The position numbers and the translations under genes are program-made. Below, in pieces: positions 1-64,000 of a stretch of 64,000 nucleotides of DNA. How positions within the stretch are numbered: position 1 is the stretch's first letter; every line of letters starts with the position of its first letter. Below the pieces are notes generated by a model that saw only the letters and a program-made list of their open reading frames with translations, was not told the origin of the DNA and did not search any database. Origin of the DNA: Candidatus Hydrogenedens sp. (GTDB taxonomy: Bacteria > Hydrogenedentota > Hydrogenedentia > Hydrogenedentales > Hydrogenedentaceae); NCBI GenBank assembly GCA_049968235.1, contig JBMFRC010000001.1, positions 320,001 to 384,000 on the forward strand, read 5' to 3'.

Positions 1-852
1 TTTCCCATCTCGCGTTCCTTTGTATGAAATTACACAATACCCTTTATTGATACCTTTTCCATTCAGGACAAAGACATATCCCGTTTTACCTATTACAATA
101 TCCATAATCGCTTTTCGCAAAGCAGTGGTACTCTCCTGCGGAATACCCGCATATAACATTCCAATAACTTTTCCTCCTGAATCACATATAGGGTCATACG
201 CCGTTATATACCAGCGGTCAACAACAAAAGCAAGTCCTTTATACCTTTCTCCTTTTAATACTGTGTTTACCTCTGCATTGGGATTACCATCCGGCTCTTT
301 TGCAGGAATATAAGTCCCTATTGCCCGGTACCCCTCTTTCGTTAACACATTGGTACATACCCTTAACATATCTCCTGCATCATTCATTCGTTGAAAAATA
401 GTGCAAGTTACATTCTGCAAGTTTTTCACTTCATCTACAATAGGGGAAGGAATTTTAGGGTCTTTATTCGGCTCTATGATTTTGTCCCCTATCTTCATTA
501 ATGGTAATACTACACTTTGTTTTTCCTTCGTAATTTGATTTGTCCCTTCCCATGTTGAAAGAGAATCTGTATTAATTTTTACACCTCCGGACATCTCCAC
601 CAACTTATGAGCAACATCCAAACTCTTACCCACATAACTTTCCAAAACTTCCTGTTGACTTTCACAGAGACTATATACTCCCTCTGTAATATGCTTTAAA
701 TCCGAATTAGCAAGTCTCTCTGTTTCAGTTAAAACGGAATCCAGAACCTTATTGTTCTGAAAATAAACACTTAAAAAAATGATTAATGCAGGCAGTACAG
801 TAAAAACGGCACCTAAAATTAACAGCTTTAAAGTAAGAGATAAATTCATCAT
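1..852 (-). CDS. Cache-domain sensor protein, N-terminal part (methyl-accepting chemotaxis protein or sensor kinase); 3' end runs off the window
   Basis: Minus-strand reading frame open from ATGATG at 847-852 to the window edge. GGAG RBS upstream. N-terminal TM helix (LKLLILGAVFTVLPALIIF), then a periplasmic Cache-like fold including GYVFVLNGKG. Not in the ORF table because it has no stop inside the window. Confidence 0.6.
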   Translation of the reverse strand, partial: MMNLSLTLKLLILGAVFTVLPALIIFLSVYFQNNKVLDSVLTETERLANSDLKHITEGVYSLCESQQEVLESYVGKSLDVAHKLVEMSGGVKINTDSLSTWEGTNQITKEKQSVVLPLMKIGDKIIEPNKDPKIPSPIVDEVKNLQNVTCTIFQRMNDAGDMLRVCTNVLTKEGYRAIGTYIPAKEPDGNPNAEVNTVLKGERYKGLAFVVDRWYITAYDPICDSGGKVIGMLYAGIPQESTTALRKAIMDIVIGKTGYVFVLNGKGINKGYCVISYKGTRDGK

Positions 853-1180
853 CCTCTCCCTTGTAACTCACTATTACTATTTGTTTTAATTTTATTATTA
901 CATAACAACGAATAGAAAAGAAACTTTTCACAAAAGAAAATAAACAAATTTTATACTGGATATTTCTAAGACTATTCAGAATAGGGTTGTCTCATTTCCA
1001 AAAAGATATATTTACTAATCTATAAAGATATTGTTTTTTATTATTTTTTGAGTAATAATATATGGGCAATTTGATTTTATATATATGATAGGAGTATGCT
1101 TTTCCTCAATTGGGCTGTTTTCAGAAAGTTTGAGACTCCCCATCGAAACTCGAAAAATCACAATTTAAAGGAGACAAAAC

Positions 1181-1948
1181 ATGTCAGTTCTTAATGGTAA
1201 AATGATTCTTATAACATCTTGCTTATTGATATCCGCTCTTTTGCTTTTTATAACCCCTGTAAGAGGGCAGGATACAGCAGAGAAACCAACGTTTGAAAAT
1301 GATGTGGATAAATTATGCTATACCTTAGGTGTAAATGTGGCGAAGACTTTTCAAATGCTAAATACAAAACCTAATTTAGATGTGTTAAACAAAGCCATTA
1401 ATGATGTTCTGGAAAATAAAACTCTGGCTATGACAGACGAGGAAATGCAGAATTGCATCCGTAGTTTCCAGCAGAACCTTATGGAAGCACAGATGAAAAA
1501 GCGAGAAGAAGATGCCGTAAAAAATGAAGCAGAAGCGAAGAAATTCCTTGAAGAAAACAAAACGAAAGAAGGTGTTGTTACACTTCCCAGCGGTTTGCAA
1601 TATAAAGTATTGAAAGAAGGGAACGGTCCTAAACCGAAAGAAACGGACAGTGTAACTGTTCATTATAAAGGCACTCTTTTAGATGGAACAAAATTTGATA
1701 GTTCTTACGACCGAGGGGAACCCGTAACATTCCCATTAAATCGTGTTATTAAAGGCTGGACAGAAGCCCTACAACTCATGCCTGTTGGTTCCAAATGGCA
1801 ACTTTTCATTCCTCCCGACCTTGCCTATGGCAAAGATGGTAATCAACGCATTCCACCGAATGCTCTACTTCAGTTTGAAGTTGAATTAATTGAAATTAAA
1901 CCTCCAGAGCAAGAAAACAACAACACGGTCCAACTTCCCAATCAATAA
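1181..1948 (+). CDS. fkpA: FKBP-type peptidyl-prolyl cis-trans isomerase, FkpA/Mip-like (signal peptide, N-terminal helical dimerisation region, C-terminal FKBP domain)
   Basis: AGGAG RBS. Signal peptide. FKBP core VTVHYKGTLLDGTKFDSSYDRGEPVTFPLNRVIKGWTEALQLMPVGSKWQLFIPPDLAYG. Confidence 0.9.
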   Translation: MSVLNGKMILITSCLLISALLLFITPVRGQDTAEKPTFENDVDKLCYTLGVNVAKTFQMLNTKPNLDVLNKAINDVLENKTLAMTDEEMQNCIRSFQQNLMEAQMKKREEDAVKNEAEAKKFLEENKTKEGVVTLPSGLQYKVLKEGNGPKPKETDSVTVHYKGTLLDGTKFDSSYDRGEPVTFPLNRVIKGWTEALQLMPVGSKWQLFIPPDLAYGKDGNQRIPPNALLQFEVELIEIKPPEQENNNTVQLPNQ

Positions 1949-1981
1949 ATAAAAAACATCGAAGAATAGAGAGTATATTAT

Positions 1982-2014
1982 CCCCCATACTTCTTCATAT
2001 GGGGGATTTTATTT
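1982..2014 (+). terminator. Rho-independent terminator after fkpA
   Basis: Perfect 8-bp GC-rich stem cccccata/tatggggg with an 8-nt loop, followed by ATTTTATTT. Confidence 0.6.
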
Positions 2015-2177
2015 GAGGTTGAGTAACAAATATTAACAAAGAGTAATTGTCTGGTATCGACAAAATGTAATTTGATGGAATAAAAGATGGTCTGTATCTA
2101 TTTCAACTTACAGAATGGGAATTAAGTAAAAACCATTCTTTCCATATTTTTTATTCGTTTGTGATTGCTTATAAATG

Positions 2178-3338
2178 TTACCCAAATACCTGTCGCATGC
2201 GGTCACAATAATAACAAATGTTATCCCATTTTGCATCAGGAGGAATGCGATGGTCTGGACAAGGGATAAAACCACCCAAATCTACCAGAGGTTTTAGTCG
2301 TTCTATCTCACGGTCAACAGCATCTTTATCGTAAAGGAATACTACTTTGTTCATTCCTCCGACGCCGCGTAAACCTTTGCCATATTTCTCTCTCCATGGA
2401 GCAATGCTTGCGTTCCATGTGCCGACCTCTATTGGAAACATGGTATTCACACCATTACGGAACCATGTTGGAATAAGGGCATCAATACAGCCATCACAAT
2501 CCAGTGAAACAATATCCAGACCATAACTGCTACATAATTCTGTAATTCTTTTATAATGAGGTCCAACCAATTCATCAAATACAGAAGGAATTACCAGCGG
2601 TCCGTTCTTAAAGCAGATGTCCTCCCAGAAATGAGCGAAATCGTATCGGGCTCCGTTCTGTAAGGCTCGTTTTGTATTCTGATAGCAAAGTTCTCCATAA
2701 GTATTAATCATCTCCTTAAACAAATCCGGGTCATCGGCATAAATATAACTTAATCCTACTACACCGGTAATATTTCGTAACGAACCTAATAAACTTCCAC
2801 AATGCAATCCATAAAGATAATCCCGTTCATTTTTTTTGAGAAATTCCTCTCCTCCTTCTCCAAAAGGTATCATTTTATCATTGACACGAACCGGCGTTTT
2901 CAGTATCCTGTCTTCATTATATTGAAGTCTTGGCAAATAATACTCTTCCCAATCCTTTCGTGCTTTCAATAGGTGGTCAAACTCTGCTGGAATAGAAACA
3001 GCCCCCGGTTTTTCAAGGACAATAACACCATCTTCGCTTTGAATCTTTCTTGAACCATCCGGCAATTCTTCAATAGTTTTTCGCTCAAATAATGGTGCTA
3101 AATGGGCATTAGGTTTAAATACTGAATAATAATTGAAATCAAAACCTAACTTTTCACTTATTACTGCATCCACAGGATTTCCATCCACCCATTCTTTCGC
3201 TTCTTCCTTTGTAATATATCCTTCTTCTGCCCATTTTGTTAATGTCTCATTCCAAAAACCAAAATGAACTATCGGTAAACGGTCATACAGTTCATATCTC
3301 AAAACCGCAAGTGTTCTTTCCCTATGTGTCATTAACAT
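2178..3338 (-). CDS. Uroporphyrinogen decarboxylase (URO-D) family protein (MtaA/CmuA-like fold; function unknown)
   Basis: 386-aa ORF. Its N-terminus MTHRERTLAVL..DRLPI and overall length/composition are typical of URO-D-like family proteins. Assignment is by recollection only, not a search. Confidence 0.5.
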   Translation of the reverse strand: MLMTHRERTLAVLRYELYDRLPIVHFGFWNETLTKWAEEGYITKEEAKEWVDGNPVDAVISEKLGFDFNYYSVFKPNAHLAPLFERKTIEELPDGSRKIQSEDGVIVLEKPGAVSIPAEFDHLLKARKDWEEYYLPRLQYNEDRILKTPVRVNDKMIPFGEGGEEFLKKNERDYLYGLHCGSLLGSLRNITGVVGLSYIYADDPDLFKEMINTYGELCYQNTKRALQNGARYDFAHFWEDICFKNGPLVIPSVFDELVGPHYKRITELCSSYGLDIVSLDCDGCIDALIPTWFRNGVNTMFPIEVGTWNASIAPWREKYGKGLRGVGGMNKVVFLYDKDAVDREIERLKPLVDLGGFIPCPDHRIPPDAKWDNICYYCDRMRQVFG

Positions 3339-3592
3339 GCTCCTTATTCGGTTTAATTTTTTTCTTATCCATAATTATATATTACTCCCTAAATGAAAAA
3401 TGCAAAAATGAATAGAATGATTTTGTTCTTATGCATCATGGCAAAATATCCGGATGACTTATATTTTTTTCTTGCAACGAGTGCATAATTCGTAGTAACA
3501 TTATATATGCTGAATTTATTGTTTTATGCGGTGTTTTATTAACGATTTCCTTATGTTATCCTATTTCGGTTCATAGAAAAGGTTTTCTTTTT

Positions 3593-4624
3593 TTGAAAAA
3601 AAAGTTTTTATCTGAAATAATTATTTGTTTTTGTTTTTTACTCTTATCTCTTTCTACATATGGAGATGCATTAAAGTCTGTAACTATCCGTTTTCCTGCT
3701 ATGGGAACGGAGTTTGTATTTATTATCTATCCCCCCTCCGAAGGCATGCTTGAAGAAGATATCCGCAATTTATGTGAACCTGCTATAAATGCTGTTTATA
3801 ATCTTGAGAAGCATATCAGTCATTACTTACCTGATAATGACCTTGCACGGTTAAACCAATCGGCAGGTTCAGGTATGCTTAAAGTAAACAGTGACCTTTT
3901 TGAGGTTATCCGCTGGTCTAAACGATATTGGGAACGCACAGGTGGTGCCTTTGACCCGAGTGTGGGTCCTTTGCTGGACCTATGGGGATTTTATAGAAAA
4001 AATCGAGAGGACCTTCCTTCGGATAAAGAAATTTCTGAAGCATTAAAGAAAGTAGGTATGGATAAAGTAATTATAAATGGAGACGAACAATCTGTTGGAC
4101 TAACAGTTCCCGGGATGCGTCTTGATTTTGGCGGAATAGGAAAAGGATTGGCATTAGACCGAGCAAAAACGATATTAAAAGGACAGGGAATACAATCGGG
4201 CATATTGCATTCCGGAACAAGTTCGATTGTAGCCATTGGGACACCCCCCAACCAGACAGGTTGGAAAATAGGTATCCGTTCGCCTTATAATAAAAGTGAA
4301 ACGATTGAAGAATTTATAATTAATGATGAATCACTTTCTACATCTTCCGTTTCTGAACAGTTTTTGGAACGAAAAGGCAAAAAGTTTGGTCATATATTTA
4401 ACCCGAAAACAGGTTACCCTGTAGATAATAGTATTGTGAGTGCCACAGTTATTTGCAAAACTGCAGTTGAAAGTGATGCTTTAAGCACATCGTTTTTTGT
4501 ACTTGGTATTGATAAAACACAGGAATATTGTAAAAAATTTCAGGATGTGAAAGTTTTTCTGGTATCCGAAAGTAATAAAAAATTAGATAAACAATACATA
4601 AACCTTAAACAAAGCGAGGAATAG
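3593..4624 (+). CDS. apbE: FAD:protein FMN transferase (ApbE family), secreted/lipoprotein
   Basis: Signal peptide. ApbE hallmark DFGGIGKGLALDRA. TTG start per ORF table. First gene of a tight operon, 3-nt gap to the next gene. Confidence 0.85.
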   Translation: MKKKFLSEIIICFCFLLLSLSTYGDALKSVTIRFPAMGTEFVFIIYPPSEGMLEEDIRNLCEPAINAVYNLEKHISHYLPDNDLARLNQSAGSGMLKVNSDLFEVIRWSKRYWERTGGAFDPSVGPLLDLWGFYRKNREDLPSDKEISEALKKVGMDKVIINGDEQSVGLTVPGMRLDFGGIGKGLALDRAKTILKGQGIQSGILHSGTSSIVAIGTPPNQTGWKIGIRSPYNKSETIEEFIINDESLSTSSVSEQFLERKGKKFGHIFNPKTGYPVDNSIVSATVICKTAVESDALSTSFFVLGIDKTQEYCKKFQDVKVFLVSESNKKLDKQYINLKQSEE

Positions 4625-4626
4625 CC

Positions 4627-6084
4627 ATGAAATCCAATGTCTCTCGTAGAAATTTTATCAAAACAGCAAGCACTGCCACAGGACTTATGGTAATGGCAGG
4701 AAAAGCCCCATTCTCCTATGCACTCAACGACAAAGTAAAGGTCGGTTGTGTGGGTTGTGGAGGACAGGGAAGTTTTCATATTAAAGATGGATTGATGGGT
4801 ACTTCTGATATTGTCATCACTGCGGTATGTGATGCGTATGGTCCCCATCAACGGTTAGCGGTGCAATTAGCCCAGATTTCAAATGCAGGTATTGCCCTTG
4901 AACCCGGACAGGGTCTAACCGAAGAACAACGGCAAAAGGCTCTGGCTGCATTCAAACCGAAGAGTTATTATGATTACCGTGAAATGTTAGAAAAAGAAGA
5001 ACTGGATGCAGTTGTAATTTCCACGCCACTCCATACACACTATCAAATAACTATGGATAGTTTGAGTGCCGGTAAATATGTCTTTTGTGAAAAGACTATG
5101 TGCTATGAGATTGAACAAGCACGAGACATCGTAAAGAAATGTCACGAAACAGGTAAATGGGTTCAGGTAGGACATCAACGGAGATACAATCCTTTATATA
5201 ACAAAGCCTTGATGATGATTTGGGAGGAGGGGACTATTGGTCGTATTGTTCATATTGATGCTCAATGGCACCGCAATAATGATTGGCGACGTCCGATTAA
5301 CAAAGACCATAAACTCAACTCTCAAGAAGCACGCTTCATTAAAGATTTAGAGCGATATATGAACTGGCGATTGTATAAAGAATCCTCCCGAGGCTTATTA
5401 ACAGAATTAGCAACGCACCAATTGGACATTGTTGCATGGTTCCTCGATGCTATGCCCAAACGGGTTCATGGTTGCGGTAGTCTGGATTACTGGAGAGACG
5501 GACGCGAAATTCACGATAGCATTAATATGATTTATGAATTTGATATAACCCCTGAAAATCGTGGCTACCGTGCTATTAATGCTCGCAGTAGTTATCAGGA
5601 TAAAAAGGCAATCAATCAACCTTACACAGTTCAATTAGCCTATTCCAGTATCACTGCTAATGCAAAGAAAGGATGTAATGAATTAATACAAGGTGATGAA
5701 GGGACTATTGAATTGAGTGAAGAGGGCGGAAGTTTCTATCCGGAAGCAACATCCAAAGTTTCCTGGGGCGAGTCCGGTAGTGCAGAACAAACCGCAACAG
5801 TCATCACTTCTGGTGGAACCTTAAAACTGAGTAATAAAGCCCTTCAAGAAGGCAAACCGATTGTTGTAGATAATACGCGTTCTGTTGACCAACTTCAATT
5901 TATGCGTTTTGCAAAAGATATTAAAGAAGGTGGCATTCCAAAGGCGAATCAGATGGTCGGATTACGTGCTACAATTATGGCTCTTGCAGGTTATCAGGCC
6001 ATAGAGGAAAAACGCATGGTTGAAATAGACCCGGCTCTCTACACCTTTGACTTCCCGACTCCCGACCCATCAACGGTTAGTTAA
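4627..6084 (+). CDS. Gfo/Idh/MocA family oxidoreductase with twin-arginine (TAT) signal peptide (periplasmic dehydrogenase)
   Basis: SRRNFIKTAS TAT motif. Rossmann motif KVGCVGCGGQGSFH. 485 aa. Confidence 0.85.
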   Translation: MKSNVSRRNFIKTASTATGLMVMAGKAPFSYALNDKVKVGCVGCGGQGSFHIKDGLMGTSDIVITAVCDAYGPHQRLAVQLAQISNAGIALEPGQGLTEEQRQKALAAFKPKSYYDYREMLEKEELDAVVISTPLHTHYQITMDSLSAGKYVFCEKTMCYEIEQARDIVKKCHETGKWVQVGHQRRYNPLYNKALMMIWEEGTIGRIVHIDAQWHRNNDWRRPINKDHKLNSQEARFIKDLERYMNWRLYKESSRGLLTELATHQLDIVAWFLDAMPKRVHGCGSLDYWRDGREIHDSINMIYEFDITPENRGYRAINARSSYQDKKAINQPYTVQLAYSSITANAKKGCNELIQGDEGTIELSEEGGSFYPEATSKVSWGESGSAEQTATVITSGGTLKLSNKALQEGKPIVVDNTRSVDQLQFMRFAKDIKEGGIPKANQMVGLRATIMALAGYQAIEEKRMVEIDPALYTFDFPTPDPSTVS

Positions 6085-6154
6085 CATTTTCAATTTTTAT
6101 AGAACAGATTCATATAATAAAATTATAAACATATAAAAAAGAGAAAGTGATGCC

Positions 6155-9100
6155 ATGAGTAAATCGTGGAGAAGATGTATTTCATTATTAGTTTTCACTT
6201 TGGGTTTTCTGCCATTCCTTTCTATTTCAGCAAAGGAGACAACAGAACCATTACAAAACATTATAGAAAATTATGATAAATATATAGGCAGAGACCTTGT
6301 AATTAATAATCGTGCTCCCAACGCAAAAGTCATTCGCACACTACCTCTCTCATGCCCTCCTTTCCATTTAAGGGATAAAAATGGGGATATTATTGACCCG
6401 ACAAAAAATGCGGATGGGACACCCATTGACCCCAACCTGCCGGTTCAACAGCAAGGAATTCCCAGAGCGGTAAGCACAAAACAGACATGTGGAGCATGTC
6501 ATCCTTATGACAGGATTACTCATGGTTATCATTTTCAGATGGGTCGTGATGAACTTTATCCAGATACAGACCCGAGTAGTGGCGTTCCTAAAGATAAAAG
6601 TCCCGGGTTTTTCGGGAAATGGCTCTCTCTATATCAACGGGAATTGGTAGGAAAACATTTTGAAAATCCTGAACAGGTAGATATGACTCCTTTTGACTGG
6701 ATTGTAAATTGTGGAGTATGTCATCCCGGTGGTGGACCTGCTGAATATGACCGTTCCGGTAAAAATTATGCAACGGTGAAAAAAACAAGTCCATTAGCAG
6801 GTTCTTTTGGGGATGGAGATTACCACGAATCCCCATGGGAAAAAACAGGGGTTATTGAAGCGGATTGTTTCATTTGTCACCTTGAAGATTATGAATATTC
6901 CCTTCGTGCTCAACAGATAAAAAAATGGAACTTCGAATATGCAGCAACTGCGGGTGCTGGCTTTGGTTTCGTTTGGGGCTCAACCATTGATGGACAAGAG
7001 CCCAAAGTTTACTATAACAAAAGCCTTTTCCGTGCAGATGGAACAGTGCACCTACACATTCGCCGTCCAACAGACCGTCAATGTATGTTCTGCCATGATA
7101 TGTCCAGTGTTCAGAAACGTGGAATTTCATGGCACTCTCCATATATGCAGGATGTTCACACAGAACAAGGTCTGAAATGTATTGATTGCCACCATGGTGA
7201 TATCCGCCACAATTTTGCAAAAGGAGATTCTTCTATACAAACAGTTCGCGATGATTTGGATAATACAATTTTATCCTGTAAAAAATGTCATTACCAACAG
7301 GAAAAAGGCGCCCCGTACCCCGAACATAAAGGATTACCTCCTTTACATCTGGAACGGATAGATTGTACAGCGTGCCATATAACGCATCGTCCATTCTTGC
7401 CTGTATCTATTATTGACCCATTAACAGGCAAAGCCATAACTTTACCGGAAATCCAGGATATGAATTATTGGGGAGCCTTTGAATTCGGCGGTTTTTGGGG
7501 TTGGTCGCGAAGTAGAGACGATGCAAATCTTATATTTCCTTATACCGAAGACCAATTAAAGCAGGCTAAGGAATATATTATTTCTAATGAAGACAATATT
7601 CGCAAAATGTTCAAAGAAGCATTTTTGACAGACCTGCCCGAAGGGAATATTAAAGTCGCCGATTTCATCCAGCAAAAACAGGGACTTGAAAATTCAGAAG
7701 CCCGTGGATTAATGCTGATTACATTATCCCAATTAGTCCGTCCTGCAAAAGAAGCATTCCCGGTTGTTGTTTTCCGAAATCAAGCATACTCCTACGATGC
7801 CGGGCAAATACGGGAATTAAAAACAACACCACAACCGAAACGACCCGGTGCTACTATTATCGAATCTTCTTTTGATTTAGGTAGAAGTAAACCTGATGGA
7901 AAAATCTATGCTCAGAATACTCAGGTTTCCGCATATTGGGTTTATACTGATGGGGAGGAGGTTCGTCCTGTATTGCTTAAAGACATGAAGAAGGCTTACG
8001 ACTGGTTAACATCACAAGAATATAGTTTCTCTCTTTATTCCGCACAGCCTCAGAATGGACAGACTTCTCCTGCACTTCCGGAAAATCCATTCAAACAGGC
8101 ACAACAGACAACTACAACCTCATCGGAAAATACCGGAGCATTACAATCGCAAACATCTCCTCCCTCAGATACAGCAGAACGTAAAAAGACAGCGGAAGAA
8201 GTTCGTCAAATAGCAGAGATGGAAGAAAACCTAAAATCTGCTATACAGAAAAAAATAAAGGTATATTCCACATCGGACACTCGACCATTAAAAATTTATG
8301 ACGATAACAATGATACCTTCCCCGAAGTAAATTCTCAGGAAGAAATCGGCTTGTTCGCATGGGCACTTAAACAGACTGTTCCATCGCTACGCGAAAAAGA
8401 TTTATATTACTTGAGAGGAACCACTGTTTTTCGTGTTAGTGTTAAAGGCGGAGAAAATCCTTATGACCGTGAGTTTTTAGATATGGACCGTATTGGTGAG
8501 AATAAACCTTTCATAGCCATTACGAGATACGAACAGAAAGAAGAATCCGGTGAATATAGTTGGGACAAACCGAAACAAGTTTGGAAACCTGTCGAAATAC
8601 GACTTTGTTCGCCGTATGAAGCAGAGATTGTGCAAGTTGACCCGAAGGCATATCCATCTATTATCGCTATGGCAAAACCATTAGAATGGACTGTCTCTCA
8701 TGGTGTAGAACCTGCAAGCCGTGCATACGGTGCTAAAGGTTGTACAGAGTGCCATTCAGAAAATTCTTCATTCTTCATGGGTAGTATGCTCGTAGACCCA
8801 TTTTCTGAAAACGGGACGCCCAAATATGTTCCCCTATGGCATATCTTGGGCTACGATATTTCCAACTTGAAAATAGGAGCATGGCGCGAAGGTGTATTGA
8901 AAAAATATGCCCCATGGATTGTGCTCATACAATTATTACTCATTCTTGTACACTATGTCCTTATCGGGAGAAAAGAAGGAACACCTGTTGGGAAACCTAA
9001 TGTCCTTCGTTTCCGTTTTTATGAACGAATAGCCCATGCGATTGCCATGATTAGTGTTACATTCCTGGCTATTACGGGTTTCTTCTTCCTTATGGGTCAA

Positions 9101-9601
9101 CATGACCCCTTAGGACCCTGGGCAAGGGTGTGGCATACATGGTTTGGTTATGTCGCATGTGCGGGTGTTGTATTTATCTTCTTATCCTGGGTAGCCTTCA
9201 TGTTCCCTGCTAAAGGGGATTTCCGTTGGTTATTGAAAGCAGGCGGTTATTTAGGTGGTGTTAAAGGACATGTTCCAGCGGGCAAATTTAATGCCGGGCA
9301 AAAAATCCTATTCTGGTTAGCAATACTTGCATCAGGGACCTGTGGAATAACAGGTGTTGTTATGGGACTTAATCGTGGTTTTCACTTCCCAAATCAAGAA
9401 ATATTCTATACGATACACGATATATCTGCACTGGTTATGATTCTGGTACTCATTGCTCATATTTATTTAGCCGCCTTTGTTGTCCCTCACAGTTTGCGGG
9501 CTATTTTCGGAGGAAAGGTAAGCGATATATGGGCAAAAGAACACCATTCACTCTGGGCTTTTACAGTAATTGATGAAAAAAACAATTCATCTGAACATTA
9601 A
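6155..9601 (+). CDS. Octaheme c-type cytochrome fused to a C-terminal dihaem cytochrome b (Ni/Fe-hydrogenase/FdnI-type cyt b) membrane domain; CbcL-like quinone-interacting electron conduit
   Basis: Signal peptide. Eight CxxCH motifs (CGACH, CGVCH, CFICH, CMFCH, CIDCH, CKKCH, CTACH, CTECH). S/T/Q-rich linker. C-terminal ~260 aa has 5 TM helices with His in TM1 (AHAIAM), TM2 (WHTWF) and two in TM4 (IHDIS..AHIYL), the classic bis-haem b ligation pattern. Confidence 0.8.
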   Translation: MSKSWRRCISLLVFTLGFLPFLSISAKETTEPLQNIIENYDKYIGRDLVINNRAPNAKVIRTLPLSCPPFHLRDKNGDIIDPTKNADGTPIDPNLPVQQQGIPRAVSTKQTCGACHPYDRITHGYHFQMGRDELYPDTDPSSGVPKDKSPGFFGKWLSLYQRELVGKHFENPEQVDMTPFDWIVNCGVCHPGGGPAEYDRSGKNYATVKKTSPLAGSFGDGDYHESPWEKTGVIEADCFICHLEDYEYSLRAQQIKKWNFEYAATAGAGFGFVWGSTIDGQEPKVYYNKSLFRADGTVHLHIRRPTDRQCMFCHDMSSVQKRGISWHSPYMQDVHTEQGLKCIDCHHGDIRHNFAKGDSSIQTVRDDLDNTILSCKKCHYQQEKGAPYPEHKGLPPLHLERIDCTACHITHRPFLPVSIIDPLTGKAITLPEIQDMNYWGAFEFGGFWGWSRSRDDANLIFPYTEDQLKQAKEYIISNEDNIRKMFKEAFLTDLPEGNIKVADFIQQKQGLENSEARGLMLITLSQLVRPAKEAFPVVVFRNQAYSYDAGQIRELKTTPQPKRPGATIIESSFDLGRSKPDGKIYAQNTQVSAYWVYTDGEEVRPVLLKDMKKAYDWLTSQEYSFSLYSAQPQNGQTSPALPENPFKQAQQTTTTSSENTGALQSQTSPPSDTAERKKTAEEVRQIAEMEENLKSAIQKKIKVYSTSDTRPLKIYDDNNDTFPEVNSQEEIGLFAWALKQTVPSLREKDLYYLRGTTVFRVSVKGGENPYDREFLDMDRIGENKPFIAITRYEQKEESGEYSWDKPKQVWKPVEIRLCSPYEAEIVQVDPKAYPSIIAMAKPLEWTVSHGVEPASRAYGAKGCTECHSENSSFFMGSMLVDPFSENGTPKYVPLWHILGYDISNLKIGAWREGVLKKYAPWIVLIQLLLILVHYVLIGRKEGTPVGKPNVLRFRFYERIAHAIAMISVTFLAITGFFFLMGQHDPLGPWARVWHTWFGYVACAGVVFIFLSWVAFMFPAKGDFRWLLKAGGYLGGVKGHVPAGKFNAGQKILFWLAILASGTCGITGVVMGLNRGFHFPNQEIFYTIHDISALVMILVLIAHIYLAAFVVPHSLRAIFGGKVSDIWAKEHHSLWAFTVIDEKNNSSEH

Positions 9602-9659
9602 TTTCCTTTACAATTAAACGTTATAACACATTATTTATCATTAACATTGGGAGTATCTT

Positions 9660-10226
9660 ATGAAAATCCTGTCTTTATTGGGAAGCCCTAAAAAAAATGG
9701 GAACTCCGCACATGCATTGAACTATCTCGAAGAACAACTGAAACAACAGAACCATGAAATAAAACATATCCATGTCTCTTCCTTCCTTATTGAAGGGTGT
9801 AGGGAATGTTATTGGTGTAAACAGGAGGGGAATTTTTTGTGTTGCAATAACGATGATGCAATACCTATCTTAAAAGGAATGCTTGATTCAGATGCTATTA
9901 TCTTTTCTGCACCGACCTTTTGTTGGGGTTTTCCCGCACAAATGAAAGCCCTTTTCGACCGCATGTTCTGCCTGATTTCATGGAAAGAAGGAGATAGTGA
10001 AAATAAATCTTTGCTGAAAGGGAAAACTATGGCACTCATTGTAACTGCAGGGGGTGAAGTGAAAAATAATGCAGAACTTTTAGGAATTGCCTTCAACAAT
10101 ATGGCAGAATTTATGAATTGTAAATCTGCAGGGATAGTTTATATTGCCCCCTGCGAAGGTATTCATTCTATCAATGATAAGATAAAAAAACAATTAGACA
10201 ACTTAGCCCAAAATCTGAGTATCTAA
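9660..10226 (+). CDS. Flavodoxin-like fold NAD(P)H-dependent FMN reductase / iron-sulfur flavoprotein-like protein
   Basis: LLGSPKKNGNS N-terminus typical of the NADPH-dependent FMN reductase / multimeric flavodoxin fold. Cys cluster CRECYWC...CC. Last gene of the operon. Confidence 0.55.
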   Translation: MKILSLLGSPKKNGNSAHALNYLEEQLKQQNHEIKHIHVSSFLIEGCRECYWCKQEGNFLCCNNDDAIPILKGMLDSDAIIFSAPTFCWGFPAQMKALFDRMFCLISWKEGDSENKSLLKGKTMALIVTAGGEVKNNAELLGIAFNNMAEFMNCKSAGIVYIAPCEGIHSINDKIKKQLDNLAQNLSI

Positions 10227-10466
10227 TATCTTTAATTGTAAAATAGATCTGCCATTACTTTGAAAAAAAAAGAATATTGTTATCATTTCTGCTGTTAGTA
10301 TGAGGCCCACGAAACGGATGTAATTGTATCTACAACCACATTGATATTACATTGCAATTATAAATTTAATTTTTATATCTTCTCACCCCCCTATATCTAC
10401 CATTCGATTATAGATAGCACTAATGGTATTTTCTATGAATACCTATGCTCATAGCCCTTGAGTATG

Positions 10467-10507
10467 CAAGCCCTCCAGTTTCCCAGAGGGCTTGCATAAT
10501 ATTTTTT
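10467..10507 (+). terminator. Rho-independent terminator between convergent genes
   Basis: 11-bp stem tgcaagccctc/gagggcttgca with a 10-nt loop, followed by TAATATTTTTT. Confidence 0.45.
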
Positions 10508-10523
10508 GTTCAAGCAGTGAGTA

Positions 10524-11759
10524 TTATCTTTCGTTAGAATTATTCTTCAGGATTCCCCTTACCTTGCTATTTTGTGTCAATAACAAGAAGGAAAGAATTA
10601 CTAAAACAAATATATCACTCAGATGTGAATTTGTTGAAGGTCCACCGGAACCGCAAGATACAATGAAAGTTCTCTTGGCTCCTTTACTCATTACCAGTAT
10701 AACCTCTGTCCCCTTAACAACTTCAGTTCCAACAGAGGGCTCGGTTCGGATTATGCTCCCTTTCGGTACATCTTTGCTATATTCTTCTTTAATCGTTGCG
10801 GATACCTTAAGTCCTGCAGATGTTAGTATTTGAATAGCCTCGTCTTTAGATTTTCCTTTAACATCCGGCACTTTTACTTTCTGAATAGGTTCTCCTTCAT
10901 TACTTCCTTCGGGAGTACCTTCAACTACACCTTCAGGGGTTCCTTCTGGACTACCTTCCTGATGACCTTCGACTGTTCCTTCGCCTTCTGCATTCCCTTC
11001 GACAGAACCTTCTGTGCTTCCTTCTATACTACCCTCTTGCATACCTTCAGGAATGCCTTCTGTTGAACCTTCTTGTGCTCCTTCTCCTTCGAGAGTGCCT
11101 TCTATTATACCTTCTTGCTGTCCTTCGGTGATTCCTTCAACATTTCCTTCGCCTTCTGCAGGCGGTTCTAATGGAAGTATTTTAGGTGCTTTCGGGTCAT
11201 CAAACATGGGAACATAAGCAAATATATCGTTGATTTGGACTTGAGCCAAATTTATTTGTGCATCCCCGGTTTGTTTCATACGGAACAATACTTTGAGCAA
11301 TTCAAGACTTCCCTTAGCACCGATATTTTCAGAACTGCTTCCTGCAATTTTCAGACTACCTGTAGCATTTGCATTAGAGTTATAACTTAACTTCATATTG
11401 CTAACTGCATCACCTAATACGACCTCCATTACCTCCGCATATTCTTTATCGAAATTAATTACAAGAGAGAAGCCCGCTATATTGGATACATTGTTCATTA
11501 CCACAGATACCCACTTTTCAGAGCCTGCTGTTCCAGATAAGTAATCTGTTAATTGGGCATAAACAGTTGCATCCTCTTTTTCTACTCGTGCAAGGGTAGA
11601 CTCCGCAGACAAAGAACCTGCATCTGCCAGCCATTTTAAGTCGCTTATATAGTCTTCATAACTCTTTGCGTCTATTTTCTTTCCTGTTGGCATTACATCT
11701 TTACCTGTTAACCAGCGTTGTAGCATGCTGGAGTCAGCACTATCCACCATTCCATCCAT
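10524..11759 (-). CDS. C-terminal fragment of a disrupted giant surface protein: dockerin-like start, cohesin-like domain, xEGxxEG acidic repeat, PASTA domain, C-terminal Gly/Ser-rich + hydrophobic + basic tail
   Basis: ORF begins inside a dockerin repeat (GDFNMDGMVDSADSSMLQRWL continues upstream in another frame). Homologous to 11846-14179 and to the intact 20173-25416 protein. Tail SCGSGGP...FVLVILSFLLL...KVRG. Confidence 0.55.
   Translation of the reverse strand: MDGMVDSADSSMLQRWLTGKDVMPTGKKIDAKSYEDYISDLKWLADAGSLSAESTLARVEKEDATVYAQLTDYLSGTAGSEKWVSVVMNNVSNIAGFSLVINFDKEYAEVMEVVLGDAVSNMKLSYNSNANATGSLKIAGSSSENIGAKGSLELLKVLFRMKQTGDAQINLAQVQINDIFAYVPMFDDPKAPKILPLEPPAEGEGNVEGITEGQQEGIIEGTLEGEGAQEGSTEGIPEGMQEGSIEGSTEGSVEGNAEGEGTVEGHQEGSPEGTPEGVVEGTPEGSNEGEPIQKVKVPDVKGKSKDEAIQILTSAGLKVSATIKEEYSKDVPKGSIIRTEPSVGTEVVKGTEVILVMSKGAKRTFIVSCGSGGPSTNSHLSDIFVLVILSFLLLTQNSKVRGILKNNSNER
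10870..11170 (-). repeat. Imperfect 12-nt-periodic coding tandem repeat (nnnnccttc on the + strand) encoding xEGxxEG acidic linker
   Basis: Visible periodicity of ccttc every 12 nt. Protein EGNVEGITEGQQEGIIEGTLEGEGAQEGSTEG... Similar tracts at 12955-13135, 13558-13700 and 20335-20445. Confidence 0.7.
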
Positions 11760-11845
11760 ATTAAAGTCACCGGATTTCTGAATACAGGGATTTCCTCCTG
11801 TGTTATTTGTCCAATAATCCAGGATATATTGTGTGTCTAAATCGT

Positions 11846-14179
11846 TTACTTCATATTATTATCCGCATCACCAAAGACACATCCGTCTGTAACACACAAT
11901 TGTCCATCTTCTAATATAAGTTCTAACGGTTGTGTAAATGAGGAGATCACATCGTATAGGCGAACTCCATTGCCGGCTCCATCATCCGGAATAAGGTGTA
12001 ACTGTCCACATAAAGGACCTAAAACAGATAAATTGGGTTTAGCAATAATATTAAACAGAGTCCCAGCACCATACAAACTTTCTGCTTTTATTCCTGCTGC
12101 AGCAATTCGAACATTAATTGTCTCACCTTGAGGTATAGCTAATGATGCTATCATCATCCCACTAGTAATACCTGATGGTAATACGGTGATAGTCTCGGGG
12201 TCTGATATTAAGGCAGATGGCAATTCCGAATCAATCTGTATGGATGTTGCTGAAACATCATAAACTGATTTTGAGTTCACGGGAATACGAATAAGTATTT
12301 CATCAAGATTTTGTGGATTCGGTTGTAGCCAATAAAGACTGGTATCTGTTATATTAACCTGTTCAGGGAAGAATACGGTTAAGTATTGTCCACGAACCGT
12401 CTCCGAAGCATCTGATAACACAGTATAACGGTCCACATCACTTACAGCCTGTATGGCATATTGGTAGTAAATCCCTAATTCTACCGCATTATCTATATAT
12501 TCTAATGTTGTTAGATAACCTTCATAAGGCAACCTGTCCGGATTATTCAATCGTTGCCAATCTGTCAATGAATTCCCATCTCTATCTACTGTCCTGCGAT
12601 ACACATTATAGCCAGCAATATTATACTCAGGATTTGTATCCCATGCTACGCGAACACTATGCGGTCCACTATAAGGACGTGGACGGAATGATTTTTGAAT
12701 ATTTCCGGGGTCTAATTCAACAAGCAATTCAGCATTGGTATCCACAGGTTGTATCGTTTTGGGCTTATATTTCCGCTTTGTAAAGTCCAAACGATATGGC
12801 GGTTGCAATGTACCTAAATCTGGAAAGGCAAAACGTCCATTATTATCTGTTAGCACAGGTTCATTCCCTTTACTATCTGCAACGCTAATTTGGACTAATA
12901 CACCGGGAATCGGGCTTTTGCTTATACTATTTATCACCTGACCACGAACACCTGCATATTCGCCTTCGAATGTCCCTTCCGTAGTTCCTTCAATAGTTCC
13001 CTCCGGAATTCCTTCAATTACTCCTTCAGGTATTCCTTCAACATTACCATCCATAGGACCTTCGGGAATCCCTTCGATAACACCTTCAATTGTTCCTTCC
13101 GTTACACCTTCAGGTGTCCCTTCTTCACAGGGTCCTGTGGAAACCCAGATATCCACAGGTATTTCTATTGTATTCTCATAATTACAAGTGCCTTCTACAG
13201 CCATAGGTTCTTGCAAAGCGATGTATCCAGCGGGATAATTATTATCACATACCTCAACAATCTGTCCTAATAATAATCCATAATCTACAATTAATTGTTG
13301 TGCCTCTTCCAATGACATACCTATAACATTAGGAACTATGGTACAGGGTCCACAAGAGATAATCAGGTCAACGATTGTTCCAATCTCTACTGTATTTCCA
13401 CCACCGGGTATTTGTTCAACGACTGTGCCTGCCGGGTATTGGTCATTGCACATCTCAATAATAGCACCAATATTTAGGTTGGCATTACTAATTTCTCCCG
13501 TTGCTTCCTGTTGCGGAAGTCCTATCATATATGGAACTATAGTTGTTTCAATAGCACCTTCGCCTTCAGACATCCCTTCGCCTTCAGACATCCCTTCGCC
13601 TTCGAATAGCCCTTCTGAACTGCCTTCAATACTACCTTCGGTAGTTCCTTCAAATGAACCTTCTCCTTCTACAATACCTTCAACTACACCGGGTTCAGGC
13701 TCTCCAATAACAGGATTGAGTGGGTCTTCAAATCTTGGGGTATGTCCATATTTATCGTGTATCTGAACCTGAACAAATTTAATATCGCCTTTTCCATCTC
13801 GCTTAATCTTAAACTTTACTTTTACCAATTCAACTTCTCCAGAGGTTCCCAACTCTTCTTCACCTCCCGCACTTATCCGCAAACTGCTACTGGAACCAGA
13901 ATTTACTACTTCATAATTCCATCGCCATATATTTGCTGCATTCACAGGTTTTACCTGCTTTACTTCAGCAAAATCACTATCATAATTCAAGACAAATTCA
14001 AATCCTGCCACATTTGTTACTTCATCAGCCACAATGGCAATCCATTTATCACTGCCTGCAGACCCTTCTAATGTGCCACGGAACCACACCTTTACTCCCA
14101 CATTATTCTTTTCTAATTTGGCTAACTTTGCTTGTGCGGATAGGGAACCATGGGAAGCTAACCATTTCAATTCATCCAC
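11846..14179 (-). CDS. Central fragment of the disrupted giant surface protein: cohesin-like, EG repeats, 2 PASTA-like, EG repeats, carboxypeptidase-regulatory-like, FN3, dockerin start
   Basis: 777-aa ORF. Its frame stays open upstream of the annotated Met into a dockerin repeat, interrupted only by an in-frame TGA at 14270-14272. The C-terminal GDADNNMK* continues as a dockerin after a frameshift near 11840. Confidence 0.55.
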   Translation of the reverse strand: MDELKWLASHGSLSAQAKLAKLEKNNVGVKVWFRGTLEGSAGSDKWIAIVADEVTNVAGFEFVLNYDSDFAEVKQVKPVNAANIWRWNYEVVNSGSSSSLRISAGGEEELGTSGEVELVKVKFKIKRDGKGDIKFVQVQIHDKYGHTPRFEDPLNPVIGEPEPGVVEGIVEGEGSFEGTTEGSIEGSSEGLFEGEGMSEGEGMSEGEGAIETTIVPYMIGLPQQEATGEISNANLNIGAIIEMCNDQYPAGTVVEQIPGGGNTVEIGTIVDLIISCGPCTIVPNVIGMSLEEAQQLIVDYGLLLGQIVEVCDNNYPAGYIALQEPMAVEGTCNYENTIEIPVDIWVSTGPCEEGTPEGVTEGTIEGVIEGIPEGPMDGNVEGIPEGVIEGIPEGTIEGTTEGTFEGEYAGVRGQVINSISKSPIPGVLVQISVADSKGNEPVLTDNNGRFAFPDLGTLQPPYRLDFTKRKYKPKTIQPVDTNAELLVELDPGNIQKSFRPRPYSGPHSVRVAWDTNPEYNIAGYNVYRRTVDRDGNSLTDWQRLNNPDRLPYEGYLTTLEYIDNAVELGIYYQYAIQAVSDVDRYTVLSDASETVRGQYLTVFFPEQVNITDTSLYWLQPNPQNLDEILIRIPVNSKSVYDVSATSIQIDSELPSALISDPETITVLPSGITSGMMIASLAIPQGETINVRIAAAGIKAESLYGAGTLFNIIAKPNLSVLGPLCGQLHLIPDDGAGNGVRLYDVISSFTQPLELILEDGQLCVTDGCVFGDADNNMK

Positions 14180-14182
14180 ATA

Positions 14183-15574
14183 TCCTTTGCCCGCTGTTGA
14201 GATTTTTGGAGGTGTAATACTTTTTCTTGCTAACCAACGCTGAATTAAACTGGAATCCGCACTATCTACTCACCCATCGAGATTAATATCTCCTGATTTT
14301 AAGATGCATGAATGTGCACCTACTTTCCTAACCCAATAATCCAGAACAAATTGCTCATCTGTACTATCAATTACACTATCATTATTTACATCTCCATGAA
14401 TACATCCCCCTGAAACGCATAATCGTCCATCCACAAGAAGCACAGGTAAGGTTCTGTCTGATTTTGAATTACATTATATAACCGAACACCATTTCCCACA
14501 CCATCATCAGGAACTAAATGTAATAAACCACACTCATTCAAAAGATTTAAGCGAGGTTTTGCAAGAATATTAAATAATACTCCAGAACCATATAAACTCT
14601 CTGCTATCCCACCAGCAGATGATATACGAACATTAATTTTATCTCCATTTCTAACGGCATTGGCACTTATATTCATACCTGCGGTAATACCTGAGGGCTC
14701 CACCGTAATTGTGTCGGGATTGAGCAATAAACTTCTGGGCAATTCCGCATCGATTTGTATGGAAGTAGTGGAAACATCATATACAGCCTCTGAATTAACA
14801 GGTATTCTTACTAATTGTTGTTATGGATTTTGAGGGTCTCTTTCCCAGAGAAACATACCGCTATCTTTATAATTTACTTGTTCCGGGAAGAAAATAGTTA
14901 AAAATTGCCCTACTACATCTTCCGAAGCATCCGAAAGATTGGAATAACGGTCGACATCACTAACTGCCTGTATTGCATATTGATAGCGAATACCCGGTTG
15001 TATTGCGGTATCTGTATATTCTAATCCTCCAATATATCCTTCATAAGGAGGTAATCCCGGATTATTCAATTTTGCCCAAATAGAACTTCCTACTGTCCGA
15101 CGATATACATTATAGCCAGCAATGTTATATTCAGGATTTGTATCCCATCCAATACGGACACTATTGGTTCCTCCATAAACACGAGGAATGGTGGGTCTCT
15201 GAATATTTCCCGGCTCTATTTCCGCAAAAAGTTCTGCACCCGAATCAACAGGTTGAACCGTTTTCGGTTTAAATTTATTCTTTGTAAAATCCAGACGATA
15301 GGGAGGTAATAAACTCCCTAAATCGGAAAATTCAAATAGCCCATTTTTCATCTGTTAAAACAGGCTCTGTACTCTGTTTATCTGCAATACTTATTCCAAC
15401 AAGTACTCCCTCTACAGGTTTTTTGCTAATACTGTTAATAACCTGTCCCTTAACACTAAAGACTTTTTCTGCTACTGCTTGATTAGTAATAGCACATGCT
15501 ATTACTAATAGTGATATGCTCAAAAATATATTATTTTTTACAAAAATTGACTTTGCCCTACTTTTTGCATTCAT
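14183..15574 (-). pseudogene. N-terminal portion of the same giant surface protein (signal peptide, CarbopepD_reg-like, FN3, cohesin-like, dockerin), broken into ORFs 15332-15574, 14821-15351 and 14386-14742 by a frameshift and in-frame stops
   Basis: Paralog alignment with 11846-14179 (e.g. YRLDFTKNKFKPKTVQPVD vs YRLDFTKRKYKPKTIQPVD). TAA at 14821-14823 sits in-frame between two ORFs (DPQNP*QQLVRIP vs paralog NPQNLDEILIRIP). Frameshift in an A/T run at ~15341-15349. Frameshift at ~14430-14450. TGA at 14270-14272 where the paralog has ATG (DG*VD vs DGMVD). Confidence 0.55.
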
Positions 15575-15745
15575 TTTAGGTCTCCTTTGATTTATTCGCT
15601 CCAGTAGTTGGTTATTTTTTTATCCTTATTAAATAGCATTTAATAACAAAATTTGCCTGTTTTTTTGATAATCGTTGCCTCAAATAAGAACTATGATTCT
15701 TATGTGATTAGTGGTGAATAGAAGAAAATAATACTATTTTTAGAC

Positions 15746-16843
15746 TCACTTCCCATCAACTTCACGAATAGTAAACTTCATATTTAAAATTTTCCCTTCC
15801 CGAAAAACCTTCATTTCCACAGAGTCACCGATAAATAAATCCCAATTTATAAAATCCACATCTGAAGGGTCTTCGACAGGTTGGCGGTTAATCTCTATGA
15901 TTACATCACCAGGACGCAATCCTGCCTGATACGCTGGACTTTCTTTTAATATTCGTGTTACGAAAACTCCTTTATCTACCCGAATACCTAATTCTCGTAG
16001 AAGTCGGGAGTCTATTGAATCAAGAGATTCCGTTTTAAATCCAAACCATGGGTCGCGACGTTTCCCAAATTTAATCAGTTCTTCCGCTACACGACGGACA
16101 CGATTGATGGGTATAGCAAAACTTAATCCCTGATACCCACCCGTTTTAGAAAAAATCATGGTATTAATCCCAATAACTTTACCCTGGCTGTTAACCAGAG
16201 GTCCTCCGCTATTGCCCGGATTTATTGCCGCATCGGTTTGAATAAGGTCCTGATATAATCGAGTATCTCCGGAAACATTTCGACTCACTTTACGATGAAC
16301 GGCAGATACAACACCTACACTGACCGTAGGACGAGGATCTTTCATTAGTGAACCAAAGGGATTTCCTATGGCGATAACCCATTCTCCAATATATAAATTA
16401 TCTGAGTCACCTAAAGGAATATAGGGGAAGTTCTTTCCACTCGCTTTCAGCACTGCAATATCTGTCCGCGGGTCCGCACCAATAAATTCTACATCCAGTT
16501 TTTCACCACTTGAAAGAGTTACAGAATTAATTTTACTGGCATTTTCCAGTACATGGTAGTTTGTTAAAATATACCCCGCCTCATCAAAAATAAATCCGCT
16601 ACCGATGGAAGAAATTTGCTGACGACGAATGGGAAAACCGAACAACTCAAAGAACGGGTCTAAATCGTCTGATTGATACTCTACCACATTGATAGTTACC
16701 ACTGCGGGTGATGCTTTTTCTACCGCTGTTACTATCGCATTGCGTCGTGAATCTGATATACTGTCCTGCGAAATCGCAGGGGGTGTGTAAAATATCAAAA
16801 TAAAAAGCAGTGTTATAATACTAATGAAGATATTTTTCTGCAT
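15746..16843 (-). CDS. htrA: HtrA/DegP family periplasmic serine protease with PDZ domain
   Basis: Signal peptide. Catalytic triad contexts TNYHV, DIAVLK, GNSGGPL. C-terminal PDZ. Confidence 0.9.
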   Translation of the reverse strand: MQKNIFISIITLLFILIFYTPPAISQDSISDSRRNAIVTAVEKASPAVVTINVVEYQSDDLDPFFELFGFPIRRQQISSIGSGFIFDEAGYILTNYHVLENASKINSVTLSSGEKLDVEFIGADPRTDIAVLKASGKNFPYIPLGDSDNLYIGEWVIAIGNPFGSLMKDPRPTVSVGVVSAVHRKVSRNVSGDTRLYQDLIQTDAAINPGNSGGPLVNSQGKVIGINTMIFSKTGGYQGLSFAIPINRVRRVAEELIKFGKRRDPWFGFKTESLDSIDSRLLRELGIRVDKGVFVTRILKESPAYQAGLRPGDVIIEINRQPVEDPSDVDFINWDLFIGDSVEMKVFREGKILNMKFTIREVDGK

Positions 16844-16933
16844 AAGTGAATCCTTTTGCTTTAATTAAAATATAACTAATATTTTACTATAATTAAGAAA
16901 TAAGTTGCTCTGATACATGAGGAGATACGGTTT

Positions 16934-17137
16934 ATGATTAAGATTATTGTAAATGATGAAGAAAAATTGCTTTTAGATAATTCTTCCATTGAATTTTTAT
17001 TAAAAGAAATGAACTTGGATGGGAAAACGATGGTCGTTGTCGTAAACGATGAGATTATAGAACATACACAATATGCAGAAACGATTTTGCATGATGGTGA
17101 CCGTATAGAATTGGTTCGTATTGTTGGAGGAGGATAA
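16934..17137 (+). CDS. thiS: Sulfur carrier protein ThiS (MoaD/ThiS family, C-terminal GG)
   Basis: 67 aa ending VGGG. Immediately upstream of thiE with a 2-nt gap. Confidence 0.75.
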   Translation: MIKIIVNDEEKLLLDNSSIEFLLKEMNLDGKTMVVVVNDEIIEHTQYAETILHDGDRIELVRIVGGG

Positions 17138-17139
17138 TT

Positions 17140-17811
17140 ATGACTCATGATGAACGTATTAAGATGTTTCAGGGAACAGATTTGTATGTAGTTATCACAG
17201 AAAAAATGTGTAAAGGGAGATCTTCGGAATTTGTCCTTGAAGAATGTCTGAAAGCAGGTGTGCGCCTGGTTCAGTTCCGTGAAAAAAATAGTGACGATAG
17301 AACGAAATATCACAAAGCGATGGAATTCCGTAAAATTACCAATAACTATAATGCCTTGCTCATCATTGATGACCGTATCGACCTTGCTTTAATGGTAAAT
17401 GCAGATGGAGTTCATTTGGGACAGAATGATTTACCTATATATGAGGCGAGAAAAATAGCACCGAACCTGATTATCGGTGCTTCCACTCATAATTTAGAAC
17501 AGGCTTTGAAAGCACAGGAAGACGGGGCAAGTTATGTAAATATAGGTCCTATTTTCTCCACCCAGACAAAGGCAACTTCGGTTTCCCCTTTAGGTGTAGC
17601 GTCATTGGAAAAAATACCGCATCACTTAAATATCCCCTTCACCTGTATGGGCGGAATTAAATTGGAAAATATTGATGAGGTCCTAACACGCGGGGCTAAG
17701 CATATTGCTGTGGTAACCGCAGTAACTGAGGCGGATAATATCCAACAATCCGTGAAACAGTTAAGGGAAAAAATTCTGATGTACACGGAAAAAGTCTATA
17801 AAAAAATGTGA
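17140..17811 (+). CDS. thiE: Thiamine-phosphate synthase
   Basis: ThiE family similarity throughout (LVQFREK..., IIGASTH, GGIKLENI). TGA stop. Confidence 0.85.
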   Translation: MTHDERIKMFQGTDLYVVITEKMCKGRSSEFVLEECLKAGVRLVQFREKNSDDRTKYHKAMEFRKITNNYNALLIIDDRIDLALMVNADGVHLGQNDLPIYEARKIAPNLIIGASTHNLEQALKAQEDGASYVNIGPIFSTQTKATSVSPLGVASLEKIPHHLNIPFTCMGGIKLENIDEVLTRGAKHIAVVTAVTEADNIQQSVKQLREKILMYTEKVYKKM

Positions 17812-17925
17812 AAAGAGAACTAACAATCAATAAAAACCATTTTTGATTATCTTTATGGCTCTGCAAACCATATCTTGATTTTTCCTTATCTTCTTTGTTC
17901 TTATATGGAAGAAGGATAATACTCT

Positions 17926-20184
17926 ATGCATTTCTGGCTGATTAATGACAATGTTTTATTAAAATCTTCCCGTGCAGACATCGGTGGAAAAGGCTGGGGG
18001 CTGGTTCGATTAAAATTACAGGGATTAAATGTGCCACCTTTCGGAATAATCAGCACAGAAGGTGTGAAATATAAACTCTGGAAAACCGATACAGATTTTC
18101 AAAATGCAATAATGGCATGGTGTAAAGAGATATGGGATTGTTCCATAAGTAAGAAAGTAATCGTCCGCTCATCTGCATGTGAGGAAGACCATCAACATCA
18201 TTCTTTTGCAGGAAAGTTTTTAACAGAGGTTATAACAAAGCCAGAAGAACTTGTTCCAACACTGGACAGGATAGCCAAACATTATGCTTTAACTATAAAA
18301 ATGGATACGGGGAATTTTTCTGAAGGTCCCCATGGACTTGCAATTATTCTCCAGGAGTTTGTCAGTGGTGAAATCTCCGGCGTATGCTTTTCGACCCGAC
18401 CTATGAATGCAAATCCTCAACAAGTATATTGTGAAGTAGTAAATGGTGAAAATAAGTTGTTGGTTGATGGGGAAATACAACCCACTCGGATACTTTTTTA
18501 TCCCTCCACCGCAGAATTGATAGATTTTCAGGAAGGTTCTAATGGACCTGAATCAATACCTGAAGAATTATTAATAGAATTATCTCATGGGCTAATGAAG
18601 ATGGAATGGGATTACCGCACTGCAGTGGATATGGAATGGACATGGAATGGTAACAAGGTATGGTTTTTACAGATTCGCCCAATTACAAAGGTAACTCCTT
18701 CCCATAATTTATATCCAAAGGAATGTGCTACTTGCTGGTTTTTTGACCAACGTTTTATTGAACCGATTACAACTATTACCCAAACCACACTTATTCCGTT
18801 AATCCTGAGAAAGGCAATCACAGAGGGACTTAACATGCGACGAAAAAATACCCCCATTGAACCGTATTACTTTGGGGGTCAGGTGTATATCCCCCATCGG
18901 GCTTACTTCGATTTACTGGAGGGTTGTCCTAAATGGTGGCTTTCCTCCGATTTAAAACTGTTATTCCCTAATAACTGTGGTTGCCCGCATAAAAAAAAGA
19001 ACTTCCTGGGAATAGAATTCTGGCTGGATGCTTTTCGTTCATTGTTAAAACACTGGCGTGATGCTATTTTTGTGTTATGTCGCTGGGGACAATGGAAGAA
19101 GGATTTATCAAAGAAATTAAGTCTGTGGAATAAGGAGGATTTGTCAGAGATTACAACAGATGAATGGGTAACGCAATGGGAGCAATGCCAGAGATTATCC
19201 GAAGAATTTTTAGAAATACATCGCTGGGCAATACTCTGGTCCAGTTATGTATATCGTTTAGGGGGAAAGTATATCGTTCGTGGTAAGGAAAGACAGTATC
19301 CCTCTATTACGACACGGGCAAATCACATATTGACATCTTATTTATTCACCCGTGACATAAAATTATTAGCCCTCCTTCGCACTGAATATTCACACCGCAC
19401 AGAAAGTCTCGATTTTATATCTCCTCGATGGGGAGAATGGCTTTCCGGTGAGGAACAAAATGAATTGTTTAAAACGCAATTATTAGAGGAGAGGAAAGAT
19501 ATTCCATTAACATCACTGCAAACAAGGGAAAAAGCAGGTATTCTGTATCGTATTTTCGCAAAGTTTATACATCTGCGTGAGGAACAACGATTTGAATGGG
19601 AAAAAATATTAAATGTACAGAAAAAATTATTAAAGGAAGCAGGTAAACGATTGGTAGAAAAAGGTATCTTGATGGAGATAAATCAGGTCTGGTTTATAAG
19701 CGGGCTGGAATTAATGGAAGCACTTATAAAGGATAAGCCAATTAATCTAAAAGAAGTTTTGCTACGCCAACATCAATGGTGCGTTGAACATATATTTACA
19801 AAACCATTATTTATCAACGAAGGTGGTTTCATACTATCTACTTCCGAAAAAGATAAAGATACATGGTCAGGCTGGGGTGTGTCCGAAGGAAGAGTAAAAG
19901 GGACTGCCTATGTGAGCAGTAATCCGACTTCACTCCCATCCAATATCGCACATCCTCGTATTCTTGTAACACCTTGTTTAAATCCCGGACAGACATGGTG
20001 TCTGCAATACTGGGACGGTGTTCTATTGGAACGAGGCAGTGAACTGTCTCATCCTGCTATCATTGCACGGGAGATGAATATCCCCATGATTGCGAATTTA
20101 CCTGAGATTACACATAAACTAAACACGGGCGATTTAATTTATATAGATGCAACTTATGGTAAAGTTAGCCGTTTAAAATCTTAA
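17926..20184 (+). CDS. PEP-utilizing enzyme family protein (PEP synthase / pyruvate phosphate dikinase-like; PPDK_N ATP-grasp-like N-domain + phosphohistidine mobile domain)
   Basis: N-terminal GGKGWGLVRL resembles the PEP/pyruvate-binding N-domain. C-terminal mobile domain with SHPAIIAREMNIP (phospho-His motif). 752 aa. Confidence 0.65.
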   Translation: MHFWLINDNVLLKSSRADIGGKGWGLVRLKLQGLNVPPFGIISTEGVKYKLWKTDTDFQNAIMAWCKEIWDCSISKKVIVRSSACEEDHQHHSFAGKFLTEVITKPEELVPTLDRIAKHYALTIKMDTGNFSEGPHGLAIILQEFVSGEISGVCFSTRPMNANPQQVYCEVVNGENKLLVDGEIQPTRILFYPSTAELIDFQEGSNGPESIPEELLIELSHGLMKMEWDYRTAVDMEWTWNGNKVWFLQIRPITKVTPSHNLYPKECATCWFFDQRFIEPITTITQTTLIPLILRKAITEGLNMRRKNTPIEPYYFGGQVYIPHRAYFDLLEGCPKWWLSSDLKLLFPNNCGCPHKKKNFLGIEFWLDAFRSLLKHWRDAIFVLCRWGQWKKDLSKKLSLWNKEDLSEITTDEWVTQWEQCQRLSEEFLEIHRWAILWSSYVYRLGGKYIVRGKERQYPSITTRANHILTSYLFTRDIKLLALLRTEYSHRTESLDFISPRWGEWLSGEEQNELFKTQLLEERKDIPLTSLQTREKAGILYRIFAKFIHLREEQRFEWEKILNVQKKLLKEAGKRLVEKGILMEINQVWFISGLELMEALIKDKPINLKEVLLRQHQWCVEHIFTKPLFINEGGFILSTSEKDKDTWSGWGVSEGRVKGTAYVSSNPTSLPSNIAHPRILVTPCLNPGQTWCLQYWDGVLLERGSELSHPAIIAREMNIPMIANLPEITHKLNTGDLIYIDATYGKVSRLKS

Positions 20185-23100
20185 GTTCGAAAGGTCTGAC
20201 TTGTCCAACGGGTGTTCTCTCCTTCGCATACCACTCATAGCAAGTAATAACATGCCCATCAACACAAAATCCAATAGATATTTTAACCAATTGTCTCCAT
20301 CCCTGGATTTATGATTACACCCACAAATTCCAGTATTTTGCCCCTCTCCTTCCCCTTCTCGAGTGCCCTCAACATTCCCTTCCACTATTCCTTCCGGATT
20401 ACCTTCTTGAGTTCCTTCCAGAGTTCCTTCACTAACTACTATACCTGCTTCTGCTTTATCAATATATCCATCCTTATTGGTATCAGCACTATCAAAAGTA
20501 TCTCGGGACAGGGTGGAATATCGTGCCACTGCTTCTTCATAGGAAACTTTCCCATCCTTATTCGTATCCACCAAATCAAAATTTGTTTTTAGGTCATTTA
20601 TGAATTGCTCTACCCCGGTTATGGTAATAGAAGCACCTTTTGCATTAATTACTCCATACCAACTCAGGTCATCTCCAAATTCCCCCTTTATTTTTACTTC
20701 GCGTATTTGAATGTTTATTTTCTTTGATGTCATCGTTGTGGGTTTAAACTTTATTTGTATAATTCGTCCTTTTTCTTTTGTTGTAATGGGTTTTTCGCTA
20801 CTTATTGAAACTTTCAAATAACCCTCACCGACTTCTGTATCCTTCTTAAAGTTGCTGGCAATATCTGCCATGTTTAATCCGTAGAAATTTATACCTTCAT
20901 CATAGGTTAAGAGCAAATCCATTCCCGCAACACCTAATAATGAACTTAATTCTATACCTGTGCGATATTCATTGTTTGAGTCCGGTGTTAGGTTATCTAC
21001 AACAATTTCCACCGTACGATTATTTTCCGTTTCTAACAAGGCTTTTTCCCCAATCACGGTTGAACTCGGATTGATTGGAAGCCCTGCCAATTTACGCAGT
21101 AGTAACGACACATCCGCACAATCTAAAATTCCATCTCCATTAAAATCACCTCTCCGTTTATCACATTCCAAATCAACAATACCTGCTTTGCGAACAATCT
21201 TGCGCAGGAACACAATCGTATCAGACATACCAATGTAACCATCAGTATCCATATCTCCATAGATGCAACGACTACTAATACAATTCGTATCTGGGTTTTC
21301 TTCCAATACATTGAGTTGTCCATGAACCAATTCTACTGGCAATTCCTTCTGCTGGGTATCTTTAATAATAACCTTCTGCAATTTCAGGTCTGTATCCTGA
21401 GCACAACTTCCTGCCACTGTATTCTGTCGCACACGAAAAACCATATCAAAGAGGTGTCCTTCTCCATAAAGCACTTTCTTCTCATTATCAACTCTGGGTC
21501 CCGCATGGAATTTTATAACACCCTGTGTACGGGTATCCGAAACAACCTCAAGATTTCGTGTTACAACCGTTTTTTGAACCTCTACAAGTTCAAGCACTGT
21601 GTTGTTGTAACTCACATTAATATCAATCGTATAGGGTTCCAATCCCCGTACACTGTTTATATTTATCGGTATCTGAATTGTATCCCCACTTCCTTCTGGT
21701 ATCCAATCGATTGTAGGTATCCATACACGTAGCTTACCCGGTTCTGCTTTGACAGGCTCTGTAGGGTCGCTTTGTTGTTGATTGGTAGCAATAGCAATCA
21801 AACGATAATACCATGCCCGAGAGGTATCCACTTCGTTATCTGTGTAATTTGTACCTGTAATAATATTTGAGGAAACAGTAATCCACGGTCCGTTTCGTGT
21901 TTCGCTTCGTTCTAATTGGTATCCTGCAAGATTTCGCTCCACATTAGGCTCCCAGATAAGATAAACATGGTCTATCCCTGAAAAAACCTGCAATCCATGA
22001 GGGGTTGAAATCTTTGTCCCAGCAGGGTCAGGACCATTACTTACAATTAACTCAACCGTTGTTCCGTTCAATACGGAACTTCCTCCAACAGGAGATTGTC
22101 CCATTACAACATTTTGTGAAACGGTATCGCTATACTGCATTACTGTACGGGTCAGCAAACCCGTAGATTGGATTTGCCCTATTGCAGAAGTTATATTCTG
22201 CCCAATAACATCCGGTACCGTGATATATGTGTTTCCAGAACATTGTCCTGTTGAAACCCAAATTGTAACTTCCGCACCTCGATTTACTCCACTATAAGCA
22301 ATTGGTGATTGGCGTATTACCTGCCCCATGGCAACATAATTGTTACATTCCCGTTCCACCTTAACATGCAAATCCGCTATCTGTATTGCCTCATTCGCCT
22401 GCTGTTCGCTTCTCCCTACAACATCTGGAACCAATACACCCGGACATAATCCACTGGATACAGTTAACTGAATATAGGTTCGTGATGAAATTACATCTCC
22501 CGATGATGGGATTTGACTCAGGACATTTCCCTGTGCCACTGTGTTACTACAGTTATAAGTCGTACGGATTCTATTCAGTCCTACACCTTCAAGAGTGTTT
22601 TTTGCTTGTTGTTCTGTCATACCGACCACCCCCGGAATAGTTACGAAGATTTCTCCTTCTCCTGTTCCTTCGCCCTCTCCCTCTCCTATAAGGTCTACAA
22701 TCCATTTAAGTAATGGATAATCTGTCCCTTCATTTGCAACCCATATATTAACAAAATCCCAATCGTTGTATGTTGCTTGCTTATACATTTCTATTGTGGT
22801 TTTTCCTGTTCCACCATCGGAAAACGATGTCCCGGCAGATTGCACATCCCAATAACTGGACACTACTGTTCCTCCATCGTTATACCCAACAAGCCCACCA
22901 ACATATAGTTTCCCCGTAACATTGGCACTGCTATAACAATTACGAATATTTGTTTCAAAAGAATTCTCAGTATTCATTTGGTACCCAACCAATCCACCGA
23001 TAAACGAATTTCCGCCAACAAAGGAATCATAAACAAAACTATCTGTTATATTGCCACCATAATTTATCCCTACAAAACCACCCACTCCATAATCAGCTGT

Positions 23101-25416
23101 TTCGCCATTCACAAGTATTTCACCGGCAACACATCTTAATATTTTCCCCTTATTTCCACCGACGAATCCACCAATACTATCATCTTGGCTTATTCCCGAA
23201 ATATAACTTGCCAGGACACCACATTCCACAATTTCACACTCACTATCAACAACAACACCCGCTATAGCACCCACAAAATAATACCCTGTAAAACTACTTT
23301 CAACAATTATTAAATTTTGAATCTTTCCCGGAGAGGTTACAATCCCAAACAGAGCTGTATAATCCGCCTCAGAATTATCAATATAAAGGTTAGAAATAAT
23401 ATGGTTTTGCCCATTAAAATTACCTCTAAATGGTTTTTCCCATGTTCCTATGGGTCTAAACCCTTTCCCATTATTCCAGTTGACTGTATCACTTGCATCT
23501 ATATCTTGAGTCAAAATATATGAACCAAAAGGTGGATAATCCGGGTCATTCCCTATCTTTTGCAACTCCTCAATACTATCTATTTCAATAGTTGGACAGG
23601 GACCTTTGAAAACGAACAAATATACTTCGCTGTTCTGTATAACTTGTGCTCCACCTTCGGGTGATTGACCTATAACAGTACCCACCGGAGTAATTTCTTC
23701 ACCGCACCCATAATCGACAATTACATGGAAACCCATTTCTTGTAGAGTAGTAACAGCATTTGCTTCTGTCATTCCCATTACATCCGGCATGTTAACATAA
23801 ACACAGCGTCCTGTTGAAACAACAATATATACAGTGCTATCTATTTGCACAACATTTCCTGCAATGGGTTCCTGCTCTATAACAACCCCTTCAGGAATAT
23901 TGTCATCACAACGGTATAGGACATTGGCAGAGAGATTTTGTACCTGAACTGTATTTATAGCGGTAGTTTCATCCATCCCGATAACATCAGGTATTGTTAT
24001 AGAACAGGGTCCTCGTGAAATAAGCAAAGAAATCTCCACATCAGGTAATTCATTTGTGCCCGGTACGGGGTTTTGAGTTATCACTGCCCCAGAAGGAACT
24101 CCATCATGGCAATCATAATATGTAGTGATTGTACCCGTAAACCCGGAGGAACGAAGTAAATTTATAGCTTCTGTCCCATTCATTCCTACAACATTAGGTA
24201 GGGGGATGAAACACGGACCTGTGGACACAATAATGGAAACAGTACCATTAAGCTCAACCGATGCCCCTGCTCCGGGCTGTTGGTCCATAACTACCCCCGC
24301 AGGATATATATTGCTACAACTATAAGACACATCAGCAATCAATCCCAATCCATTTAACATATTAACTGCATTTTCTTCCATCATTCCTAACAAACTTGGA
24401 ACTTCCACCGTATGTTGTATATTTATAACCCATCTCAAATAGGGATAGTCTGTTCCCTCTTCTATACCCCATACATTCGTGAAATCCCAGCCTGCATAAG
24501 TCGCCTGTTGTTTCATTTCTCCCGTAGTTTTCCCTGTTCCACCATCAGAAAAGAACATTTGGGACACAGTCGTATCCCAATAACTGGATGTTACAGTCCC
24601 CCCATCATTAAATCCGATAAGTCCACCTATATACATGGTTCCTGCTACAGCCGAACTACTATAACAATTTGTAACTGTGCCAGTGCTTTTCTTTGAATTT
24701 TCGAGTATTCCAACCAGACCACCGACACCGTATGCTCCTGCTATTGAGGTGATATATGAAGATGAATACACACAACTATTTATAATAACTCCACCTGTAT
24801 TACGACCCACCAATCCACCCACTCCATATTGAGCATAACTATCATAAATTGTCGAATTAGAAACTACACATCTATCTATAACTCCATAATTTCCTCCTAC
24901 CAATCCACCAACACTATTATATATGCTTCCCATCCCTTCAATATCTGAAGAGGCAACTCCACATTCTCTGATTTCTCCCGCCATATTTAATCCAACCAAT
25001 CCCCCGATAAATAAAGAACCTGCGATATTGGAATTAAATAAAATAACATTGTGAACATTCCCGCCGGATATATTTCCAAACAAACCTGCAAATTCAGATT
25101 GTCTATTAATATAAAGATAGTAAATACCATAATTCTGACCATCAAAACTCCCTGTAAATGGATTATTCGTATCCCCTATCGGTTTAAATCCTCTGCCACT
25201 ATCCCAATTAATTGTATCGCTGGCATCTATATCCCGTGTTAATACATAATTCCCGTTAAGTGGATATTCAGGCTCATTCCCTATTCTCTGCAAATCTACA
25301 ATATTGCTTATAGGAATACCTTGTGCGGAAACCAAAATACACATGCAAAAAACAAAAATGGTCAATAGTGATAAAATATAGGTAGATTCTCTCGTAGACA
25401 TTTTACAATACCTCAA
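20173..25416 (-). CDS. Giant (1747 aa) secreted multidomain surface protein: signal peptide, 2 GLUG-motif modules, ~7 PASTA domains, FN3, cohesin-like, type-I dockerin, cohesin-like, EF-hand/dockerin-like pair, xEGxxEG repeat, C-terminal hydrophobic+RRR tail
   Basis: Signal peptide MSTRESTYILSLLTIFVFCMCILVSAQG. Repeated GGLVG (GLUG). PASTA pattern PxV[IV]GM..xxA...L...G....V repeated. Dockerin GDMDTDGYIGMSDTIVFLRKIV...GDFNGDGILDCADVSLLLRKLAG at 21101-21265. Tail GICGCNHKSRDGDNWLKYLLDFVLMGMLLLAMSGMRRRE. Confidence 0.8.
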   Translation of the reverse strand: MRYCKMSTRESTYILSLLTIFVFCMCILVSAQGIPISNIVDLQRIGNEPEYPLNGNYVLTRDIDASDTINWDSGRGFKPIGDTNNPFTGSFDGQNYGIYYLYINRQSEFAGLFGNISGGNVHNVILFNSNIAGSLFIGGLVGLNMAGEIRECGVASSDIEGMGSIYNSVGGLVGGNYGVIDRCVVSNSTIYDSYAQYGVGGLVGRNTGGVIINSCVYSSSYITSIAGAYGVGGLVGILENSKKSTGTVTNCYSSSAVAGTMYIGGLIGFNDGGTVTSSYWDTTVSQMFFSDGGTGKTTGEMKQQATYAGWDFTNVWGIEEGTDYPYLRWVINIQHTVEVPSLLGMMEENAVNMLNGLGLIADVSYSCSNIYPAGVVMDQQPGAGASVELNGTVSIIVSTGPCFIPLPNVVGMNGTEAINLLRSSGFTGTITTYYDCHDGVPSGAVITQNPVPGTNELPDVEISLLISRGPCSITIPDVIGMDETTAINTVQVQNLSANVLYRCDDNIPEGVVIEQEPIAGNVVQIDSTVYIVVSTGRCVYVNMPDVMGMTEANAVTTLQEMGFHVIVDYGCGEEITPVGTVIGQSPEGGAQVIQNSEVYLFVFKGPCPTIEIDSIEELQKIGNDPDYPPFGSYILTQDIDASDTVNWNNGKGFRPIGTWEKPFRGNFNGQNHIISNLYIDNSEADYTALFGIVTSPGKIQNLIIVESSFTGYYFVGAIAGVVVDSECEIVECGVLASYISGISQDDSIGGFVGGNKGKILRCVAGEILVNGETADYGVGGFVGINYGGNITDSFVYDSFVGGNSFIGGLVGYQMNTENSFETNIRNCYSSANVTGKLYVGGLVGYNDGGTVVSSYWDVQSAGTSFSDGGTGKTTIEMYKQATYNDWDFVNIWVANEGTDYPLLKWIVDLIGEGEGEGTGEGEIFVTIPGVVGMTEQQAKNTLEGVGLNRIRTTYNCSNTVAQGNVLSQIPSSGDVISSRTYIQLTVSSGLCPGVLVPDVVGRSEQQANEAIQIADLHVKVERECNNYVAMGQVIRQSPIAYSGVNRGAEVTIWVSTGQCSGNTYITVPDVIGQNITSAIGQIQSTGLLTRTVMQYSDTVSQNVVMGQSPVGGSSVLNGTTVELIVSNGPDPAGTKISTPHGLQVFSGIDHVYLIWEPNVERNLAGYQLERSETRNGPWITVSSNIITGTNYTDNEVDTSRAWYYRLIAIATNQQQSDPTEPVKAEPGKLRVWIPTIDWIPEGSGDTIQIPININSVRGLEPYTIDINVSYNNTVLELVEVQKTVVTRNLEVVSDTRTQGVIKFHAGPRVDNEKKVLYGEGHLFDMVFRVRQNTVAGSCAQDTDLKLQKVIIKDTQQKELPVELVHGQLNVLEENPDTNCISSRCIYGDMDTDGYIGMSDTIVFLRKIVRKAGIVDLECDKRRGDFNGDGILDCADVSLLLRKLAGLPINPSSTVIGEKALLETENNRTVEIVVDNLTPDSNNEYRTGIELSSLLGVAGMDLLLTYDEGINFYGLNMADIASNFKKDTEVGEGYLKVSISSEKPITTKEKGRIIQIKFKPTTMTSKKINIQIREVKIKGEFGDDLSWYGVINAKGASITITGVEQFINDLKTNFDLVDTNKDGKVSYEEAVARYSTLSRDTFDSADTNKDGYIDKAEAGIVVSEGTLEGTQEGNPEGIVEGNVEGTREGEGEGQNTGICGCNHKSRDGDNWLKYLLDFVLMGMLLLAMSGMRRREHPLDKSDLSNLRF

Positions 25417-25649
25417 ACCAATGGAGTGAATATTAATTTTTCTAAAATATATGATAACACATTTCTAAAATATATAATAATACATTAGAAAAAAAATAAA
25501 AAGGATGTCTTACTTATTATTTTTGAGTAGTACAAAATTATTCCCCTGCATCATGTAAGTCATAGAGGCCAAAAACTGACTTTTAAAATATTAATTAATA
25601 AAGAGTATACTAAATCCAAAATTATTATGGACAGGATGTTGTAAGTATT

Positions 25650-26135
25650 ATGTATCACATTCGCAAACCAAAATTATCAGAAGTTATACAATTAAAAACA
25701 TTAATAGATAATGCAGTTAGTAAAGACCTCGTTCTTCCGAGAACTTTAGAGGAACTGTACGAAAATGTTCGTGATTTCTATGTGTATGCAGATGAAAATG
25801 GTCTTGCTGGTTGCGTGTCTCTGCATATTGACATGGAAGACCTTGCAGAGGTAAGAACACTGATTGTTCGTGATGACCTACAGCGGAAAGGTATCGGAAG
25901 AATGTTATTGCACGCTGTTTTGAATGAAGCACGCGAATTGGGTATTCCCAGAGTCTATGTTCTAACACGGTGTCCCGAATTTTTTGAAAAACAGGGTTTT
26001 AAAAAAACCTTATTAGAACAACTTCCTTACAAAATACGAAAAGATTGTGTCCGTTGCCCCAAATATGGAATATCATGCGATGAAGTCCCCATGATTTTGC
26101 ATTTAAATGATAAGAAAAAAGAAAGTTCTCTATGA
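25650..26135 (+). CDS. GNAT family N-acetyltransferase (short N-acetylglutamate synthase-like)
   Basis: GNAT motif A region LQRKGIGRMLLHAVLNEARELG. 161 aa. ATGA overlap with proC. Confidence 0.55.
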   Translation: MYHIRKPKLSEVIQLKTLIDNAVSKDLVLPRTLEELYENVRDFYVYADENGLAGCVSLHIDMEDLAEVRTLIVRDDLQRKGIGRMLLHAVLNEARELGIPRVYVLTRCPEFFEKQGFKKTLLEQLPYKIRKDCVRCPKYGISCDEVPMILHLNDKKKESSL

Positions 26136-26971
26136 AAGGAGTATTTATGTCCTCCGATGAAATAAAAAATACTCATTTATCTCTTTTAGGTTTTGGAAAT
26201 ATGGGACAGGCAATTGTAAAAGGGTTATTGCGAAAAAATATCTTTTTACCTTCCCAGATATTTGTGTTCGACCCAGCAGATGATAAACAACAGGATGCAA
26301 AAAACATCCATCTTCAACTGGTTACCCATATAGAAGATTTGCTGAATAATTCAAAAATATTACTTGTTGCGGTAAAACCACAAATGATACAGTCAGCACT
26401 TCAACCATTGATAGCCTCAATAGGAAAAGAGGTATTAATCATTTCTATTGCTGCGGGCATATCTATCCACTATTACAAAAATCTATTGGGGAAATCAGAC
26501 CTCCGGATAGTCCGAACCATGCCAAATACACCTGCCCTGGTCGGAGAAGGAATTACCGCAATTAGTTTTAGCGAACAATGTTCGGAACAGGATAAAATCC
26601 TTGCTCAACGAATATTCCAATCTGTTGGGAAAACTGTTCTCGTTTCAGAGGAACAAATTGATATCGTTACCGCTGTAAGTGGAAGTGGACCTGCCTATTT
26701 CTTTTATTTGTGTGAATGTATGATAGAAGCAGGCAAATCTTTGGGGTTATCCGAAGAAATAGCACTATCTCTGGTTCGACAGACTTTTTATGGTTCTGCA
26801 TCACTTCTCATGAGTGGAGATGATTTGCCAGAGGTTCTCCGTGCTCGTGTAACTTCAAAAGGTGGAACTACAGAATCAGCCATAAAAACGATGGAAGGAA
26901 AAAATCTTAAATCTATTGTTATAGAAGCAATTCATTCCGCATACCATCGTGCCCGGGAACTTGGAAAATAA
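26132..26971 (+). CDS. proC: Pyrroline-5-carboxylate reductase
   Basis: LLGFGNMGQAI NADP-binding motif. P5CR C-terminal dimerisation region SGSGPAYFFYLCECMIEAG. Confidence 0.9.
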   Translation: MKGVFMSSDEIKNTHLSLLGFGNMGQAIVKGLLRKNIFLPSQIFVFDPADDKQQDAKNIHLQLVTHIEDLLNNSKILLVAVKPQMIQSALQPLIASIGKEVLIISIAAGISIHYYKNLLGKSDLRIVRTMPNTPALVGEGITAISFSEQCSEQDKILAQRIFQSVGKTVLVSEEQIDIVTAVSGSGPAYFFYLCECMIEAGKSLGLSEEIALSLVRQTFYGSASLLMSGDDLPEVLRARVTSKGGTTESAIKTMEGKNLKSIVIEAIHSAYHRARELGK

Positions 26972-27043
26972 TGTAGAGATAATAAGAAACGAGACGCTCA
27001 AGAATGATACAATTTATACAATAATCGTATTTGAGGTCAATCC

Positions 27044-27652
27044 ATGAGAAGAGACAAAGTCATATCGGAAGTATTGGGTGCCGAAACCATACTAACGCCC
27101 AGTGAGATTTACGCACAACGTTTCCCGAAAAGTTTTGTTGGAGGTTACTCGGTAGAATCAGTAGACGAATTCCTCCATCGTATAGCAGATACCATAGAAT
27201 TACTTCTGGACCGTATCCAGGAATTGAAAGAGAAAATTGATGAACAAACAAAACTGGTTGAATTTTATCGTCAGGAAGAGTCCGTTTTACGAAGTGCCTT
27301 AAATTCAGCCCAGAAATTAAATGAAGATATTATAGAAAGTGCTCAAAGACAAGCTGAATCTATCATAACAGAGGCTCAAACAAGGGCACAACAAATACCT
27401 CTTCGTCTGGAACAGGAAATACAACACCTGATACATCTACGGGATAGATTCCATCAAGAGGTTAAAACCGTCTTGCTCTCATTTCAATCTATGCTTTCCG
27501 AATATGAAGCCACAAAAATAAAAAATATATCCCCGGAAAATCGCGAAGTAATATTGGGCGAACTTCGCAAATCCCTTGACCAGGCACTATCGGTAGATTT
27601 TAACCTGGATTCATTAACCGAAGAAGAAGAACAAAATGACAACGCCGAATAA
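27044..27652 (+). CDS. divIVA: DivIVA domain cell-division protein
   Basis: LTPSEIYAQRFPKSFVGGYSVESVDEFL DivIVA N-domain followed by a coiled coil. Confidence 0.75.
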   Translation: MRRDKVISEVLGAETILTPSEIYAQRFPKSFVGGYSVESVDEFLHRIADTIELLLDRIQELKEKIDEQTKLVEFYRQEESVLRSALNSAQKLNEDIIESAQRQAESIITEAQTRAQQIPLRLEQEIQHLIHLRDRFHQEVKTVLLSFQSMLSEYEATKIKNISPENREVILGELRKSLDQALSVDFNLDSLTEEEEQNDNAE

Positions 27653-28505
27653 ATTATATATATTTTGTCTTTGCCTATCTTTATTTCTTGTCCTCTACCC
27701 ACGAACACTATACTGCCAGAACTCAGAAGAAGATAAGGAATTGGACGCATTCTTCAAAAAATATACAGAATCACGTGAAAAGATAGATGTTCTCGTTGCA
27801 ACTTTTCAACAGAAAAATATTTATCCCGACGAAATCTATACAACTGACGGCTCTCTCGTTTTTGTAAAACCCCAGAGAATGGTTTTTACTACAGATGAAC
27901 CGCAAAAATACACCGTGGTAGAAGAAAAACGAATCTACGAATATGAACCGGATATTAAACAAGTAACTATTTATGATTTGAAAGATTCCGCTGAAACCGA
28001 ATTGTTTTTCTTCGCATTTGCAGAAGACCTGAATACACTCCGCAAAAAATATCACGTCCTGCCAATTCGTCTATCGGATGAACGAGGAAAACATGGCATA
28101 TCTATCCGACCTTTTACAGATAAGGAAGAAGACAACCCATTTGAAGAAATTGTTTTATATCTGCAAGATGATACCTTTTTACCTTATCGTTTGCGGATTG
28201 TTAACGAAGGTAATGTCCAGACTATTGTCGATTTCGAACATATAAAGATTAATGAAAAAATTCGACTGGAAGAGACACAAATATACTTGCCCCCAGGAAC
28301 AAATATAATTGAAAATGACAAATTTAAAGAAACCGTTGCAGGTGAAGGCAAAAAAATTCCTGACCCCGCAAAATTAGACCCTAAATACATTGATACATCT
28401 CCCCCACCAACCGCAATTAAAAAAGAAGAAAATAAAATTCAGAATACTCCAGAAGAAATAAATAAAATAGAAATAAGAGACCTTGAACCTATAAAAAAAC
28501 AGTAA
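27636..28505 (+). CDS. LolA-like outer-membrane lipoprotein carrier/sorting family protein (secreted)
   Basis: Signal peptide. Size and beta-rich composition. Weak LolA-like similarity. C-terminal low-complexity tail. Confidence 0.4.
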   Translation: MTTPNKLYIFCLCLSLFLVLYPRTLYCQNSEEDKELDAFFKKYTESREKIDVLVATFQQKNIYPDEIYTTDGSLVFVKPQRMVFTTDEPQKYTVVEEKRIYEYEPDIKQVTIYDLKDSAETELFFFAFAEDLNTLRKKYHVLPIRLSDERGKHGISIRPFTDKEEDNPFEEIVLYLQDDTFLPYRLRIVNEGNVQTIVDFEHIKINEKIRLEETQIYLPPGTNIIENDKFKETVAGEGKKIPDPAKLDPKYIDTSPPPTAIKKEENKIQNTPEEINKIEIRDLEPIKKQ

Positions 28506-28522
28506 AATAGGGAACTGTTACT

Positions 28523-29143
28523 ATGGAAGATTGTAAACTCCCTCTTGTTCTTGCATCTGCATCACCTCGCCGTCATTCATTATTATCATCCATAGGTATT
28601 GATTTTGAAGTAATTGTTAGTTATGCAAAAGAAGTAGATGCGGGAGCGTCTCCTACCACATTGGTCGAGGAAAATGCCTGTGCCAAATGTGAGGAAGTTG
28701 CATCTCGCATAGCATATCCTGCAGTAATTATCTCTGCAGATACTCTTGTGTTTTGCGATGGTGAGGTCCTGAGTAAACCACAGGATATCAACGAAGCAAG
28801 AAATATGCTACATCGCCTTTCAGGAAACACACACCAGGTAATTACAGGAATTGCAGTGGCAAATACCGCCGATGGAAGAAAAGCGAGAGGCTCTGAAACA
28901 ACAGATGTTACCTTCCGTAATTTGAGTAATGAAGAAATAGAAACATTTATTCGCATCGTGAACCCTATTGACCGCGCAGGTGCTTATACCGTAGATGGTC
29001 CGGGAAGTTTACTCGTCTCTCGGTATGATGGCTGCTACTACAATGTATTAGGTTTACCTATTGTCCGTTTAGATAAACTACTTCGCAAAGTAGGGGTTGT
29101 ACTATTTCAACGAATTAATGCAGGAAAAGCAAAATTTTTATAA
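28523..29143 (+). CDS. maf: Maf family nucleoside triphosphate pyrophosphatase (septum formation protein)
   Basis: LVLASASPRR ... ADTLV ... Maf signature regions. Confidence 0.9.
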   Translation: MEDCKLPLVLASASPRRHSLLSSIGIDFEVIVSYAKEVDAGASPTTLVEENACAKCEEVASRIAYPAVIISADTLVFCDGEVLSKPQDINEARNMLHRLSGNTHQVITGIAVANTADGRKARGSETTDVTFRNLSNEEIETFIRIVNPIDRAGAYTVDGPGSLLVSRYDGCYYNVLGLPIVRLDKLLRKVGVVLFQRINAGKAKFL

Positions 29144-29713
29144 ACTTAAACCTGCCACACCTCCACAATTCAGTGTAATGAAAAACGAATTGAGAACCTA
29201 ACATGGGTGTTCCATCTATGTAAAACTACGATTCCATACTTATTTCCATCTCATATCATTCATTACTAAAAAAAACAAAAGCAAGAGATACCTGTAAATG
29301 TAAAAATACAGTAGAAGTGTTGATATAAGAAGTAACACAGGCAGTTCTTTCTGTCTGTATCATCACCGCATAGATTATCCACATGCAGAACTGTCCATAT
29401 TACATTCGTGCAAAAAATATCTCACCCCTGCATTAACCCGCCTACATGGCAAATGCATCTCTTCGTAGGGGCGGATAATTATTTGTCATGATATTTATTG
29501 CGGAATTTATGCATAAATATAAGATATTTGCAAGTGAGTTTATAATTTTTTACTCTATTATTTTTTGCACCTTCATAGTATTCTGGTATTTGAATAATAT
29601 TTAATTGTAGAGATACATTTCTTTTCTACTTTTTTACTATCTTTTTCTTTATGCCATCTCTTAATGCTTCATTTTATCATAAAATCTTTGTACATCCTTT
29701 AGATATTGAACAT

Positions 29714-32293
29714 CTATTTTAGGGGAAGAGGGGTGAAAGTATCGGGGAGTGAGTCGAGGAATGTTTTGATTCGGATGGATTGGAAGTTTTTAATGGGGAA
29801 TTTGTTTTTAAGGAGGTATTCTCGTAGTGTTTTGGGTTTGAAAAATTTGCCTTTAATTATAGGGGTCTGCCATTGTAATAAGATGGAATTATTTTCGGTT
29901 CTTATTTCAACTGGGAATGGATTTAATGCGGATGTTTTTCCTTGTGCAATTTCTTCCAATTGTGAATGGATAAATATTTTTAGTTCTTCCATATCCTCTA
30001 TATTGTTTGATTTTTCTGTTTGAATAATAACTGCGTAGTGTAGTCCTGCTACACGCTCCATGATAGAAGGACTTGATATAGGAATAGATTCTACGGTATA
30101 TAAAAGGAAGCCCGTGGGTAGAGCGGATTGAATCCGTTTTTGAAGTTCGTCTGTATCTTTTTCTGTCTGAAGCCATATCTCGATATATTCTTCCAGTAAT
30201 ATCTCACCGACAGGAGCAGGTAAGGCTATGCTAATTCGTGCATGGGCATGATAACCCTGTGTGTATGCTAATGGCAGTTGTGTACGTCGCAGGGCACGAA
30301 TCCATGCGGTTTGGAATTCTAGATGGCTCAGGAAGCGAGATAATCCTACTTTACCCACTTTTAATAACAATCTCTGAATGGGATGATGTGAAGTAGATAC
30401 TGGTGGTAAATGAGAAGAAGACGTTTCAATTTCTATAATTGACTCTTTTTTTTCCTTTTTCCAATGGATACAATGAAAACCTTCTCGTTGTTGTATTCCA
30501 CATTGCAAGCAACCCTTTTCTCTGCAATCAGATGTAATTTTGTATTGATGAGCGTTCTGCCACTCTTTGTATAACCAATCTTTTTTAATTCCTGTGTCGA
30601 TGAAGTCCCAGGGGAAAGCCTCGTCCTCATTTCGTTCTCGGAGAAAATTTTCTCCCATCAGGTTATGTTTTTCAAGGGCATGTAACCAATGTTGAATTGA
30701 AATTTTATCTGTGGAGGTTTCTAATTTAGCACCTTCCTGCCATGCAGAGAGGATAACGGGACTTATTCTACGGTCTGCACGGCTAAGAAGCCCTTCGATA
30801 AAAGAGGCATCGGGGGTATGGAAATTTATTTTTATGGCTTTGTATTTTTTGAGTCCGCTTAATATTTTTTTCTGTTTTTCTGTGGTTTCTTCCAATGATA
30901 TTTGGTTTGCCCATTGGAAGGGTGTCCATGGTTTAGGAACAAAGGTAGATATGCCTAAATGGATATGTGCGGAATGCCGAATTTTTTTGGCGATGTTTAA
31001 ACATTGGATTGATAAATTGATTAATGCGTTCAAATCTTCTTCCGTTTCTGTAGGTAAACCAATCATGAAATATAATTTTACATGTGTCCATCCTTTTTGA
31101 AAGGCAATACGAATTATCTCCATTAAATCTTCATCTGTTACAGATTTATTTATCATCTTTCGTAATCTTTCTGAGCCTGCTTCCGGTGCGAAGGTTAGTC
31201 CACTCCGCCGAATAGCGGAAATAGAATCCGCTAATTTTACCGAGAAGGAGTCAAGCCGAAGCGATGGAAGGGATATACCGGTCATAGAAGGTTGAGTAAT
31301 TTGTCGGGTCTGATGTAAAAGGTCTTGAATTTGAGAATGGTCACAGGTGGAAAGGGATACAAGAGTAACTGTTTCTAATCCTGTATCAGGTAAGAACGAA
31401 GCGAGTAAGGTAGAGACTTCTTCGGGAGAACGTTCCCGAACTGGTCGAAAGGTACAGCCTGCAAGACAAAAACGACAGCCTCGAGTGCAACCCCGCATTA
31501 CTTCGATGGATAATCCGTCATGTATTAATGAAGCGAAAGGGACAATATATTTTCCTACAAAATTTTTTGTAGTTAATTCTTTCGTTATTGCACGACGAAC
31601 TTTCCTCGTTGAAGCATCGGGTATTGGGACACCATGTTGGTTGGAAGTAAGGGGAATAGTGTCAGGGACATAAATACCATCTATTCTGGAAAGCAATGCT
31701 AATTTTTTATCACGGCTTGCATCTTTATTTGTGAGAAGTATTTCTGCTATTTCTAAAATGATGTCTTCACCTTCGCCGATAACGAAAAAATCCATAAAAG
31801 GTGCCATAGGTTCGGGGTTAAAACAGCAAGGACCTCCGGCGCAAATTAATGGGTCTTCATTGGTACGGTCTTTTGCATATAAAGGTATATGAGCAAGGTC
31901 TAAAATATTCAGCACGGTGGTATAAGTCAATTCTGATTGAAGTGTTATGCCGACCCAATCACTTTGTTTAATGGGGTCTTTGGATTCCCAGAGAAATAGG
32001 GGGTAATTTTTTTGACGGAGTATTTGTTCTAAATCTGTAGCAGGTGCGTAAACTCGTTCTGCCCAGATATGGGGGTGCGAATTTAATAATGAGTATAAAA
32101 TTTGTAGTCCCAGATTCCCCAATCCTAATTCATATAAGTCAGGGAAAACCAGAGCGACCCGTAATTGAATTTCCTTTTTCGACTTGTGAATTGCATTCCA
32201 TTCAGTTCCCAGATAACGAGAAGGATGTTCCACATATGGAAGTATTTCATACTCGAAAACATTTTGATTTTCTGTTCGTTTTTTTATATTCAT
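29714..32293 (-). CDS. B12-binding-domain radical SAM protein of the TIGR03960 family fused to a TIGR03936 (DUF2344) domain
   Basis: CxxxCxxC radical SAM motif in MRGCTRGCRFCLAG. N-terminal region typical of TIGR03960. 859 aa. Confidence 0.7.
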   Translation of the reverse strand: MNIKKRTENQNVFEYEILPYVEHPSRYLGTEWNAIHKSKKEIQLRVALVFPDLYELGLGNLGLQILYSLLNSHPHIWAERVYAPATDLEQILRQKNYPLFLWESKDPIKQSDWVGITLQSELTYTTVLNILDLAHIPLYAKDRTNEDPLICAGGPCCFNPEPMAPFMDFFVIGEGEDIILEIAEILLTNKDASRDKKLALLSRIDGIYVPDTIPLTSNQHGVPIPDASTRKVRRAITKELTTKNFVGKYIVPFASLIHDGLSIEVMRGCTRGCRFCLAGCTFRPVRERSPEEVSTLLASFLPDTGLETVTLVSLSTCDHSQIQDLLHQTRQITQPSMTGISLPSLRLDSFSVKLADSISAIRRSGLTFAPEAGSERLRKMINKSVTDEDLMEIIRIAFQKGWTHVKLYFMIGLPTETEEDLNALINLSIQCLNIAKKIRHSAHIHLGISTFVPKPWTPFQWANQISLEETTEKQKKILSGLKKYKAIKINFHTPDASFIEGLLSRADRRISPVILSAWQEGAKLETSTDKISIQHWLHALEKHNLMGENFLRERNEDEAFPWDFIDTGIKKDWLYKEWQNAHQYKITSDCREKGCLQCGIQQREGFHCIHWKKEKKESIIEIETSSSHLPPVSTSHHPIQRLLLKVGKVGLSRFLSHLEFQTAWIRALRRTQLPLAYTQGYHAHARISIALPAPVGEILLEEYIEIWLQTEKDTDELQKRIQSALPTGFLLYTVESIPISSPSIMERVAGLHYAVIIQTEKSNNIEDMEELKIFIHSQLEEIAQGKTSALNPFPVEIRTENNSILLQWQTPIIKGKFFKPKTLREYLLKNKFPIKNFQSIRIKTFLDSLPDTFTPLPLK

Positions 32294-32300
32294 AATTACT

Positions 32301-33569
32301 TCATTTGGGGAATGATGGCAGGTAAGGGCTAACTTGTTGATTGGGTTTCGACCAGATAATTCTGCCTACAAGCACACACCCTTTTGCACCGCATTGTTTT
32401 GCGTCTTTACTGAACATTCCCTCACCAACAGTTACCCAGGTCTCTTCCGGAGAAACTGCGGATACGCCAAAATTTCCCATAGTGGCACCGCGTTCAGGTA
32501 AAACAATTTGTTCTGTCTTACGGATAACATATATTTGGTCATTATCTGTATTAACCTGAGCAATAAATAACGGAGCCCGATGTCGAATAATATGGTCATT
32601 ATTAGCACCTTTCCTTGTGTAAACAAGGAATAATCCATCGCTATGCACTGCCCAATGTTGTTGTGTATTATAACTACCTAATTCAATTCCATCATCAAAT
32701 AACCAGGGTTGTATTGGCTCATAATGTAGCCCATCATTACTCCATGTTACATATCCCCGTTCATCATTTCTAATAGTAAGATAATATTTCCCTTTATACT
32801 TTGCCAGGGAGGGTTCACACATTCCCCGGGGGACTTCATGCGTAATAATATTTCCGTTTTTTAGATAGATAAGTTTTTCTCCATCAAATTTTATATGTAG
32901 GACTGTTATGGAATAATTTTTGTTATTATCCTCTTTGTTTTTTGCGAAATAAATGGGCAGAAGAATGGTCCCATCAGGTTCGATTATCCATTGGGTACAA
33001 CCGGGCATAATGGAAAAAGCGTCTTTCAGGTCTCCACCCAAATCTAAGGTTTGCCATTTTGTCCATAAGTTTTTTTCGGGGTCGTAAATAGCATAAGCCC
33101 CTTCCAGACAGCCCTTATCCTCCCGGACTTGATGCCCATTATCGTCATATCGCAGGCGTATTCCGATAGCAATATATTTCTTTGTTTGTGGATGCCAGCC
33201 CGGGGTAACATCACAAACGCTTACTATATGTCCTCTTTCATCTTTTACCCAATCCAATTCCGGAACGGGTTGTGGTTCTGCCCATGTTTTTCCTCCGTCA
33301 TCCGTGTAAGAGAAAAACATACCGGAATAATAATCCGATACCATCAAATGCTTTTGCAAAGTCATTAACACTCGTGGATAGCCCTTAGAACTTATTACAG
33401 GTATTGTTGCTACACGCGGATGAAACCAGCAGAAATCATCTCCATCATAATTAAAAGCACATGACGGTTCTATTGCTCTTATAAGGTTTTCTTCCCCGGC
33501 ATAAGATAGTGAGGTAAAAAGAATGATGGATATAGAGAAGAAATGCAATTTAAAATAATGATTTTTCAT
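32301..33569 (-). CDS. BNR/Asp-box repeat glycoside hydrolase (sialidase-like beta-propeller), secreted
   Basis: Asp-box SYTDDGGKTW. Signal peptide after the second Met (better RBS aaggaaa). ORF table start is 33608. Confidence 0.5.
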   Translation of the reverse strand: MKNHYFKLHFFSISIILFTSLSYAGEENLIRAIEPSCAFNYDGDDFCWFHPRVATIPVISSKGYPRVLMTLQKHLMVSDYYSGMFFSYTDDGGKTWAEPQPVPELDWVKDERGHIVSVCDVTPGWHPQTKKYIAIGIRLRYDDNGHQVREDKGCLEGAYAIYDPEKNLWTKWQTLDLGGDLKDAFSIMPGCTQWIIEPDGTILLPIYFAKNKEDNNKNYSITVLHIKFDGEKLIYLKNGNIITHEVPRGMCEPSLAKYKGKYYLTIRNDERGYVTWSNDGLHYEPIQPWLFDDGIELGSYNTQQHWAVHSDGLFLVYTRKGANNDHIIRHRAPLFIAQVNTDNDQIYVIRKTEQIVLPERGATMGNFGVSAVSPEETWVTVGEGMFSKDAKQCGAKGCVLVGRIIWSKPNQQVSPYLPSFPK

Positions 33570-33890
33570 AACTATTTCCTTTTTGAAAAATGTAACAGTA
33601 GCAAACATATTATTTCGTATTTTGATGGCTATTTTAAAACAAAGGTACGCCGTTATGTGTCATAAAATGGGGAAAATGGATAAGGCAGAGGAAAGAATAG
33701 ACATTAGCAAGGCTACAGGTAATATTCGTTAAAGTATAAATATAACATCTTACCCCTGTGGAGTGAAATGCATCTTTTAGCCCACAATTATCTTACCCTC
33801 AGTGTTTGGTAGGAAAAGAGTTTCAAAAACCAGGTATTATTTTACTTAGAGGACATCCAAAAAACGCTCAGGAGGTATATGTTAGCAGTT

Positions 33891-34523
33891 TTACTTTATT
33901 CCCCTGCGTTTTAACTGTAAATATTTGTATTGCACCGCACATCCTAACAAGCCCAGTCCGAACCATGTGAGCATACTAACCATTCGGAAATAAGATGGTT
34001 CAAAATCGGTAGTGATAGAAAGGATACCTATCAGTTCCAGCAATCGTACCATAGCCCACACAATAATCAGCGAACCGATGGAGGATGTTGCAACAACAAT
34101 AACTATTTTTTCAATAAGAAAAGATAGAACACCTCCAAATATACCCGACATAAGTAAAATAATAGGATTATTCATCACAGGTAGCAAAATAATCCCAAAA
34201 GAAAATCCACCAATCATACCTAACAAAAATATTCCCGATTTGTAGAAAAGAATTGCTAAAAGGCTACCTATTATACCTAAAAGGAGTGAAAGAGCAATTG
34301 TTAGAGGGAAAAAATGCATCATATATCCTCCTAAAAATAGGAAGGAAGCAGAACTTAGTATGCCAAAACCCAGCAATCCGATAATCCAGTAAATCAGGCG
34401 ATAACCTGTAAAACACATCAGGAACCCCAAAACTATTATAAATAATATTGCAGACATATGTATAGGATAATTTAATATTTGTTGATAAATATCTACAGGT
34501 TTAATCAGACAAAAATAACTCAC
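33891..34523 (-). CDS. Polytopic membrane protein, unknown function (~6 TM)
   Basis: Highly hydrophobic 210-aa ORF immediately downstream of the secreted protein 34536-35621. Confidence 0.4.
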   Translation of the reverse strand: MSYFCLIKPVDIYQQILNYPIHMSAILFIIVLGFLMCFTGYRLIYWIIGLLGFGILSSASFLFLGGYMMHFFPLTIALSLLLGIIGSLLAILFYKSGIFLLGMIGGFSFGIILLPVMNNPIILLMSGIFGGVLSFLIEKIVIVVATSSIGSLIIVWAMVRLLELIGILSITTDFEPSYFRMVSMLTWFGLGLLGCAVQYKYLQLKRRGIK

Positions 34524-34535
34524 TTTTCCCTCAAA

Positions 34536-35621
34536 TCAAGTCGTGGTCTTCCTTTGTTTCTTGTATGAGAACCCGAGTAGTAGCAAAGTTAAGAGTAGAA
34601 TGGATATATCCCCTTTGTTTATCGATTCACTTCTCTGTTGAGAATCTATATTACAGGAAATAACATTTCGTAACCACGAACCTTGCCCTCCCATGTAAAT
34701 ATAGTATTTTTCCCCATATACCTCAATTACAAGTATTCCGGATACTTTATTAAAATCTCGAGGTGTAAATTTAACCTGAAATTTTACTATTCCCTGGGGT
34801 TCTACCAGAAATGTTCGTTCTCCGATAATCTGAAATTCAGGTTCTCCAATAATCCAGATGTAAAAGGGGATGTCTTCCGTGCCAATGTTCTGAACCGTAA
34901 ATTCGCTAACCACCGAATTTTTCAAGGATATACTACCGAAGTTCAGCATACTATTTACTGCGGGTGTAATTATTAGAGGGACATCTTTATCAATAGGCGG
35001 AATTTCAATTTCCCCTTCGTTAGGATTTTCTTGTGGAGTTACTGCATACTGAACAAACAAATCGAAATCTCCTTCCGCTAATAGGAACTCTTTGCGGTTC
35101 GAAATTAGGTCCCCATCAAGGTCTGCAGTTGCCCGTAGATATAATCCACCACTTAAATTATAATTTTTTAAATCAATATTAATTCCGACTTGACTAATAG
35201 CCCCTTGTACAAAGTACTGAATAGCCACAGGTTCTCCCATCGTAATAATTGCAGCACTGAAACGTTCAATCTCATCACAGGTAATACCATACAATTGCTG
35301 GATTGCTATACATTTACTACCCAATGTATTGTCCTTTTTTATCTGAACCCAATTAAAGTAATAAATGGAAAGCAGTAGGTCATGGTTAGGTACCGTCTCA
35401 TCTCTGAGAACACGGTCCAATAATCTCGCATGAGCACGGTCGGAAATGCCATTTTTATCCACATCGACCAGGTCAGGGTCGGTATCCGGGTCAAAGGCTT
35501 TGGTAATTTTTACAAAGGTATTCTCTGCTTCAATATCTAAAACATAGGCGGTCGAAGAAAAAAATAAAAATAAAGTAAAACCAAGAAAAATAATCGTTTT
35601 TTGTATATAAAAACTATTCAT
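34536..35621 (-). CDS. Secreted protein with Ig-like beta-sandwich domain and C-terminal hydrophobic+basic tail
   Basis: Signal peptide. Tail NKGDISILLLTLLLLGFSYKKQRK resembles the tails of the giant surface proteins. Confidence 0.45.
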   Translation of the reverse strand: MNSFYIQKTIIFLGFTLFLFFSSTAYVLDIEAENTFVKITKAFDPDTDPDLVDVDKNGISDRAHARLLDRVLRDETVPNHDLLLSIYYFNWVQIKKDNTLGSKCIAIQQLYGITCDEIERFSAAIITMGEPVAIQYFVQGAISQVGINIDLKNYNLSGGLYLRATADLDGDLISNRKEFLLAEGDFDLFVQYAVTPQENPNEGEIEIPPIDKDVPLIITPAVNSMLNFGSISLKNSVVSEFTVQNIGTEDIPFYIWIIGEPEFQIIGERTFLVEPQGIVKFQVKFTPRDFNKVSGILVIEVYGEKYYIYMGGQGSWLRNVISCNIDSQQRSESINKGDISILLLTLLLLGFSYKKQRKTTT

Positions 35622-35757
35622 ATTCCAATAATTAAGTTATCCGTTTTTTTATTAGACTGTATTTGCTGTAAAATAGATTTATAATATTTACATTTATTTA
35701 TTGAATATCGTTCCAATACTCTTAGTTTCATTATATTAAATTCACGAGGATAAAACA

Positions 35758-35979
35758 ATGAAGTATTTTAAAATCGCACAATTTGTTCCCGGAAAGGGCG
35801 ATGCCTGGACTTATTACGAATGTGATGATAAAGAAACGATACAACGACAATTAACATATATTCCCGAAACAGGTGAAATTTCAAAAGTACCTGACCCTAT
35901 TGTCAAAAGGCTATATCGTCCGGAATTATTAGAACCTTCAACCTCAGAAGAATTTATATCCCTCTGGGGGAAAGAATAA
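35758..35979 (+). CDS. Small hypothetical protein (73 aa)
   Basis: Intergenic location. GAGGA RBS 8 nt upstream of ATG. Confidence 0.35.
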   Translation: MKYFKIAQFVPGKGDAWTYYECDDKETIQRQLTYIPETGEISKVPDPIVKRLYRPELLEPSTSEEFISLWGKE

Positions 35980-36010
35980 CTTATTAAAGATATGATACGG
36001 AGTATATGAA

Positions 36011-36877
36011 TTGAAAATTAGAAGTCCTTATTTAAATTCTGTAAATTCTATTTGGGTAAAAGGCAATTTACACACACATACAACCGTAAGTGATGGTTCT
36101 TTTAGTCCACAGGATACTATATCCCGATATGCATCCATGGGTTATCAATTTCTTATGTTCAGCGACCATGATTTAATTACTCCTATAAATGGGCTGGACA
36201 CAAAAGGAATGATAATCATTCCGGGAAATGAAATCACAAATGACGGACCTCACCTCCTTCATGTAAATGCGAAGAAGAAAGTTGAACCCTATCCAAACCG
36301 ACAGAAGGTCCTGGATGAAATTCAAAAAGATAGCAATTTTGCTATTATTTCTCATCCTAACTGGGAAGAAGATTTTAATCACTGTCCCCAGGAGTTGTTG
36401 GAGAAATGGGAACATTACACCGGTATCGAGATATACAACGGTATTGTCCGTCGCCTACCGGGTAACCCCTGTGCCACAGACCGCTGGGACTTACTCCTTT
36501 CTCGGGGAAAATTTGTCTGGGGATATGCCCATGATGATGCCCATTGGGAAGAAAATTTCGGCGTTGCATGGAATGTCGCACAGGTCGAAAGTTTAACATT
36601 AGAGAATGTTCTTAATGCCCTAAAAAATGGAAACTTCTATACCAGCACAGGAGTTGAGATAGAAAAAATCCATGTAAATTCAAATACAATATCCATAACC
36701 ACATCCAATGCTAAGAAAATCGCTGTTATCGTTGATTATGGACGGAGAGTTAAAGAGGTTTGTGGGAATTCCATTTGTTATGAAATTAGTGAGACATTTC
36801 CATATTCCTACATTCGTTTTGAATGTTGGGGAGAAGGTGAAGCCCAGGCATGGACACAGCCATTCCAGTTCGTATAG
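36011..36877 (+). CDS. PHP-domain metal-dependent phosphoesterase
   Basis: GNLHTHTTVSDG PHP motif I. Later His/Asp motifs FSDHD, ISHPN. TTG start per ORF table. Confidence 0.7.
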   Translation: MKIRSPYLNSVNSIWVKGNLHTHTTVSDGSFSPQDTISRYASMGYQFLMFSDHDLITPINGLDTKGMIIIPGNEITNDGPHLLHVNAKKKVEPYPNRQKVLDEIQKDSNFAIISHPNWEEDFNHCPQELLEKWEHYTGIEIYNGIVRRLPGNPCATDRWDLLLSRGKFVWGYAHDDAHWEENFGVAWNVAQVESLTLENVLNALKNGNFYTSTGVEIEKIHVNSNTISITTSNAKKIAVIVDYGRRVKEVCGNSICYEISETFPYSYIRFECWGEGEAQAWTQPFQFV

Positions 36878-37066
36878 AGATGAAAAAATAAAGTATACTC
36901 AACATAAAGAAGGAATATATACAAAAATACAAACAAGATTGTTTCTATGAAATATCACAAATTTTTTTTTTCGACATCCAAAAGTTGTTTATTATATGAT
37001 TAAAAACCCGGTATATTAAAATCTGAAATAAAAATGACAAAAAAACATCTATGAAGGAGTTGTATC

Positions 37067-38635
37067 TTGATTGAGTATGTAACATTACATTGGATAGATT
37101 TAACGATCATTGGCGTTTATATGGTAGGTTGTTTTGCATTAGGCACCTATACCAGTCGGTATATTGAAAATGCAGGAGATTTCTTTATTTCAGGTAAATC
37201 CCTCCCTTTCTGGGCGATTGCATTTTCTATCGTTGTGAGTGACATCGGAGCCTTAGACTTTGTTGGAGTTGCCGGAAATGCTTATAGATACGGAGTATCT
37301 GCTGCTAATTTTGACTGGTTAGGGTCCATGCCTGCTATGGTATTTGCCGCATTTATATTTGTTCCTTACTTCTGGCGTTCAGGGGTATTTACCATTCCCG
37401 AATTTTTAGGAAGAAGATATAACTCAGCGGTTCAGGTAATTAATGCTCTTATCTGGACCTCTGTAATGTTATTGTCTCTGATGATAATGCTCTGGACAAC
37501 AGCGGATGACCTTGTCTATACCATTTTAGGATATAAACCTATATATACAGTTTGGGTTATGGCGGGTGTTACAGGTTTCTATACCTTTGCAGGAGGATTA
37601 TCCGCCGTGGTAATGACCGATGTAGTTCAGTTAATAGTAATGTATGTTGGGGGGTTAGGTTTGCTGGCATTAAGTTTATGGGAAGTCGGTGGATGGAGTG
37701 TTATGAGAGCCAAAATAGAGGCACTCGGTCCGGAATATGCAAATCATTTTACAATTCTTCTGCCAAACAGCATAGAAAATCCATTCCCATGGACAGGAAT
37801 TGTCTTCGGTCTGGGTATTGTTCTTGCCATCGCTTATATGAGTGGAAATCAGGCAATTGTTCACAGAACATTGGGCGCCCGTTCTGAATGGGATGCCAAA
37901 GCAGGGATGCTCATGGGAGGTTTTTTGAAGTCTTTTATTCCATTAATGGTAGCTCTGCCCGGACTCTGCGCTATTGTTTATCTGCATGAAAGAAACATTA
38001 TATTGCATGAACAGGATAAAGTTATTCCCACTATGATACGGATGATGCTACCACCAGGATTACGAGGACTTATGTTTGCAGCTCTTTTTGCTGCATTAAT
38101 GTCCAGTATCTCCGGCACTCTTAGTTCTGCTTCCACCATATTTGTTACAGATATTTTCAATAAGCTCTGGACATTAGGAAGAAAAAAATCATTAGACGAA
38201 AAACAGGCTTTATATGTGGGACGAGGTTTTACCTTGTTTCTTATCATAAGTAGTGCCATCTTTGCGGAACAAATATCACGAGTTGGTGGAATTTATAATT
38301 TTATCCAAACTATTTTGTCTCTATTTCAAGGTCCCTCTCTGGCTATTCTATTGCTTGGAATTATGTGGAAACGAGCCACCGGTTGGGGAGGTCTGGTAGG
38401 CTTAATATCCGGCGTCTTTTTCTGTTTTATTTTATGGTGTGTTCCCAACCTATTCCCTGCAGAAGACCCATTCTTATTTGTTTCCATGTGGTCTTTTGTC
38501 TTCTCAATCATTGTTACTGTAATAGTTAGTCTTCTAACCCCGCCCGAACCCGAAGAAAAGATTCGGGGTTTGGTCTGGGGGTCTGTTGTTCAGGATATAA
38601 AAGCACAAAAAGCCTTAGCGGAAAGGATTCAATAA
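37067..38635 (+). CDS. Sodium:solute symporter (SSS) family transporter
   Basis: 13-14 TM. SSS family similarity (e.g. FFISGKSLPFWAIAFSIV..., GNQAIVHRTL). Confidence 0.85.
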   Translation: MIEYVTLHWIDLTIIGVYMVGCFALGTYTSRYIENAGDFFISGKSLPFWAIAFSIVVSDIGALDFVGVAGNAYRYGVSAANFDWLGSMPAMVFAAFIFVPYFWRSGVFTIPEFLGRRYNSAVQVINALIWTSVMLLSLMIMLWTTADDLVYTILGYKPIYTVWVMAGVTGFYTFAGGLSAVVMTDVVQLIVMYVGGLGLLALSLWEVGGWSVMRAKIEALGPEYANHFTILLPNSIENPFPWTGIVFGLGIVLAIAYMSGNQAIVHRTLGARSEWDAKAGMLMGGFLKSFIPLMVALPGLCAIVYLHERNIILHEQDKVIPTMIRMMLPPGLRGLMFAALFAALMSSISGTLSSASTIFVTDIFNKLWTLGRKKSLDEKQALYVGRGFTLFLIISSAIFAEQISRVGGIYNFIQTILSLFQGPSLAILLLGIMWKRATGWGGLVGLISGVFFCFILWCVPNLFPAEDPFLFVSMWSFVFSIIVTVIVSLLTPPEPEEKIRGLVWGSVVQDIKAQKALAERIQ

Positions 38636-39078
38636 TGAATATCTATACAAAAACTATTTTTTCTATACTCTTTGTTCCCATAATTTGCACTATGTTTTCC
38701 ATTAGCGCATTTACACAAACAAATGAAACTGCCTCTAAAGATGTGGATATTCCCAAAGCAGAGGTTTCTTACATATTTCATCTTGCAGATAAAGTAGTGG
38801 ACAGTTGGTTAGCGTTCCTAGACGGATTGGGCAGGACATTTGACCCTATCATAAGACCTATTTTCAGACCTATTACAACATTCTTAGAACGCACTTATCA
38901 GCCCTGGGCTAAAATATGTGCTCTGGGATTATTTGTTGGCACTATGCTCTGGGTATGGCTCGGAATGCCTAAAGAATATGTTAACCTGGGTAGAAAAAAG
39001 AAAACTGTGTGGACAGATCTAAGATTGTGGACAATCATTTCCATGCTTCCTCATATTATTGTATATCTATACTTCTAA
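38635..39078 (+). CDS. Small membrane protein (possible symporter-associated subunit)
   Basis: ATGA overlap with the SSS gene stop. Signal/TM at N-terminus and a second TM. Confidence 0.4.
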   Translation: MNIYTKTIFSILFVPIICTMFSISAFTQTNETASKDVDIPKAEVSYIFHLADKVVDSWLAFLDGLGRTFDPIIRPIFRPITTFLERTYQPWAKICALGLFVGTMLWVWLGMPKEYVNLGRKKKTVWTDLRLWTIISMLPHIIVYLYF

Positions 39079-39094
39079 CTTAGGAGATTTTCAT

Positions 39095-39388
39095 ATGGCA
39101 AACGAAGAAAAGAACATAAATACTCAGGACCGCGGCGAAATGCACCGCATTGATAATGAACGAAATCAAGGAGTGCAATTAGAACATAGAGATGCAGAAT
39201 TATATATTGTGATGGGGATTTTTGTAGTGGCTTTAGGTTTGCCTGTTATTTTAGGGACTTATTTCTCCATGCAAGCAAGTAATTACCGACCCGCAGTTGT
39301 GAATTTTATTTGCGGTGTTGTAATGACGGGTATTGGAATAGCATCAATCCTTTACGGCTGGGCTATGAAGAAAAGACTCTTGTCGTGA
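39095..39388 (+). CDS. Small 2-TM membrane protein
   Basis: TAGGAG RBS 8 nt upstream of ATG at 39095. ORF table start (TTG 39059) is less likely. Confidence 0.4.
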   Translation: MANEEKNINTQDRGEMHRIDNERNQGVQLEHRDAELYIVMGIFVVALGLPVILGTYFSMQASNYRPAVVNFICGVVMTGIGIASILYGWAMKKRLLS

Positions 39389-40011
39389 ACAACACAGTTC
39401 CTTCAGGATATATACCGCTTCGTTATACACAAAAAGAAGTTCCTTTACGACTGCCTGTCCCGCGATTTTATCGCTATCGAACACAGATTAGTAAATTATT
39501 TCTATCATTCTCAGGCAAAGTAGTCCCTCTACCCATACAAGAATTACCTAAGTATGAGTTAGTCGCCTGGCCTCTGTATATAGTCCGATTCTTTTTACAG
39601 TCTGGTACAGAGAAAACACAAGAAATATTTATCGCTGTAGATGCCTGGACAAGAACAATTGCACGATTTGAGCGTATAAAAGAGATACAAGACACTCCTA
39701 CCGCAGATTTTCAATTATGGATTAAACCTTCTATATCATTAGACGAAGTAAAATCTATCGCCCGGTACGGACTCATGCATCAGTTGCTACGCCAGCGAAG
39801 ATTACAACCTGCCCCTGAAACGGTTATACCCGAAATTATATTTTTAGTTTATACGCCTATATGGGCATGTTATTTTGCACGAACTCTACACTCCTTAGAT
39901 GTTCGACTTCTCGATGGTTATTCCGGTGAAAAAATAGGTTCCCAAACCCGAAGTGCCTTCTTAAATGCTCTGATACATCATCACTCTGAAAAATCAGGAA
40001 CTTCTTATTGA
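39385..40011 (+). CDS. Hypothetical protein
   Basis: GTG at 39385 overlaps the upstream TGA (GTGA coupling). The ORF table extends the frame to 39310. Confidence 0.35.
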   Translation: MNNTVPSGYIPLRYTQKEVPLRLPVPRFYRYRTQISKLFLSFSGKVVPLPIQELPKYELVAWPLYIVRFFLQSGTEKTQEIFIAVDAWTRTIARFERIKEIQDTPTADFQLWIKPSISLDEVKSIARYGLMHQLLRQRRLQPAPETVIPEIIFLVYTPIWACYFARTLHSLDVRLLDGYSGEKIGSQTRSAFLNALIHHHSEKSGTSY

Positions 40012-40169
40012 AAACAACTATATACTTTGTATATACCTATTAAAAACTTTCACCTCGAACAATCGGAAATTATTTTAATATAAATTAGTGGAAACTTTTT
40101 ATATTTGTGCTAAAGTTAATATAACACCTAAAAAGTTTGCAGTAAATTTCCCCAGATAATGCAAATATT

Positions 40170-40981
40170 CTACATGGCCAGCAAGATATAAAACATTTCC
40201 TCCTCCCGGAAATGATTAAAATGAGCCGAATTCCCAAAAGCACCAAACTCATCCCACATTACAGGAAGTTCACTTGCAGATAATGATAATCTCGAAGGAT
40301 TATTAATATCTGTAATTAAAAATCGCTCAACACATTTTCTTAATCTCGGAACAGGACTTAAATCACCTAATTTCACGGCAAACCTATCTTTTATAGGAAG
40401 GGAATCGTCATACATCTTTACTACCTACTGTAACATTCCTATCCTCTCGGGCTTAAAATACTGAATAGCCTGAATCATAACCGCGCAAGGGTCTACTCCG
40501 AGAGGAAGTTACTTGTGTTTGATGGAAGAGGCACACCTGGTTTAATTAGCATATCAGGGTGTGGAGCCCATCCAAAATAATTGTAACTGCCTTTATCAAA
40601 TTGGCAGGGTAATATAGGTTTATTGAAATCATAATCTACATGAAATCTCGTACGAACAGATTCTGCATCAGAATCAGAAAGGAATACACAGATATTAAAA
40701 TCCGGCATATATTCTGGATACAATAGGGTAGGTTCAAAAATTGCATCGAAAACGAAATTGCCATGACAATCTAATAATTTTATGGGAGGATAATACTCTC
40801 CCTTTGCTTCATTCGCATACATTTCAAATATTACACCCATTTGTTTTAAATTATTCTGACATGACGAATGTCTTACCGTCTCTCTTGCTCTTGCTTATGC
40901 AGGCGATAATATTGTAGCAAGATTCCCTATAATCGCAATGACAACTAATAATTCAATCAGCGTAAATCCTTTCTTTTTCAT
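40170..40981 (-). pseudogene. DUF1559 / prepilin-type N-terminal cleavage-methylation domain protein, disrupted
   Basis: Start MKKKGFTLIELLVVIAIIGNLATILSPA, then in-frame TAA at 40895-40897 where the family has Leu, then ARARETVRHSSCQNNLKQMG (canonical DUF1559 continuation). A second break lies between ORFs 40493-40840 and 40170-40415. C-terminal FGNSAH motif. Confidence 0.6.
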
Positions 40982-41039
40982 TTTTAATCTCCTTTCCAAA
41001 TAAGGTTAAAATTTTATTTTTATCGATATGAGTTCTTTA

Positions 41040-41340
41040 TATCACATGATATAACATAATAAATATTAATAACCAATAATGATTATTATAATAAATATAT
41101 TATATTATAACATGTTATTCAATGTTAATTTAATATATAATTTAAGTTATTATACAATAGTAGAAATTATAATAGAATATCAATATTTGTTATACTCATT
41201 ATTAATATTTACTATTATATCTCTATTTTACTAAAACGTTCTAACTATGCTATCGATTTATAGGAGTAATACAAGAATTACTCTTGAGACCTCTGAATAA
41301 AAAAATACGATAAATAGTATATGAAAAATTATATATAGGA
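41040..41340. other. Extremely AT-rich (~85% AT) island with TATAAT/TTATAATA-like reiterations
   Basis: Direct reading. No ORF. Lies in a 1 kb gene-free gap. Confidence 0.5.
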
Positions 41341-42013
41341 AGGGTAAAAGGGAAAAGTAAATATGTGGTATGATGAAAGAGGCAAAGCAGGTAAGTTTTT
41401 TATATTATGCAGTGTCAAAACAAAGACTGACATGATGAGAGAAATGATTGAGAGTAATGCAAGAGATAACCCTGTGGGAGAAATTGGAATGCAGATGAGT
41501 AGAGGGGAGAGTATAAGTCAAACCGGGGAGAGCGGAGGAGTTCGTCTTTACTATTTTATGCATTTTTGAATACTGAGTGATGATTTTTCTGTGTTCTCTG
41601 TGGTTGATTACATTTTTTCACCACGGAGGACACAGAGGAGCATAGATAAAGGAGCATATCATTTCTTGCTAATGACTGCATATAATTTAAAACGGATGTA
41701 TGGAAAATTAAGGAAACAAAAGGAGAGATATGCATAGATAACAAAAAGATAGAAAAACGGACAGAAAACAACAAATAAAATGGGTAAAAGTAAAAATATA
41801 GACTCTTGCATTTTAATTCCTCATCGGGGTTTTATCTCGTAAAAACATGTATAATTTATACTCTAACCTCTTACACAAATTGTTCAGAGGTCTCATTGAA
41901 TAATAAGACTCTATGTAATTCAGATAGAAAAGCCCGTGTCTATTTTAATGAATTTTCCATTCGTCCTGTTTGCCTAATTGGGTCGCTCGGTCTTACTTGC
42001 TTTTATTGAAGAC

Positions 42014-44356
42014 TTATTGGGGAATAAGTGAAGAAAAGTCAACATTTGCTGATATATCTGGCTGGCGACGGATATTTAAAGGAAGCATTATAAAAACATA
42101 ATCCCCTTCTATCCTATGTTTTATTCCTTTTTGTAAATACATATCTACCCCGCCATCATCTTTTCTATCCATGCCTATGCTATATATTTTAAATGCAAAG
42201 TCATCTCCTTTTATATATGTAATTGGTTCGCCATTTTTCCATGGGTCCTCAGGAATTTTAGAAATATAATCGGGAACAAGTTCTTTTAGATTATCAGGAA
42301 GCCGATTATTTTTCAAACGAAATCGTTCAATGGCTATAGCGGTTTGAACAAGATTTATAAGAACATAGTGCCGTAATTCGGAATCAAAACAGCGGTCCAA
42401 TGACGGGTATATTATGTTGAGGTTTATATAAAGCCAGTGTGGGGGAATAGATGTGAAGAGTGAATTTATTTCTCTCTTTTTCAGAAGATGAGTCTTATAG
42501 TCATCGAACGAACATTTTTCTTGTATGCAAATGTTTTCTTTTTGTGCTACATTGGTAGCCGTTTTTCTTAGTGCGGTATATAGATTCATTGCCACCATTC
42601 TTTCTATATCTGTAAGATAAAAAACATCAAAGATAGGAACCCATGATTTAATTATATTTCTCAATTGATAATATTGAAGGTACTTATATTTTTGTATCCA
42701 GGAACTATATTCAATTAAGAATCCTTCTCTTTGAACCATAGGTAAAACAGACAGAAACATCAGTAATTCTGTATGTAAACTCAAATTAAATAAGGACCTT
42801 TCTTCAGGAGGTACCGAAAAATTCTGAACAATATTACTTAATTCTAAAAGTACTTCTTCGGATAGTTCTTGATGATTAATAATCCATTCTAAATTATCAT
42901 AGAATTTCCTAAACATGGCAATATATACAAGTTGTGAAATATATACAGGTTCATCTTTTAGAGATTTAGAAACAGAGGCACAGGTTCGCAATGCCCGCAA
43001 CATATTTCCATAATCACCATCTATGGCACTTAAAATAGCCTCCAACCCTAATTTCCTCTCAAAATCTCGCAATTCGGAAAGATGTCCCAATTCCACAGAA
43101 TAACCCTTAGTTAAATCAATTGAATAGTACCCTTTTGTTAGACCACTTTCAGCAGTTTCATGGAGTTTTTGGGTTAATTTTTTATATACCTTCTCGTAAA
43201 CTTCTTTATATAACCAGTAGAGATTTTCCGATAGGGGCTTATCATATCTTATTATATCGCCATAAAAACGGTTCAATATTATCTTTAGATATTCTTTTTC
43301 TTCCTGTGTTTTAAATTTTTCATCAATCTCCTTTTGATACAATTTTTCAAAATCCATTTCCTTCAAAATGACATCTCGACAAAGAGGAAATAAATCGTAA
43401 TATTTCCGGGCAATGTTCTCCTTTTGCGGAACGGAACTATATTTTTCATTCATTTCTTTTAAGGTTGCAGGGAGAGAATTTCCTCTAAAATAAGCAATAC
43501 ATTTTTCAATAGTTCCTGTTTGTAAATGGGAAATAAGCGTTAAGATTGCAAAACAAAGGGGCAGTAAATATCCAACACATAAGAATGAAACCCGTTCCTC
43601 TATATACGGAGAATTCCCAGAATTTTCCAATAAATCTTTCTCTGGTGTTTTCCAATAATAACCATGTGCAAATAACAGAAGATTGAGCCATGTTATAGCA
43701 AAGATTGCAGATAAGAACAGATATGTACCTCCAAGTATGGATGTATTAAGAATACCCAAATATTGCCATGGCACTATGCAGACAAAAATACTAAGGAAAA
43801 TAATTAGCAGGAAAATCCTTTCTTTTTTCCCTAACAAACGGGCTCGGATTGTAATGAATAAATAAACAAAAAACATGATAAGATAGTAAAAATAAACTGC
43901 ATGAAAAACGATATAGATAAGGGAAAGAGAAAATTTCCTACATGAAGGGAAAATAATAAATAACAAATTCTTAACAAAAGAAATAAGCCACGAAACCCCT
44001 TGCCCTATTCCAAAAAGATGATATAGGGTCATAAACCATTCTTTATTTGAGTATATATAAAAGGAGGACAATGAATAAAAAGATATAAGCAGACACAGGA
44101 CAAGAAACGAAAAGATAAGAATACTTGATGGGTTAAACATGATTAACCAGACAATTATCCCATAAGTAATGACAATCCCGGTAATAAATATCATAAGGGG
44201 CATTAAGAAAGAATTTATATCAGGGAAAGGAATCTGCAAACTTGCCAGAGCGGGGTCTGGTACAATATGCATCTTAAACTTCCAATAAAAATAGATAAAC
44301 TCTATATCCAGATAACAGGCAATGTTATGAAAAGATTTATGTTCCCTGCTAACCAA
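42014..44356 (-). CDS. Large polytopic membrane protein (~12-16 TM N-terminal half) with ~400-aa C-terminal soluble alpha-helical domain; unknown function
   Basis: Downstream gene in the minus-strand ABC/GntR operon. Start uncertain because the ORF overlaps the permease by 55 nt; an internal Met at about 44275 is possible. Confidence 0.45.
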   Translation of the reverse strand: MVSREHKSFHNIACYLDIEFIYFYWKFKMHIVPDPALASLQIPFPDINSFLMPLMIFITGIVITYGIIVWLIMFNPSSILIFSFLVLCLLISFYSLSSFYIYSNKEWFMTLYHLFGIGQGVSWLISFVKNLLFIIFPSCRKFSLSLIYIVFHAVYFYYLIMFFVYLFITIRARLLGKKERIFLLIIFLSIFVCIVPWQYLGILNTSILGGTYLFLSAIFAITWLNLLLFAHGYYWKTPEKDLLENSGNSPYIEERVSFLCVGYLLPLCFAILTLISHLQTGTIEKCIAYFRGNSLPATLKEMNEKYSSVPQKENIARKYYDLFPLCRDVILKEMDFEKLYQKEIDEKFKTQEEKEYLKIILNRFYGDIIRYDKPLSENLYWLYKEVYEKVYKKLTQKLHETAESGLTKGYYSIDLTKGYSVELGHLSELRDFERKLGLEAILSAIDGDYGNMLRALRTCASVSKSLKDEPVYISQLVYIAMFRKFYDNLEWIINHQELSEEVLLELSNIVQNFSVPPEERSLFNLSLHTELLMFLSVLPMVQREGFLIEYSSWIQKYKYLQYYQLRNIIKSWVPIFDVFYLTDIERMVAMNLYTALRKTATNVAQKENICIQEKCSFDDYKTHLLKKREINSLFTSIPPHWLYINLNIIYPSLDRCFDSELRHYVLINLVQTAIAIERFRLKNNRLPDNLKELVPDYISKIPEDPWKNGEPITYIKGDDFAFKIYSIGMDRKDDGGVDMYLQKGIKHRIEGDYVFIMLPLNIRRQPDISANVDFSSLIPQ

Positions 44357-45099
44357 TAGGTATAAATTCGTTCTTTTCGATTCATAGGGATATGGGACAA
44401 CAAATAAACACCTGATTTATAATCTCTTCTCATCCGTCGGCTTACTTTCAAATGCCAGACAAGCCCTGATAACACTAAAGCAATCAGTGGGAAAAATACG
44501 AACAGTAAGTCCAGTAAGTAAGAATAGTCGAAGGAGACTATCCACCGCATTGCCAGCAATATAAACATAACAGAAACATAAAGAGTAAAAAGTAAAAACC
44601 AGAAAATACCCGTCCATACGGGAATAATCAGTCCATTATTTCTGAGTTCAAACCAGACCTGAGCAATTTGACTATTCGGAAAACTTTTAATAACCATATT
44701 CGGTTCTAATTTGCTTAGGACACTACGAAGACGCAAAGGAAGTAATAACTTTATATCTTTTTTTATGCCAGTCCTTACCTGTGAAGTAATTTTTACACTC
44801 AAAAACCAGATGAGGTAAGTATAAAGTATTACTAACACCAAAAATATTAAGTAAGTATATGTAGAAAAGGATATTTTATTTTCATACTCTGCACCTGTAA
44901 AAGGTAAAGAACCAAATAAAAAGGGAATTACCCTATCCATAATAGTTGCATAGTCCAAAACTGCTAATATCACACATGAAAAAATAGAAAGAAATATAAT
45001 TATTCCTACCAAAAATGGTGAAAAGACAAAAAACCAGCATAAAAATTGAATAGTGAGATACACAATCCCATGTATAACAGCAGGGAAAATTAAAGGCAC
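44302..45099 (-). CDS. ABC-2 type transporter permease (6 TM)
   Basis: Hydrophobic. GTG start overlapping the stop of the upstream permease ORF. May be the second permease gene, or the C-terminal part of a frameshifted single permease. Confidence 0.5.
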   Translation of the reverse strand: MPLIFPAVIHGIVYLTIQFLCWFFVFSPFLVGIIIFLSIFSCVILAVLDYATIMDRVIPFLFGSLPFTGAEYENKISFSTYTYLIFLVLVILYTYLIWFLSVKITSQVRTGIKKDIKLLLPLRLRSVLSKLEPNMVIKSFPNSQIAQVWFELRNNGLIIPVWTGIFWFLLFTLYVSVMFILLAMRWIVSFDYSYLLDLLFVFFPLIALVLSGLVWHLKVSRRMRRDYKSGVYLLSHIPMNRKERIYTYWLAGNINLFITLPVIWI

Positions 45100-45542
45100 A
45101 TAAAAAGGAAGTTCAAGAGGGAAAAATTTTGAAAGGCATCCATGTATCTATGGGTAGATAATTCATAAGGTACATATTCTGATAAAATAAAAGCCACAAC
45201 AAACCGTAAAAGAAAAGTAGAGAGAATAACTAAAAAGAGCCGTGTAAATAAAGATACAGTTACAATTAAAGATAAAGTTATGGGAAGATGAAATATTCTA
45301 TGTGGAAAACCAATATGCATTTCTCCGGAATTACCTATCTGAAGGAGTAAAAGAATGGATATAGCATAAACCGTAAGATACAAACTAATGTCTACATCTT
45401 TCCAGTCAACAAGAAATATGGGGACAAAAATACGAAAGGAAATAGCAACAAATATGCACATTCCTAAAACAACACCAAAAATACTACCCCCTACATATAA
45501 TTCCTCCCACAATAAGGCTTTCCGAGACGAGTTAAGTTTCAT
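45090..45542 (-). CDS. ABC-2 type transporter permease, small (4 TM)
   Basis: Hydrophobic 150-aa ORF directly downstream of the ATPase. Confidence 0.45.
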   Translation of the reverse strand: MKLNSSRKALLWEELYVGGSIFGVVLGMCIFVAISFRIFVPIFLVDWKDVDISLYLTVYAISILLLLQIGNSGEMHIGFPHRIFHLPITLSLIVTVSLFTRLFLVILSTFLLRFVVAFILSEYVPYELSTHRYMDAFQNFSLLNFLFMCL

Positions 45543-45666
45543 AAAAATTACTCCTTATCTTGTTTTTTCACATAAGCAATAAAAATTTCTTCTAACGATG
45601 GAATAGCGATATTAATTATCTCTCCACCTTGTTGTTGTATTTGTTCTTTTATGTTTGTGTTATTCC

Positions 45667-46478
45667 CTACACACAAAACCTGATACCCATGGCCAGGGAA
45701 TTTATTCGTTTTATACCGGGGATATTCTTCAAATTTAATTTTTTATTGTTCATCCTCACTTCTAACAAATAGTGTTGTTTTTTTATCTCTTCCAGATTTC
45801 CATTCATAACAACTCTACCATGATGAAGCATGCATACATCATCCGATACTCGTTCTACTTCATCCAATAAATGCGAGGAAAATAACACAGTTCGTCCTTC
45901 TTCGGCTACGGAACGAACTACTGCTGATAATATATCCATCCTCGCTACCGGGTCTAAACCTGACGATGGCTCGTCCATACCAACAACTCCGGACGATGTG
46001 ATAATGCTACCAGTAATCCTGTTCGTGCTAATTCGCCCAGTGATAATGCCCGTATCTTACGTTTCGGGTCTAATTCAAACTGTTCAAATAATTGATATGA
46101 ATATGTCATATCCCAATTTGGATAAAAAGCGGACATATAACGGATTAATTGTTCAATACGCATCCATCGGGGAAGGTCCCGCGTTTCTGATAAGTAACCA
46201 ATACGGCTGAGTACCTCTTTTGGATACTTCACGGGATTTAGACCAAAGACAGAAACAGAACCTATCTCTACGGTATAAGCACCTAAAATATGATGAATAA
46301 GAGTCGTTTTCCCGGCTCCATTTTCCCCTACCAAACCAAATACCCGACCCTGCAATACTTCTATCGTTACATCATTTAGAGCACACTTTCTCCCGAAATT
46401 CTTGCATAAGTTTTCGGTCTTAATGATAATTGAGTCTTTTTTTCCTTCAGATTGTTTATTCATGGTCTTTCTCCTCAT
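45667..46478 (-). pseudogene. ABC transporter ATP-binding protein split by a frameshift between Walker A/signature and Walker B
   Basis: ORF 45954-46478 has Walker A GENGAGKTT, Q-loop and LSLGELARTGL and ends ...HRPELLVWTSHRQV*. ORF 45667-45978 begins in another frame with the D-loop MDEPSSGLD and H-loop SSHLL. A 1-nt indel lies near 45965-45975. Confidence 0.7.
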
Positions 46479-46860
46479 CCATGTGCAGTTTTATTTGTTC
46501 TGCGCGGGACTGTATTAGTTCTAATAACTGGCTTAATGAAAAGTTAAGGTGCTTTGCTATAACCAATAGAGAATCTATATGTTCATATATGACGCGGTAT
46601 CGTTCTTCATCGGAAAATAATGTTCGTATAGTAGCCACATAAGTACCGGCTCCAGGACGGGTATAAATCATCCCTTGATTTTCCAGTTCCCGATATGCTT
46701 TGGATACTGTATTGGGATTGATTAACAGTTGTTGAGCCAATGTGCGAACAGGAGGTAATTCATCTCCATTTTTCAAAGAACCTGTAGCAATTAGGTATTT
46801 GAACTGCCGAACAATCTGTAGATATATTGGCGTTCCATCTTGAGTATTAATTCGAATCAT
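46456..46860 (-). CDS. GntR family transcriptional regulator, short YtrA-like subfamily
   Basis: wHTH LPPVRTLAQQLLINPNTVSKAYRELENQGMIYTRPGAGTYV. 134 aa. First gene of the ABC transporter operon, as in ytrA operons. Confidence 0.8.
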   Translation of the reverse strand: MIRINTQDGTPIYLQIVRQFKYLIATGSLKNGDELPPVRTLAQQLLINPNTVSKAYRELENQGMIYTRPGAGTYVATIRTLFSDEERYRVIYEHIDSLLVIAKHLNFSLSQLLELIQSRAEQIKLHMDEEKDHE

Positions 46861-47345
46861 AATTTGAATCCTAATGTATTACTGTTCTACTAATATAATA
46901 CAATTTTTCTCCCGTTTGTCAATACCTTTTTAATATTTTTTCATTATTTCATATCTTATTTTTTATCAATTATTTATATATGCTATGTCTCTTAATTCTT
47001 ACGCAGGAGATTATTGTAAAGAAAAAATTTTTACAGAGTTTTATCAATTTTAGGGGATATAAATTATTTGAAAACAGTGATGTCATCTACAATTATTGTT
47101 GTCTATATTGCTCGTAAGTTTTGAGAACGGATTTCCTTGCTTAGATAGTATAAAAGAAGAGAATAATCCTCCCATTTTTTATTTACTTTAATTACAAATC
47201 TGATTTTACTTCTCGATTACATGTATAATTTATCCTAAAACCTCTTCTTCTTTTTATTCAGAGGGCTCAATTAGTGTATCTCTTTATAAATCGTTTATCA
47301 ATAATAAAAACATAACATACTATACAGAAGGGAAACAGATAAGGT

Positions 47346-48254
47346 ATGTTACAGATAGAAAAAATAGACATCCAAAAAATAAATGCAATAGCAGATATGT
47401 TGGAAACAACGACAAAGATTATAAACAGCGGATTGGATGAATCAGCAATAAGTTCTATGTATAATGAATCAACCCCATTATGGGTCCGAACAGTTAACAA
47501 TCAGTTCTGCGGGATAATTAATGATAGCAATGATATAAAACTTATTATTTCAACTGCGAAAAGAAAAGCAGAAGAAGGGGCGCCTATACTTGTTCAGCAG
47601 GGGATAGAAGGAAAAACCTGTTATCTAATCGGTTATCGTATGTCATACCATTTTTTTCCTGTAGAAATTTTTGGTGTAGAGTTTATTCCCGGAAATTATC
47701 GTATTCCTCGATTGTTATGGTTGCCTGTAGAATTTCCCGGAAAAGAATTAAAATCCATAACAGAAAAAGCCAAAGAAGTTGCCCGGAATCTTCCCCTTGG
47801 ATATTATGGTGTGTTATTTGAATTCGTTGTAAATGCACAGGGTGTATTTTTATCTTTTATTGACCCATTTTTCCAGCCGGATGAAGGAATGTGCCAGATA
47901 TGTAAGGAAGGAACGGGCATGGATTTAATGCGGATACATCAAACTGTTGAAAAACAGGGGATTCCTGATGTGGTTCCTACACGCGAATTAGGATGTGCTA
48001 TAGCGTGGATTATCCCGCATAGTGGAATTGTGCAAAGTATAAAGAACATTGAAAAGGTGCAAAGCACGGAGGGAATTAAGCAGGTGTATATACGAGTACA
48101 TGAGGGAGATTCGCTCACTCATATAACAGATATAGATTCCCGTAATAAAACAGGATATGTAATTGCTATTGGTCCGGATGCCTTTACCGCACGGAATAGG
48201 GCGTTATCTGCAGTTTCGCGAATACAAATCAATACGCGTAATCTTTTACCTTGA
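47346..48254 (+). CDS. ATP-grasp fold domain protein (function unknown)
   Basis: Weak ATP-grasp-like segments (GKTCYLIGY; GVLFEFVVNAQGVFLSFIDP). Confidence 0.35.
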   Translation: MLQIEKIDIQKINAIADMLETTTKIINSGLDESAISSMYNESTPLWVRTVNNQFCGIINDSNDIKLIISTAKRKAEEGAPILVQQGIEGKTCYLIGYRMSYHFFPVEIFGVEFIPGNYRIPRLLWLPVEFPGKELKSITEKAKEVARNLPLGYYGVLFEFVVNAQGVFLSFIDPFFQPDEGMCQICKEGTGMDLMRIHQTVEKQGIPDVVPTRELGCAIAWIIPHSGIVQSIKNIEKVQSTEGIKQVYIRVHEGDSLTHITDIDSRNKTGYVIAIGPDAFTARNRALSAVSRIQINTRNLLP

Positions 48255-48312
48255 GAGATATTTTAAGTTGGTCCTGTCGGACAAATCAGGCGCGTTTGAC
48301 GCATCGGATACT

Positions 48313-49338
48313 TTATATTATACTTCCTGTCTTCTTGATAATATTCTCTGCCATACAAAGGAGTTCGACCCATTGAATATTATAATAGCGGGGATTATGG
48401 AAATCTGCATGGATACCATTTTGGATTTTAGTGACCATAGTCTGTATGGCTTCTTCTACGCTGACTTGAGGGCGAAATCCTAAAATCTGCTCGGTCTTCT
48501 TCGTGGAAACGCGGTAACTGCGTCCTCGTGTAGAACCATATTCTACTTCAATTCCGATATCCATTCCATTTTCACGAAATACTTTCCGTACCCAATGGGC
48601 TAATTCAAGTATCCGATAATTTTTATAAGATAGATTAAATATCTGATTTCCTACAATTTTTAGGTCCGCTTGCAGGCAAGCCACATAAGCACGGGCTATA
48701 TCGATTACATCAATCAAAGGTCGCCACATCTCTCCTCCACAATGAACAGTTAAGAAACCTTTATCAAATGCAGATTTTACAAAGGTATTAACGACAAGGT
48801 CATACCGCATACGGGGACTCCATCCATATACAGTTCCCTGTCGTAACAAGGTTGGATAGAAATCGGGTCCGGATAGTTTTAACAGTTCTTTTTCTGCCTG
48901 ATATTTGCTTACCGCATACGCAGCACGCGGTTCTACTGGGCTTTCCTCATCCTGCAAAACATCTTCCGCTAATAGTCCACGGTCATAAATAGAGCAACTG
49001 GATGCAAAGATAAACCGCTTTATCCCTCTACGTTTGCAATTTTCTCCTAAAATAGCCGTGGCTTCCGTGTTTAATTTTTTGTTGGCTTCCGGATTAAATT
49101 CTGCCATCGGGTCGTTACTCAATCCTGCCAGATGAATAACTCCGTCGACATCGTCCAACCATGCAGAATCAAATTGACATAAATCACCCTGAACACATTC
49201 AATTCGATTTTTTACTTCTTCCAGCCCTTCATCTCCGAATAGGAATTTATCAACAACACGGACTGCAAACCCATGATTTAACAATTCGCGAACAGTAACC
49301 GCACCAATATAGCCAGAACCACCTGTTACCAGTATCAT
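48313..49338 (-). CDS. NAD-dependent epimerase/dehydratase (extended SDR family)
   Basis: VTGGSGYIG Rossmann motif and YAVSK catalytic YxxxK. Confidence 0.85.
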   Translation of the reverse strand: MILVTGGSGYIGAVTVRELLNHGFAVRVVDKFLFGDEGLEEVKNRIECVQGDLCQFDSAWLDDVDGVIHLAGLSNDPMAEFNPEANKKLNTEATAILGENCKRRGIKRFIFASSCSIYDRGLLAEDVLQDEESPVEPRAAYAVSKYQAEKELLKLSGPDFYPTLLRQGTVYGWSPRMRYDLVVNTFVKSAFDKGFLTVHCGGEMWRPLIDVIDIARAYVACLQADLKIVGNQIFNLSYKNYRILELAHWVRKVFRENGMDIGIEVEYGSTRGRSYRVSTKKTEQILGFRPQVSVEEAIQTMVTKIQNGIHADFHNPRYYNIQWVELLCMAENIIKKTGSII

Positions 49339-49376
49339 CTTTTAACTCCTTCTTCTAATATTTATTTTTTCAATCA

Positions 49377-51284
49377 TTATGGCACAAACAGAGTTCGTAT
49401 TTCTTTTTTTGTTAATCCTGCATAATCTGTAACCACAAATGTAATTGTATGCGTTCCGGAGGGTAAATCTTCATCTTGTTCCCAACGTAGTGTTCCACGA
49501 GGTCCATCATATTCACTCAGTAGCCATTTCTGGTCGCAGAAAATTTCTGCCCGTGCTATACCACTTCCTATATCGGAAATAGAAGCAGATATAGGAGGTC
49601 GTTTTGTAAGTTGTTTTATGTCTTTATTAATATTAATGGAAATATTTGTGATTTGTGGAGGTTCATCATCTCTTATTAATGCGAAAGTGCCCCAATCAGA
49701 TACAGTGGCAATAACAGAGTCTCCCCTCTTTTGAGAATCTACTCTTGTCCATGAAGAACTTGTTTTACGGTATAAATGGATTCGCTCTTGCGGTTGGACA
49801 TTCTCTCGAATCTGTATTTTCATCTGTACCGCTTCTGCCATAGGCACATTATACGGTTCTATTTTCCATATATTTGAGGTAATTACCATGCCCTGAGGGA
49901 CTTTCTGTGCAGAGACAGGGGAGATGGAAAGCCAGAGGATTCCGTATGGTGTATTGGACGGTATATCTATCTGAAAATCATTCAATACAATGGGATTTAT
50001 TTTATCTTGTGCCTTAACTGCATATATAGTCTTTTCCCATGGAGGTATAGATGGATGGGACACTCGAAAAGTATATTTGCCTGATGCAGGAGGTTCCCAT
50101 GGAAGTTCGTAAATATTATTTGCCCGCTGGATAGGTTTTAGTAAGATAGACTCCTGTTCTGAGATGCATGTAACCTCAGGTATTTCCTTCGCAGATGTTT
50201 GTGCTAATAGAATTTCTAATACAAGGATAGACGGTAAATAGTGAATAGAAATATCTGTTTTTTCTATCTTCTTGTGTAAATCATTTGCAGGAACATCTGT
50301 GATGTATAGAGGAATCTGTGTTTTTTTCCTATCAAAGTCCTCTACTTCTATCTGGATATGCTCCTCATCTTTTATAGAAATCCAATCTTTTCGAGCCTGC
50401 TTGTAATTCTGCGATTGATTTCCCTGCCATTGCCACAATAACCAATAAATTGGATTTGAGATGTAAGGATAAAAAGCGACCACAGCATCCCGATAGGTAT
50501 TGTAATCAATGCGGTCTTGCTGAATAGTCGATAAGATGTTTTCGCTATTCTTTAATGAAATTCGGTAAGGTCCCAATTTACAATTGCCGGATTCGGGGTC
50601 GATGGTTGAAATACCAAATCCTATTGCACCCTGTGCATTAATAACGATAGGAAATGTTGTCTTTTCGTTAATAGGTATTTCTAGAGGAAGACAGCGACCA
50701 TTGATGGTTGCGTGAATACTTCCGGGGATAACAAGTAGAGATGTTATTTGAGGTTTATTACGGTCAATCCAGTGAAAACCATATTCCCATGGATTTAGAC
50801 ATGTAATTCCATCTTTTGTGCGAAGTTCAAAGTGTAAGTGTGGTGCTTTTGTTCCAGACTGACCTGTATATGCGATTATAGTCCCTTTTTTTACAATAAG
50901 TTCGTTGTCTTTGAGCATTAGGTCTACGGTGAAGGATTCTTTCTGATGTTGGACCTTTTGCAGATAAGACTGATATGGTTCTGCAAAAGAAAGTAGGTGT
51001 GCATAAATCCCCATAATTCCCGAATGAAATTGAATATATAACACGCGACCATAACCCCAGGGACCGCAACGCATCCTTGTTACATAGCCATCATCTATGG
51101 CATAGACCGGTGTACCAACAACAGCATGATAGTCCACGCCCATATGAAAACGACCATCTCGATGCTCGCCAAAGGAAGAAGTAGCCATCAAGTCTCCTTT
51201 CAAAGGGAGAACAAAAGATTCTTTGGCAGAAAGGGAATTGATTATTATAAAAATAAATGCAATAAATGGAGTTATGAACTTCAT
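49377..51284 (-). CDS. M23 family (LytM-type) metallopeptidase with long C-terminal extension
   Basis: Signal peptide. HMGVDY ... D, GQSGTKAPHLHFEL M23 zinc-ligand motifs. ~430-aa C-terminal beta-rich extension. Confidence 0.75.
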   Translation of the reverse strand: MKFITPFIAFIFIIINSLSAKESFVLPLKGDLMATSSFGEHRDGRFHMGVDYHAVVGTPVYAIDDGYVTRMRCGPWGYGRVLYIQFHSGIMGIYAHLLSFAEPYQSYLQKVQHQKESFTVDLMLKDNELIVKKGTIIAYTGQSGTKAPHLHFELRTKDGITCLNPWEYGFHWIDRNKPQITSLLVIPGSIHATINGRCLPLEIPINEKTTFPIVINAQGAIGFGISTIDPESGNCKLGPYRISLKNSENILSTIQQDRIDYNTYRDAVVAFYPYISNPIYWLLWQWQGNQSQNYKQARKDWISIKDEEHIQIEVEDFDRKKTQIPLYITDVPANDLHKKIEKTDISIHYLPSILVLEILLAQTSAKEIPEVTCISEQESILLKPIQRANNIYELPWEPPASGKYTFRVSHPSIPPWEKTIYAVKAQDKINPIVLNDFQIDIPSNTPYGILWLSISPVSAQKVPQGMVITSNIWKIEPYNVPMAEAVQMKIQIRENVQPQERIHLYRKTSSSWTRVDSQKRGDSVIATVSDWGTFALIRDDEPPQITNISININKDIKQLTKRPPISASISDIGSGIARAEIFCDQKWLLSEYDGPRGTLRWEQDEDLPSGTHTITFVVTDYAGLTKKEIRTLFVP

Positions 51285-52435
51285 TACTTCTTATTTTTTT
51301 TTGGTGCTGTTGGCTTTGTTGTGGTTTGAGCAGGCACGGATTTCTTTACTGCTGGGGTTTTATCCTGACGGGATAATTTTTCTAAAATGGGGTCAAAGGC
51401 GAGGAATATTTTCACTTTTTCCGAATCATTTAGATAAGGTTTACAATATTCAAATATCTTTTCATCCGTTTTTTGTTCAATTAAAATATTTTTAATTTTT
51501 TCTTTAACCTGTTCAAAGTTAACCTTCTCTTCTGCTTCGCATTCTAACAATTTAAACAAATGCCATCCTAATGAACTTTTTATGACAGGGCTCAGGTCTC
51601 CCGGTTTCATGGCAGGTAGAACCTGTGTAAAAAACGGAGGCAATGCTTCTGTGGGTATCCATCCCATATCGCCTCCTTTCTGACGGTCCGGTGCTTCGGA
51701 AACAGAACGGGCAACCGCGTCAAAACTTTCTCCTGCCTTTATTCGTGCTAATGCTTTCTCTACTTCTTTTTGTGTTTCCTGCCATGCTTTTTCATCTGCC
51801 GTTTTTGCATTGGGCTTTGGTTGTCGAAATATTTGTTTTAAATGCACGCGTGAGGGTTTCATGAAAAGGTCCGGGTTACTTTCATAAAACTTTTTCGCTT
51901 CATCATCTGTTACGGTTATCTTATTCTCATTTACAAGGGCTTGTCTCATCTTTTTTAATATCAGATTTTTACGGGTTCTTTCGCGAAAAGATTCTATTGT
52001 CTCTCCTTTGGCTTTTAAGATGTCCTCCATACTGGGAGGGTTCTTTCCTGCCTTTTTTGTATCCTCCTGAATTTCCTTAATTTGTTCATCCACTGCTTTT
52101 TTTACCTCATCCTCAGTTACAGAATATTTTCGTTTTAGAGATTCCTGATACAAAATTTCGCGTTGGGCTAAATTGGTAATGCAACGGATGGCAATATGGA
52201 TACGGTCCTCATCTTTTACATCTTTTTGTCCCGTTCCCGCAACATATTCCAATAGTTCCAGATGATACCTCATTAAAAATTCTTCTTTCGATATGGGCGT
52301 ACCGAGAACCAAAGCCACAGGTCCATCCGGGACAGATTTCTCTACGATATCCATCCTAGACAGGTCAGGAGCCTGAGCAGGTAAATATGAAATCCAGAGG
52401 ATAGAGGTAAGCACAAAAAGTAATTTGCGAAACAT
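51284..52435 (-). CDS. SurA/PrsA-like periplasmic chaperone with PpiC-type (parvulin) PPIase domain
   Basis: Signal peptide. Parvulin region GDLSPVIKSSLGWHLFKL. Lys-rich C-terminal tail. Overlaps the M23 gene by 1 nt. Confidence 0.65.
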   Translation of the reverse strand: MFRKLLFVLTSILWISYLPAQAPDLSRMDIVEKSVPDGPVALVLGTPISKEEFLMRYHLELLEYVAGTGQKDVKDEDRIHIAIRCITNLAQREILYQESLKRKYSVTEDEVKKAVDEQIKEIQEDTKKAGKNPPSMEDILKAKGETIESFRERTRKNLILKKMRQALVNENKITVTDDEAKKFYESNPDLFMKPSRVHLKQIFRQPKPNAKTADEKAWQETQKEVEKALARIKAGESFDAVARSVSEAPDRQKGGDMGWIPTEALPPFFTQVLPAMKPGDLSPVIKSSLGWHLFKLLECEAEEKVNFEQVKEKIKNILIEQKTDEKIFEYCKPYLNDSEKVKIFLAFDPILEKLSRQDKTPAVKKSVPAQTTTKPTAPKKNKK

Positions 52436-52462
52436 ATAATTATCCTTATTTTAAAATTATGT

Positions 52463-52798
52463 TCAATCCTGTGTTTTATCCACTGGTTTTTCTGTTTCAG
52501 GGGTAATTTCAGTTTGTGTTGTTTTTATAATCAATAATCCGTAGTAAATCAAAATACCTGAGATGCCATAAGTAATAACAAAAATCAATGCACATAAAAT
52601 AACCATTGTGCCTATAGCAATGTAATATCCACTCAATTGCATCATCAAAAATACAAATAGGGCTATGAGAGTGAAAAACAATCCGGCAATAGTTGCAATA
52701 CGATTTGGCTCCAGATGAACAACAACCTGTTTTTTTGTATCCAGAAGGGGTCTTACCTCGGGATAATCCAAATTATGAAGGTTATTTATATTCTTCAT
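52463..52798 (-). CDS. Small 2-TM membrane protein
   Basis: Hydrophobic ORF co-oriented with the SurA-like gene. Confidence 0.35.
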   Translation of the reverse strand: MKNINNLHNLDYPEVRPLLDTKKQVVVHLEPNRIATIAGLFFTLIALFVFLMMQLSGYYIAIGTMVILCALIFVITYGISGILIYYGLLIIKTTQTEITPETEKPVDKTQD

Positions 52799-53130
52799 CT
52801 TCCGATTTGTACCTTTTTATTCATTCTATATAAATATACAAAATTCAGACCCCCATTTACATTTTTAAAATTACCATTAATCAATCACTTAGAGGTAGAA
52901 AGTATTAACAAATTGATAGCTAAAACAAATAATTACCAGTAAAGGCAATTCATAAATTGTCTCAAAAGGGTATAGATGAATACATATATATCAAATGATA
53001 ACCTTACATATTCGTTCTATGTCTTTTTATCCAATCCACATATCCCATTTATATAATCTCTCATTTCTACTTACATAGATAGTATTAATTATCTGATTTA
53101 AGGTTAAAAAATATTAATTTTGTAAAGTTT

Positions 53131-53826
53131 TCATTGGGATTTATATGATGATAAAAAATCCTGATAGGCTGTAAGGATTTGCTCCTCGTTCATAGGTGCA
53201 ATAATCATACGGACTGTAGTAGAAGCAGTCTGTCCTGTTTCCAATGTTTTACCAAACAGTGAGAAATACATGGAGTAATGTGTATTCCCTACTGGTGGAG
53301 TTAATATAGCAAAGCAGTTATCTTTGCGTGCCATCTGAACCACGGCAAGATTTGTCTCTTTATTGATGCGATAAATAATTGGCTCCTTAAAGGAGGGACG
53401 TATTGTCCAATCTACAGGATTAGGTGGAATAGTCCAGCGTCCATCACGAATAATCGAAATAGATTGTTCGTCCCTTGGGAAAGCCTGCCAATCTCCCGCA
53501 TCCACAGGAGTGGGAAGAAACTTATTGCCTTCCTCCGTTTGTGCATAAACGTAAGATTCTGGAAATTTATCGGTCAGGTAAGAGGAAAGAAATATTTCAA
53601 AATCCGGCAAATTTTGTTTTGCTTCAATTGAGATATGAAGGTCTAATGTGTAAGGATTTATCCATTGATATACAGAGGACAGGACAAAAGGATGTGCTTC
53701 GTCTGCTTCCCACTTTACTTTTATTGTTTTCTCATCTACCCATTCTGTTGAACTTTGCACACTCCGCATACTTTCTCCGAAGCGTTGGTTGGTTGCAAAT
53801 ACACGGTAAAAATTTAACAAGCCCGG
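53131..53826 (-). CDS. Hypothetical protein; start unclear (no ATG/GTG; the frame stays open to ~54053 and overlaps the upstream gene)
   Basis: ORF table uses TTG at 53820. The frame is open for another ~75 codons upstream with no canonical start. Confidence 0.35.
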   Translation of the reverse strand, partial: PGLLNFYRVFATNQRFGESMRSVQSSTEWVDEKTIKVKWEADEAHPFVLSSVYQWINPYTLDLHISIEAKQNLPDFEIFLSSYLTDKFPESYVYAQTEEGNKFLPTPVDAGDWQAFPRDEQSISIIRDGRWTIPPNPVDWTIRPSFKEPIIYRINKETNLAVVQMARKDNCFAILTPPVGNTHYSMYFSLFGKTLETGQTASTTVRMIIAPMNEEQILTAYQDFLSSYKSQ

Positions 53827-53990
53827 TAGTGCAGACGGATTGGTAGAAATTTCAAGTTCCGGTGAAATAGAGGAGAACGGGACAAATCCGATAGACCTCC
53901 CTTCAAAACGGAATGTGCCTTTCAGTGCTCCTGTATCTATAAGATATTCACCTGGAGTTTTATCTGAAGCAATGAAATATGGTTTTTCTT

Positions 53991-55295
53991 CTATTGATTT
54001 TGTTGATGATATTTTTCTTTTCGTGCAGAGTTAAAAAGTTCTTTCATTTTGTAGTGAACATAGGGCTGTTTTGCCGCATCCTCTTTTCCTTTCGCGTGAG
54101 CGACCCATAATTCTAAATCTGTGGGACAATAGAGAACGCTGTGCAAGTTAACATTGACCATTGCCACTGCTTTGAGGATCTCTAATGCGATATTCTGGTC
54201 AATCTTGCCGTAATTCTCTTTTATTCGTGTAGCCATTCCTTTATAACGATGGTCATAGGAATTTGAACCATAGGGCATATTTGGTGCATTGGCACAGGTC
54301 TGTAAAGAGCGAATGGTTGGATCCATTGCTTCATCGGCACGCATAACGGCATTCTCAATGGGAATTGCATATTCGACAGTCTCGCGCGGGTCATTATCTG
54401 TAAATATTGCTACATGATGGGCACACGTTTCATAAACCAGGGCTCGGTTTTCATCTCCATCCGCAATCACATAGTTATAACCCACGGTATGCCGTGCTTC
54501 GAGAACAATTTCTGTTACCTGGTCCAAAGTAGATGCTTCTTCCAATATCTTGCGTAGAAGAAATTCAAGTGGGATACCATCAATGCGTCGGTCTTTATTC
54601 GTTGCTCCAATCTGTGCAATGGATACTTTGCGGTTATTCATGCCGGAGAGAACACCAATTGCACATGCATAACCGACAGAAATAAATGAATTCAATCCTT
54701 GTGGTTCATAACAGAAGGTAACCGCTGTATCCTGAATTCCTGCTTCCATAATCCAATCAAAATTTCTACCATGATACATCTTCCCATCAACAGTAGCTTT
54801 ACCCCACACGGCAAACGAACTACAACCCCGTTCTGTTATAACGGAAACAACATGAATACGACGCAAATCCTGAAGATTTACACCGGCACCATCAGCAATC
54901 CCCTCCAGTTCACGAGAATACCGTAATGGAATATGTGGCGAACATAATCTCCATGTAACATCCAATATCAACTTTGCTGCAAACTTTGGTAACCCTACTT
55001 CTTGCTTCGCCAGTTCTAATAATTCGTCAAATCGTGCAAGACTACGGTGAATAACATCTTTCAAGAGAACACCTCGTTGAAAACCCATCTCATACGGGGT
55101 CCCTTTCAAGTGAATAACCTTCGTCCCTTCAATTTCCTCCAAGAAAGCTTTTTGTATATCTACTGCTTCATGGGGACCGCGCGTAGGATAGAGCCAGAAG
55201 TAGAATCCAGCACCTAAAACCAGCACAACAAAAAGAATGGGAAGTATAAAACGAATTTTCTTTTTCATGGGAAATTCTCCAATAACAATTTTCAA
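53991..55295 (-). CDS. Ntn-hydrolase, peptidase C45 / acyl-CoA:6-APA acyltransferase-like family protein
   Basis: N-terminal TM/signal. Candidate autoprocessing nucleophile context ERGCSSFAV. Confidence 0.5.
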   Translation of the reverse strand: MKIVIGEFPMKKKIRFILPILFVVLVLGAGFYFWLYPTRGPHEAVDIQKAFLEEIEGTKVIHLKGTPYEMGFQRGVLLKDVIHRSLARFDELLELAKQEVGLPKFAAKLILDVTWRLCSPHIPLRYSRELEGIADGAGVNLQDLRRIHVVSVITERGCSSFAVWGKATVDGKMYHGRNFDWIMEAGIQDTAVTFCYEPQGLNSFISVGYACAIGVLSGMNNRKVSIAQIGATNKDRRIDGIPLEFLLRKILEEASTLDQVTEIVLEARHTVGYNYVIADGDENRALVYETCAHHVAIFTDNDPRETVEYAIPIENAVMRADEAMDPTIRSLQTCANAPNMPYGSNSYDHRYKGMATRIKENYGKIDQNIALEILKAVAMVNVNLHSVLYCPTDLELWVAHAKGKEDAAKQPYVHYKMKELFNSARKEKYHQQNQ

Positions 55296-55421
55296 GTGAA
55301 ATTATGTTTATGTTATTTACATTAAATATTTGAATTCAAAAAATATACCAGGATTATTTATTATATCTATATCATCTGACTTTTATTTTCAAAAAAATTT
55401 TCATCGGGTTATTATCGTCTA

Positions 55422-58400
55422 TTATACATCCTTAATGATAGAAATAGGGATTGTTAGATTGTTAGCAATATCGGGAATATCATTTCTATATGTAAAAAGG
55501 ATTATCTGTTGTCCTTCTCCCAATGCTTTCAATGTTTCCAGAGATTGAATCAATTGGGGATAGTCATAAGACACAAAAGGGTCATCTAACAATAACGGAA
55601 TTGGTTCTTTGAGAAAATGAGGAATTTTCATAAGGGCGACACGCATAGCAAGATATGCCTGTTCCTGAACAGAGGGATTTGAAGATAATTCTTCCAGAGG
55701 TATGGGGTTCTCTGTTTGTGCAGGAATAACTTTCAATGTCAGGTCCTGCTCTACAAGCACACCTGTATATTTGTACTTCGTTAAATGTATCAGCAAACGA
55801 CTGACTTCATTTTGTAAAGGCAATGCAATTTTATGATACCGATATGTGGATAATTGCTGTAATACCGATATTGCTGATAATACACTCTCCTGTTCGTATC
55901 GAAGTATTCTCCATTGAGTTTCATAATAATATTTTTCTTCAGCAATTTCATTTAACGGTCGCAATTTGTTTGTCAATGTTTCCAACTCTGATTGTAGAAT
56001 CTGTATATCCTTTTGTATTTGTTCTACTTCGTTTTCTGTTTGCTCAATAAGTAGTTGCAATTGTTCTTCATCTTCGGCGGGGACTGATGGGACAAAATCT
56101 TGTGTTTGTTTTTCCAGTTCCTCTATTGTGCCATCATTCAGCAATTGTTGAAGTTGCAGTTCGGTTTGTTTAATTCGTGAAAAGATAGCCTGTGCTTCTT
56201 CGGCAAGGGCATATTTGTTTTTCCATTCGGAGATACTGCTTACTCCTGCCAGTTCTAATATCTCCTGAATCTGTTTCTGGTTTTGAGATAGTTCCTCATC
56301 CACTTTTTGCAGTTGTTGATTTAAATCCAATCGCTTTTTCCGAAGCTCGGATACCTTTGTTTTTAGCCCACAGTACATTTCTTCTGCACGATAATATGAA
56401 CGGAAAGTATCCTGTGTTAAAGTTTCCCCTGGTTGAAGCAGTCCGGATTGAACTAAGTCATGTTCTATCCGGCTAAGTATCTCTTTTTGAATTTTATTGT
56501 AAATATCCTTTGTATATTCTTCTTTTTTCGTTATAGTGTATGTTAATTGTTGATATTGGTTCCGGAGGTCCCAGAGCCTGCGGTGGTACATTCTTGCTTT
56601 TTCCTGCAATTCAAATACCTTTCGCCGATTTTGCTCTATTTTATCCTTATCTTCCAGAGATAGACCTGCTTGTTCAAAAAGATTTTGTATCTCTTGATAA
56701 AGGTCGTAGGTTCGGGTCTGGTTAATCGTAAATAGTTCCTCTGCTTTACGAACCTGTGTAGATAAATCTCCCTCGTTTTTTAACCAGGCACAGTATTCGT
56801 CATAAAGCCCCTGCAATTCGCGCACATGCTGTAAATTGGCTTTATTAAGTAGTGCTGTTATTGGATGCTTATCAATATATTCGAAGGTAACTATTTTCTG
56901 AATTTTTTCTTTCAATTGCTTCAGGAAAACATCGATTTCTTTCAGAGTTCGCTTATTATTGATATAAGAACTCACAAAATATAAAAAAGCCAATCCTACT
57001 GCACTGGCAAACCATAGAGATTCCTTTTTATGCATTGTTATAAACAGATAAATGAGTAAAATATCCAGCAAAAAACAAAGCGTCCCTAATACCAGGTCCA
57101 CAGGTTGTCGGGAACGAATTTGTAGTTTTAATACCTCTGCTTCTTCCAATTGTCTTTCTAATTCTTGCTGTTCTTCTTCCGGTTTATCTTTATATTTCAA
57201 ATAATCATCTACAAGCCCTGCAAAGTCATTTATATCATCAAATAATTCCCGATACGGTTGCGTTTGTTGTTGAACACGGGTATATTCTTTTCTCAGTTCA
57301 TTAAGTTGCGATTCGCTTTTATGTGTTTCCTTCAAAGAACTTTTATACATATCAATGGCAAAATCGGTTTTGGAGTAGAACATATCATCTTTTTGTATTA
57401 CCTCTGGAAGTTCCGAAACAATTTTTTCAACTTCCTGAATATGTTCGTTTACCTTCTCTCGTTGATTGTGTAGTTCTTTCAACACCTCCTCATTACTGTG
57501 AATATGTTTCAAATATTCCTCATATTTATCTTGATAATCCTTAATATAATCAATAGGGATAAAGGTAGAATGACGCAGTTCTAACTCAAGTTCATTGATT
57601 TCCCCAGAGATGTTCTCAATCTCATTTTGCAATTTCTGCTTTTGCATTTCCGCATGATTGATAGCCATCTCCGTTTGAATAACATATACATTCTGGTCAA
57701 CTGGAAAATTTCTAAAATTGGAGTATGAAAAGGAACGTCTAGTCAGTTCATTTAACTTGTCTCGTAAGGCTTTTGCATCGTTCTTTTTTCTCCAGAGCGT
57801 ATATTGACGGGCATATTGTAATTTATCTTGCAGTTCCTTATATTTCTGTTGAAGACTACTCAGTTTCTCCTTATGTTGTTTCAGAAATAATTTCTTCTCG
57901 CATATTCTTTCAAAACTTTCCTTTACCTGCTCATATTCCTCTGATAACCTTTCTATTTGTTCCGATATCAGGTTATAGGGGCGTTTATAGGTACGTTCTG
58001 TTCCGATGGATTGCAAATATTCCTGAAAATCGGTAATTATGGTATTTACAGATTGTTCCGTTGTCCCTGTATCTATCAAACACTGAAGATGTTCCTTTAC
58101 TCTGTTCCCGTGGGTAAAGGAATTCAAACTGTCTATTGTCTTCTGTGAAATTACAGACACTCCGGAGAACATTTCACGAGTCAAATCCAGATGTTCATTT
58201 ATAAAAGCAGGTTCTCCATTTGGATATACAGGAACTGTATCTGTTATATCATTTGCATCCATCCCTTCATATATTCTTAATGATGGTTCAGGTCCAAATA
58301 CTCGATGAAGATGTATCAGTTTCCCCGTATTCAGGCGATAAACAATATTTCCCCGATAATCCGAAGTATACCATGGTGTATATTTATAATAATTTTCAGA

Positions 58401-58580
58401 AAAGGATGCATTTTTCTTTTTGGAAGTTTTTTGCCCAAATAACATATCCAGCATAAACTGGAATAATGTATTTTTCCCATTCTCATCTCTGACAAAAATT
58501 ATCTGGAACCCCTTCTCAAATTCAAGGGGAATCTTTTGTAGTTTCCCGAAACCATAGATATGTCCCTTTATAAATTCCAT
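55422..58580 (-). CDS. YhaN/SbcC-like AAA ATPase with long coiled coils and two internal TM helices; Walker A appears degenerate
   Basis: N-terminus IYGFGKLQKIPLEFEKGFQIIFVRDENGKNTLFQFMLDMLFG matches the YhaN family head, but it has VRDENGKNT where GxNxxGKST is expected. Central hydrophobic segments LVLGTLCFLLDILLIYLFI and FASAVGLAFLYFVSSYI. C-terminal LLLDDPFVSYD Walker B/D-loop. Confidence 0.65.
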   Translation of the reverse strand: MEFIKGHIYGFGKLQKIPLEFEKGFQIIFVRDENGKNTLFQFMLDMLFGQKTSKKKNASFSENYYKYTPWYTSDYRGNIVYRLNTGKLIHLHRVFGPEPSLRIYEGMDANDITDTVPVYPNGEPAFINEHLDLTREMFSGVSVISQKTIDSLNSFTHGNRVKEHLQCLIDTGTTEQSVNTIITDFQEYLQSIGTERTYKRPYNLISEQIERLSEEYEQVKESFERICEKKLFLKQHKEKLSSLQQKYKELQDKLQYARQYTLWRKKNDAKALRDKLNELTRRSFSYSNFRNFPVDQNVYVIQTEMAINHAEMQKQKLQNEIENISGEINELELELRHSTFIPIDYIKDYQDKYEEYLKHIHSNEEVLKELHNQREKVNEHIQEVEKIVSELPEVIQKDDMFYSKTDFAIDMYKSSLKETHKSESQLNELRKEYTRVQQQTQPYRELFDDINDFAGLVDDYLKYKDKPEEEQQELERQLEEAEVLKLQIRSRQPVDLVLGTLCFLLDILLIYLFITMHKKESLWFASAVGLAFLYFVSSYINNKRTLKEIDVFLKQLKEKIQKIVTFEYIDKHPITALLNKANLQHVRELQGLYDEYCAWLKNEGDLSTQVRKAEELFTINQTRTYDLYQEIQNLFEQAGLSLEDKDKIEQNRRKVFELQEKARMYHRRLWDLRNQYQQLTYTITKKEEYTKDIYNKIQKEILSRIEHDLVQSGLLQPGETLTQDTFRSYYRAEEMYCGLKTKVSELRKKRLDLNQQLQKVDEELSQNQKQIQEILELAGVSSISEWKNKYALAEEAQAIFSRIKQTELQLQQLLNDGTIEELEKQTQDFVPSVPAEDEEQLQLLIEQTENEVEQIQKDIQILQSELETLTNKLRPLNEIAEEKYYYETQWRILRYEQESVLSAISVLQQLSTYRYHKIALPLQNEVSRLLIHLTKYKYTGVLVEQDLTLKVIPAQTENPIPLEELSSNPSVQEQAYLAMRVALMKIPHFLKEPIPLLLDDPFVSYDYPQLIQSLETLKALGEGQQIILFTYRNDIPDIANNLTIPISIIKDV

Positions 58581-59740
58581 TCCGGGGGAACCTCACATGT
58601 TTCAACGGTAGGAATTTTTAGATTTGCTCCTCCAGCAATTCTTGCGGTTAAATGTCGGACTCGTTTTGCAATACTGACAGCGGAGGTATTCGGTGCACAT
58701 TTTTGTTGTTCCGTTACCTGCTTAAAAAATTCAGATAGAACGGTAATCTCTCGCAAATCTTCTGCATTTTCAAATCCTTCTATTTCTCCATCAAAACTCC
58801 ATGTAATAAATAGATTTTCTTCCTGAATAGATATCATTGTTTCCGGGATGCCATTTAGAAGGGAAGGAGAAATTGTTCCACTGAAACGGAGATGAACAAC
58901 ACAGGGTTTTTGCAAATTTGTCAATTCATTTCGTAACTTCGTGTGAAGTCCATCTTCATTTGTAAACAAAGACATATCTATATTGATAAGAGCATAAAAA
59001 TTTTTCTGTAAAGACATATGTTCTACATGGGAAACTTTCCATTGATTATCATCCGATTGAAAGCGAATACCTAAAACCCCAAAAGGAGGAGTATCATCCA
59101 TACTTATAGGGTCGGGAATACCACAACAACACGCCGTCAATTGCGAAGTATTGTAAAATTGTTTGAAACTGTGTCCTTTCCCTACCCCGATATATGAGAT
59201 AACATCCGGGACCTTCTCAAACCATCTTGACAATTCCCTTTTATCGTTAAACATAGGCAATTCATAAGATAGAAGAATATGATTCCTGCCATCATAGCCA
59301 GTCGGTAAATTAAGTTCCGCAAAATCCCCTACCTTCCTATTATCTCCTGCTATTGCATAAACAACAATCGGGGTCTTATTCCCTTCCCACCTGTTTGTTG
59401 TTTCGGAATTCATTACTATTACATTTTCGGGAAAAGTCTCTAATATGTAGGGAGAATATTTTGTGATAGGGTCTGATTCGCCGGGAATAATAATGACTGG
59501 AACAGGTTTAATTGCTTCACATCGCTCAAACAGGAATTGAAGGGTTTGTTCCGTTACATATTCTGCATCCAGCAAATTACCGGTTATGAATAAGGCATCT
59601 GCTTTATACTCAAATACTTTACTGACAATTGCATCGAGTAATTCCCTCTGTCTTCTTCTTCGTTCTTGACCATAGTGTAGGTTTAAGGAGGAAAAAAAGG
59701 GCTTGTCTAAGTATACATTTGCGGTATGTAAGATGAACAT
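58568..59740 (-). CDS. SbcD/YhaO-like calcineurin-fold phosphoesterase homolog with substituted metal-binding motifs (likely inactive)
   Basis: Aligns with SbcD motifs I-III, but ILHTANVYLD replaces ILHTSDWHLG, GNLLD replaces GDVFD and PGESD replaces GNHD. 13-nt overlap with the downstream ATPase gene. Confidence 0.6.
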   Translation of the reverse strand: MFILHTANVYLDKPFFSSLNLHYGQERRRRQRELLDAIVSKVFEYKADALFITGNLLDAEYVTEQTLQFLFERCEAIKPVPVIIIPGESDPITKYSPYILETFPENVIVMNSETTNRWEGNKTPIVVYAIAGDNRKVGDFAELNLPTGYDGRNHILLSYELPMFNDKRELSRWFEKVPDVISYIGVGKGHSFKQFYNTSQLTACCCGIPDPISMDDTPPFGVLGIRFQSDDNQWKVSHVEHMSLQKNFYALINIDMSLFTNEDGLHTKLRNELTNLQKPCVVHLRFSGTISPSLLNGIPETMISIQEENLFITWSFDGEIEGFENAEDLREITVLSEFFKQVTEQQKCAPNTSAVSIAKRVRHLTARIAGGANLKIPTVETCEVPPEWNL

Positions 59741-59765
59741 TTTCGTTTAACCTGTAACAGTTTGA

Positions 59766-60716
59766 TTAAGAATATATTATATCAATTTGCGGTTCCTGCT
59801 TTGCTATGGCATCAGTAAAACCCCTATATCGCCAATATCGGAATACTCGGCGATACATTCGGAGAAGTAATTTAGAATCTTCTGGAAGTTTTAAGCAAAA
59901 ACGGTGGTAGTAAGGAATAAGCAGGGCATTGATAATTCGTGTAGTATAAGGAAAATAAAGTTTATAATTAACGACGATATGATAGTCATTAGGAAACAAT
60001 CGCAGGTAACAGCCCATTGAATAACCCCGACGGTAATGATATCTGCACATATCCAGATATGAACTTCCTTTCCAAAGCCAACAAAGAGCCTGATTGTCAA
60101 TATGAAGTTTACAACCTACTTGCGAGAGCCTTTTTACCAATTCCACTTCTGCGAATTCCGGGAAATAAAATGATTTGTTAAATGTTCCACTTTGAAGAAT
60201 AAGGTCACGAGGGATACTCATGTTATAGAGAGAGAAATGGGAAGGAGTTATTTGTGTAATTTCCTCCATTGAAGGTGGTTCATCCTCTGGCAAGAACCAG
60301 GGTGTTATGCTTTTTGAAGAGAGTCGCGGATGCAAAAGTAACGCGCCTCCGATACAGGCTTTCCCCTCATATGCGTATTGGAGCTGGACATGCCTTTGGA
60401 TCCAACTATTACTGGGCAATACCTCCGGTTGACTGCACAATACCCACTTTCCTTTCGCCTCGTGCAATGCTAAGTCCCATGCTTGTATCATTGACTCTCC
60501 CCCATGTGGAATATAACGAACAATCAACGGAGACCCTTTTGACAAAGAAGCAACTGTCTTTCGCGTTTCTTCTGAGGAATTCGTTTCAACAATAATCCAC
60601 TCAAATTGTGCTAAAGGATAATCCTGATGTTCCAGATGAAAAAACCATGGGGATAAACACCACGACAAATTATTTCCTACTAACAGCACGCTTGCATGGA
60701 TTTCATTCGTTGACAT
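59766..60716 (-). CDS. Glycosyltransferase family 2-like (GT-A) protein, divergent
   Basis: N-terminal pattern SVLLVGNN...EWIIVETNSSEET resembles the GT2 IIPTYN...EIIVVDDGSTD region. Confidence 0.35.
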   Translation of the reverse strand: MSTNEIHASVLLVGNNLSWCLSPWFFHLEHQDYPLAQFEWIIVETNSSEETRKTVASLSKGSPLIVRYIPHGGESMIQAWDLALHEAKGKWVLCSQPEVLPSNSWIQRHVQLQYAYEGKACIGGALLLHPRLSSKSITPWFLPEDEPPSMEEITQITPSHFSLYNMSIPRDLILQSGTFNKSFYFPEFAEVELVKRLSQVGCKLHIDNQALCWLWKGSSYLDMCRYHYRRGYSMGCYLRLFPNDYHIVVNYKLYFPYTTRIINALLIPYYHRFCLKLPEDSKLLLRMYRRVFRYWRYRGFTDAIAKQEPQIDIIYS

Positions 60717-60825
60717 TCCGATACTTTCTTCCCTTTTTGTTATTATAAAATATTAACATGATAATATACTGAAAAGGGAATTTTTATTTCTATATATAGT
60801 TTTCCAGAGATAAGGCTCATCATAT

Positions 60826-63108
60826 ATGTCGCAAATAGCAAGTAAGGTTTCGGAGTTCCGACGCTTCCCTTTTTGGGGAACATTACTCGGGGGTATTTTC
60901 CTGTTACTTTTGATACGTATTTATTGGGACCCTATGCTGGCAGCCAGTTTAGGTAAAAGCGATAAAGAAGATATATGGGCAAACAAACAATATTCCGTTT
61001 GGGGTCCTATATGGAAATATGGGTTTGACCGTATCGGGAAGGGAGAAATTCCGCACTGGAATCCGTATCAACTTTGTGGACAACCCTACCTTGTGGACAT
61101 ACGTACATCTTTGTTTCAACCCTTGCATATACTATTTTGGCGAATGGACTTTGCACATGCCTATCAATGGTATATTTTCCTTTCCATGTCCCTTTTAGGT
61201 ATCGGTTTTTTAATATGGGGTAGAATTTTAGAGATTCCTTATCCTGCTTTAATACCCGGACTTGTATCTGTGGTATTTTCGGGACCTGGAATATGTGTTC
61301 AAATGTCGTTACCTTTGTTAAGTGGTTCTGTGTGGCTAATTTTTCTACTAAGTGGTATGGTATATTTCTTTGAAAACCATACACCACGCAGTTTTCTCAT
61401 CTTATTGTTTATATGGACCGCATTGATACTATCTGGAAGTATTGAATGCATATTTGCAGGTCTCCTTATGCTCATCCTTTTCCCTTTTATCTTTCGCAGT
61501 TTCCCGACACTTTCCATAGAAAGGAAATCTTTATCGGTAATTTTCAAAATTATAGTTGTTTTGATACTGGGAATAATGGTAAGTGCATTTGCATGGTTTC
61601 CTTTTATATCATGGCAGATATATACAGATGTACACTGGAGCCAATTTCTTAGTTTTCCTTTATCGGCTCATTTTCCCGAAACATTCTCTCTCGCTTTTTC
61701 TCAAATCTTTCTCCCTATATGGGCATGGGACCTTCCAAAATTACCCGTTTTATATCCCGGATTAATATGTTTCGTATTTATTTTTCCCGCATTTTTTGAC
61801 CGTGAACTTCGTTCTATCGTATGGTTTCATGGGCTAATCTTGTTATTTTTCTTCCTTCTATTTTTTATAAACCTTAACCTGGCACGAATACTTCAACAGG
61901 GAATGTTAATTCTTGTTGCAATTTCTTTCTCAACATTGGCAGGGATAGGCTTTCACCGATTGCTATTAAAAGGTCGGGATTTAAGTTCTCCATATGTATG
62001 GGTTTCGGGTATCTTTGTTTTTTTATTGCTATTAGCCCTCATTTTAATCGCTAATCCATGGATAAAGGGTGTATCCATTTTATTACTCTTTCTCCTTATC
62101 CCTGCAACAATCATCCGTATACCCAAAATAAATTCTATCCTTTGCATCTTAATCGCTCTGTTAAGTTTCATCGAATTGTATTATTTACTTCGTCCTTTTC
62201 TACCTGAAAGTTATATCCCCGTTATTGAAAAAAAAGATGTTTATTCCGAATTCGTCAGACAGCTCCGCTATCAAACAGGCACAGGAAGAGGTCTGATTGT
62301 CCCGGAATCGAACTCAATACTCTGGTCGGAAAACCTCGGGATGTATTATCACTGGCAATTGGTGAATGGAACAGAACTACCCACAGATAAATATGCACAA
62401 TTATGGATGAAATCCCTTTCAAATCAAACACAGGAAAAAACAGAACTATTAACAAATCCGTTAACAACAATCAGTGGTGTTCAGTGGGCATTTACTACAA
62501 ATATGTCAATAGATAACGATAAGGGGAAAAATTTAAAAACCTGGCGAAAAATGGAGCAAATCTACTTTGTTGATATTTATGAAAATACCCAACCTATACC
62601 GCGATGTTTCTGGGTACCCCACTACCGAAAAGTCTCTTCTATGGAAGAGGTCTTAAATATTTTGACACATAGTAACTTCTCTCCATTTAAAGAATGCGTG
62701 ATACAGTCAGATGTTCCGATTTCCTACGACAAAAAAACTGCTGATATACTTCCCTTAACACCGGAACAGGATGCAGATTCTTCCGCAAAGGTAGTAACTA
62801 CCAATATCCAGGAGGAAAACTCTGAATATATCTCTATACAGATAAAAGCACCTAAGGAAGGTTTCTTAGTGCTTTTAGACACATACAACCCGGGCTGGAA
62901 AGCATTTGTCGATGGAGAACTTACTGAAATTTTTAGAACAAACGGTATATTTAGAGGTGTTCCCATACCGGGAGGGGTACATCAGGTTGTATTCAAATAT
63001 ACAAGCCCTGGCTGGGACGCAGGGAGAATAATTACATTCGTGGCTATTCTTTTAACTCTATCAACACTACTCATCGAAAAAGTTTTCAATAAAAGCCAAA
63101 CCGCATAA
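60826..63108 (+). CDS. YfhO family polytopic membrane protein (membrane glycosyltransferase-like)
   Basis: Many TM helices. N-terminal IPHWNPYQLCGQPYL motif typical of YfhO. Large C-terminal extracytoplasmic domain and final TM. Confidence 0.55.
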   Translation: MSQIASKVSEFRRFPFWGTLLGGIFLLLLIRIYWDPMLAASLGKSDKEDIWANKQYSVWGPIWKYGFDRIGKGEIPHWNPYQLCGQPYLVDIRTSLFQPLHILFWRMDFAHAYQWYIFLSMSLLGIGFLIWGRILEIPYPALIPGLVSVVFSGPGICVQMSLPLLSGSVWLIFLLSGMVYFFENHTPRSFLILLFIWTALILSGSIECIFAGLLMLILFPFIFRSFPTLSIERKSLSVIFKIIVVLILGIMVSAFAWFPFISWQIYTDVHWSQFLSFPLSAHFPETFSLAFSQIFLPIWAWDLPKLPVLYPGLICFVFIFPAFFDRELRSIVWFHGLILLFFFLLFFINLNLARILQQGMLILVAISFSTLAGIGFHRLLLKGRDLSSPYVWVSGIFVFLLLLALILIANPWIKGVSILLLFLLIPATIIRIPKINSILCILIALLSFIELYYLLRPFLPESYIPVIEKKDVYSEFVRQLRYQTGTGRGLIVPESNSILWSENLGMYYHWQLVNGTELPTDKYAQLWMKSLSNQTQEKTELLTNPLTTISGVQWAFTTNMSIDNDKGKNLKTWRKMEQIYFVDIYENTQPIPRCFWVPHYRKVSSMEEVLNILTHSNFSPFKECVIQSDVPISYDKKTADILPLTPEQDADSSAKVVTTNIQEENSEYISIQIKAPKEGFLVLLDTYNPGWKAFVDGELTEIFRTNGIFRGVPIPGGVHQVVFKYTSPGWDAGRIITFVAILLTLSTLLIEKVFNKSQTA

Positions 63109-63513
63109 TGTTTTAATACCCATCATTTGAGCATTAACATCCTTTGTAAATAGCGAAAAGTTTCTGTTTAAATGAACAAATGAGAATGAGTGCGTAGAAA
63201 AAACAGCACAGACACAGCGCTGTATTGAGTACATGTATAACCCTACCCATGCAGGAGTAATTTATAAATTGCTTCTACAACCTATAGAATAAGCAGAATC
63301 TCTGTGTATAATAAAAATATTCTATCGACCTATTGGAACTTGCTTTGCCAGACCCTATTCCATCGCTTTATCTATCTCCATTATTCCATTTGTTCCTTTT
63401 TAGAATACGAACACTAAATTTGTTTATTTGGAAAATAATCTGGAAATATGTAATTATAACTATTATTTCATATCTTGTTTCTAACTTTATCTTGATTTTG
63501 CGGAGTTTTTCCT

Positions 63514-64000
63514 ATGCGTATACCTGATTATGTTTATGGTAGTATTGCACCAACTTTTACCGTTTTCAAGGAAGATGGTTCCCTTGACCCTGAGGGTCAA
63601 AAGCGTCTCCTTGAATATATGATTGAAAAAGGTTCCATATCCGCATTTTTCATTCGTTCGGGTATGGGACAGATGTATACCTTTTCTTTTGAAGAAGTAA
63701 AACAATTGGCAGAGATTGCCTGCAAAGTGGTGAAAGAGCATTCTGCGGTACTTATCGGATGTAGCGGTATCTGGGACCGTAACTATGACCACCGTCCTAA
63801 TCGACAGGAATACATTCAACAGGCAATCGAATTAAGTCGTTTTGCACAAGATATAGGTGCGGATGGTGCTGTATTAACTATCCCTGAGGCTCTGGTGCCC
63901 GAAAATAATGAGTCGCTTGAAGATTTAATATATCGTTATTTTGAAACGGTCTGTTCCGCAGTGAAAATACCCGTGTTATTCTATCAACCCCCCGGCACAA
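63514..64000 (+). CDS. Dihydrodipicolinate synthase / N-acetylneuraminate lyase (DapA) family protein, N-terminal part; runs off the window
   Basis: GCGGAG RBS. DHDPS-family N-terminal pattern (TPF.EDGS.D....). Open to the window end. Confidence 0.65.
   Translation, partial: MRIPDYVYGSIAPTFTVFKEDGSLDPEGQKRLLEYMIEKGSISAFFIRSGMGQMYTFSFEEVKQLAEIACKVVKEHSAVLIGCSGIWDRNYDHRPNRQEYIQQAIELSRFAQDIGADGAVLTIPEALVPENNESLEDLIYRYFETVCSAVKIPVLFYQPPGT

What the first reader, a model, noticed from the sequence alone, without database searches (positions are those of the whole stretch)
3593..10226. Periplasmic redox operon: ApbE + TAT Gfo/Idh/MocA dehydrogenase + octaheme cyt c / dihaem cyt b fusion + flavodoxin-like protein
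Four co-directional genes with 3-70 nt gaps. Seen in sequence: an ApbE flavin transferase, a TAT-exported NAD(P)-Rossmann dehydrogenase, a multiheme c-cytochrome carrying its own quinone-interacting b-type membrane anchor, and an FMN-reductase/Isf-like protein. From established knowledge: ApbE flavinylates extracytoplasmic proteins, and Gfo/Idh/MocA enzymes are periplasmic sugar/inositol dehydrogenases. Inference: this looks like a dedicated periplasmic substrate-to-quinone (or reverse) electron-transfer module. I do not recognise a characterised system with this composition. The Gfo protein contains TSGGT, a near-match to the ApbE flavinylation motif [S/T]GA[S/T].
Basis: partly seen in the sequence, partly recalled or inferred. 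Interest (0 to 1): 0.75.

Follow-up and report, generated by a model that had tools for sequence, protein, structure and literature searches.

The report
Flavin-tagged periplasmic dehydrogenase wired to quinone
A conserved three-gene module in Hydrogenedentota pairs an exported NAD-type sugar dehydrogenase with its own flavin-attaching enzyme and a membrane cytochrome, which suggests an undescribed way for periplasmic dehydrogenases of this family to pass electrons to the respiratory chain.

Summary
The four ORFs exist exactly as described: ApbE, a TAT-signal Gfo/Idh/MocA dehydrogenase, an 8-heme cytochrome c fused to an FdnI-like di-heme cytochrome b, and an Isf-like flavoprotein.

The fusion is not an assembly chimera. 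It is identical in two MAGs and full-length in more than 60 homologues.

Only the first three genes form a conserved unit. It persists in Hydrogenedentota down to 37% cytochrome identity. The flavoprotein gene occurs only in the closest relatives.

It is a conserved site: T/S in 121 of 121 homologues. It aligns in register with the canonical ApbE motif D-G-x-S-G-A-T found in more distant members of this Gfo branch. It is lost (VDGRRAVV) in an Armatimonadota clade that also lacks apbE. apbE lies directly upstream of such Gfo genes in Hydrogenedentota, Planctomycetota, Verrucomicrobiota and Bacteroidota.

Best reading: ApbE puts FMN on Thr398 of the exported dehydrogenase. The FMN relays electrons to the CbcL-type cytochrome, which reduces quinone in an Fdn-N-like redox loop. 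Paralogous modules carry a YceI-like quinone-binding protein instead of the cytochrome.

I found no paper linking ApbE to Gfo/Idh/MocA. All mechanism is inferred from sequence.

The parts
3593..4624 (+). ApbE-family FAD:protein FMN transferase. It has an N-terminal hydrophobic signal (residues 1-25, nt 3593-3667) and is therefore predicted to be periplasmic. Its stop codon lies 2 nt before the Gfo start.
   Evidence: Pfam ApbE 4.7e-75 over 37-322. N-terminus MKKKFLSEIIICFCFLLLSLSTYG. An apbE gene sits directly upstream of the Gfo gene at 60 of the Gfo genes in related loci.
4627..6084 (+). TAT-exported Gfo/Idh/MocA NAD(P)-dependent dehydrogenase and proposed ApbE substrate. TAT signal at nt 4627-4725 (SRRNFIK). 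Rossmann GxGxxG at nt 4753-4770. It also has D69, the E155-K156-T157 motif and H264/D267.
   Evidence: Pfam and NCBIfam hits. AF2 model pLDDT 89.6. Top PDB folds are Zymomonas GFOR, glycoside 3-dehydrogenases and levoglucosan dehydrogenase. Invariant residues.
5743..5883 (+). Insertion (Gfo residues 373-419) between the last beta-strand and the C-terminal helices. It carries the putative flavinylation motif T-S-G-G-T (nt 5806-5820). The proposed FMN-linked residue is Thr398 (codon 5818-5820).
   Evidence: Position 398 is T in 91 and S in 30 of 121 homologues; G396 is present in 113 of 121. In the PVC clade G and T are present in 120 of 120. The site aligns in register with canonical VDGVSGAT. 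pLDDT is 58-67 for residues 371-410, so this is a flexible loop.
6155..9601 (+). CbcL-like membrane cytochrome. Parts in order: Sec signal (nt 6155-6232); periplasmic heme cluster 1-7 (nt 6488-7378); expanded middle alpha/beta domain (nt 7412-8704); heme 8 (nt 8741-8755); an extra TM helix with invariant H933 (nt 8858-8965); FdnI-like 4-TM di-heme cytochrome b (nt 9002-9556).
9660..10226 (+). Cytoplasmic Isf-like FMN_red/flavodoxin-fold protein with the motif C47-x2-C50-x2-C53-x7-C61. It is co-directional but lineage-specific, so it is probably an accessory or a passenger and not part of the core module.
   Evidence: Pfam FMN_red 5e-24. No signal peptide. Present downstream only in L001, L002 and L011-L015, and absent in more distant module-bearing loci.
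10466..10495 (.). 10-bp GC-rich inverted repeat (GCAAGCCCTC...GAGGGCTTGC) followed by ATAATATTTTTTG. It lies between the end of the + strand gene set and the convergent - strand gene, and is a possible bidirectional terminator.
   Evidence: Read directly from the sequence. The consensus scan did not flag it because the loop is 10 nt.

Best explanation
The conserved unit is apbE, gfo and a c8+b2 cytochrome. I read it as a respiratory, periplasmic carbohydrate/polyol dehydrogenase.

Proposed sequence of events (all inferred):
1. The Gfo/Idh/MocA enzyme folds in the cytoplasm around a non-dissociable NAD(P) and is exported by TAT, as Zymomonas GFOR is.
2. The co-translated ApbE attaches FMN by a phosphoester bond to Thr398, which lies in a flexible surface loop.
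3. The substrate reduces the bound NAD(P).
4. The tethered FMN takes the hydride and releases single electrons to the eight c-hemes of the CbcL-like cytochrome, probably docked through its expanded middle domain.
5. The electrons cross the membrane through the two b-hemes and reduce menaquinone at the cytoplasmic face. This would be an Fdn-N-type, charge-separating redox loop.

Shown here: the domain identities, the conserved synteny, the conservation of the site and its homology to the canonical motif, and the conserved heme ligands.

Inferred only: flavinylation itself, NAD retention, the substrate class, the direction of electron flow and the docking.
For: 1. Synteny. apbE-gfo-cyt is kept across Hydrogenedentota while the flanking genes differ completely (L003, L004, L006, L008). 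It was found at 18 loci, counting the Gfo gene at each one.

2. apbE-gfo adjacency extends well beyond the cytochrome loci. It is seen at 60 Gfo genes in all, including loci from Verrucomicrobiota, Planctomycetota, Bacteroidota and Rhodothermaeota, and in many metagenome lineages including human gut. Four database ORFs carry ApbE and Gfo in a single reading frame.

3. The Gfo protein is the only partner with an ApbE-like motif. The cytochrome family has none conserved. The alternative YceI partner has none.

4. The site itself. The hydroxyl residue is invariant. At least 14 distant 50%-cluster representatives carry the exact D-G-x-[ST]-G-A-[ST] motif. The one tested in the profile alignment (P0393-type, with others) lines up on Thr398. 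L035 has the full DTLSGAT.

5. A natural loss control. Armatimonadota homologues (L078-L090) lack apbE and have VDGRRAVV at that place. The 2x2 table of motif against adjacent apbE is 50 / 7 / 6 / 14.

6. Tolerance of the motif. Mutating the Asp has only minor effects, and changes at G or A reduce flavinylation without abolishing it (PMC12052999).

8. Paralogous modules replace the cytochrome with a membrane-anchored YceI-like protein. YceI is a ubiquinone-8-binding fold (PMC8981238). This points to quinone as the common electron sink.

9. A split version exists in L151: gfo, then a 7-heme cytochrome c, then a separate cytochrome b.
Against: There is no biochemical evidence of any kind.

The window's motif (V-I-T-S-G-G-T) lacks the Asp and has Gly where the consensus has Ala. 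The PVC clade has Lys there. Such a strongly conserved loop could instead be structural or substrate-binding.

The loop is modelled with low confidence. I could not read model coordinates, so the distance from Thr398 to the nicotinamide is unknown.

The clade with the canonical motif has no adjacent apbE (L099, L102, L104, L149). The L151-type Gfo next to a cytochrome has no motif at all. FMN is therefore not obligatory for every Gfo-cytochrome pairing.

Some apbE genes next to gfo have no signal peptide (L091, L092). In those organisms flavinylation would have to precede TAT export.

Only six conserved distal histidines were found for eight c-hemes, and the heme domain resembles an octaheme reductase. 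The cytochrome could therefore have a catalytic heme of its own.
Confidence: 0.6

Rival explanations
1. ApbE does not modify the Gfo protein covalently. It acts as a periplasmic flavin-trafficking enzyme or FAD pyrophosphatase that supplies non-covalent FMN, or it modifies a target encoded elsewhere such as Rnf or Nqr. On this reading the conserved S-G-x-T loop is a structural or substrate-binding element of this Gfo subfamily.
For: The motif departs from D-x-x-[ST]-G-A-[ST]. Loop confidence is low. Treponema Ftp/ApbE is an FAD pyrophosphatase (PMC4767422 abstract). The canonical-motif clade has no adjacent apbE.
Against: apbE and gfo are translationally coupled and adjacent across four or more phyla. 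The site is in register with the exact canonical motif. The site and apbE are lost together in Armatimonadota. Neither the cytochrome nor the YceI partner has a motif.
Confidence: 0.2
2. The module runs in reverse. The CbcL-like cytochrome oxidises menaquinol, as proposed for Geobacter CbcL. It then delivers electrons outward, either to the flavinylated Gfo protein acting as a periplasmic reductase or to a catalytic heme in its own octaheme domain.
Against: Moving electrons from menaquinol to NAD(P) is strongly uphill (established redox potentials). Neighbouring genes in related loci are carbohydrate-catabolic: LacI, SSF symporter, GH98, FGGY kinase, sulfatase, fucosidase. The closest structures are sugar-oxidising enzymes. 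The YceI variant has no hemes at all.
Confidence: 0.12
3. The unit is the four-gene operon the first reader proposed. The cytoplasmic Isf-like flavoprotein would be the cytoplasmic end of a transmembrane electron path through the b-hemes.
For: The fourth gene is co-directional with a 58-nt gap and there is no obvious terminator before it. It is conserved in the closest relatives, L011-L015.
Against: It is absent downstream of the module in all more distant loci (L003, L004, L006, L008, L016-L031). FdnI-type cytochromes deliver electrons to quinone, not to soluble proteins.
Confidence: 0.05

Closest known systems
CbcL / MtrH / MtoC inner-membrane cytochromes (Geobacter sulfurreducens CbcL and relatives)
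   Same: N-terminal periplasmic multiheme c domain fused to a C-terminal HydC/FdnI-like di-heme b membrane domain. The family is reported from 15 phyla with 3-23 heme motifs (PMC6295460). Shorter relatives of the window protein (P0094, P0097, P0104) share the 7+1 heme layout.
   Different: The window subfamily has a middle domain about 250 aa longer. It is always preceded by apbE-gfo, whereas the shorter forms are not. The proposed direction is donor-to-quinone rather than quinol oxidation for extracellular electron transfer. Direct sequence comparison with Geobacter CbcL itself was not done.
E. coli formate dehydrogenase-N (FdnGHI) redox loop
   Different: There is no molybdoenzyme and no FeS subunit. 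The electron input is a multiheme c domain fed by a Gfo-type dehydrogenase. One extra TM helix is present.
Zymomonas mobilis glucose-fructose oxidoreductase (GFOR)
   Same: It is the best structural match (1evj, 1rye). It is TAT-exported with non-dissociable NADP (as cited in PMC8121099).
   Different: GFOR re-oxidises its cofactor with a second sugar in a ping-pong reaction. It has no ApbE partner, no S-G-x-T insertion and no cytochrome partner. Sequence identity is only about 15%.
ApbE-flavinylated extracytosolic electron-transfer proteins (NqrC/RnfG FMN_bind domains, DUF2271, DUF3570, flavinylated fumarate/urocanate reductases)
   Same: A dedicated apbE is encoded beside an exported redox protein carrying an [S/T]GA[S/T]-like site, and the system is linked to a membrane electron-transfer component (PMC8238504, PMC11334425).
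   Different: The candidate substrate is an NAD-Rossmann Gfo/Idh/MocA dehydrogenase, a fold not listed among ApbE substrates in those surveys or in the 2025 review. No FMN_bind, DUF2271 or DUF3570 domain is present.
Periplasmic glycoside 3-dehydrogenases (Bacteroides BT2158 family; cytochrome c-dependent LacABC/ThuAB)
   Same: Oxidation of sugars in the periplasm. BT2158 is a TAT-signal Gfo-family enzyme whose electron acceptor is still unidentified (PMC8121099 Discussion).
   Different: The window protein scores 76 bits against NF058561, whose cut-off is 750, so it is not a member. LacABC and ThuAB are FAD enzymes, not NAD-Rossmann enzymes.

Membership tests
ApbE flavin transferase (PF02424) | Full-length match to the ApbE family model | tested here: met
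   253 bits, cut-off 25.6, profile positions 1-265 of 266. The E. coli-type equivalog NF007774 scores only 152 bits against a cut-off of 498, so it is a family member but not that orthologue.
ApbE flavin transferase (PF02424) | Transfers FMN from FAD to a Ser/Thr of a target protein | not testable with these tools
   Requires biochemistry.
ApbE substrate (flavinylation motif D-x-x-[S/T]-G-A-[S/T]) | Seven-residue motif ending in the modified Thr/Ser (PMC12052999) | tested here: inconclusive
   The window has V-I-T-S-G-G-T. The S, G and terminal T match. The Asp is absent and Ala is replaced by Gly. The site aligns in register with exact D-G-V-S-G-A-T in distant homologues, and the terminal hydroxyl residue is invariant.
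ApbE substrate domains FMN_bind / DUF2271 / DUF3570 | Pfam match to one of the known flavinylated domains | tested here: not met
   None of the four proteins has such a hit at E <= 0.01.
Gfo/Idh/MocA oxidoreductase | N-terminal NAD(P) Rossmann domain plus C-terminal alpha/beta domain | tested here: met
   PF01408 73.6 bits, PF22725 41.4 bits and PF02894 38.7 bits, all above their cut-offs. GxGxxG, D69, K156 and H264 are conserved. The fold matches GFOR and inositol dehydrogenases.
Periplasmic GFOR-like enzyme | Twin-arginine signal peptide | tested here: met
   TIGR01409 20.2 bits, cut-off 16.7. R7, R8 and F10 are at least 90% conserved.
Periplasmic GFOR-like enzyme | Non-dissociable NAD(P) cofactor | not testable with these tools
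   Inferred from TAT export and the absence of a periplasmic NAD pool.
Glycoside 3-dehydrogenase BT_2158 family (NF058561) / inositol 2-dehydrogenase (TIGR04380) | Score above the curated equivalog cut-off | tested here: not met
   76 bits against 750, and 89.7 bits against 355.
CbcL/MtrH/MtoC cytochromes | Multiheme c domain at the N-terminus fused to a HydC/FdnI-like di-heme b membrane domain (PMC6295460) | tested here: met
   Eight CXXCH motifs followed by PF01292/TIGR01583 at residues 950-1134. Homology to Geobacter CbcL itself was not tested.
Formate dehydrogenase gamma subunit (FdnI, TIGR01583) | Model score above cut-off and four heme-ligand histidines | tested here: met
   128.5 bits against 115.85. 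H961, H994, H1088 and H1102 align with FdnI H18, H57, H155 and H169.
Formate dehydrogenase gamma subunit (FdnI, TIGR01583) | Partnered with FdnG/FdnH catalytic subunits | tested here: not met
   No molybdopterin or FeS subunit genes were seen among the annotated genes of the module region of the window or in any related locus. The database name 'formate dehydrogenase subunit gamma' is a domain-level mis-annotation.
Iron-sulfur flavoprotein (Isf) | FMN_red fold plus a compact CX2CX2CX4-7C cluster motif | tested here: inconclusive
   FMN_red 85 bits. C47-x2-C50-x2-C53-x7-C61 read from the sequence. The motif definition is recalled from memory and was not checked against a model.

The most novel reading that the evidence does not exclude
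A large, unrecognised class of TAT-exported Gfo/Idh/MocA dehydrogenases carries two cofactors: a non-dissociable NAD(P) and an ApbE-installed covalent FMN on a mobile loop. The FMN converts hydride transfer into single-electron transfer. It passes the electrons to the quinone pool through interchangeable adaptors, either a CbcL-like cytochrome or a YceI-like quinone-binding protein. Clades that kept the canonical motif use the housekeeping ApbE, and clades with a diverged motif carry their own co-evolved ApbE. This would explain how periplasmic NAD-type sugar dehydrogenases are re-oxidised in Hydrogenedentota, the PVC phyla, Bacteroidota and gut bacteria.
Probability: 0.5. Interest if true: 0.85.

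Novelty: new variant of a known kind. Interest (0 to 1): 0.75.

Why it matters
TAT-exported Gfo/Idh/MocA enzymes are common in polysaccharide-degrading bacteria, and the periplasm has no NAD pool. For Bacteroides BT2158 the electron acceptor is explicitly unknown: the authors propose 'another as yet unidentified sugar' (PMC8121099).

A covalent FMN installed by a dedicated ApbE would give such enzymes a route into the respiratory chain. It would also make periplasmic sugar oxidation energy-conserving through an Fdn-N-like redox loop.

It would add a new protein fold, an NAD-Rossmann dehydrogenase, to the list of ApbE substrates. It would also give CbcL-type cytochromes a defined electron donor outside metal respiration.

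The family is large. There are 673 representatives of 50%-identity clusters at E <= 1e-30, and more than 1,400 and more than 1,500 90%-identity clusters in two clades. It reaches human gut metagenomes.

The hypothesis can be tested with a simple co-expression and T-to-A mutant experiment.

Tried and rejected
- Cytochrome as the ApbE target. Rejected: there is no conserved [ST]G[AGS][ST] in 65 full-length homologues, only sporadic hits.
- YceI-like partner as the target. Rejected: no motif in 25 sequences.
- L076 782-aa ORF as an ApbE-Gfo fusion. Rejected: Pfam shows only Gfo domains, so the long ORF is an artefact of ORF calling in GC-rich DNA.
- Chimeric assembly of the cytochrome. Rejected.
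- Promoter and terminator consensus scan. Uninformative: counts were near shuffle expectation.
- Genomic context of the canonical-motif protein P0393. The contigs are too short to judge.
- Profile search against PDB to place the insertion. The C-terminal alignment was too weak to define the loop position precisely.
- Literature searches for ApbE with Gfo, MocA, GFOR, inositol dehydrogenase or glycoside 3-dehydrogenase, and for Hydrogenedentes with multiheme. Nothing relevant was found. The eLife 2021 supplement lists one incidental, apparently cytoplasmic-size (369 aa) Gfo gene near an apbE, labelled 'OTHER'.
- The rest of the window (16-64 kb) holds surface and housekeeping genes with no obvious link to the module.
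Full report
**Observation.** The region holds four co-directional ORFs at exactly the stated coordinates, with gaps of 2, 70 and 58 nt.
- The first is a full-length ApbE (PF02424, 253 bits) with a hydrophobic N-terminal signal.
- The second is a 485-aa Gfo/Idh/MocA protein with a twin-arginine signal. TIGR01409 scores above its cut-off, and both family domains are present.
- The third (1148 aa) has a Sec signal and eight CXXCH motifs. Seven lie between residues 112 and 408 and one is at 863. Its C-terminal domain passes the curated cut-off of the formate-dehydrogenase gamma model.
- The fourth is a 188-aa FMN_red/flavodoxin-fold protein with no signal peptide. It has a C-x2-C-x2-C-x7-C motif of the iron-sulfur-flavoprotein type.

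G+C content is even across the block.

**The fusion is real.** The identical 1148-aa protein is encoded on contigs of two separate NCBI MAGs. More than 60 homologues of 1000-1240 aa share the architecture at 37-93% identity. Sources that name them call them Candidatus Hydrogenedentes/Hydrogenedentota. The annotation 'formate dehydrogenase subunit gamma' reflects only the C-terminal domain.

**The membrane domain.** It aligns with E. coli FdnI (1kqf_C, E 2.5e-22). All four heme-ligand histidines are kept: H961, H994, H1088 and H1102 correspond to FdnI H18, H57, H155 and H169. All four are invariant or at least 90% conserved.

**Known architecture.** A multiheme c domain in front of a HydC/FdnI-like b domain is the described layout of Geobacter CbcL and the CbcL/MtrH/MtoC group (PMC6295460). 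Shorter relatives of the window protein (720-900 aa; Abyssobacteria, Desulfobacterales and others) share the 7+1 heme layout. Their spacer between hemes 7 and 8 is only 185-215 aa, against about 460 aa here. They are not next to apbE or gfo (L009, L010).

**What is conserved.** In four loci taken at 51%, 45%, 39% and 37% cytochrome identity the order apbE-gfo-cytochrome is intact, while every flanking gene differs. A scan of one genome per GTDB species gave 80 loci around Gfo homologues. I called ORFs and searched them with the window proteins. Counting Gfo genes across these and the earlier loci, 18 have apbE-gfo-cytochrome.

The Isf-like gene follows only in the closest relatives (L011-L015, Gfo identity 88% or more). 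It is not part of the conserved unit. The divergent URO-D-like gene upstream (2178-3338) is also only sporadically associated.

**The wider pattern is apbE-gfo.** apbE lies directly upstream of the Gfo homologue, often overlapping it. This holds at 60 Gfo genes, including many without the cytochrome. It also holds outside the phylum, in Verrucomicrobiota (L070, L071), Planctomycetota (L075, L077), Bacteroidota (L080) and Rhodothermaeota (L062). Two long contigs, L091 and L092, show the same pairing among sulfatase, fucosidase, symporter and sugar-isomerase-like genes.

Where the cytochrome is missing, the gene after gfo most often encodes a membrane-anchored protein with a Pro/Ala/Thr-rich linker and a YceI domain (PF04264). 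There are 17-25 such loci. YceI-like domains bind polyisoprenoids, including ubiquinone-8 (PMC8981238). Two different adaptors therefore point to quinone as the sink.

An independent arrangement exists in metagenome locus L151. It has gfo, then a separate 7-heme cytochrome c, then a separate cytochrome b.

**The flavinylation site.**
- In 121 homologues position 398 is Thr (91) or Ser (30) without exception, and G396 is present in 113.
- In 120 PVC/Bacteroidota homologues the sequence is T-[SA]-G-K-T-L, with G and T invariant.
- Some Hydrogenedentota paralogues have SGAT, and one has the full D-T-L-S-G-A-T.
- A profile search of 1.84 billion cluster representatives found 673 relatives at E <= 1e-30. 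At least 14 of the top 150 carry exactly D-G-x-[ST]-G-A-[ST]. That is the consensus defined for ApbE substrates (PMC12052999).
- In L-INS-i alignments the Thr of VDGVSGAT falls in the same column as Thr398.
- Thirteen Armatimonadota/Fimbriimonadales loci have no apbE within 7 kb. They read VDGRRAVV at that place.
- Motif against adjacent apbE gives 50 (both), 14 (neither), 7 and 6. Related sequences are not independent, so this is descriptive only.

Neither the cytochrome family nor the YceI partners have a conserved motif. Four database ORFs contain ApbE and Gfo domains in one frame. One of them keeps an internal TAT signal, so these may be merged gene calls rather than true fusions.

The Gfo model is confident overall (pLDDT 89.6). 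Residues 371-410 score only 58-67. That fits a mobile, exposed insertion between the last beta-strand and the C-terminal helices.

**A complication and a possible explanation.** Metagenome loci of the canonical-motif clade that have 6-kb flanks carry no adjacent apbE (L099, L102, L104, L149). Clades with diverged motifs (TGAS, TGPT, GGKS, AGTS, AGPS, WAGAT) do. Many of these come from human gut metagenomes.

One reading is that a canonical site can be served by the cell's general ApbE, while a diverged site needs a co-evolved, co-encoded enzyme. This is a hypothesis. The L151-type Gfo has no motif at all, so a flavin is not needed in every Gfo-cytochrome pairing.

**Mechanism proposed.** The enzyme keeps the Rossmann GxGxxG, the acidic residue after beta-2, the E-K-T motif and the His/Asp pair typical of the family. 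Its nearest structures are GFOR, glycoside 3-dehydrogenases, levoglucosan dehydrogenase and inositol dehydrogenases. It is below the cut-off of every curated equivalog.

TAT export implies a bound cofactor, as in GFOR (cited in PMC8121099). A bound NAD(P)H cannot reduce hemes directly in one-electron steps. A flavin is the usual converter from two-electron to one-electron transfer. I therefore propose this path:
1. substrate to NAD(P);
2. NAD(P)H to FMN on Thr398;
3. FMN to the eight c-hemes;
4. c-hemes to the periplasmic-side b-heme (H994/H1088);
5. then to the cytoplasmic-side b-heme (H961/H1102);
6. then to menaquinone.

By analogy with Fdn-N this moves charge across the membrane. Domain identities, synteny, site conservation and heme ligands are shown. 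Everything else in the path is inference.

**Rivals.**
- ApbE may not modify Gfo covalently.
- The system may run from quinol outward. The octaheme-reductase-like fold, and only six conserved distal histidines for eight hemes, leave room for a catalytic heme.
- The Isf-like protein may take part, though its narrow distribution argues against a core role.

**Novelty.** Full-text searches of PMC and bioRxiv found no paper that links ApbE or flavinylation with Gfo/Idh/MocA, GFOR, inositol dehydrogenase or glycoside 3-dehydrogenase. The two genomic surveys of flavinylation and the 2025 ApbE review do not list this fold, multiheme cytochromes or FdnI-type cytochromes as partners.

Each component belongs to a known family. 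The pairing and the candidate substrate are new. I rate it a new variant of a known kind, with interest 0.75.

Noticed in passing
L027:8585-9433, L029:8634-9479, L034:8592-9383, L035:8632-9414, L036:5889-6776 and about 20 more: In paralogous apbE-gfo modules without the cytochrome, the next gene encodes a signal-anchored protein with a Pro/Ala/Thr-rich linker and a YceI (PF04264) domain. It has no heme motif and no flavinylation motif. It may be a quinone-binding adaptor.
   Followed up: partly
L034:4590-7007: An 805-aa ORF joins an Nramp metal-transporter domain (residues 43-409) to ApbE (494-778) in one reading frame. Similarly long apbE ORFs occur in L031, L044, L051, L053, L054, L056 and L074. 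ApbE is metal-dependent, so this may be a functional fusion.
   Followed up: partly
P0408, P0439, P0450, P0508: Single ORFs contain ApbE followed by Gfo domains. P0450 has a TAT signal in the middle (306-323), so these may be merged gene calls rather than true fusions.
   Followed up: partly
L099, L102, L104, L149 (metagenome loci): Gfo homologues with the exact canonical DGVSGAT motif have no apbE within 6 kb. Clades with diverged motifs do have one. This suggests dedicated ApbE enzymes accompany non-canonical sites.
   Followed up: partly
L138:5986-11382; also L115-L118, L121, L127, L164: Loci that include several human gut metagenome contigs carry, in order: an apbE-type Gfo (motif LPFAGTS), a second Gfo distantly related to the BT_2158 glycoside 3-dehydrogenase family (285 bits, cut-off 750), a 451-aa ORF, and apbE.
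   Followed up: partly
L151:1017-4952: A split arrangement: a TAT Gfo without the motif, then a separate 7-heme cytochrome c (643 aa), then a separate 180-aa cytochrome b. An apbE lies on the opposite strand 2 kb away.
   Followed up: partly
window 8951-8953 (Cyt H933) and conserved His set: An invariant histidine sits in the extra TM helix near its cytoplasmic end. Only six conserved non-CXXCH histidines (H126, H335, H352, H391, H398, H849) are available as distal ligands for eight c-hemes. One or two hemes may therefore have other ligands or an open site.
   Followed up: no
L091:6139-6996, L092:6193-7011: apbE genes next to gfo in PVC/Bacteroidota-type genomes are short (272-285 aa) and have no signal peptide. 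Flavinylation there would have to occur in the cytoplasm before TAT export.
   Followed up: no
window 14386-15574 (- strand): Three short overlapping ORFs (118, 176 and 80 aa) are pieces of a paralogue of the 777-aa protein at 11846-14179. This is a frameshifted copy, either a pseudogene or a sequencing error. The same breaks appear in the gene calls of L001.
   Followed up: no
window 10524-14179 and 20173-25416 (- strand): Large predicted surface proteins with PASTA and cohesin-like domains. The two at 10524-14179 have long E-G-x-x-E-G repeat tracts. The 1747-aa protein at 20173-25416 also has GLUG and EF-hand domains. They are unrelated to the redox module.
   Followed up: no
window 2178-3338 (- strand): A divergently transcribed URO-D-like gene (weak Pfam hit, 1.7e-4). 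It recurs next to the module in the closest relatives (L012-L014), and a URO-D gene lies just downstream of the module in L004/L005. Its function is unknown.
   Followed up: no

What the first reader, a model, noticed from the sequence alone, without database searches (positions are those of the whole stretch)
6155..9601. Single-polypeptide fusion of an 8-heme c-type cytochrome to a dihaem b-type cytochrome (CbcL-like)
Eight CxxCH motifs lie in an ~880-aa periplasmic region. A 5-TM C-terminal domain follows whose His positions (TM1, TM2, 2 in TM4) match HydC/FdnI-type cytochrome b. This architecture is known from Geobacter CbcL, where it links the quinone pool to periplasmic/extracellular electron transfer. 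Here the linker is an S/T/Q-rich low-complexity tract and the operon partners are unlike Geobacter.
Basis: partly seen in the sequence, partly recalled or inferred. Interest (0 to 1): 0.7.

Follow-up and report, generated by a model that had tools for sequence, protein, structure and literature searches.

The report
Octahaem–dihaem-b fusion serving a flavin-linked dehydrogenase
A real 1148-residue membrane protein joins eight c-type haems, a large domain of unknown fold and a formate-dehydrogenase-type dihaem cytochrome b, and its constant gene partners (a flavin-attaching enzyme and an exported sugar-type dehydrogenase) suggest a previously undescribed way of feeding electrons from outside the cell into the quinone pool.

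Summary
ORF 6155-9601 is intact and encodes a Sec signal, eight CxxCH motifs, five TM helices and four His that align exactly with the haem ligands of E. coli FdnI. More than 50 independent assemblies carry collinear orthologues, so it is not a misassembly.

The decisive new fact is context. ApbE, then a TAT-exported Gfo/Idh/MocA dehydrogenase, then this cytochrome occur in 16/16 loci of the query clade and in 0/66 loci of shorter relatives. The dehydrogenase carries an ApbE-like motif (ITSGGT) whose final Ser/Thr is kept in 121/121 homologues. Its paralogues sit in ApbE-Gfo-YceI modules.

Best reading (confidence ~0.5): a flavinylated periplasmic dehydrogenase passes electrons through the haems to quinone, reduced at the cytoplasmic face. 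It is a new variant of a known kind. Relatives include probable selenoproteins and members of arsenic-resistance clusters.

The parts
3593..4624 (+). ApbE-family FAD:protein FMN transferase with an N-terminal signal/anchor (periplasmic). First gene of the conserved triad.
   Evidence: Pfam ApbE E 4.7e-75. PDB ApbE/FmnB matches reach 6.9e-42, and Tyr78 aligns with E. coli Tyr60, the residue that marks the FAD-binding transferase class. Found immediately upstream of the Gfo gene in 16/16 query-clade loci and in 6/6 paralogue loci.
4627..6084 (+). TAT-exported Gfo/Idh/MocA-family dehydrogenase (485 aa). Predicted ApbE client and electron donor.
   Evidence: Pfam GFO_IDH_MocA plus its C-terminal domains, and a TIGR01409 TAT signal (SRRNFIK). 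The Rossmann GxGxxG and EKT motifs are present. The closest solved relatives are DgpA and inositol dehydrogenases, aligned only over the Rossmann part.
5800..5820 (+). V-I-T-S-G-G-T (aa 392-398): an ApbE flavinylation-like motif. Thr398 is the predicted FMN attachment site.
   Evidence: The canonical motif is D-x-x-[S/T]-G-A-[S/T] (PMC12052999). The column of Thr398 is Ser/Thr in 121/121 homologues, Gly396 is kept in 113/121 and Ser/Thr395 in 103/121, within a region that is less conserved than the protein average. A non-ApbE-linked Gfo paralogue lacks the motif.
6155..9601 (+). The finding: a 1148-aa octahaem c / dihaem b fusion protein.
   Evidence: AF2 model: pLDDT 89.9, pTM 0.84.
6155..6232 (+). 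Sec-type signal peptide (aa 1-26).
   Evidence: Hydrophobic stretch at aa 6-24, followed by SISA|KE.
6233..7399 (+). N-terminal seven-haem module. CxxCH motifs at nt 6488-6502, 6710-6724, 6866-6880, 7082-7096, 7178-7192, 7277-7291 and 7364-7378. OTR-like fold.
7400..8698 (+). Haem-free alpha/beta domain (aa 416-848) inserted between haems 7 and 8. No Pfam family and no structural neighbour.
8072..8194 (+). S/T/Q-rich low-complexity loop (aa ~640-680) inside the haem-free domain.
   Evidence: Gapped in 40-80% of long-form homologues and absent from short forms. pLDDT <50 at aa 656-667.
8300..8344 (+). Conserved acidic motif DDNNDtfPEvNsqEE (aa 716-730), a possible cation site.
   Evidence: D716, D717, D720, E724, N726 and E730 are >=90% conserved across long and short forms.
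8699..8899 (+). Membrane-proximal eighth haem: invariant His849 plus CTECH (nt 8741-8755).
   Evidence: H849, C863, C866 and H867 are invariant in 89 sequences. The segment lies ~50 residues before TM0. By position it is the inferred contact to haem bP.
8903..8971 (+). TM0 (aa 917-939), an extra helix that takes the chain from the periplasm to the cytoplasm. Carries conserved His933 near the cytoplasmic end.
   Evidence: Hydropathy. One long helix at aa 902-937 in the model. His933 is kept in 100% of long and 93% of short forms. Its topological equivalence to the C-terminal TM helix of FdnH is an inference.
9002..9565 (+). FdnI-type four-helix dihaem cytochrome b. Haem ligands His961 (nt 9035-9037), His994 (9134-9136), His1088 (9416-9418) and His1102 (9458-9460). 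FNAGQK motif at 9287-9304.
9660..10226 (+). FMN_red/flavodoxin-fold protein with a CxxCxxCx7CC motif and no signal peptide. Possibly co-transcribed, but not part of the conserved core.
   Evidence: Pfam FMN_red E 5e-24. Present downstream only in the closest relatives (L001, L005, L008) and absent from more distant triads.

Best explanation
Shown: the gene encodes a genuine membrane protein. It has a Sec-exported octahaem c-type cytochrome of the OTR structural type, interrupted between haems 7 and 8 by a ~450-residue domain of unknown fold. After that come one extra TM helix and an FdnI-type dihaem cytochrome b, which keeps all four haem ligands and the Asn/Gly/Gln residues of the FdnI menaquinone pocket.

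Shown by comparative genomics: it is the third gene of a conserved module made of ApbE, a TAT-exported Gfo/Idh/MocA dehydrogenase and this cytochrome.

Inferred mechanism:
1. The dehydrogenase is exported folded, with bound NAD(P).
2. In the periplasm ApbE attaches FMN covalently to it at Thr398.
3. The enzyme oxidises a periplasmic sugar-like substrate.
4. The FMN splits the hydride into single electrons and hands them to the c haems.
5. Electrons run through haem 8 to haem bP, then haem bC, and reduce (mena)quinone at the cytoplasmic face.

That is an Fdn-N-type redox loop, so substrate oxidation outside the cell would build proton-motive force. The direction of flow and the identity of the substrate are the least secure steps.
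For: Architecture.

Real gene: collinear orthologues in many independent assemblies.

Module: the order ApbE, Gfo, cytochrome is found in 16/16 query-clade loci that have upstream DNA. BLAST and HMM searches find it in 0/66 loci of shorter relatives. The gene gaps in the window are 3 and 70 nt.

Gfo as the ApbE client:
- Six of six paralogues at ~50% identity are also immediately preceded by ApbE. They are followed by a membrane-anchored YceI-like protein instead of the cytochrome, so ApbE-Gfo is the invariant pair.
- The motif [T/A]-S-G-x-[T/S] has its terminal Ser/Thr in 121/121 homologues, and a TAT motif is present in 117/121.
- The cytochrome has no [ST]G[AG][ST] motif and no conserved Ser/Thr in its clade-specific inserts.
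- The ApbE has the Tyr typical of transferases.

Quinone end point: FdnI pocket residues N110/G112/Q113 correspond to N1046/G1048/Q1049, and FNAGQK is part of the family consensus. The alternative partner YceI belongs to a polyisoprenoid/quinone-binding family (established knowledge). The cyt b topology places the pocket on the cytoplasmic side: the positive-inside loops can be read and the helices.

No outer-membrane or other multihaem genes are nearby.
Against: There is no biochemical evidence of any kind.

The motif departs from the canonical D-x-x-[S/T]-G-A-[S/T]. It has no Asp, Gly or other residues stand at position -1, and one orthologue has E-G-K-T. No FMN_bind domain is present.

The c part resembles an enzyme (OTR). 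Only six invariant distal His serve eight haems, and there is a near-invariant Cys67, so a catalytic haem is not excluded.

Relatives lie in ArsR-controlled clusters or carry a probable selenocysteine, which points to reductase chemistry in the wider family.

FdnI-type cytochromes can in principle run in either direction; CbcL/MtoC relatives are proposed to do both (PMC6295460).
Confidence: 0.5

Rival explanations
1. OTR-like quinol-dependent reductase. The octahaem part is itself the catalyst, with an open or Cys/Lys-ligated haem. It reduces a periplasmic oxidant (a chalcogen, metalloid or nitrogen oxyanion) using electrons from quinol through the b domain. The flavinylated Gfo enzyme would be a second, direct electron donor.
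Against: The probable Sec position is Leu in the window protein, and Q/A/L/S (never Cys) in other non-Sec homologues. Some clade members have lost haem 1 or 2. This reading does not explain why the ApbE-Gfo pair also occurs with YceI and no cytochrome. There is no sequence-level match to OTR.
Confidence: 0.2
2. One reading: a CbcL-like menaquinol oxidase that sends electrons from the quinone pool to periplasmic or extracellular acceptors.
For: Same gross architecture as CbcL/MtrH/MtoC fusions, which are known in 15 phyla with 3-23 haems (PMC6295460). A few short-form relatives sit next to 10- to 21-haem cytochromes.
Against: There are no other multihaem, porin or conduit genes in the window or in any of the 16 query-clade loci. 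The partnership with ApbE and Gfo is strict. The b domain is FdnI-like rather than CbcL-like. The haem density is four times lower than in CbcL.
Confidence: 0.1
3. Same module run in reverse. Quinol reduces the b and c haems, then the FMN, then the bound NAD(P) of the Gfo enzyme, which acts as a periplasmic terminal reductase, for example of a keto-sugar.
For: The Gfo/Idh/MocA family includes reductases such as 1,5-anhydro-D-fructose reductase among the PDB hits. FdnI-type modules are reversible in principle.
Against: Moving electrons from quinol (about -75 mV or higher) to NAD(P) (-320 mV) is uphill. Quinol oxidation at the cytoplasmic face would also dissipate membrane potential, the same argument made for CbcL. 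Both points rest on established thermodynamics, not on a test made here.
Confidence: 0.1
4. Artefact: a frameshift or a chimeric assembly joins two separate genes.
For: None found. Read coverage could not be inspected.
Against: One open frame of 1148 codons. The same collinear protein appears in more than 50 independent assemblies from NCBI, JGI, ENA and Logan, down to 39% identity. A single confident AF2 model has pTM 0.84.
Confidence: 0.01

Closest known systems
E. coli formate dehydrogenase-N gamma subunit FdnI (PDB 1KQF/1KQG chain C)
   Different: No FdnG or FdnH (molybdopterin, FeS) genes are present. The periplasmic electron input is a fused octahaem cytochrome. An extra N-terminal TM helix with a conserved His occupies the topological place of the FdnH anchor. 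The database name 'formate dehydrogenase subunit gamma' given to homologues is therefore misleading.
Geobacter sulfurreducens CbcL (GSU0274) and the CbcL/MtrH/MtoC family
   Same: A single polypeptide with an N-terminal periplasmic multihaem c domain and a C-terminal HydC/FdnI-superfamily dihaem b domain. It links quinones to periplasmic redox partners.
   Different: CbcL has 9 bis-His haems in 250 residues, directly followed by six predicted TMs, and no accessory flavoprotein. Here there are 8 haems (7+1) over ~890 residues with a 450-aa haem-free domain, five TMs, an FdnI-proper b domain, and obligate ApbE and Gfo neighbours. Surrogate CbcL-type b fragments are not significantly similar.
Shewanella oneidensis octahaem tetrathionate reductase, OTR (PDB 1SP3)
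   Different: OTR is a soluble 436-residue enzyme. It has no large insertion before haem 8, no membrane domain and no detectable sequence similarity. Whether an OTR-type active-site haem is kept here is unknown.
ApbE-flavinylated extracytosolic proteins (NqrC, RnfG, NosR, PceC, FMN_bind-domain reductases; DUF2271/DUF3570)
   Same: An extracytosolic ApbE is encoded next to a secreted redox protein carrying a [S/T]-G-x-[S/T] motif with an invariant terminal Ser/Thr. Flavin would serve as a mediator between a redox enzyme and the membrane electron-transfer chain.
   Different: The motif sits in a Gfo/Idh/MocA C-terminal domain, not in an FMN_bind domain. It lacks the Asp and usually has Gly in place of Ala. 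No ApbE-Gfo/Idh/MocA link was found in the searchable literature or in the eLife 2021 survey tables held as text.
Periplasmic Gfo/Idh/MocA enzymes: Zymomonas glucose-fructose oxidoreductase, and glycoside 3-dehydrogenases of the BT_2158/DgpA type
   Same: TAT export, a Rossmann fold with an EK(P/T) motif, and sequence matches to GFOR, DgpA and inositol dehydrogenases.
   Different: As recalled (established knowledge, not tested here), those enzymes recycle their bound nicotinamide with a second substrate. Here a covalent flavin and a dedicated haem/quinone module are predicted to take the electrons.

Membership tests
FdnI / formate dehydrogenase gamma-type dihaem cytochrome b (PF01292, TIGR01583) | Score above the curated family thresholds | tested here: met
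   PF01292: 68.7 bits against a cut-off of 30.1. TIGR01583: 128.5 against 115.85.
FdnI / formate dehydrogenase gamma-type dihaem cytochrome b (PF01292, TIGR01583) | Four TM helices with haem ligands on TM1, TM2 and two on TM4 (FdnI His18/57/155/169) | tested here: met
   His961, 994, 1088 and 1102 align to those residues. They are 93-100% conserved in the family. The identification of these residues as ligands is recalled from Jormakka et al. 2002.
FdnI / formate dehydrogenase gamma-type dihaem cytochrome b (PF01292, TIGR01583) | Fold match to the solved FdnI structure | tested here: met
   [not shown]
FdnI / formate dehydrogenase gamma-type dihaem cytochrome b (PF01292, TIGR01583) | Partnership with molybdopterin (FdnG) and FeS (FdnH) subunits, i.e. 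being a subunit of a formate dehydrogenase | tested here: not met
   The neighbours are ApbE, Gfo/Idh/MocA and FMN_red. No molybdopterin or 4Fe-4S genes lie in the module in the window or in 16 related loci.
CbcL (GSU0274) / CbcL-MtrH-MtoC | Multihaem c domain fused N-terminally to a dihaem b membrane domain | tested here: met
CbcL (GSU0274) / CbcL-MtrH-MtoC | Compact, haem-dense c domain (CbcL: 9 bis-His haems in residues 30-279) abutting the first TM helix | tested here: not met
   Eight motifs over ~890 residues, with a 455-residue gap between motifs 7 and 8 and six invariant distal His. Compare PMC9129911 and Table S2 of PMC6295460.
CbcL (GSU0274) / CbcL-MtrH-MtoC | Sequence similarity to CbcL itself | tested here: inconclusive
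   The GSU0274 sequence could not be obtained. Two fragments (P0249, P0250) were recovered using the machine-read CbcL alignment of PMC9129911. They give BLASTP E 0.68 and 2.6 against the window b domain and match PF01292 only below threshold. These are surrogates, not CbcL.
CbcL (GSU0274) / CbcL-MtrH-MtoC | Works as a menaquinol oxidase for extracellular electron transfer, without accessory flavin or FeS subunits | not testable with these tools
   Only context can be read. ApbE and a dehydrogenase are always present, and no conduit or other cytochrome genes are nearby.
Octahaem cytochrome c of the OTR type (multihaem cytochrome c enzyme family) | Eight CxxCH haems in an OTR-like fold | tested here: met
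   [not shown]
Octahaem cytochrome c of the OTR type (multihaem cytochrome c enzyme family) | Active-site haem with unusual ligation and an open distal pocket | not testable with these tools
   [not shown]
ApbE substrates (applies to the neighbouring Gfo protein) | Extracytosolic location and an ApbE gene in the same cluster | tested here: met
   TAT signal, and RRxF in 117/121 homologues. ApbE is adjacent in 22/22 loci examined.
ApbE substrates (applies to the neighbouring Gfo protein) | Motif D-x-x-[S/T]-G-A-[S/T] | tested here: inconclusive
   V-I-T-S-G-G-T: Ser, Gly and the terminal Thr fit, but Asp is absent and Ala is replaced by Gly. The terminal Ser/Thr is kept in 121/121 homologues.
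ApbE substrates (applies to the neighbouring Gfo protein) | FMN_bind (PF04205) or another recognised flavinylated domain | tested here: not met
   Only GFO_IDH_MocA domains are detected.
ApbE substrates (applies to the neighbouring Gfo protein) | Covalently bound FMN | not testable with these tools
   Needs mass spectrometry or in-gel fluorescence.
NapC/NirT, MmcA (TIGR04314), MtrC/DmsE-type cytochromes | Score above the family threshold | tested here: not met
   PF03264: 23.3 bits against 24.1. TIGR04314: 45.5 against 250. PF22113: 19.3 against 30. TIGR03508: 18.1 against 192.

The most novel reading that the evidence does not exclude
Hydrogenedentota, and a few other lineages, possess an undescribed respiratory dehydrogenase class. 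Its catalytic subunit is a TAT-exported, NAD(P)-containing Gfo/Idh/MocA enzyme that receives a covalent FMN from ApbE at a new type of acceptor site (ITSGGT, inside the Gfo C-terminal domain). It is wired to the quinone pool in one of two ways: through an OTR-derived octahaem / FdnI-type dihaem-b fusion carrying a domain of new fold, or through membrane-anchored YceI proteins. Sugar-type substrates would then be oxidised outside the cytoplasm, and their electrons would enter the chain through an Fdn-N-like, charge-separating redox loop.
Probability: 0.4. Interest if true: 0.85.

Novelty: new variant of a known kind. Interest (0 to 1): 0.68.

Why it matters
**An open question made testable.** Periplasmic Gfo/Idh/MocA dehydrogenases are very numerous in Hydrogenedentota and, as recalled, in Planctomycetota, Verrucomicrobiota and Bacteroidota. 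How their tightly bound nicotinamide is re-oxidised is largely unanswered. A covalent flavin installed by ApbE, plus a dedicated haem/quinone module, would be a concrete answer that can be tested. It would also add a new client class to protein flavinylation.

**Annotation.** This protein family is currently named 'formate dehydrogenase subunit gamma'. The work here shows that c-b fusions of the CbcL kind have arisen more than once, and here with an FdnI-proper b domain and an enzyme-type octahaem partner.

**New targets in the family.** The ~450-residue insert has no structural relative and is a target for structure determination. Selenocysteine-containing and ars-cluster relatives point to unexplored multihaem redox enzymes in sulfur, selenium or arsenic cycling.

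Tried and rejected
- **AlphaFold-database fold search.** The afdb50 search, intended to retrieve CbcL and other UniProt models, was not available.
- **Direct alignment to GSU0274.** The only source was a machine-read alignment figure in the supplement of PMC9129911, and it is garbled. A search with its fragments returned two short b-domain fragments, not CbcL. They served only as weak surrogates.
- **Flavinylation site in the cytochrome.** It has no [ST]G[AG][ST] motif and no conserved Ser/Thr in the clade-specific inserts. The idea that the insert is the ApbE client was therefore dropped.
- **YceI partners.** They show no conserved motif either.
- **Foldseek of the full model against the PDB.** Only FdnI was found.
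- **Profile and single-sequence searches of the PDB for the c part.** Only a ~55-residue haem-packing match to NrfA came up.
- **Promoter and terminator scan of the operon.** Counts did not differ meaningfully from shuffles, and no terminator lies between the genes.
- **Literature searches.** Searches for an ApbE-Gfo/Idh/MocA link, for FdnI ligand numbering and for multihaem cytochromes in ars operons found nothing relevant.
- **Rfam scan of the putative SECIS in L031.** No family matched.
- **Misassembly or frameshift.** Rejected on the evidence of collinear orthologues.

Full report
**1. The observation**

The window has one open frame at 6155-9601 (+) of 1148 codons. An AGAGAAAG Shine-Dalgarno-like sequence lies 7 nt before the ATG.

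It contains eight CxxCH motifs, at residues 112, 186, 238, 310, 342, 375, 404 and 863. Sixteen of its 21 cysteines are in these motifs. None of 20,000 residue shuffles gave more than one motif.

Hydropathy and the AlphaFold2 model (pLDDT 89.9, pTM 0.84) show a signal peptide and five TM helices.

Residue mapping puts His961, 994, 1088 and 1102 on FdnI His18, 57, 155 and 169. It puts Asn1046, Gly1048 and Gln1049 on Asn110, Gly112 and Gln113. That these FdnI residues are the haem ligands and part of the HQNO/menaquinone pocket is recalled from the 1KQF paper, not tested here. In an 89-sequence alignment the four His are 90-100% conserved and FNAGQK is part of the consensus.

**2. Not an artefact**

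The protein search returned 500 relatives. The first ~67 are full-length (1000-1237 aa, 37-93% identity), mostly from Candidatus Hydrogenedentes/Hydrogenedentota MAGs held in NCBI, JGI, ENA and Logan. All have the same motif pattern: six or seven motifs, a long gap, one more motif, then the b domain. A scan of one genome per species found at least 425 relatives. A frameshift or chimeric join is therefore excluded. Read coverage itself could not be examined.

**3. Anatomy**

*Seven-haem module.* The first seven motifs lie within ~300 residues.

*Long and short forms.* Shorter relatives (720-950 aa, many phyla) have only ~180-215 residues between haems 7 and 8. The query clade has extra insertions at ~425-570, 621-710 and 770-840.

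It is gapped in most homologues and has pLDDT <50. It is a variable loop, not the c-b linker.

*Conserved sites.* An acidic motif, DDNxDxxPExN(T/S)xxE at 716-730, is conserved in all forms.

*Haem 8 and TM0.* Invariant His849 and the eighth motif (CTECH, 863) come ~50 residues before TM0. By position, haem 8 is the likely contact to haem bP (inference). TM0 carries the chain to the cytoplasm so that the four FdnI-like helices keep the FdnI topology. It carries a nearly invariant His933 near its cytoplasmic end, whose role is unexplained.

*Distal ligands.* Only six non-motif His are invariant (126, 335, 352, 391, 398, 849) for eight haems. Cys67, in a CPPF motif, is nearly invariant.

**4. What the c part resembles**

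Sequence models give only sub-threshold or very local matches: NapC/NirT, cytochrome c7, MmcA, and a 55-residue stretch of NrfA.

The c part is therefore best described as an OTR-type octahaem cytochrome with a large insertion before haem 8. OTR is an enzyme (Mowat et al. 2004 and Atkinson et al. 2007, as cited in PMC8840924). A catalytic haem therefore cannot be excluded.

**5. Context, the most informative result**

*The window.* ApbE (3593-4624), a Gfo/Idh/MocA oxidoreductase with a twin-arginine signal (4627-6084) and the cytochrome follow each other on one strand, with gaps of 3 and 70 nt.

*Related loci.* I examined 84 loci containing relatives of the cytochrome. ApbE and this Gfo type lie immediately upstream, in that order, in all 16 loci of the query clade that have upstream DNA. 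These include one 850-aa form without the large insertions (L019) and one locus with two Gfo genes (L018). They occur in none of the 66 loci of the shorter relatives, by BLAST and by HMM search.

*Downstream gene.* The FMN_red gene (9660-10226) is kept only in the closest relatives.

**6. Who is the ApbE client?**

*Not the cytochrome.* It has no [S/T]-G-[A/G]-[S/T] motif and no conserved Ser/Thr in its clade-specific inserts.

*The Gfo protein fits.* It has V-I-T-S-G-G-T at 392-398. The published ApbE motif is D-x-x-[S/T]-G-A-[S/T], with FMN on the last residue. Loss of the Asp has little effect, while changes of Gly or Ala lower efficiency (PMC12052999).

*Conservation.* In 121 homologues (47-100% identity) the last position is Ser/Thr in 121, the Gly is kept in 113 and the preceding Ser/Thr in 103. 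The surrounding region is less conserved than the protein average. 117 have an RRxF TAT motif.

*Paralogues.* Six paralogues at ~50% identity were looked up. Each is directly preceded by ApbE (in one case an Nramp-ApbE fusion) and followed by a membrane-anchored YceI-like protein rather than a cytochrome. The ApbE-Gfo pair is thus the invariant unit, and the third gene is either this cytochrome or YceI.

*The ApbE itself.* The window ApbE has Tyr78 at the position of E. coli Tyr60, the residue that distinguishes FAD-binding transferases from FAD pyrophosphatases (PMC4767422).

*Literature.* I found no paper in the searchable library that links ApbE with Gfo/Idh/MocA enzymes. The eLife 2021 survey does not list such clusters in the tables held as text.

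**7. Mechanism proposed**

*Shown:* the architecture, the conserved ligands and pocket residues, the gene triad and the motif conservation.

*Inferred:*
1. The dehydrogenase is exported folded with bound NAD(P), as in TAT-exported GFOR.
2. ApbE flavinylates it at Thr398.
3. It oxidises a periplasmic sugar-like substrate. NCBIfam and PDB neighbours are inositol, glycoside-3 and xylose dehydrogenases and DgpA.
4. FMN converts the hydride into single electrons, which pass to the c haems.
5. Electrons reach haem 8, haem bP and haem bC, and reduce quinone at the cytoplasmic face, as in Fdn-N. This would make the module electrogenic.

*Support for a quinone end point:* YceI, the alternative partner, belongs to a polyisoprenoid/quinone-binding family (established knowledge). 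*Support for the direction:* the thermodynamics favour it, since the NAD(P)H level lies far below that of quinones. Neither point was tested here.

**8. Rivals**

(a) *OTR-like reductase fed by quinol and/or by Gfo.* Favoured by the fold match, the missing distal His, Cys67 and the contexts of relatives (section 10). Disfavoured by the ApbE-Gfo-YceI modules and by the absence of Sec or Cys at the probable catalytic position in the window protein.

(b) *CbcL-like quinol oxidase for extracellular electron transfer.* No conduit or other multihaem genes are nearby.

(c) *The module run in reverse.* Thermodynamically unfavourable.

(d) *Artefact.* Excluded.

**9. Comparison with CbcL**

CbcL has nine bis-His haems in residues 30-279 (28 residues per haem) and a membrane domain with two b haems. 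It is described as working without accessory flavin or FeS subunits (PMC9129911; bioRxiv 10.1101/2022.08.31.506072).

The CbcL/MtrH/MtoC family was already known to be widespread: 15 phyla, 416-1034 aa, 3-23 motifs. In the rows seen, haem-dense c domains are directly followed by TMs. Hydrogenedentes are not listed (PMC6295460).

The class 'multihaem c fused to an FdnI/HydC-type b' is therefore known. The present protein is a distinct variant and probably an independent fusion. Its b domain is FdnI-proper, whereas CbcL-type b fragments match PF01292 only weakly and do not align significantly with it. A direct alignment to GSU0274 could not be made.

**10. Relatives outside the query clade (side findings)**

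*Ars-type clusters.* About 24 short-form loci (Bryobacterales, Bacteroidales, Ignavibacteria, Acidobacteriota, Phycisphaerae, Latescibacterota) lie co-directionally in clusters with ArsR, ArsP permease, DsbD_2, a DGC/OsmC protein, thioredoxin and ArsA/Acr3.

*Probable selenoproteins.* In 15 loci, most of them labelled as Desulfobacterota-type (deltaproteobacterial) lineages and including the isolate Fundidesulfovibrio agrisoli, the gene is interrupted by a single in-frame TGA. It always falls at the position of window residue 157, between haems 1 and 2. A conserved hairpin, UUUCGCC-AGUU-GGCGAAA, follows 12 nt later. This looks like selenocysteine with a bacterial SECIS. Two of the four hairpins folded score better than shuffles, and no Rfam family matches. 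Homologues without the TGA have Q/A/L/S at that position.

**11. Verdict**

The feature is real and not ordinary. It is a new variant of the known c-b fusion class: an OTR-like octahaem with a domain of unknown fold and an FdnI-proper b domain. It is embedded in a conserved module that implies a new ApbE client and a new route from periplasmic dehydrogenases to quinone. The mechanism is inferred, not shown.

Noticed in passing
L020, L021, L022, L026, L027, L030, L031 (TGA at 8229-8231), L040, L041, L057, L064, L066, L068, L070, L077: In 15 short-form relatives, most of them labelled as Desulfobacterota-type lineages and including the isolate Fundidesulfovibrio agrisoli, the gene is split by one in-frame TGA. 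It always falls after G-K/R-[FWLH], at the position of window residue 157 between haems 1 and 2. A conserved hairpin UUUCGCC-AGUU-GGCGAAA follows 12 nt downstream. This is probably selenocysteine plus a SECIS, i.e. selenoprotein versions of the octahaem/dihaem-b fusion. No Rfam family matched.
   Followed up: partly
L033, L043, L045, L046, L051, L053, L055 (501-9979), L056, L059-L062, L071 (3297-10349), L076, L081, L084 and others: About 24 short-form relatives lie co-directionally inside arsenic-resistance-like clusters: ArsR, ArsP_1 permease, DsbD_2, a DGC/OsmC protein, thioredoxin and ArsA plus Acr3. A multihaem cytochrome as a regular member of ars clusters did not turn up in the literature search.
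   Followed up: partly
L085:6905-10376; L086:4955-8482; L087:3587-8380; L088:3948-7756; L089:3752-9108; L090:1232-6461: Paralogous modules of ApbE, TAT-Gfo/Idh/MocA (one or two copies) and a membrane-anchored YceI-like protein (TM anchor, acidic/Ala-Pro linker, YceI domain, no haem motif). A DeoC-family gene often lies divergently upstream.
   Followed up: partly
L087:3587-6004; L009:4058-6517; L019:3828-6185: ApbE is fused in one ORF to an N-terminal Nramp-family membrane transporter domain. In L087 it is called as an 805-aa gene with PF01566 plus PF02424. The meaning is unknown: metal supply for ApbE, or flavin transport?.
   Followed up: no
window 8951-8953 (His933) and 6353-6355 (Cys67): Two nearly invariant residues have no assigned role. 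His933 lies near the cytoplasmic end of the extra helix TM0, at the level of haem bC and the quinone pocket. Cys67 lies in a CPPF motif upstream of haem 1. Only six invariant distal His are available for eight c haems.
   Followed up: partly
window 9660-10226 (+): A cytoplasmic FMN_red/flavodoxin-fold protein with a compact CRECYWCx7CC cysteine motif, reminiscent of iron-sulfur flavoproteins (recalled, not tested). It lies downstream of the cytochrome only in the closest relatives L001, L005 and L008.
   Followed up: partly
window 2178-3338 (-): A distant URO-D-like gene (21 bits, below the Pfam cut-off) lies divergently upstream of ApbE. It is conserved at 82-88% identity in L001, L005 and L008. 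An unrelated URO-D-family gene lies just downstream of the cytochrome in L002.
   Followed up: no
window 10524-11759 (-), 11846-14179 (-), 20173-25416 (-): Very large secreted or surface proteins with long acidic (E-G-x-x-E-G)n repeat tracts. The 1746-aa one combines seven PASTA domains, GLUG motifs, a cohesin domain and EF-hand-like motifs.
   Followed up: no
[not shown]
   Followed up: no

What the first reader, a model, noticed from the sequence alone, without database searches (positions are those of the whole stretch)
10524..15574. Second giant surface-protein locus is one ~1680-aa paralog shattered by at least five lesions
Reading the minus strand continuously gives signal peptide, CarbopepD_reg-like, FN3, dockerin, cohesin-like, EG repeat, 2 PASTA, EG repeat, CarbopepD_reg-like, FN3, dockerin, cohesin-like, EG repeat, PASTA and a C-terminal tail. 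This is one modular protein, not several genes. The frame is broken by a frameshift in an A/T run (~15345), an in-frame TAA (14821-14823), a frameshift (~14440), an in-frame TGA (14270-14272) and a frameshift (~11840). The paralog segments are only ~70% identical at DNA level, so this is an old duplication now decaying, or a region of poor consensus quality.
Basis: seen in the sequence. Interest (0 to 1): 0.65.

Follow-up and report, generated by a model that had tools for sequence, protein, structure and literature searches.

The report
Recently broken giant surface-protein gene
This stretch is the wreck of one very large cell-surface protein gene in an uncultivated Hydrogenedens bacterium, and the same breaks appear in separately assembled genomes, so it is a real but ordinary dead gene rather than a sequencing error.

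Summary
On the minus strand, 15574-10524 reads as one 1,683-codon gene once five lesions are repaired:
- an extra A at 15343-15347
- TAA at 14821-14823
- a missing C at 14450-14451
- TGA at 14270-14272
- a missing base near 11852-11855

The product would be a signal peptide, then two copies (50-53% identical) of a module: CarboxypepD_reg, FN3, divergent cohesin-like domain, dockerin, cohesin, acidic EG linker, PASTA. It ends in a Cys-containing transmembrane anchor.

The lesions are real. Contigs from another NCBI Candidatus Hydrogenedens MAG cover about 26.6 kb of the window at 99.97% identity with no indels. They share four of the five lesions and have CAA (Gln) in place of the TAA. A further MAG shares the extra A and both stops. 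It is intact at the missing-C site and carries two frameshifts of its own. All homologues in other species read through all five sites.

Inactivation is recent: family-invariant residues are kept as well as in intact homologues. The two-module fusion is old, since a related species has it too.

Verdict: a genuine, recently and progressively decaying pseudogene of an uncharacterised Hydrogenedens surface-protein family. It is ordinary biology and of low interest.

The parts
10524..15574 (-). Whole pseudogene: a 1,683-codon reading frame after five repairs, from ATG 15574 to stop TAA 10524-10526
15470..15574 (-). Signal peptide (MNAKSRAKSIFVKNNIFLSISLLVIACAITNQAVA). It is the only part still joined to a start codon, within the 80-aa stub ORF 15574-15332.
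   Evidence: aligned with the signal peptide of intact homologue P0002; assigned by inspection
15343..15347 (-). Lesion L1: one extra A in an A run (AAAAA instead of AAAA), a frameshift at codon 76/77. Present in all three assemblies.
15229..15454 (-). CarboxypepD_reg domain, unit A (interrupted by L1)
14908..15210 (-). FN3-like domain, unit A (weak Pfam match)
14821..14823 (-). Lesion L2: nonsense TAA at codon 251. MAG contig L001 has CAA (Gln), and most homologues have Gln here. Polymorphic among strains.
14399..14901 (-). Divergent cohesin-like domain I, unit A (no Pfam hit; interrupted by L2 and L3)
14450..14451 (-). Lesion L3: one C missing (CC instead of CCC), a frameshift at codon 375. 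Shared with L001. L002 has CCC here but lacks a G in the GGGGG run at 14406-14410.
14237..14398 (-). Dockerin type I, unit A (interrupted by L4)
14270..14272 (-). Lesion L4: nonsense TGA at codon 435. Nearly all homologues have Leu here, consistent with TTA to TGA. Present in all three assemblies.
13739..14092 (-). Cohesin domain II, unit A
13559..13717 (-). Acidic EG-repeat linker 1. It contains a perfect 18-nt tandem repeat (13557-13603), and one copy is absent in L002.
13127..13549 (-). PASTA domains 1 and 2
12956..13126 (-). EG-repeat linker 2. It joins unit A directly to unit B with no stop codon, no anchor and no second signal peptide.
12731..12949 (-). CarboxypepD_reg domain, unit B
12380..12706 (-). 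FN3-like domain, unit B
11864..12373 (-). Divergent cohesin-like domain I, unit B
11852..11855 (-). Lesion L5: one base missing inside the first Ca-binding loop of dockerin B (GDADNN|xEVNDLD), a frameshift at codon ~1241. Shared with L001. No contig of the third MAG covers it.
11700..11863 (-). Dockerin type I, unit B (interrupted by L5)
11211..11558 (-). Cohesin domain II, unit B
10896..11174 (-). EG-repeat linker 3
10683..10877 (-). PASTA domain 3
10527..10682 (-). C-terminal anchor: the conserved KRxFIxSCG motif, a hydrophobic helix and a basic tail
   Evidence: conserved in all full-length homologues; no Pfam or NCBIfam match

Best explanation
The locus is a genuine, recently inactivated pseudogene of a single ~1,683-aa secreted, C-terminally anchored modular surface protein of a Candidatus Hydrogenedens lineage.

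The ancestral gene arose by fusing two old tandem copies (50-53% identical) of an ~800-aa module. Each module runs CarboxypepD_reg, FN3, cohesin-like domain, dockerin, cohesin, acidic EG linker, PASTA. The gene has one signal peptide at the start and one Cys-containing transmembrane anchor at the end.

In this lineage the gene was knocked out by the +1 A frameshift at codon 76/77 and the TGA at codon 435; which of the two came first cannot be told. Both are present in all three available assemblies.

Further lesions then accumulated and still differ between near-identical strains: CAA to TAA at codon 251, independent 1-nt deletions around codons 375-390, and a 4-bp deletion. The 1-nt deletion at codon ~1241 is present in both assemblies that cover it. 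That these later lesions were selectively neutral is inferred.

Only an 80-aa stub carrying the signal peptide is still joined to the start codon. The downstream pieces lack any export signal, so no functional surface protein can be made.

Shown: the lesions, their reproducibility, the domain content, and intact homologues in other species. Inferred: the order of events, and the ancestral function as a surface-anchored cohesin/dockerin scaffold held near the wall by PASTA domains.
For: - Five lesions restore a single frame with collinear homology.
- Every homologue from other Hydrogenedens assemblies reads straight through all five sites, with Gln at L2 and Leu at L4.
- GCA_049969095.1 contigs (L001/L010, L015) cover about 26.6 kb of the window at 99.97% identity with no indels. 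They carry L1, L3, L4 and L5, but CAA at L2.
- The GCA_049971155.1 contig (L002) carries L1, L2 and L4. It is intact at L3 and has private -G, -ATGT and in-frame -18 bp changes.
- All four indel differences between L002 and the window lie inside this locus. Six of the seven substitutions lie outside it.
- TAA and TGA are ordinary stops in 30 of 34 intact genes in the window.
- Units A and B keep 91% and 93% of family-invariant residues. Intact homologues score 82-97% in a leave-one-out control, so the inactivation is recent.
- Unit A clusters with L011_A (81%) and P0002. Unit B clusters with L011_B (70%). L011 has the same fused A-B layout, so the fusion is old.
- No intact protein above 68% identity turned up in the search of the 5.8-billion-protein collection, which scores only the 8,000 candidates sharing most words.
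Against: - No reads were available.
Their independence is therefore inferred only from their SNP and indel differences.
- Three of the indel lesions sit in short homopolymers (A5, C2/3, G4/5), the type of site where some platforms err.
- The L2 and L3 states across the three assemblies need either recombination or chimeric consensus sequences, so each MAG sequence may not be one real haplotype.
- L5 is confirmed in only two assemblies.
- Expression was not tested.
Confidence: 0.88

Rival explanations
1. Assembly or sequencing artefact: the gene is intact in the organism, and the five lesions are consensus errors.
For: Three lesions are 1-nt indels in short homopolymers. A related contig, L011, carries a 26-nt near-perfect tandem duplication that looks like an assembler bubble artefact. 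The window probably comes from a 421-kb contig, which might be long-read derived.
Against: - L1, L3, L4 and L5 are base-for-base identical in another MAG assembly whose contigs (L001/L010, L015) differ from the window by SNPs. Those contigs show no indel differences over about 26.6 kb.
- Two lesions are substitutions to stop codons, which are not a typical systematic error. One of them (TGA) is in all three assemblies.
- The rest of the window has one frameshift in about 48 kb of coding sequence, and that frameshift is also reproduced in the other MAG.
Confidence: 0.05
2. The pieces are still functional: either separate smaller genes, or one protein made by programmed frameshifting and stop-codon read-through.
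For: The 777-aa and 411-aa ORFs are long and were called as genes by annotators. The 411-aa piece is named 'PASTA domain-containing protein' in NCBI. The 176-aa ORF has an ATG overlapping the end of the 80-aa ORF.
Against: - The ORF boundaries cut through domains: the CarboxypepD_reg domain, both dockerin Ca-binding loops and a cohesin-like domain.
- Only the 80-aa stub has a signal peptide.
- Recoding would need one +1 shift, two -1 shifts and two different stop read-throughs, and no canonical slippery heptamer is present.
- The lesions differ between near-identical strains, which is incompatible with a conserved recoding programme.
- Homologues have none of these features.
Confidence: 0.03
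3. Loss was selected rather than neutral: the exposed surface protein was costly, for example as a phage receptor or aggregation factor, and knock-outs swept repeatedly. That would explain several independent disabling mutations among near-identical strains.
For: - Independent strain-specific frameshifts lie within 42 nt of each other, and a nonsense mutation is polymorphic.
- Other Hydrogenedens genomes also carry decayed copies of this family. One is a 582-aa truncated copy reproduced in different assemblies. Another is a 3' remnant of about 250 aa.
Against: L1 and L4 are shared by all three strains and already abolish the protein. The later strain-specific lesions therefore need no selection. 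Three genomes are too few for any test of selection.
Confidence: 0.12

Closest known systems
Candidatus Hydrogenedens 'PASTA domain-containing' / 'carboxypeptidase regulatory-like domain-containing' proteins (P0001-P0006, P0027-P0034; MAG annotations only, no experimental work found)
   Same: The module order is the same: CarboxypepD_reg, FN3, cohesin-like domain, dockerin, cohesin, EG linker, PASTA, then the KRxFIxSCG transmembrane tail. Identity is 45-81%. L011/P0001 has the same fused two-unit layout.
   Different: In the window the gene carries five disabling lesions. In several other species the two units are separate tandem genes, each with its own signal peptide and anchor.
Cellulosomal anchoring and adaptor scaffoldins of Clostridia (proteins carrying both cohesin and dockerin modules)
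   Same: The protein combines Pfam Cohesin and Dockerin_1 modules in one secreted, cell-anchored, linker-rich polypeptide.
   Different: There are no catalytic or CBM modules and no SLH or sortase anchor. Anchoring would instead be through PASTA domains plus a C-terminal transmembrane segment. Cohesin-dockerin binding is untested, and the organism is not a known cellulolytic bacterium. The resemblance is at domain level only. Non-cellulosomal cohesin/dockerin proteins are known to be widespread (my own background knowledge).
Neighbouring intact 1,747-aa protein (window 20173-25416, minus strand)
   Same: It shares the FN3, cohesin, Ca-binding dockerin/EF-hand, cohesin, EG linker and Cys-containing transmembrane tail arrangement, plus PASTA repeats. 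Identity is ~23% over ~500-630 aa.
   Different: It has GLUG repeats and seven PASTA domains, lacks CarboxypepD_reg, and is intact.
Bacterial pseudogenes formed by frameshift and nonsense mutations in surface-protein genes
   Same: Several small disabling lesions lie in an otherwise well-preserved frame, they are polymorphic among close strains, and flanking genes are intact.
   Different: Nothing unusual. It is simply documented here in an uncultivated phylum.

Membership tests
Pseudogene (disrupted former protein-coding gene) | Collinear homology to intact proteins across the whole length, interrupted by frameshifts or premature stops | tested here: met
   Five lesions were found, and repair gives 1,683 aa collinear with P0001 and P0002.
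Pseudogene (disrupted former protein-coding gene) | The lesions are real and not sequence errors | tested here: met
   The same lesions occur in two other MAG assemblies that differ from the window by SNPs. One of those MAGs shows no indel differences over about 26.6 kb. Reads were not available.
Pseudogene (disrupted former protein-coding gene) | No full-length product is made | not testable with these tools
   This needs proteomics or ribosome profiling. It is inferred from the frameshift at codon 76/77 and the lack of signal peptides on the downstream ORFs.
Hydrogenedens CarboxypepD_reg-FN3-cohesin-dockerin-cohesin-PASTA surface-protein family | The same ordered set of domains and the conserved C-terminal KRxFIxSCG + transmembrane tail | tested here: met
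   Pfam hits. Alignment A1 has about 190 invariant columns and includes the tail motif.
Cohesin-dockerin (cellulosome-type) assembly system | Recognisable cohesin and type I dockerin modules | tested here: met
   PF00963 at 46.5 bits and PF00404 at 49.1 bits, both above their cut-offs and with two stretches each.
Cohesin-dockerin (cellulosome-type) assembly system | Dockerin-bearing enzymes, or demonstrated cohesin-dockerin binding | not tested
   No catalytic module occurs in this protein. Partners were not searched for genome-wide, and binding needs experiment.
Divergent cohesin (the domain between FN3 and the dockerin) | Significant profile or fold similarity to cohesin | tested here: inconclusive
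   No Pfam hit. hhalign to the family's own cohesin II gave E = 0.03. hhalign to the Pfam-cohesin of the 1,747-aa neighbour gave E = 1e-4, probability 56%. The AF2 model is all-beta but has pLDDT 40-70 in this region.
Known C-terminal sorting signals (PEP-CTERM, GlyGly-CTERM, MYXO-CTERM, CGP-CTERM and others) | A match to a curated NCBIfam or TIGRFAM model of the signal | tested here: not met
   There were no CTERM-family hits at E <= 0.01 for the tail-bearing piece or for homologues, and no Pfam hit for the tail alone.

The most novel reading that the evidence does not exclude
The decay might not be neutral. Hydrogenedens populations may repeatedly discard members of this cohesin/dockerin/PASTA surface-protein family under selection, for example to escape phage or to change syntrophic aggregation. 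That would make the family a fast birth-and-death locus. The family would also carry a previously undescribed Cys-containing C-terminal sorting signal (KRxFIxSCG + transmembrane segment + basic tail).
Probability: 0.12. Interest if true: 0.45.

Novelty: new member of a known kind. Interest (0 to 1): 0.22.

Why it matters
Mostly for annotation hygiene. The six ORFs called here, some named 'PASTA domain-containing protein' in public MAGs, are fragments of one dead gene and should not be counted as separate proteins or as a functional surface protein.

It also shows that the window's consensus is trustworthy, because the lesions reproduce across assemblies.

A secondary point: it documents an uncharacterised family of cohesin/dockerin/PASTA surface proteins in Hydrogenedentes. 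The family undergoes duplication, fusion and loss, and has a conserved, unclassified C-terminal anchor motif.

Tried and rejected
1. A search for an intact near-identical allele. Two scans of the 5.8-billion-protein collection, one metagenome-contig scan and one GTDB genome scan found nothing closer than 68-81% identity.

2. A syntenic orthologous locus. The nearest lineage with the neighbouring cytochrome gene (L018, 86.7% DNA identity over window 3467-10214) loses synteny exactly after the FMN reductase gene. P0002's locus has different neighbours. No positional orthologue was available.

3. Structure prediction of unit B's first three domains. The CarboxypepD_reg and FN3 parts were confident, but the unknown domain had pLDDT 40-70. 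No fold search was run, because a match would be meaningless. A PDB sequence-profile search of that domain gave nothing.

4. The promoter and terminator scan showed no enrichment over shuffles.

5. Literature searches found no work on these Hydrogenedens proteins.

6. Alternative genetic code and programmed recoding were considered and rejected.

7. dN/dS against the orthologue was not attempted, because at 65-81% amino-acid identity synonymous sites are saturated. Retention of invariant residues was used instead.
Full report
**What is there.** The minus strand between 15574 and 10524 carries six consecutive ORF pieces:

| Piece (window coordinates) | Length |
|---|---|
| 15574-15332 | 80 aa |
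| 15351-14821 | 176 aa |
| 14742-14386 | 118 aa |
| 14443-14270 | 57 aa |
| 14179-11846 | 777 aa |
| 11759-10524 | 411 aa |

Reading the DNA at each junction shows five discrete lesions:

| Lesion | Position | Change | Codon |
|---|---|---|---|
| L1 | 15343-15347 | AAAAA run where AAAA restores ...VLTDENGLFEF... | 76/77 |
| L2 | 14821-14823 | in-frame TAA | 251 |
| L3 | 14450-14451 | one C missing at GAACC\|TTACCT | 375 |
| L4 | 14270-14272 | in-frame TGA | 435 |
| L5 | ~11852-11855 | one base missing inside GDADNN\|xEVNDLD | ~1241 |

Repairing only these five positions gives a single 1,683-aa frame from the ATG to the stop. They are within about 12 nt for L3 and L5.

**What the product would be.** Pfam finds PASTA (three stretches), CarboxypepD_reg (two), Dockerin_1 (two), Cohesin (two) and a weak FN3.

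The order is signal peptide, then unit A, then unit B.
- Unit A: CarboxypepD_reg, FN3, a ~165-aa domain, dockerin, cohesin, EG-repeat linker, two PASTA domains, EG linker.
- Unit B: the same order, with one PASTA domain and a C-terminal tail.

It aligns to the Pfam-defined cohesin of the neighbouring 1,747-aa protein (hhalign E = 1e-4, 122 columns). Its match to the family's own second cohesin is weak (E = 0.03). An AlphaFold model is all-beta there but of low confidence. I call it cohesin-like, not proven.

Units A and B are 67% identical in DNA over ~1,270 nt and 50-53% in protein. Similarity to the intact 1,747-aa gene at 20173-25416 is only ~23% over 500-630 aa plus the PASTA repeats, so 'paralog' is true only loosely.

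**Whose gene it is.** All significant homologues are from Candidatus Hydrogenedens MAGs. They share the module order and a conserved tail: KRxFIxSCG, about 10 residues, a hydrophobic helix, then basic residues. This tail matches no Pfam or NCBIfam sorting-signal model.

Two other NCBI MAGs carry the locus.

Contig L001 (GCA_049969095.1) is 99.97% identical to the window over 16.9 kb, with five substitutions and no indels. It carries L1, L3, L4 and L5 base for base. At L2 it has CAA (Gln) instead of TAA, and its gene call there is 321 aa.

Contig L002 (GCA_049971155.1) is 99.7% identical. It carries L1, L2 and L4. At L3 it has CCC, which is exactly the repair I had predicted. It also has changes of its own:
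- a missing G in the GGGGG run at 14406-14410
- a missing ATGT at 14100-14103
- one copy fewer of a perfect 18-nt repeat in the EG linker (13586-13603)

All four indel differences between L002 and the window lie inside this locus. Six of the seven substitutions lie outside it.

A further 7.8 kb of the window (43772-51524) is matched by another contig of the first MAG, with two substitutions and no indels.

The 34 clearly intact genes of the window end in TAA (22), TGA (8) or TAG (4), so the genetic code is standard.

Every homologue from other species reads straight through all five sites, with Gln at L2 and Leu at L4. That is consistent with CAA to TAA and TTA to TGA.

The consensus is therefore good and the lesions are biological.

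The caveats are as follows.
- No reads were inspected.
- The L2/L3 combinations are (TAA, -C), (CAA, -C) and (TAA, intact). They need recombination or chimeric consensus sequences.
- No contig of the third MAG covers L5. L002 ends at window 12036, and the other contig starts just after L5.

**Age of the events.** An NJ tree places unit A with the A-part of L011 (81% identity) and with P0002 (70%). It places unit B with the B-part of L011 (70%).

L011 is a 5.2-kb metagenome contig with the same direct A-B fusion: PASTA, EG linker, then CarboxypepD_reg, with no stop, anchor or second signal peptide. The duplication and the fusion therefore predate the split of these species.

More distant Hydrogenedens genomes keep the units as separate tandem genes, each with its own signal peptide and anchor.

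The inactivation is recent. Units A and B retain 91% and 93% of positions invariant in the database homologues. Intact homologues score 82-97% in a leave-one-out control. In the identity matrix the window's units are about as close to the other family members as L011's are.

L1 and L4 are common to all three assemblies, and either alone abolishes the protein. The other lesions vary among strains or could not be checked in all three. This fits drift after the first hit.

**Consequence.** Only the 80-aa stub keeps the start codon and signal peptide. The ORF boundaries cut through the CarboxypepD_reg domain, a cohesin-like domain and both dockerins, and the downstream pieces have no export signal.

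Programmed recoding is not credible. It would need one +1 shift, two -1 shifts and two different read-throughs at sites that differ between near-identical strains.

The ancestral role is inferred from domain content only: a surface-anchored, possibly self-associating cohesin/dockerin scaffold held near the wall by PASTA domains.

**Context.** The nearest other lineage that shares the upstream block (L018, 86.7% DNA identity over window 3467-10214) loses synteny exactly after the FMN reductase gene. The pseudogene therefore sits at a rearrangement boundary.

No intact allele above 68% identity was found in the word-filtered search of the 5.8-billion-protein collection. The closest DNA-level relative in the metagenome scan is L011.

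Decay recurs in this family. One tandem copy is truncated to 582 aa by a frameshift in assemblies from different sources (P0031, P0033). In Ca. H. terephthalaticus only a 3' remnant of about 250 aa of the upstream copy remains.

**Verdict.** The 'poor consensus' alternative is rejected.

This is an ordinary, recently formed and still-decaying pseudogene of an uncharacterised surface-protein family. Interest is low (0.22). The novelty class is a new member of a known kind.

Noticed in passing
window 45667-46478 (minus strand), frameshift at ~45976-45980: The ABC-transporter ATPase downstream of a GntR regulator is split into 174-aa and 103-aa ORFs. A 1-nt deletion sits exactly at the Walker B motif (...LSHRPELLV|(M)DEPSSGLDP...). 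The same split (169 + 103 aa) is present in MAG GCA_049969095.1, on a contig with no indels relative to the window. This is a second real pseudogene in the window.
   Followed up: partly
window 10527-10682 (minus strand); also the C-termini of P0001 and P0003-P0006, and window 20173-20330: A family-wide conserved C-terminal tail: KRxFIxSCG, about 10 residues, a hydrophobic helix, then a basic tail. It matches no Pfam or NCBIfam sorting-signal model. The 1,747-aa neighbour ends in a similar tail (GICGCN...TM...RRRE). It may be an undescribed Cys-containing C-terminal sorting or anchor signal.
   Followed up: partly
L013 4386-6561; L003 512-1102; L012 5992-6582: Other Hydrogenedens genomes carry this module as tandem separate genes, and the upstream copy is also decayed. 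In one lineage a frameshift truncates it to 582 aa; this is seen in assemblies from different sources (P0031, P0033). In Ca. H. terephthalaticus only a 3' remnant of about 250 aa remains.
   Followed up: partly
L011 1934-1985: The closest orthologue contig (FWWL01019251.1) has a 26-nt tandem duplication with one C/T mismatch that shifts the frame inside PASTA1. It looks like an assembler artefact from two alleles, but could be a real lesion.
   Followed up: no
window 10214-10524 and ~3467: Synteny with the nearest other lineage (L018, 86.7% DNA identity) covers only 3467-10214 (ApbE, GFO/IDH oxidoreductase, multihaem cytochrome-cytochrome b fusion, FMN reductase). It stops right where the pseudogene begins. 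L018 has a GH36 melibiase there instead.
   Followed up: partly
window 41000-47000: This is a low-GC stretch (29-34%, against ~38-41% elsewhere). It contains a 780-aa ORF and several shorter overlapping ORFs with no Pfam hits, next to the GntR/ABC operon. It may be acquired DNA.
   Followed up: no
window 14823 and 14450-14452, compared with L001 and L002: The three assemblies show three of the four possible combinations of the L2 and L3 states, 372 nt apart. The fourth, ancestral combination is implied by the outgroups. This needs recombination between strains, recurrent mutation or chimeric MAG consensus sequences.
   Followed up: no
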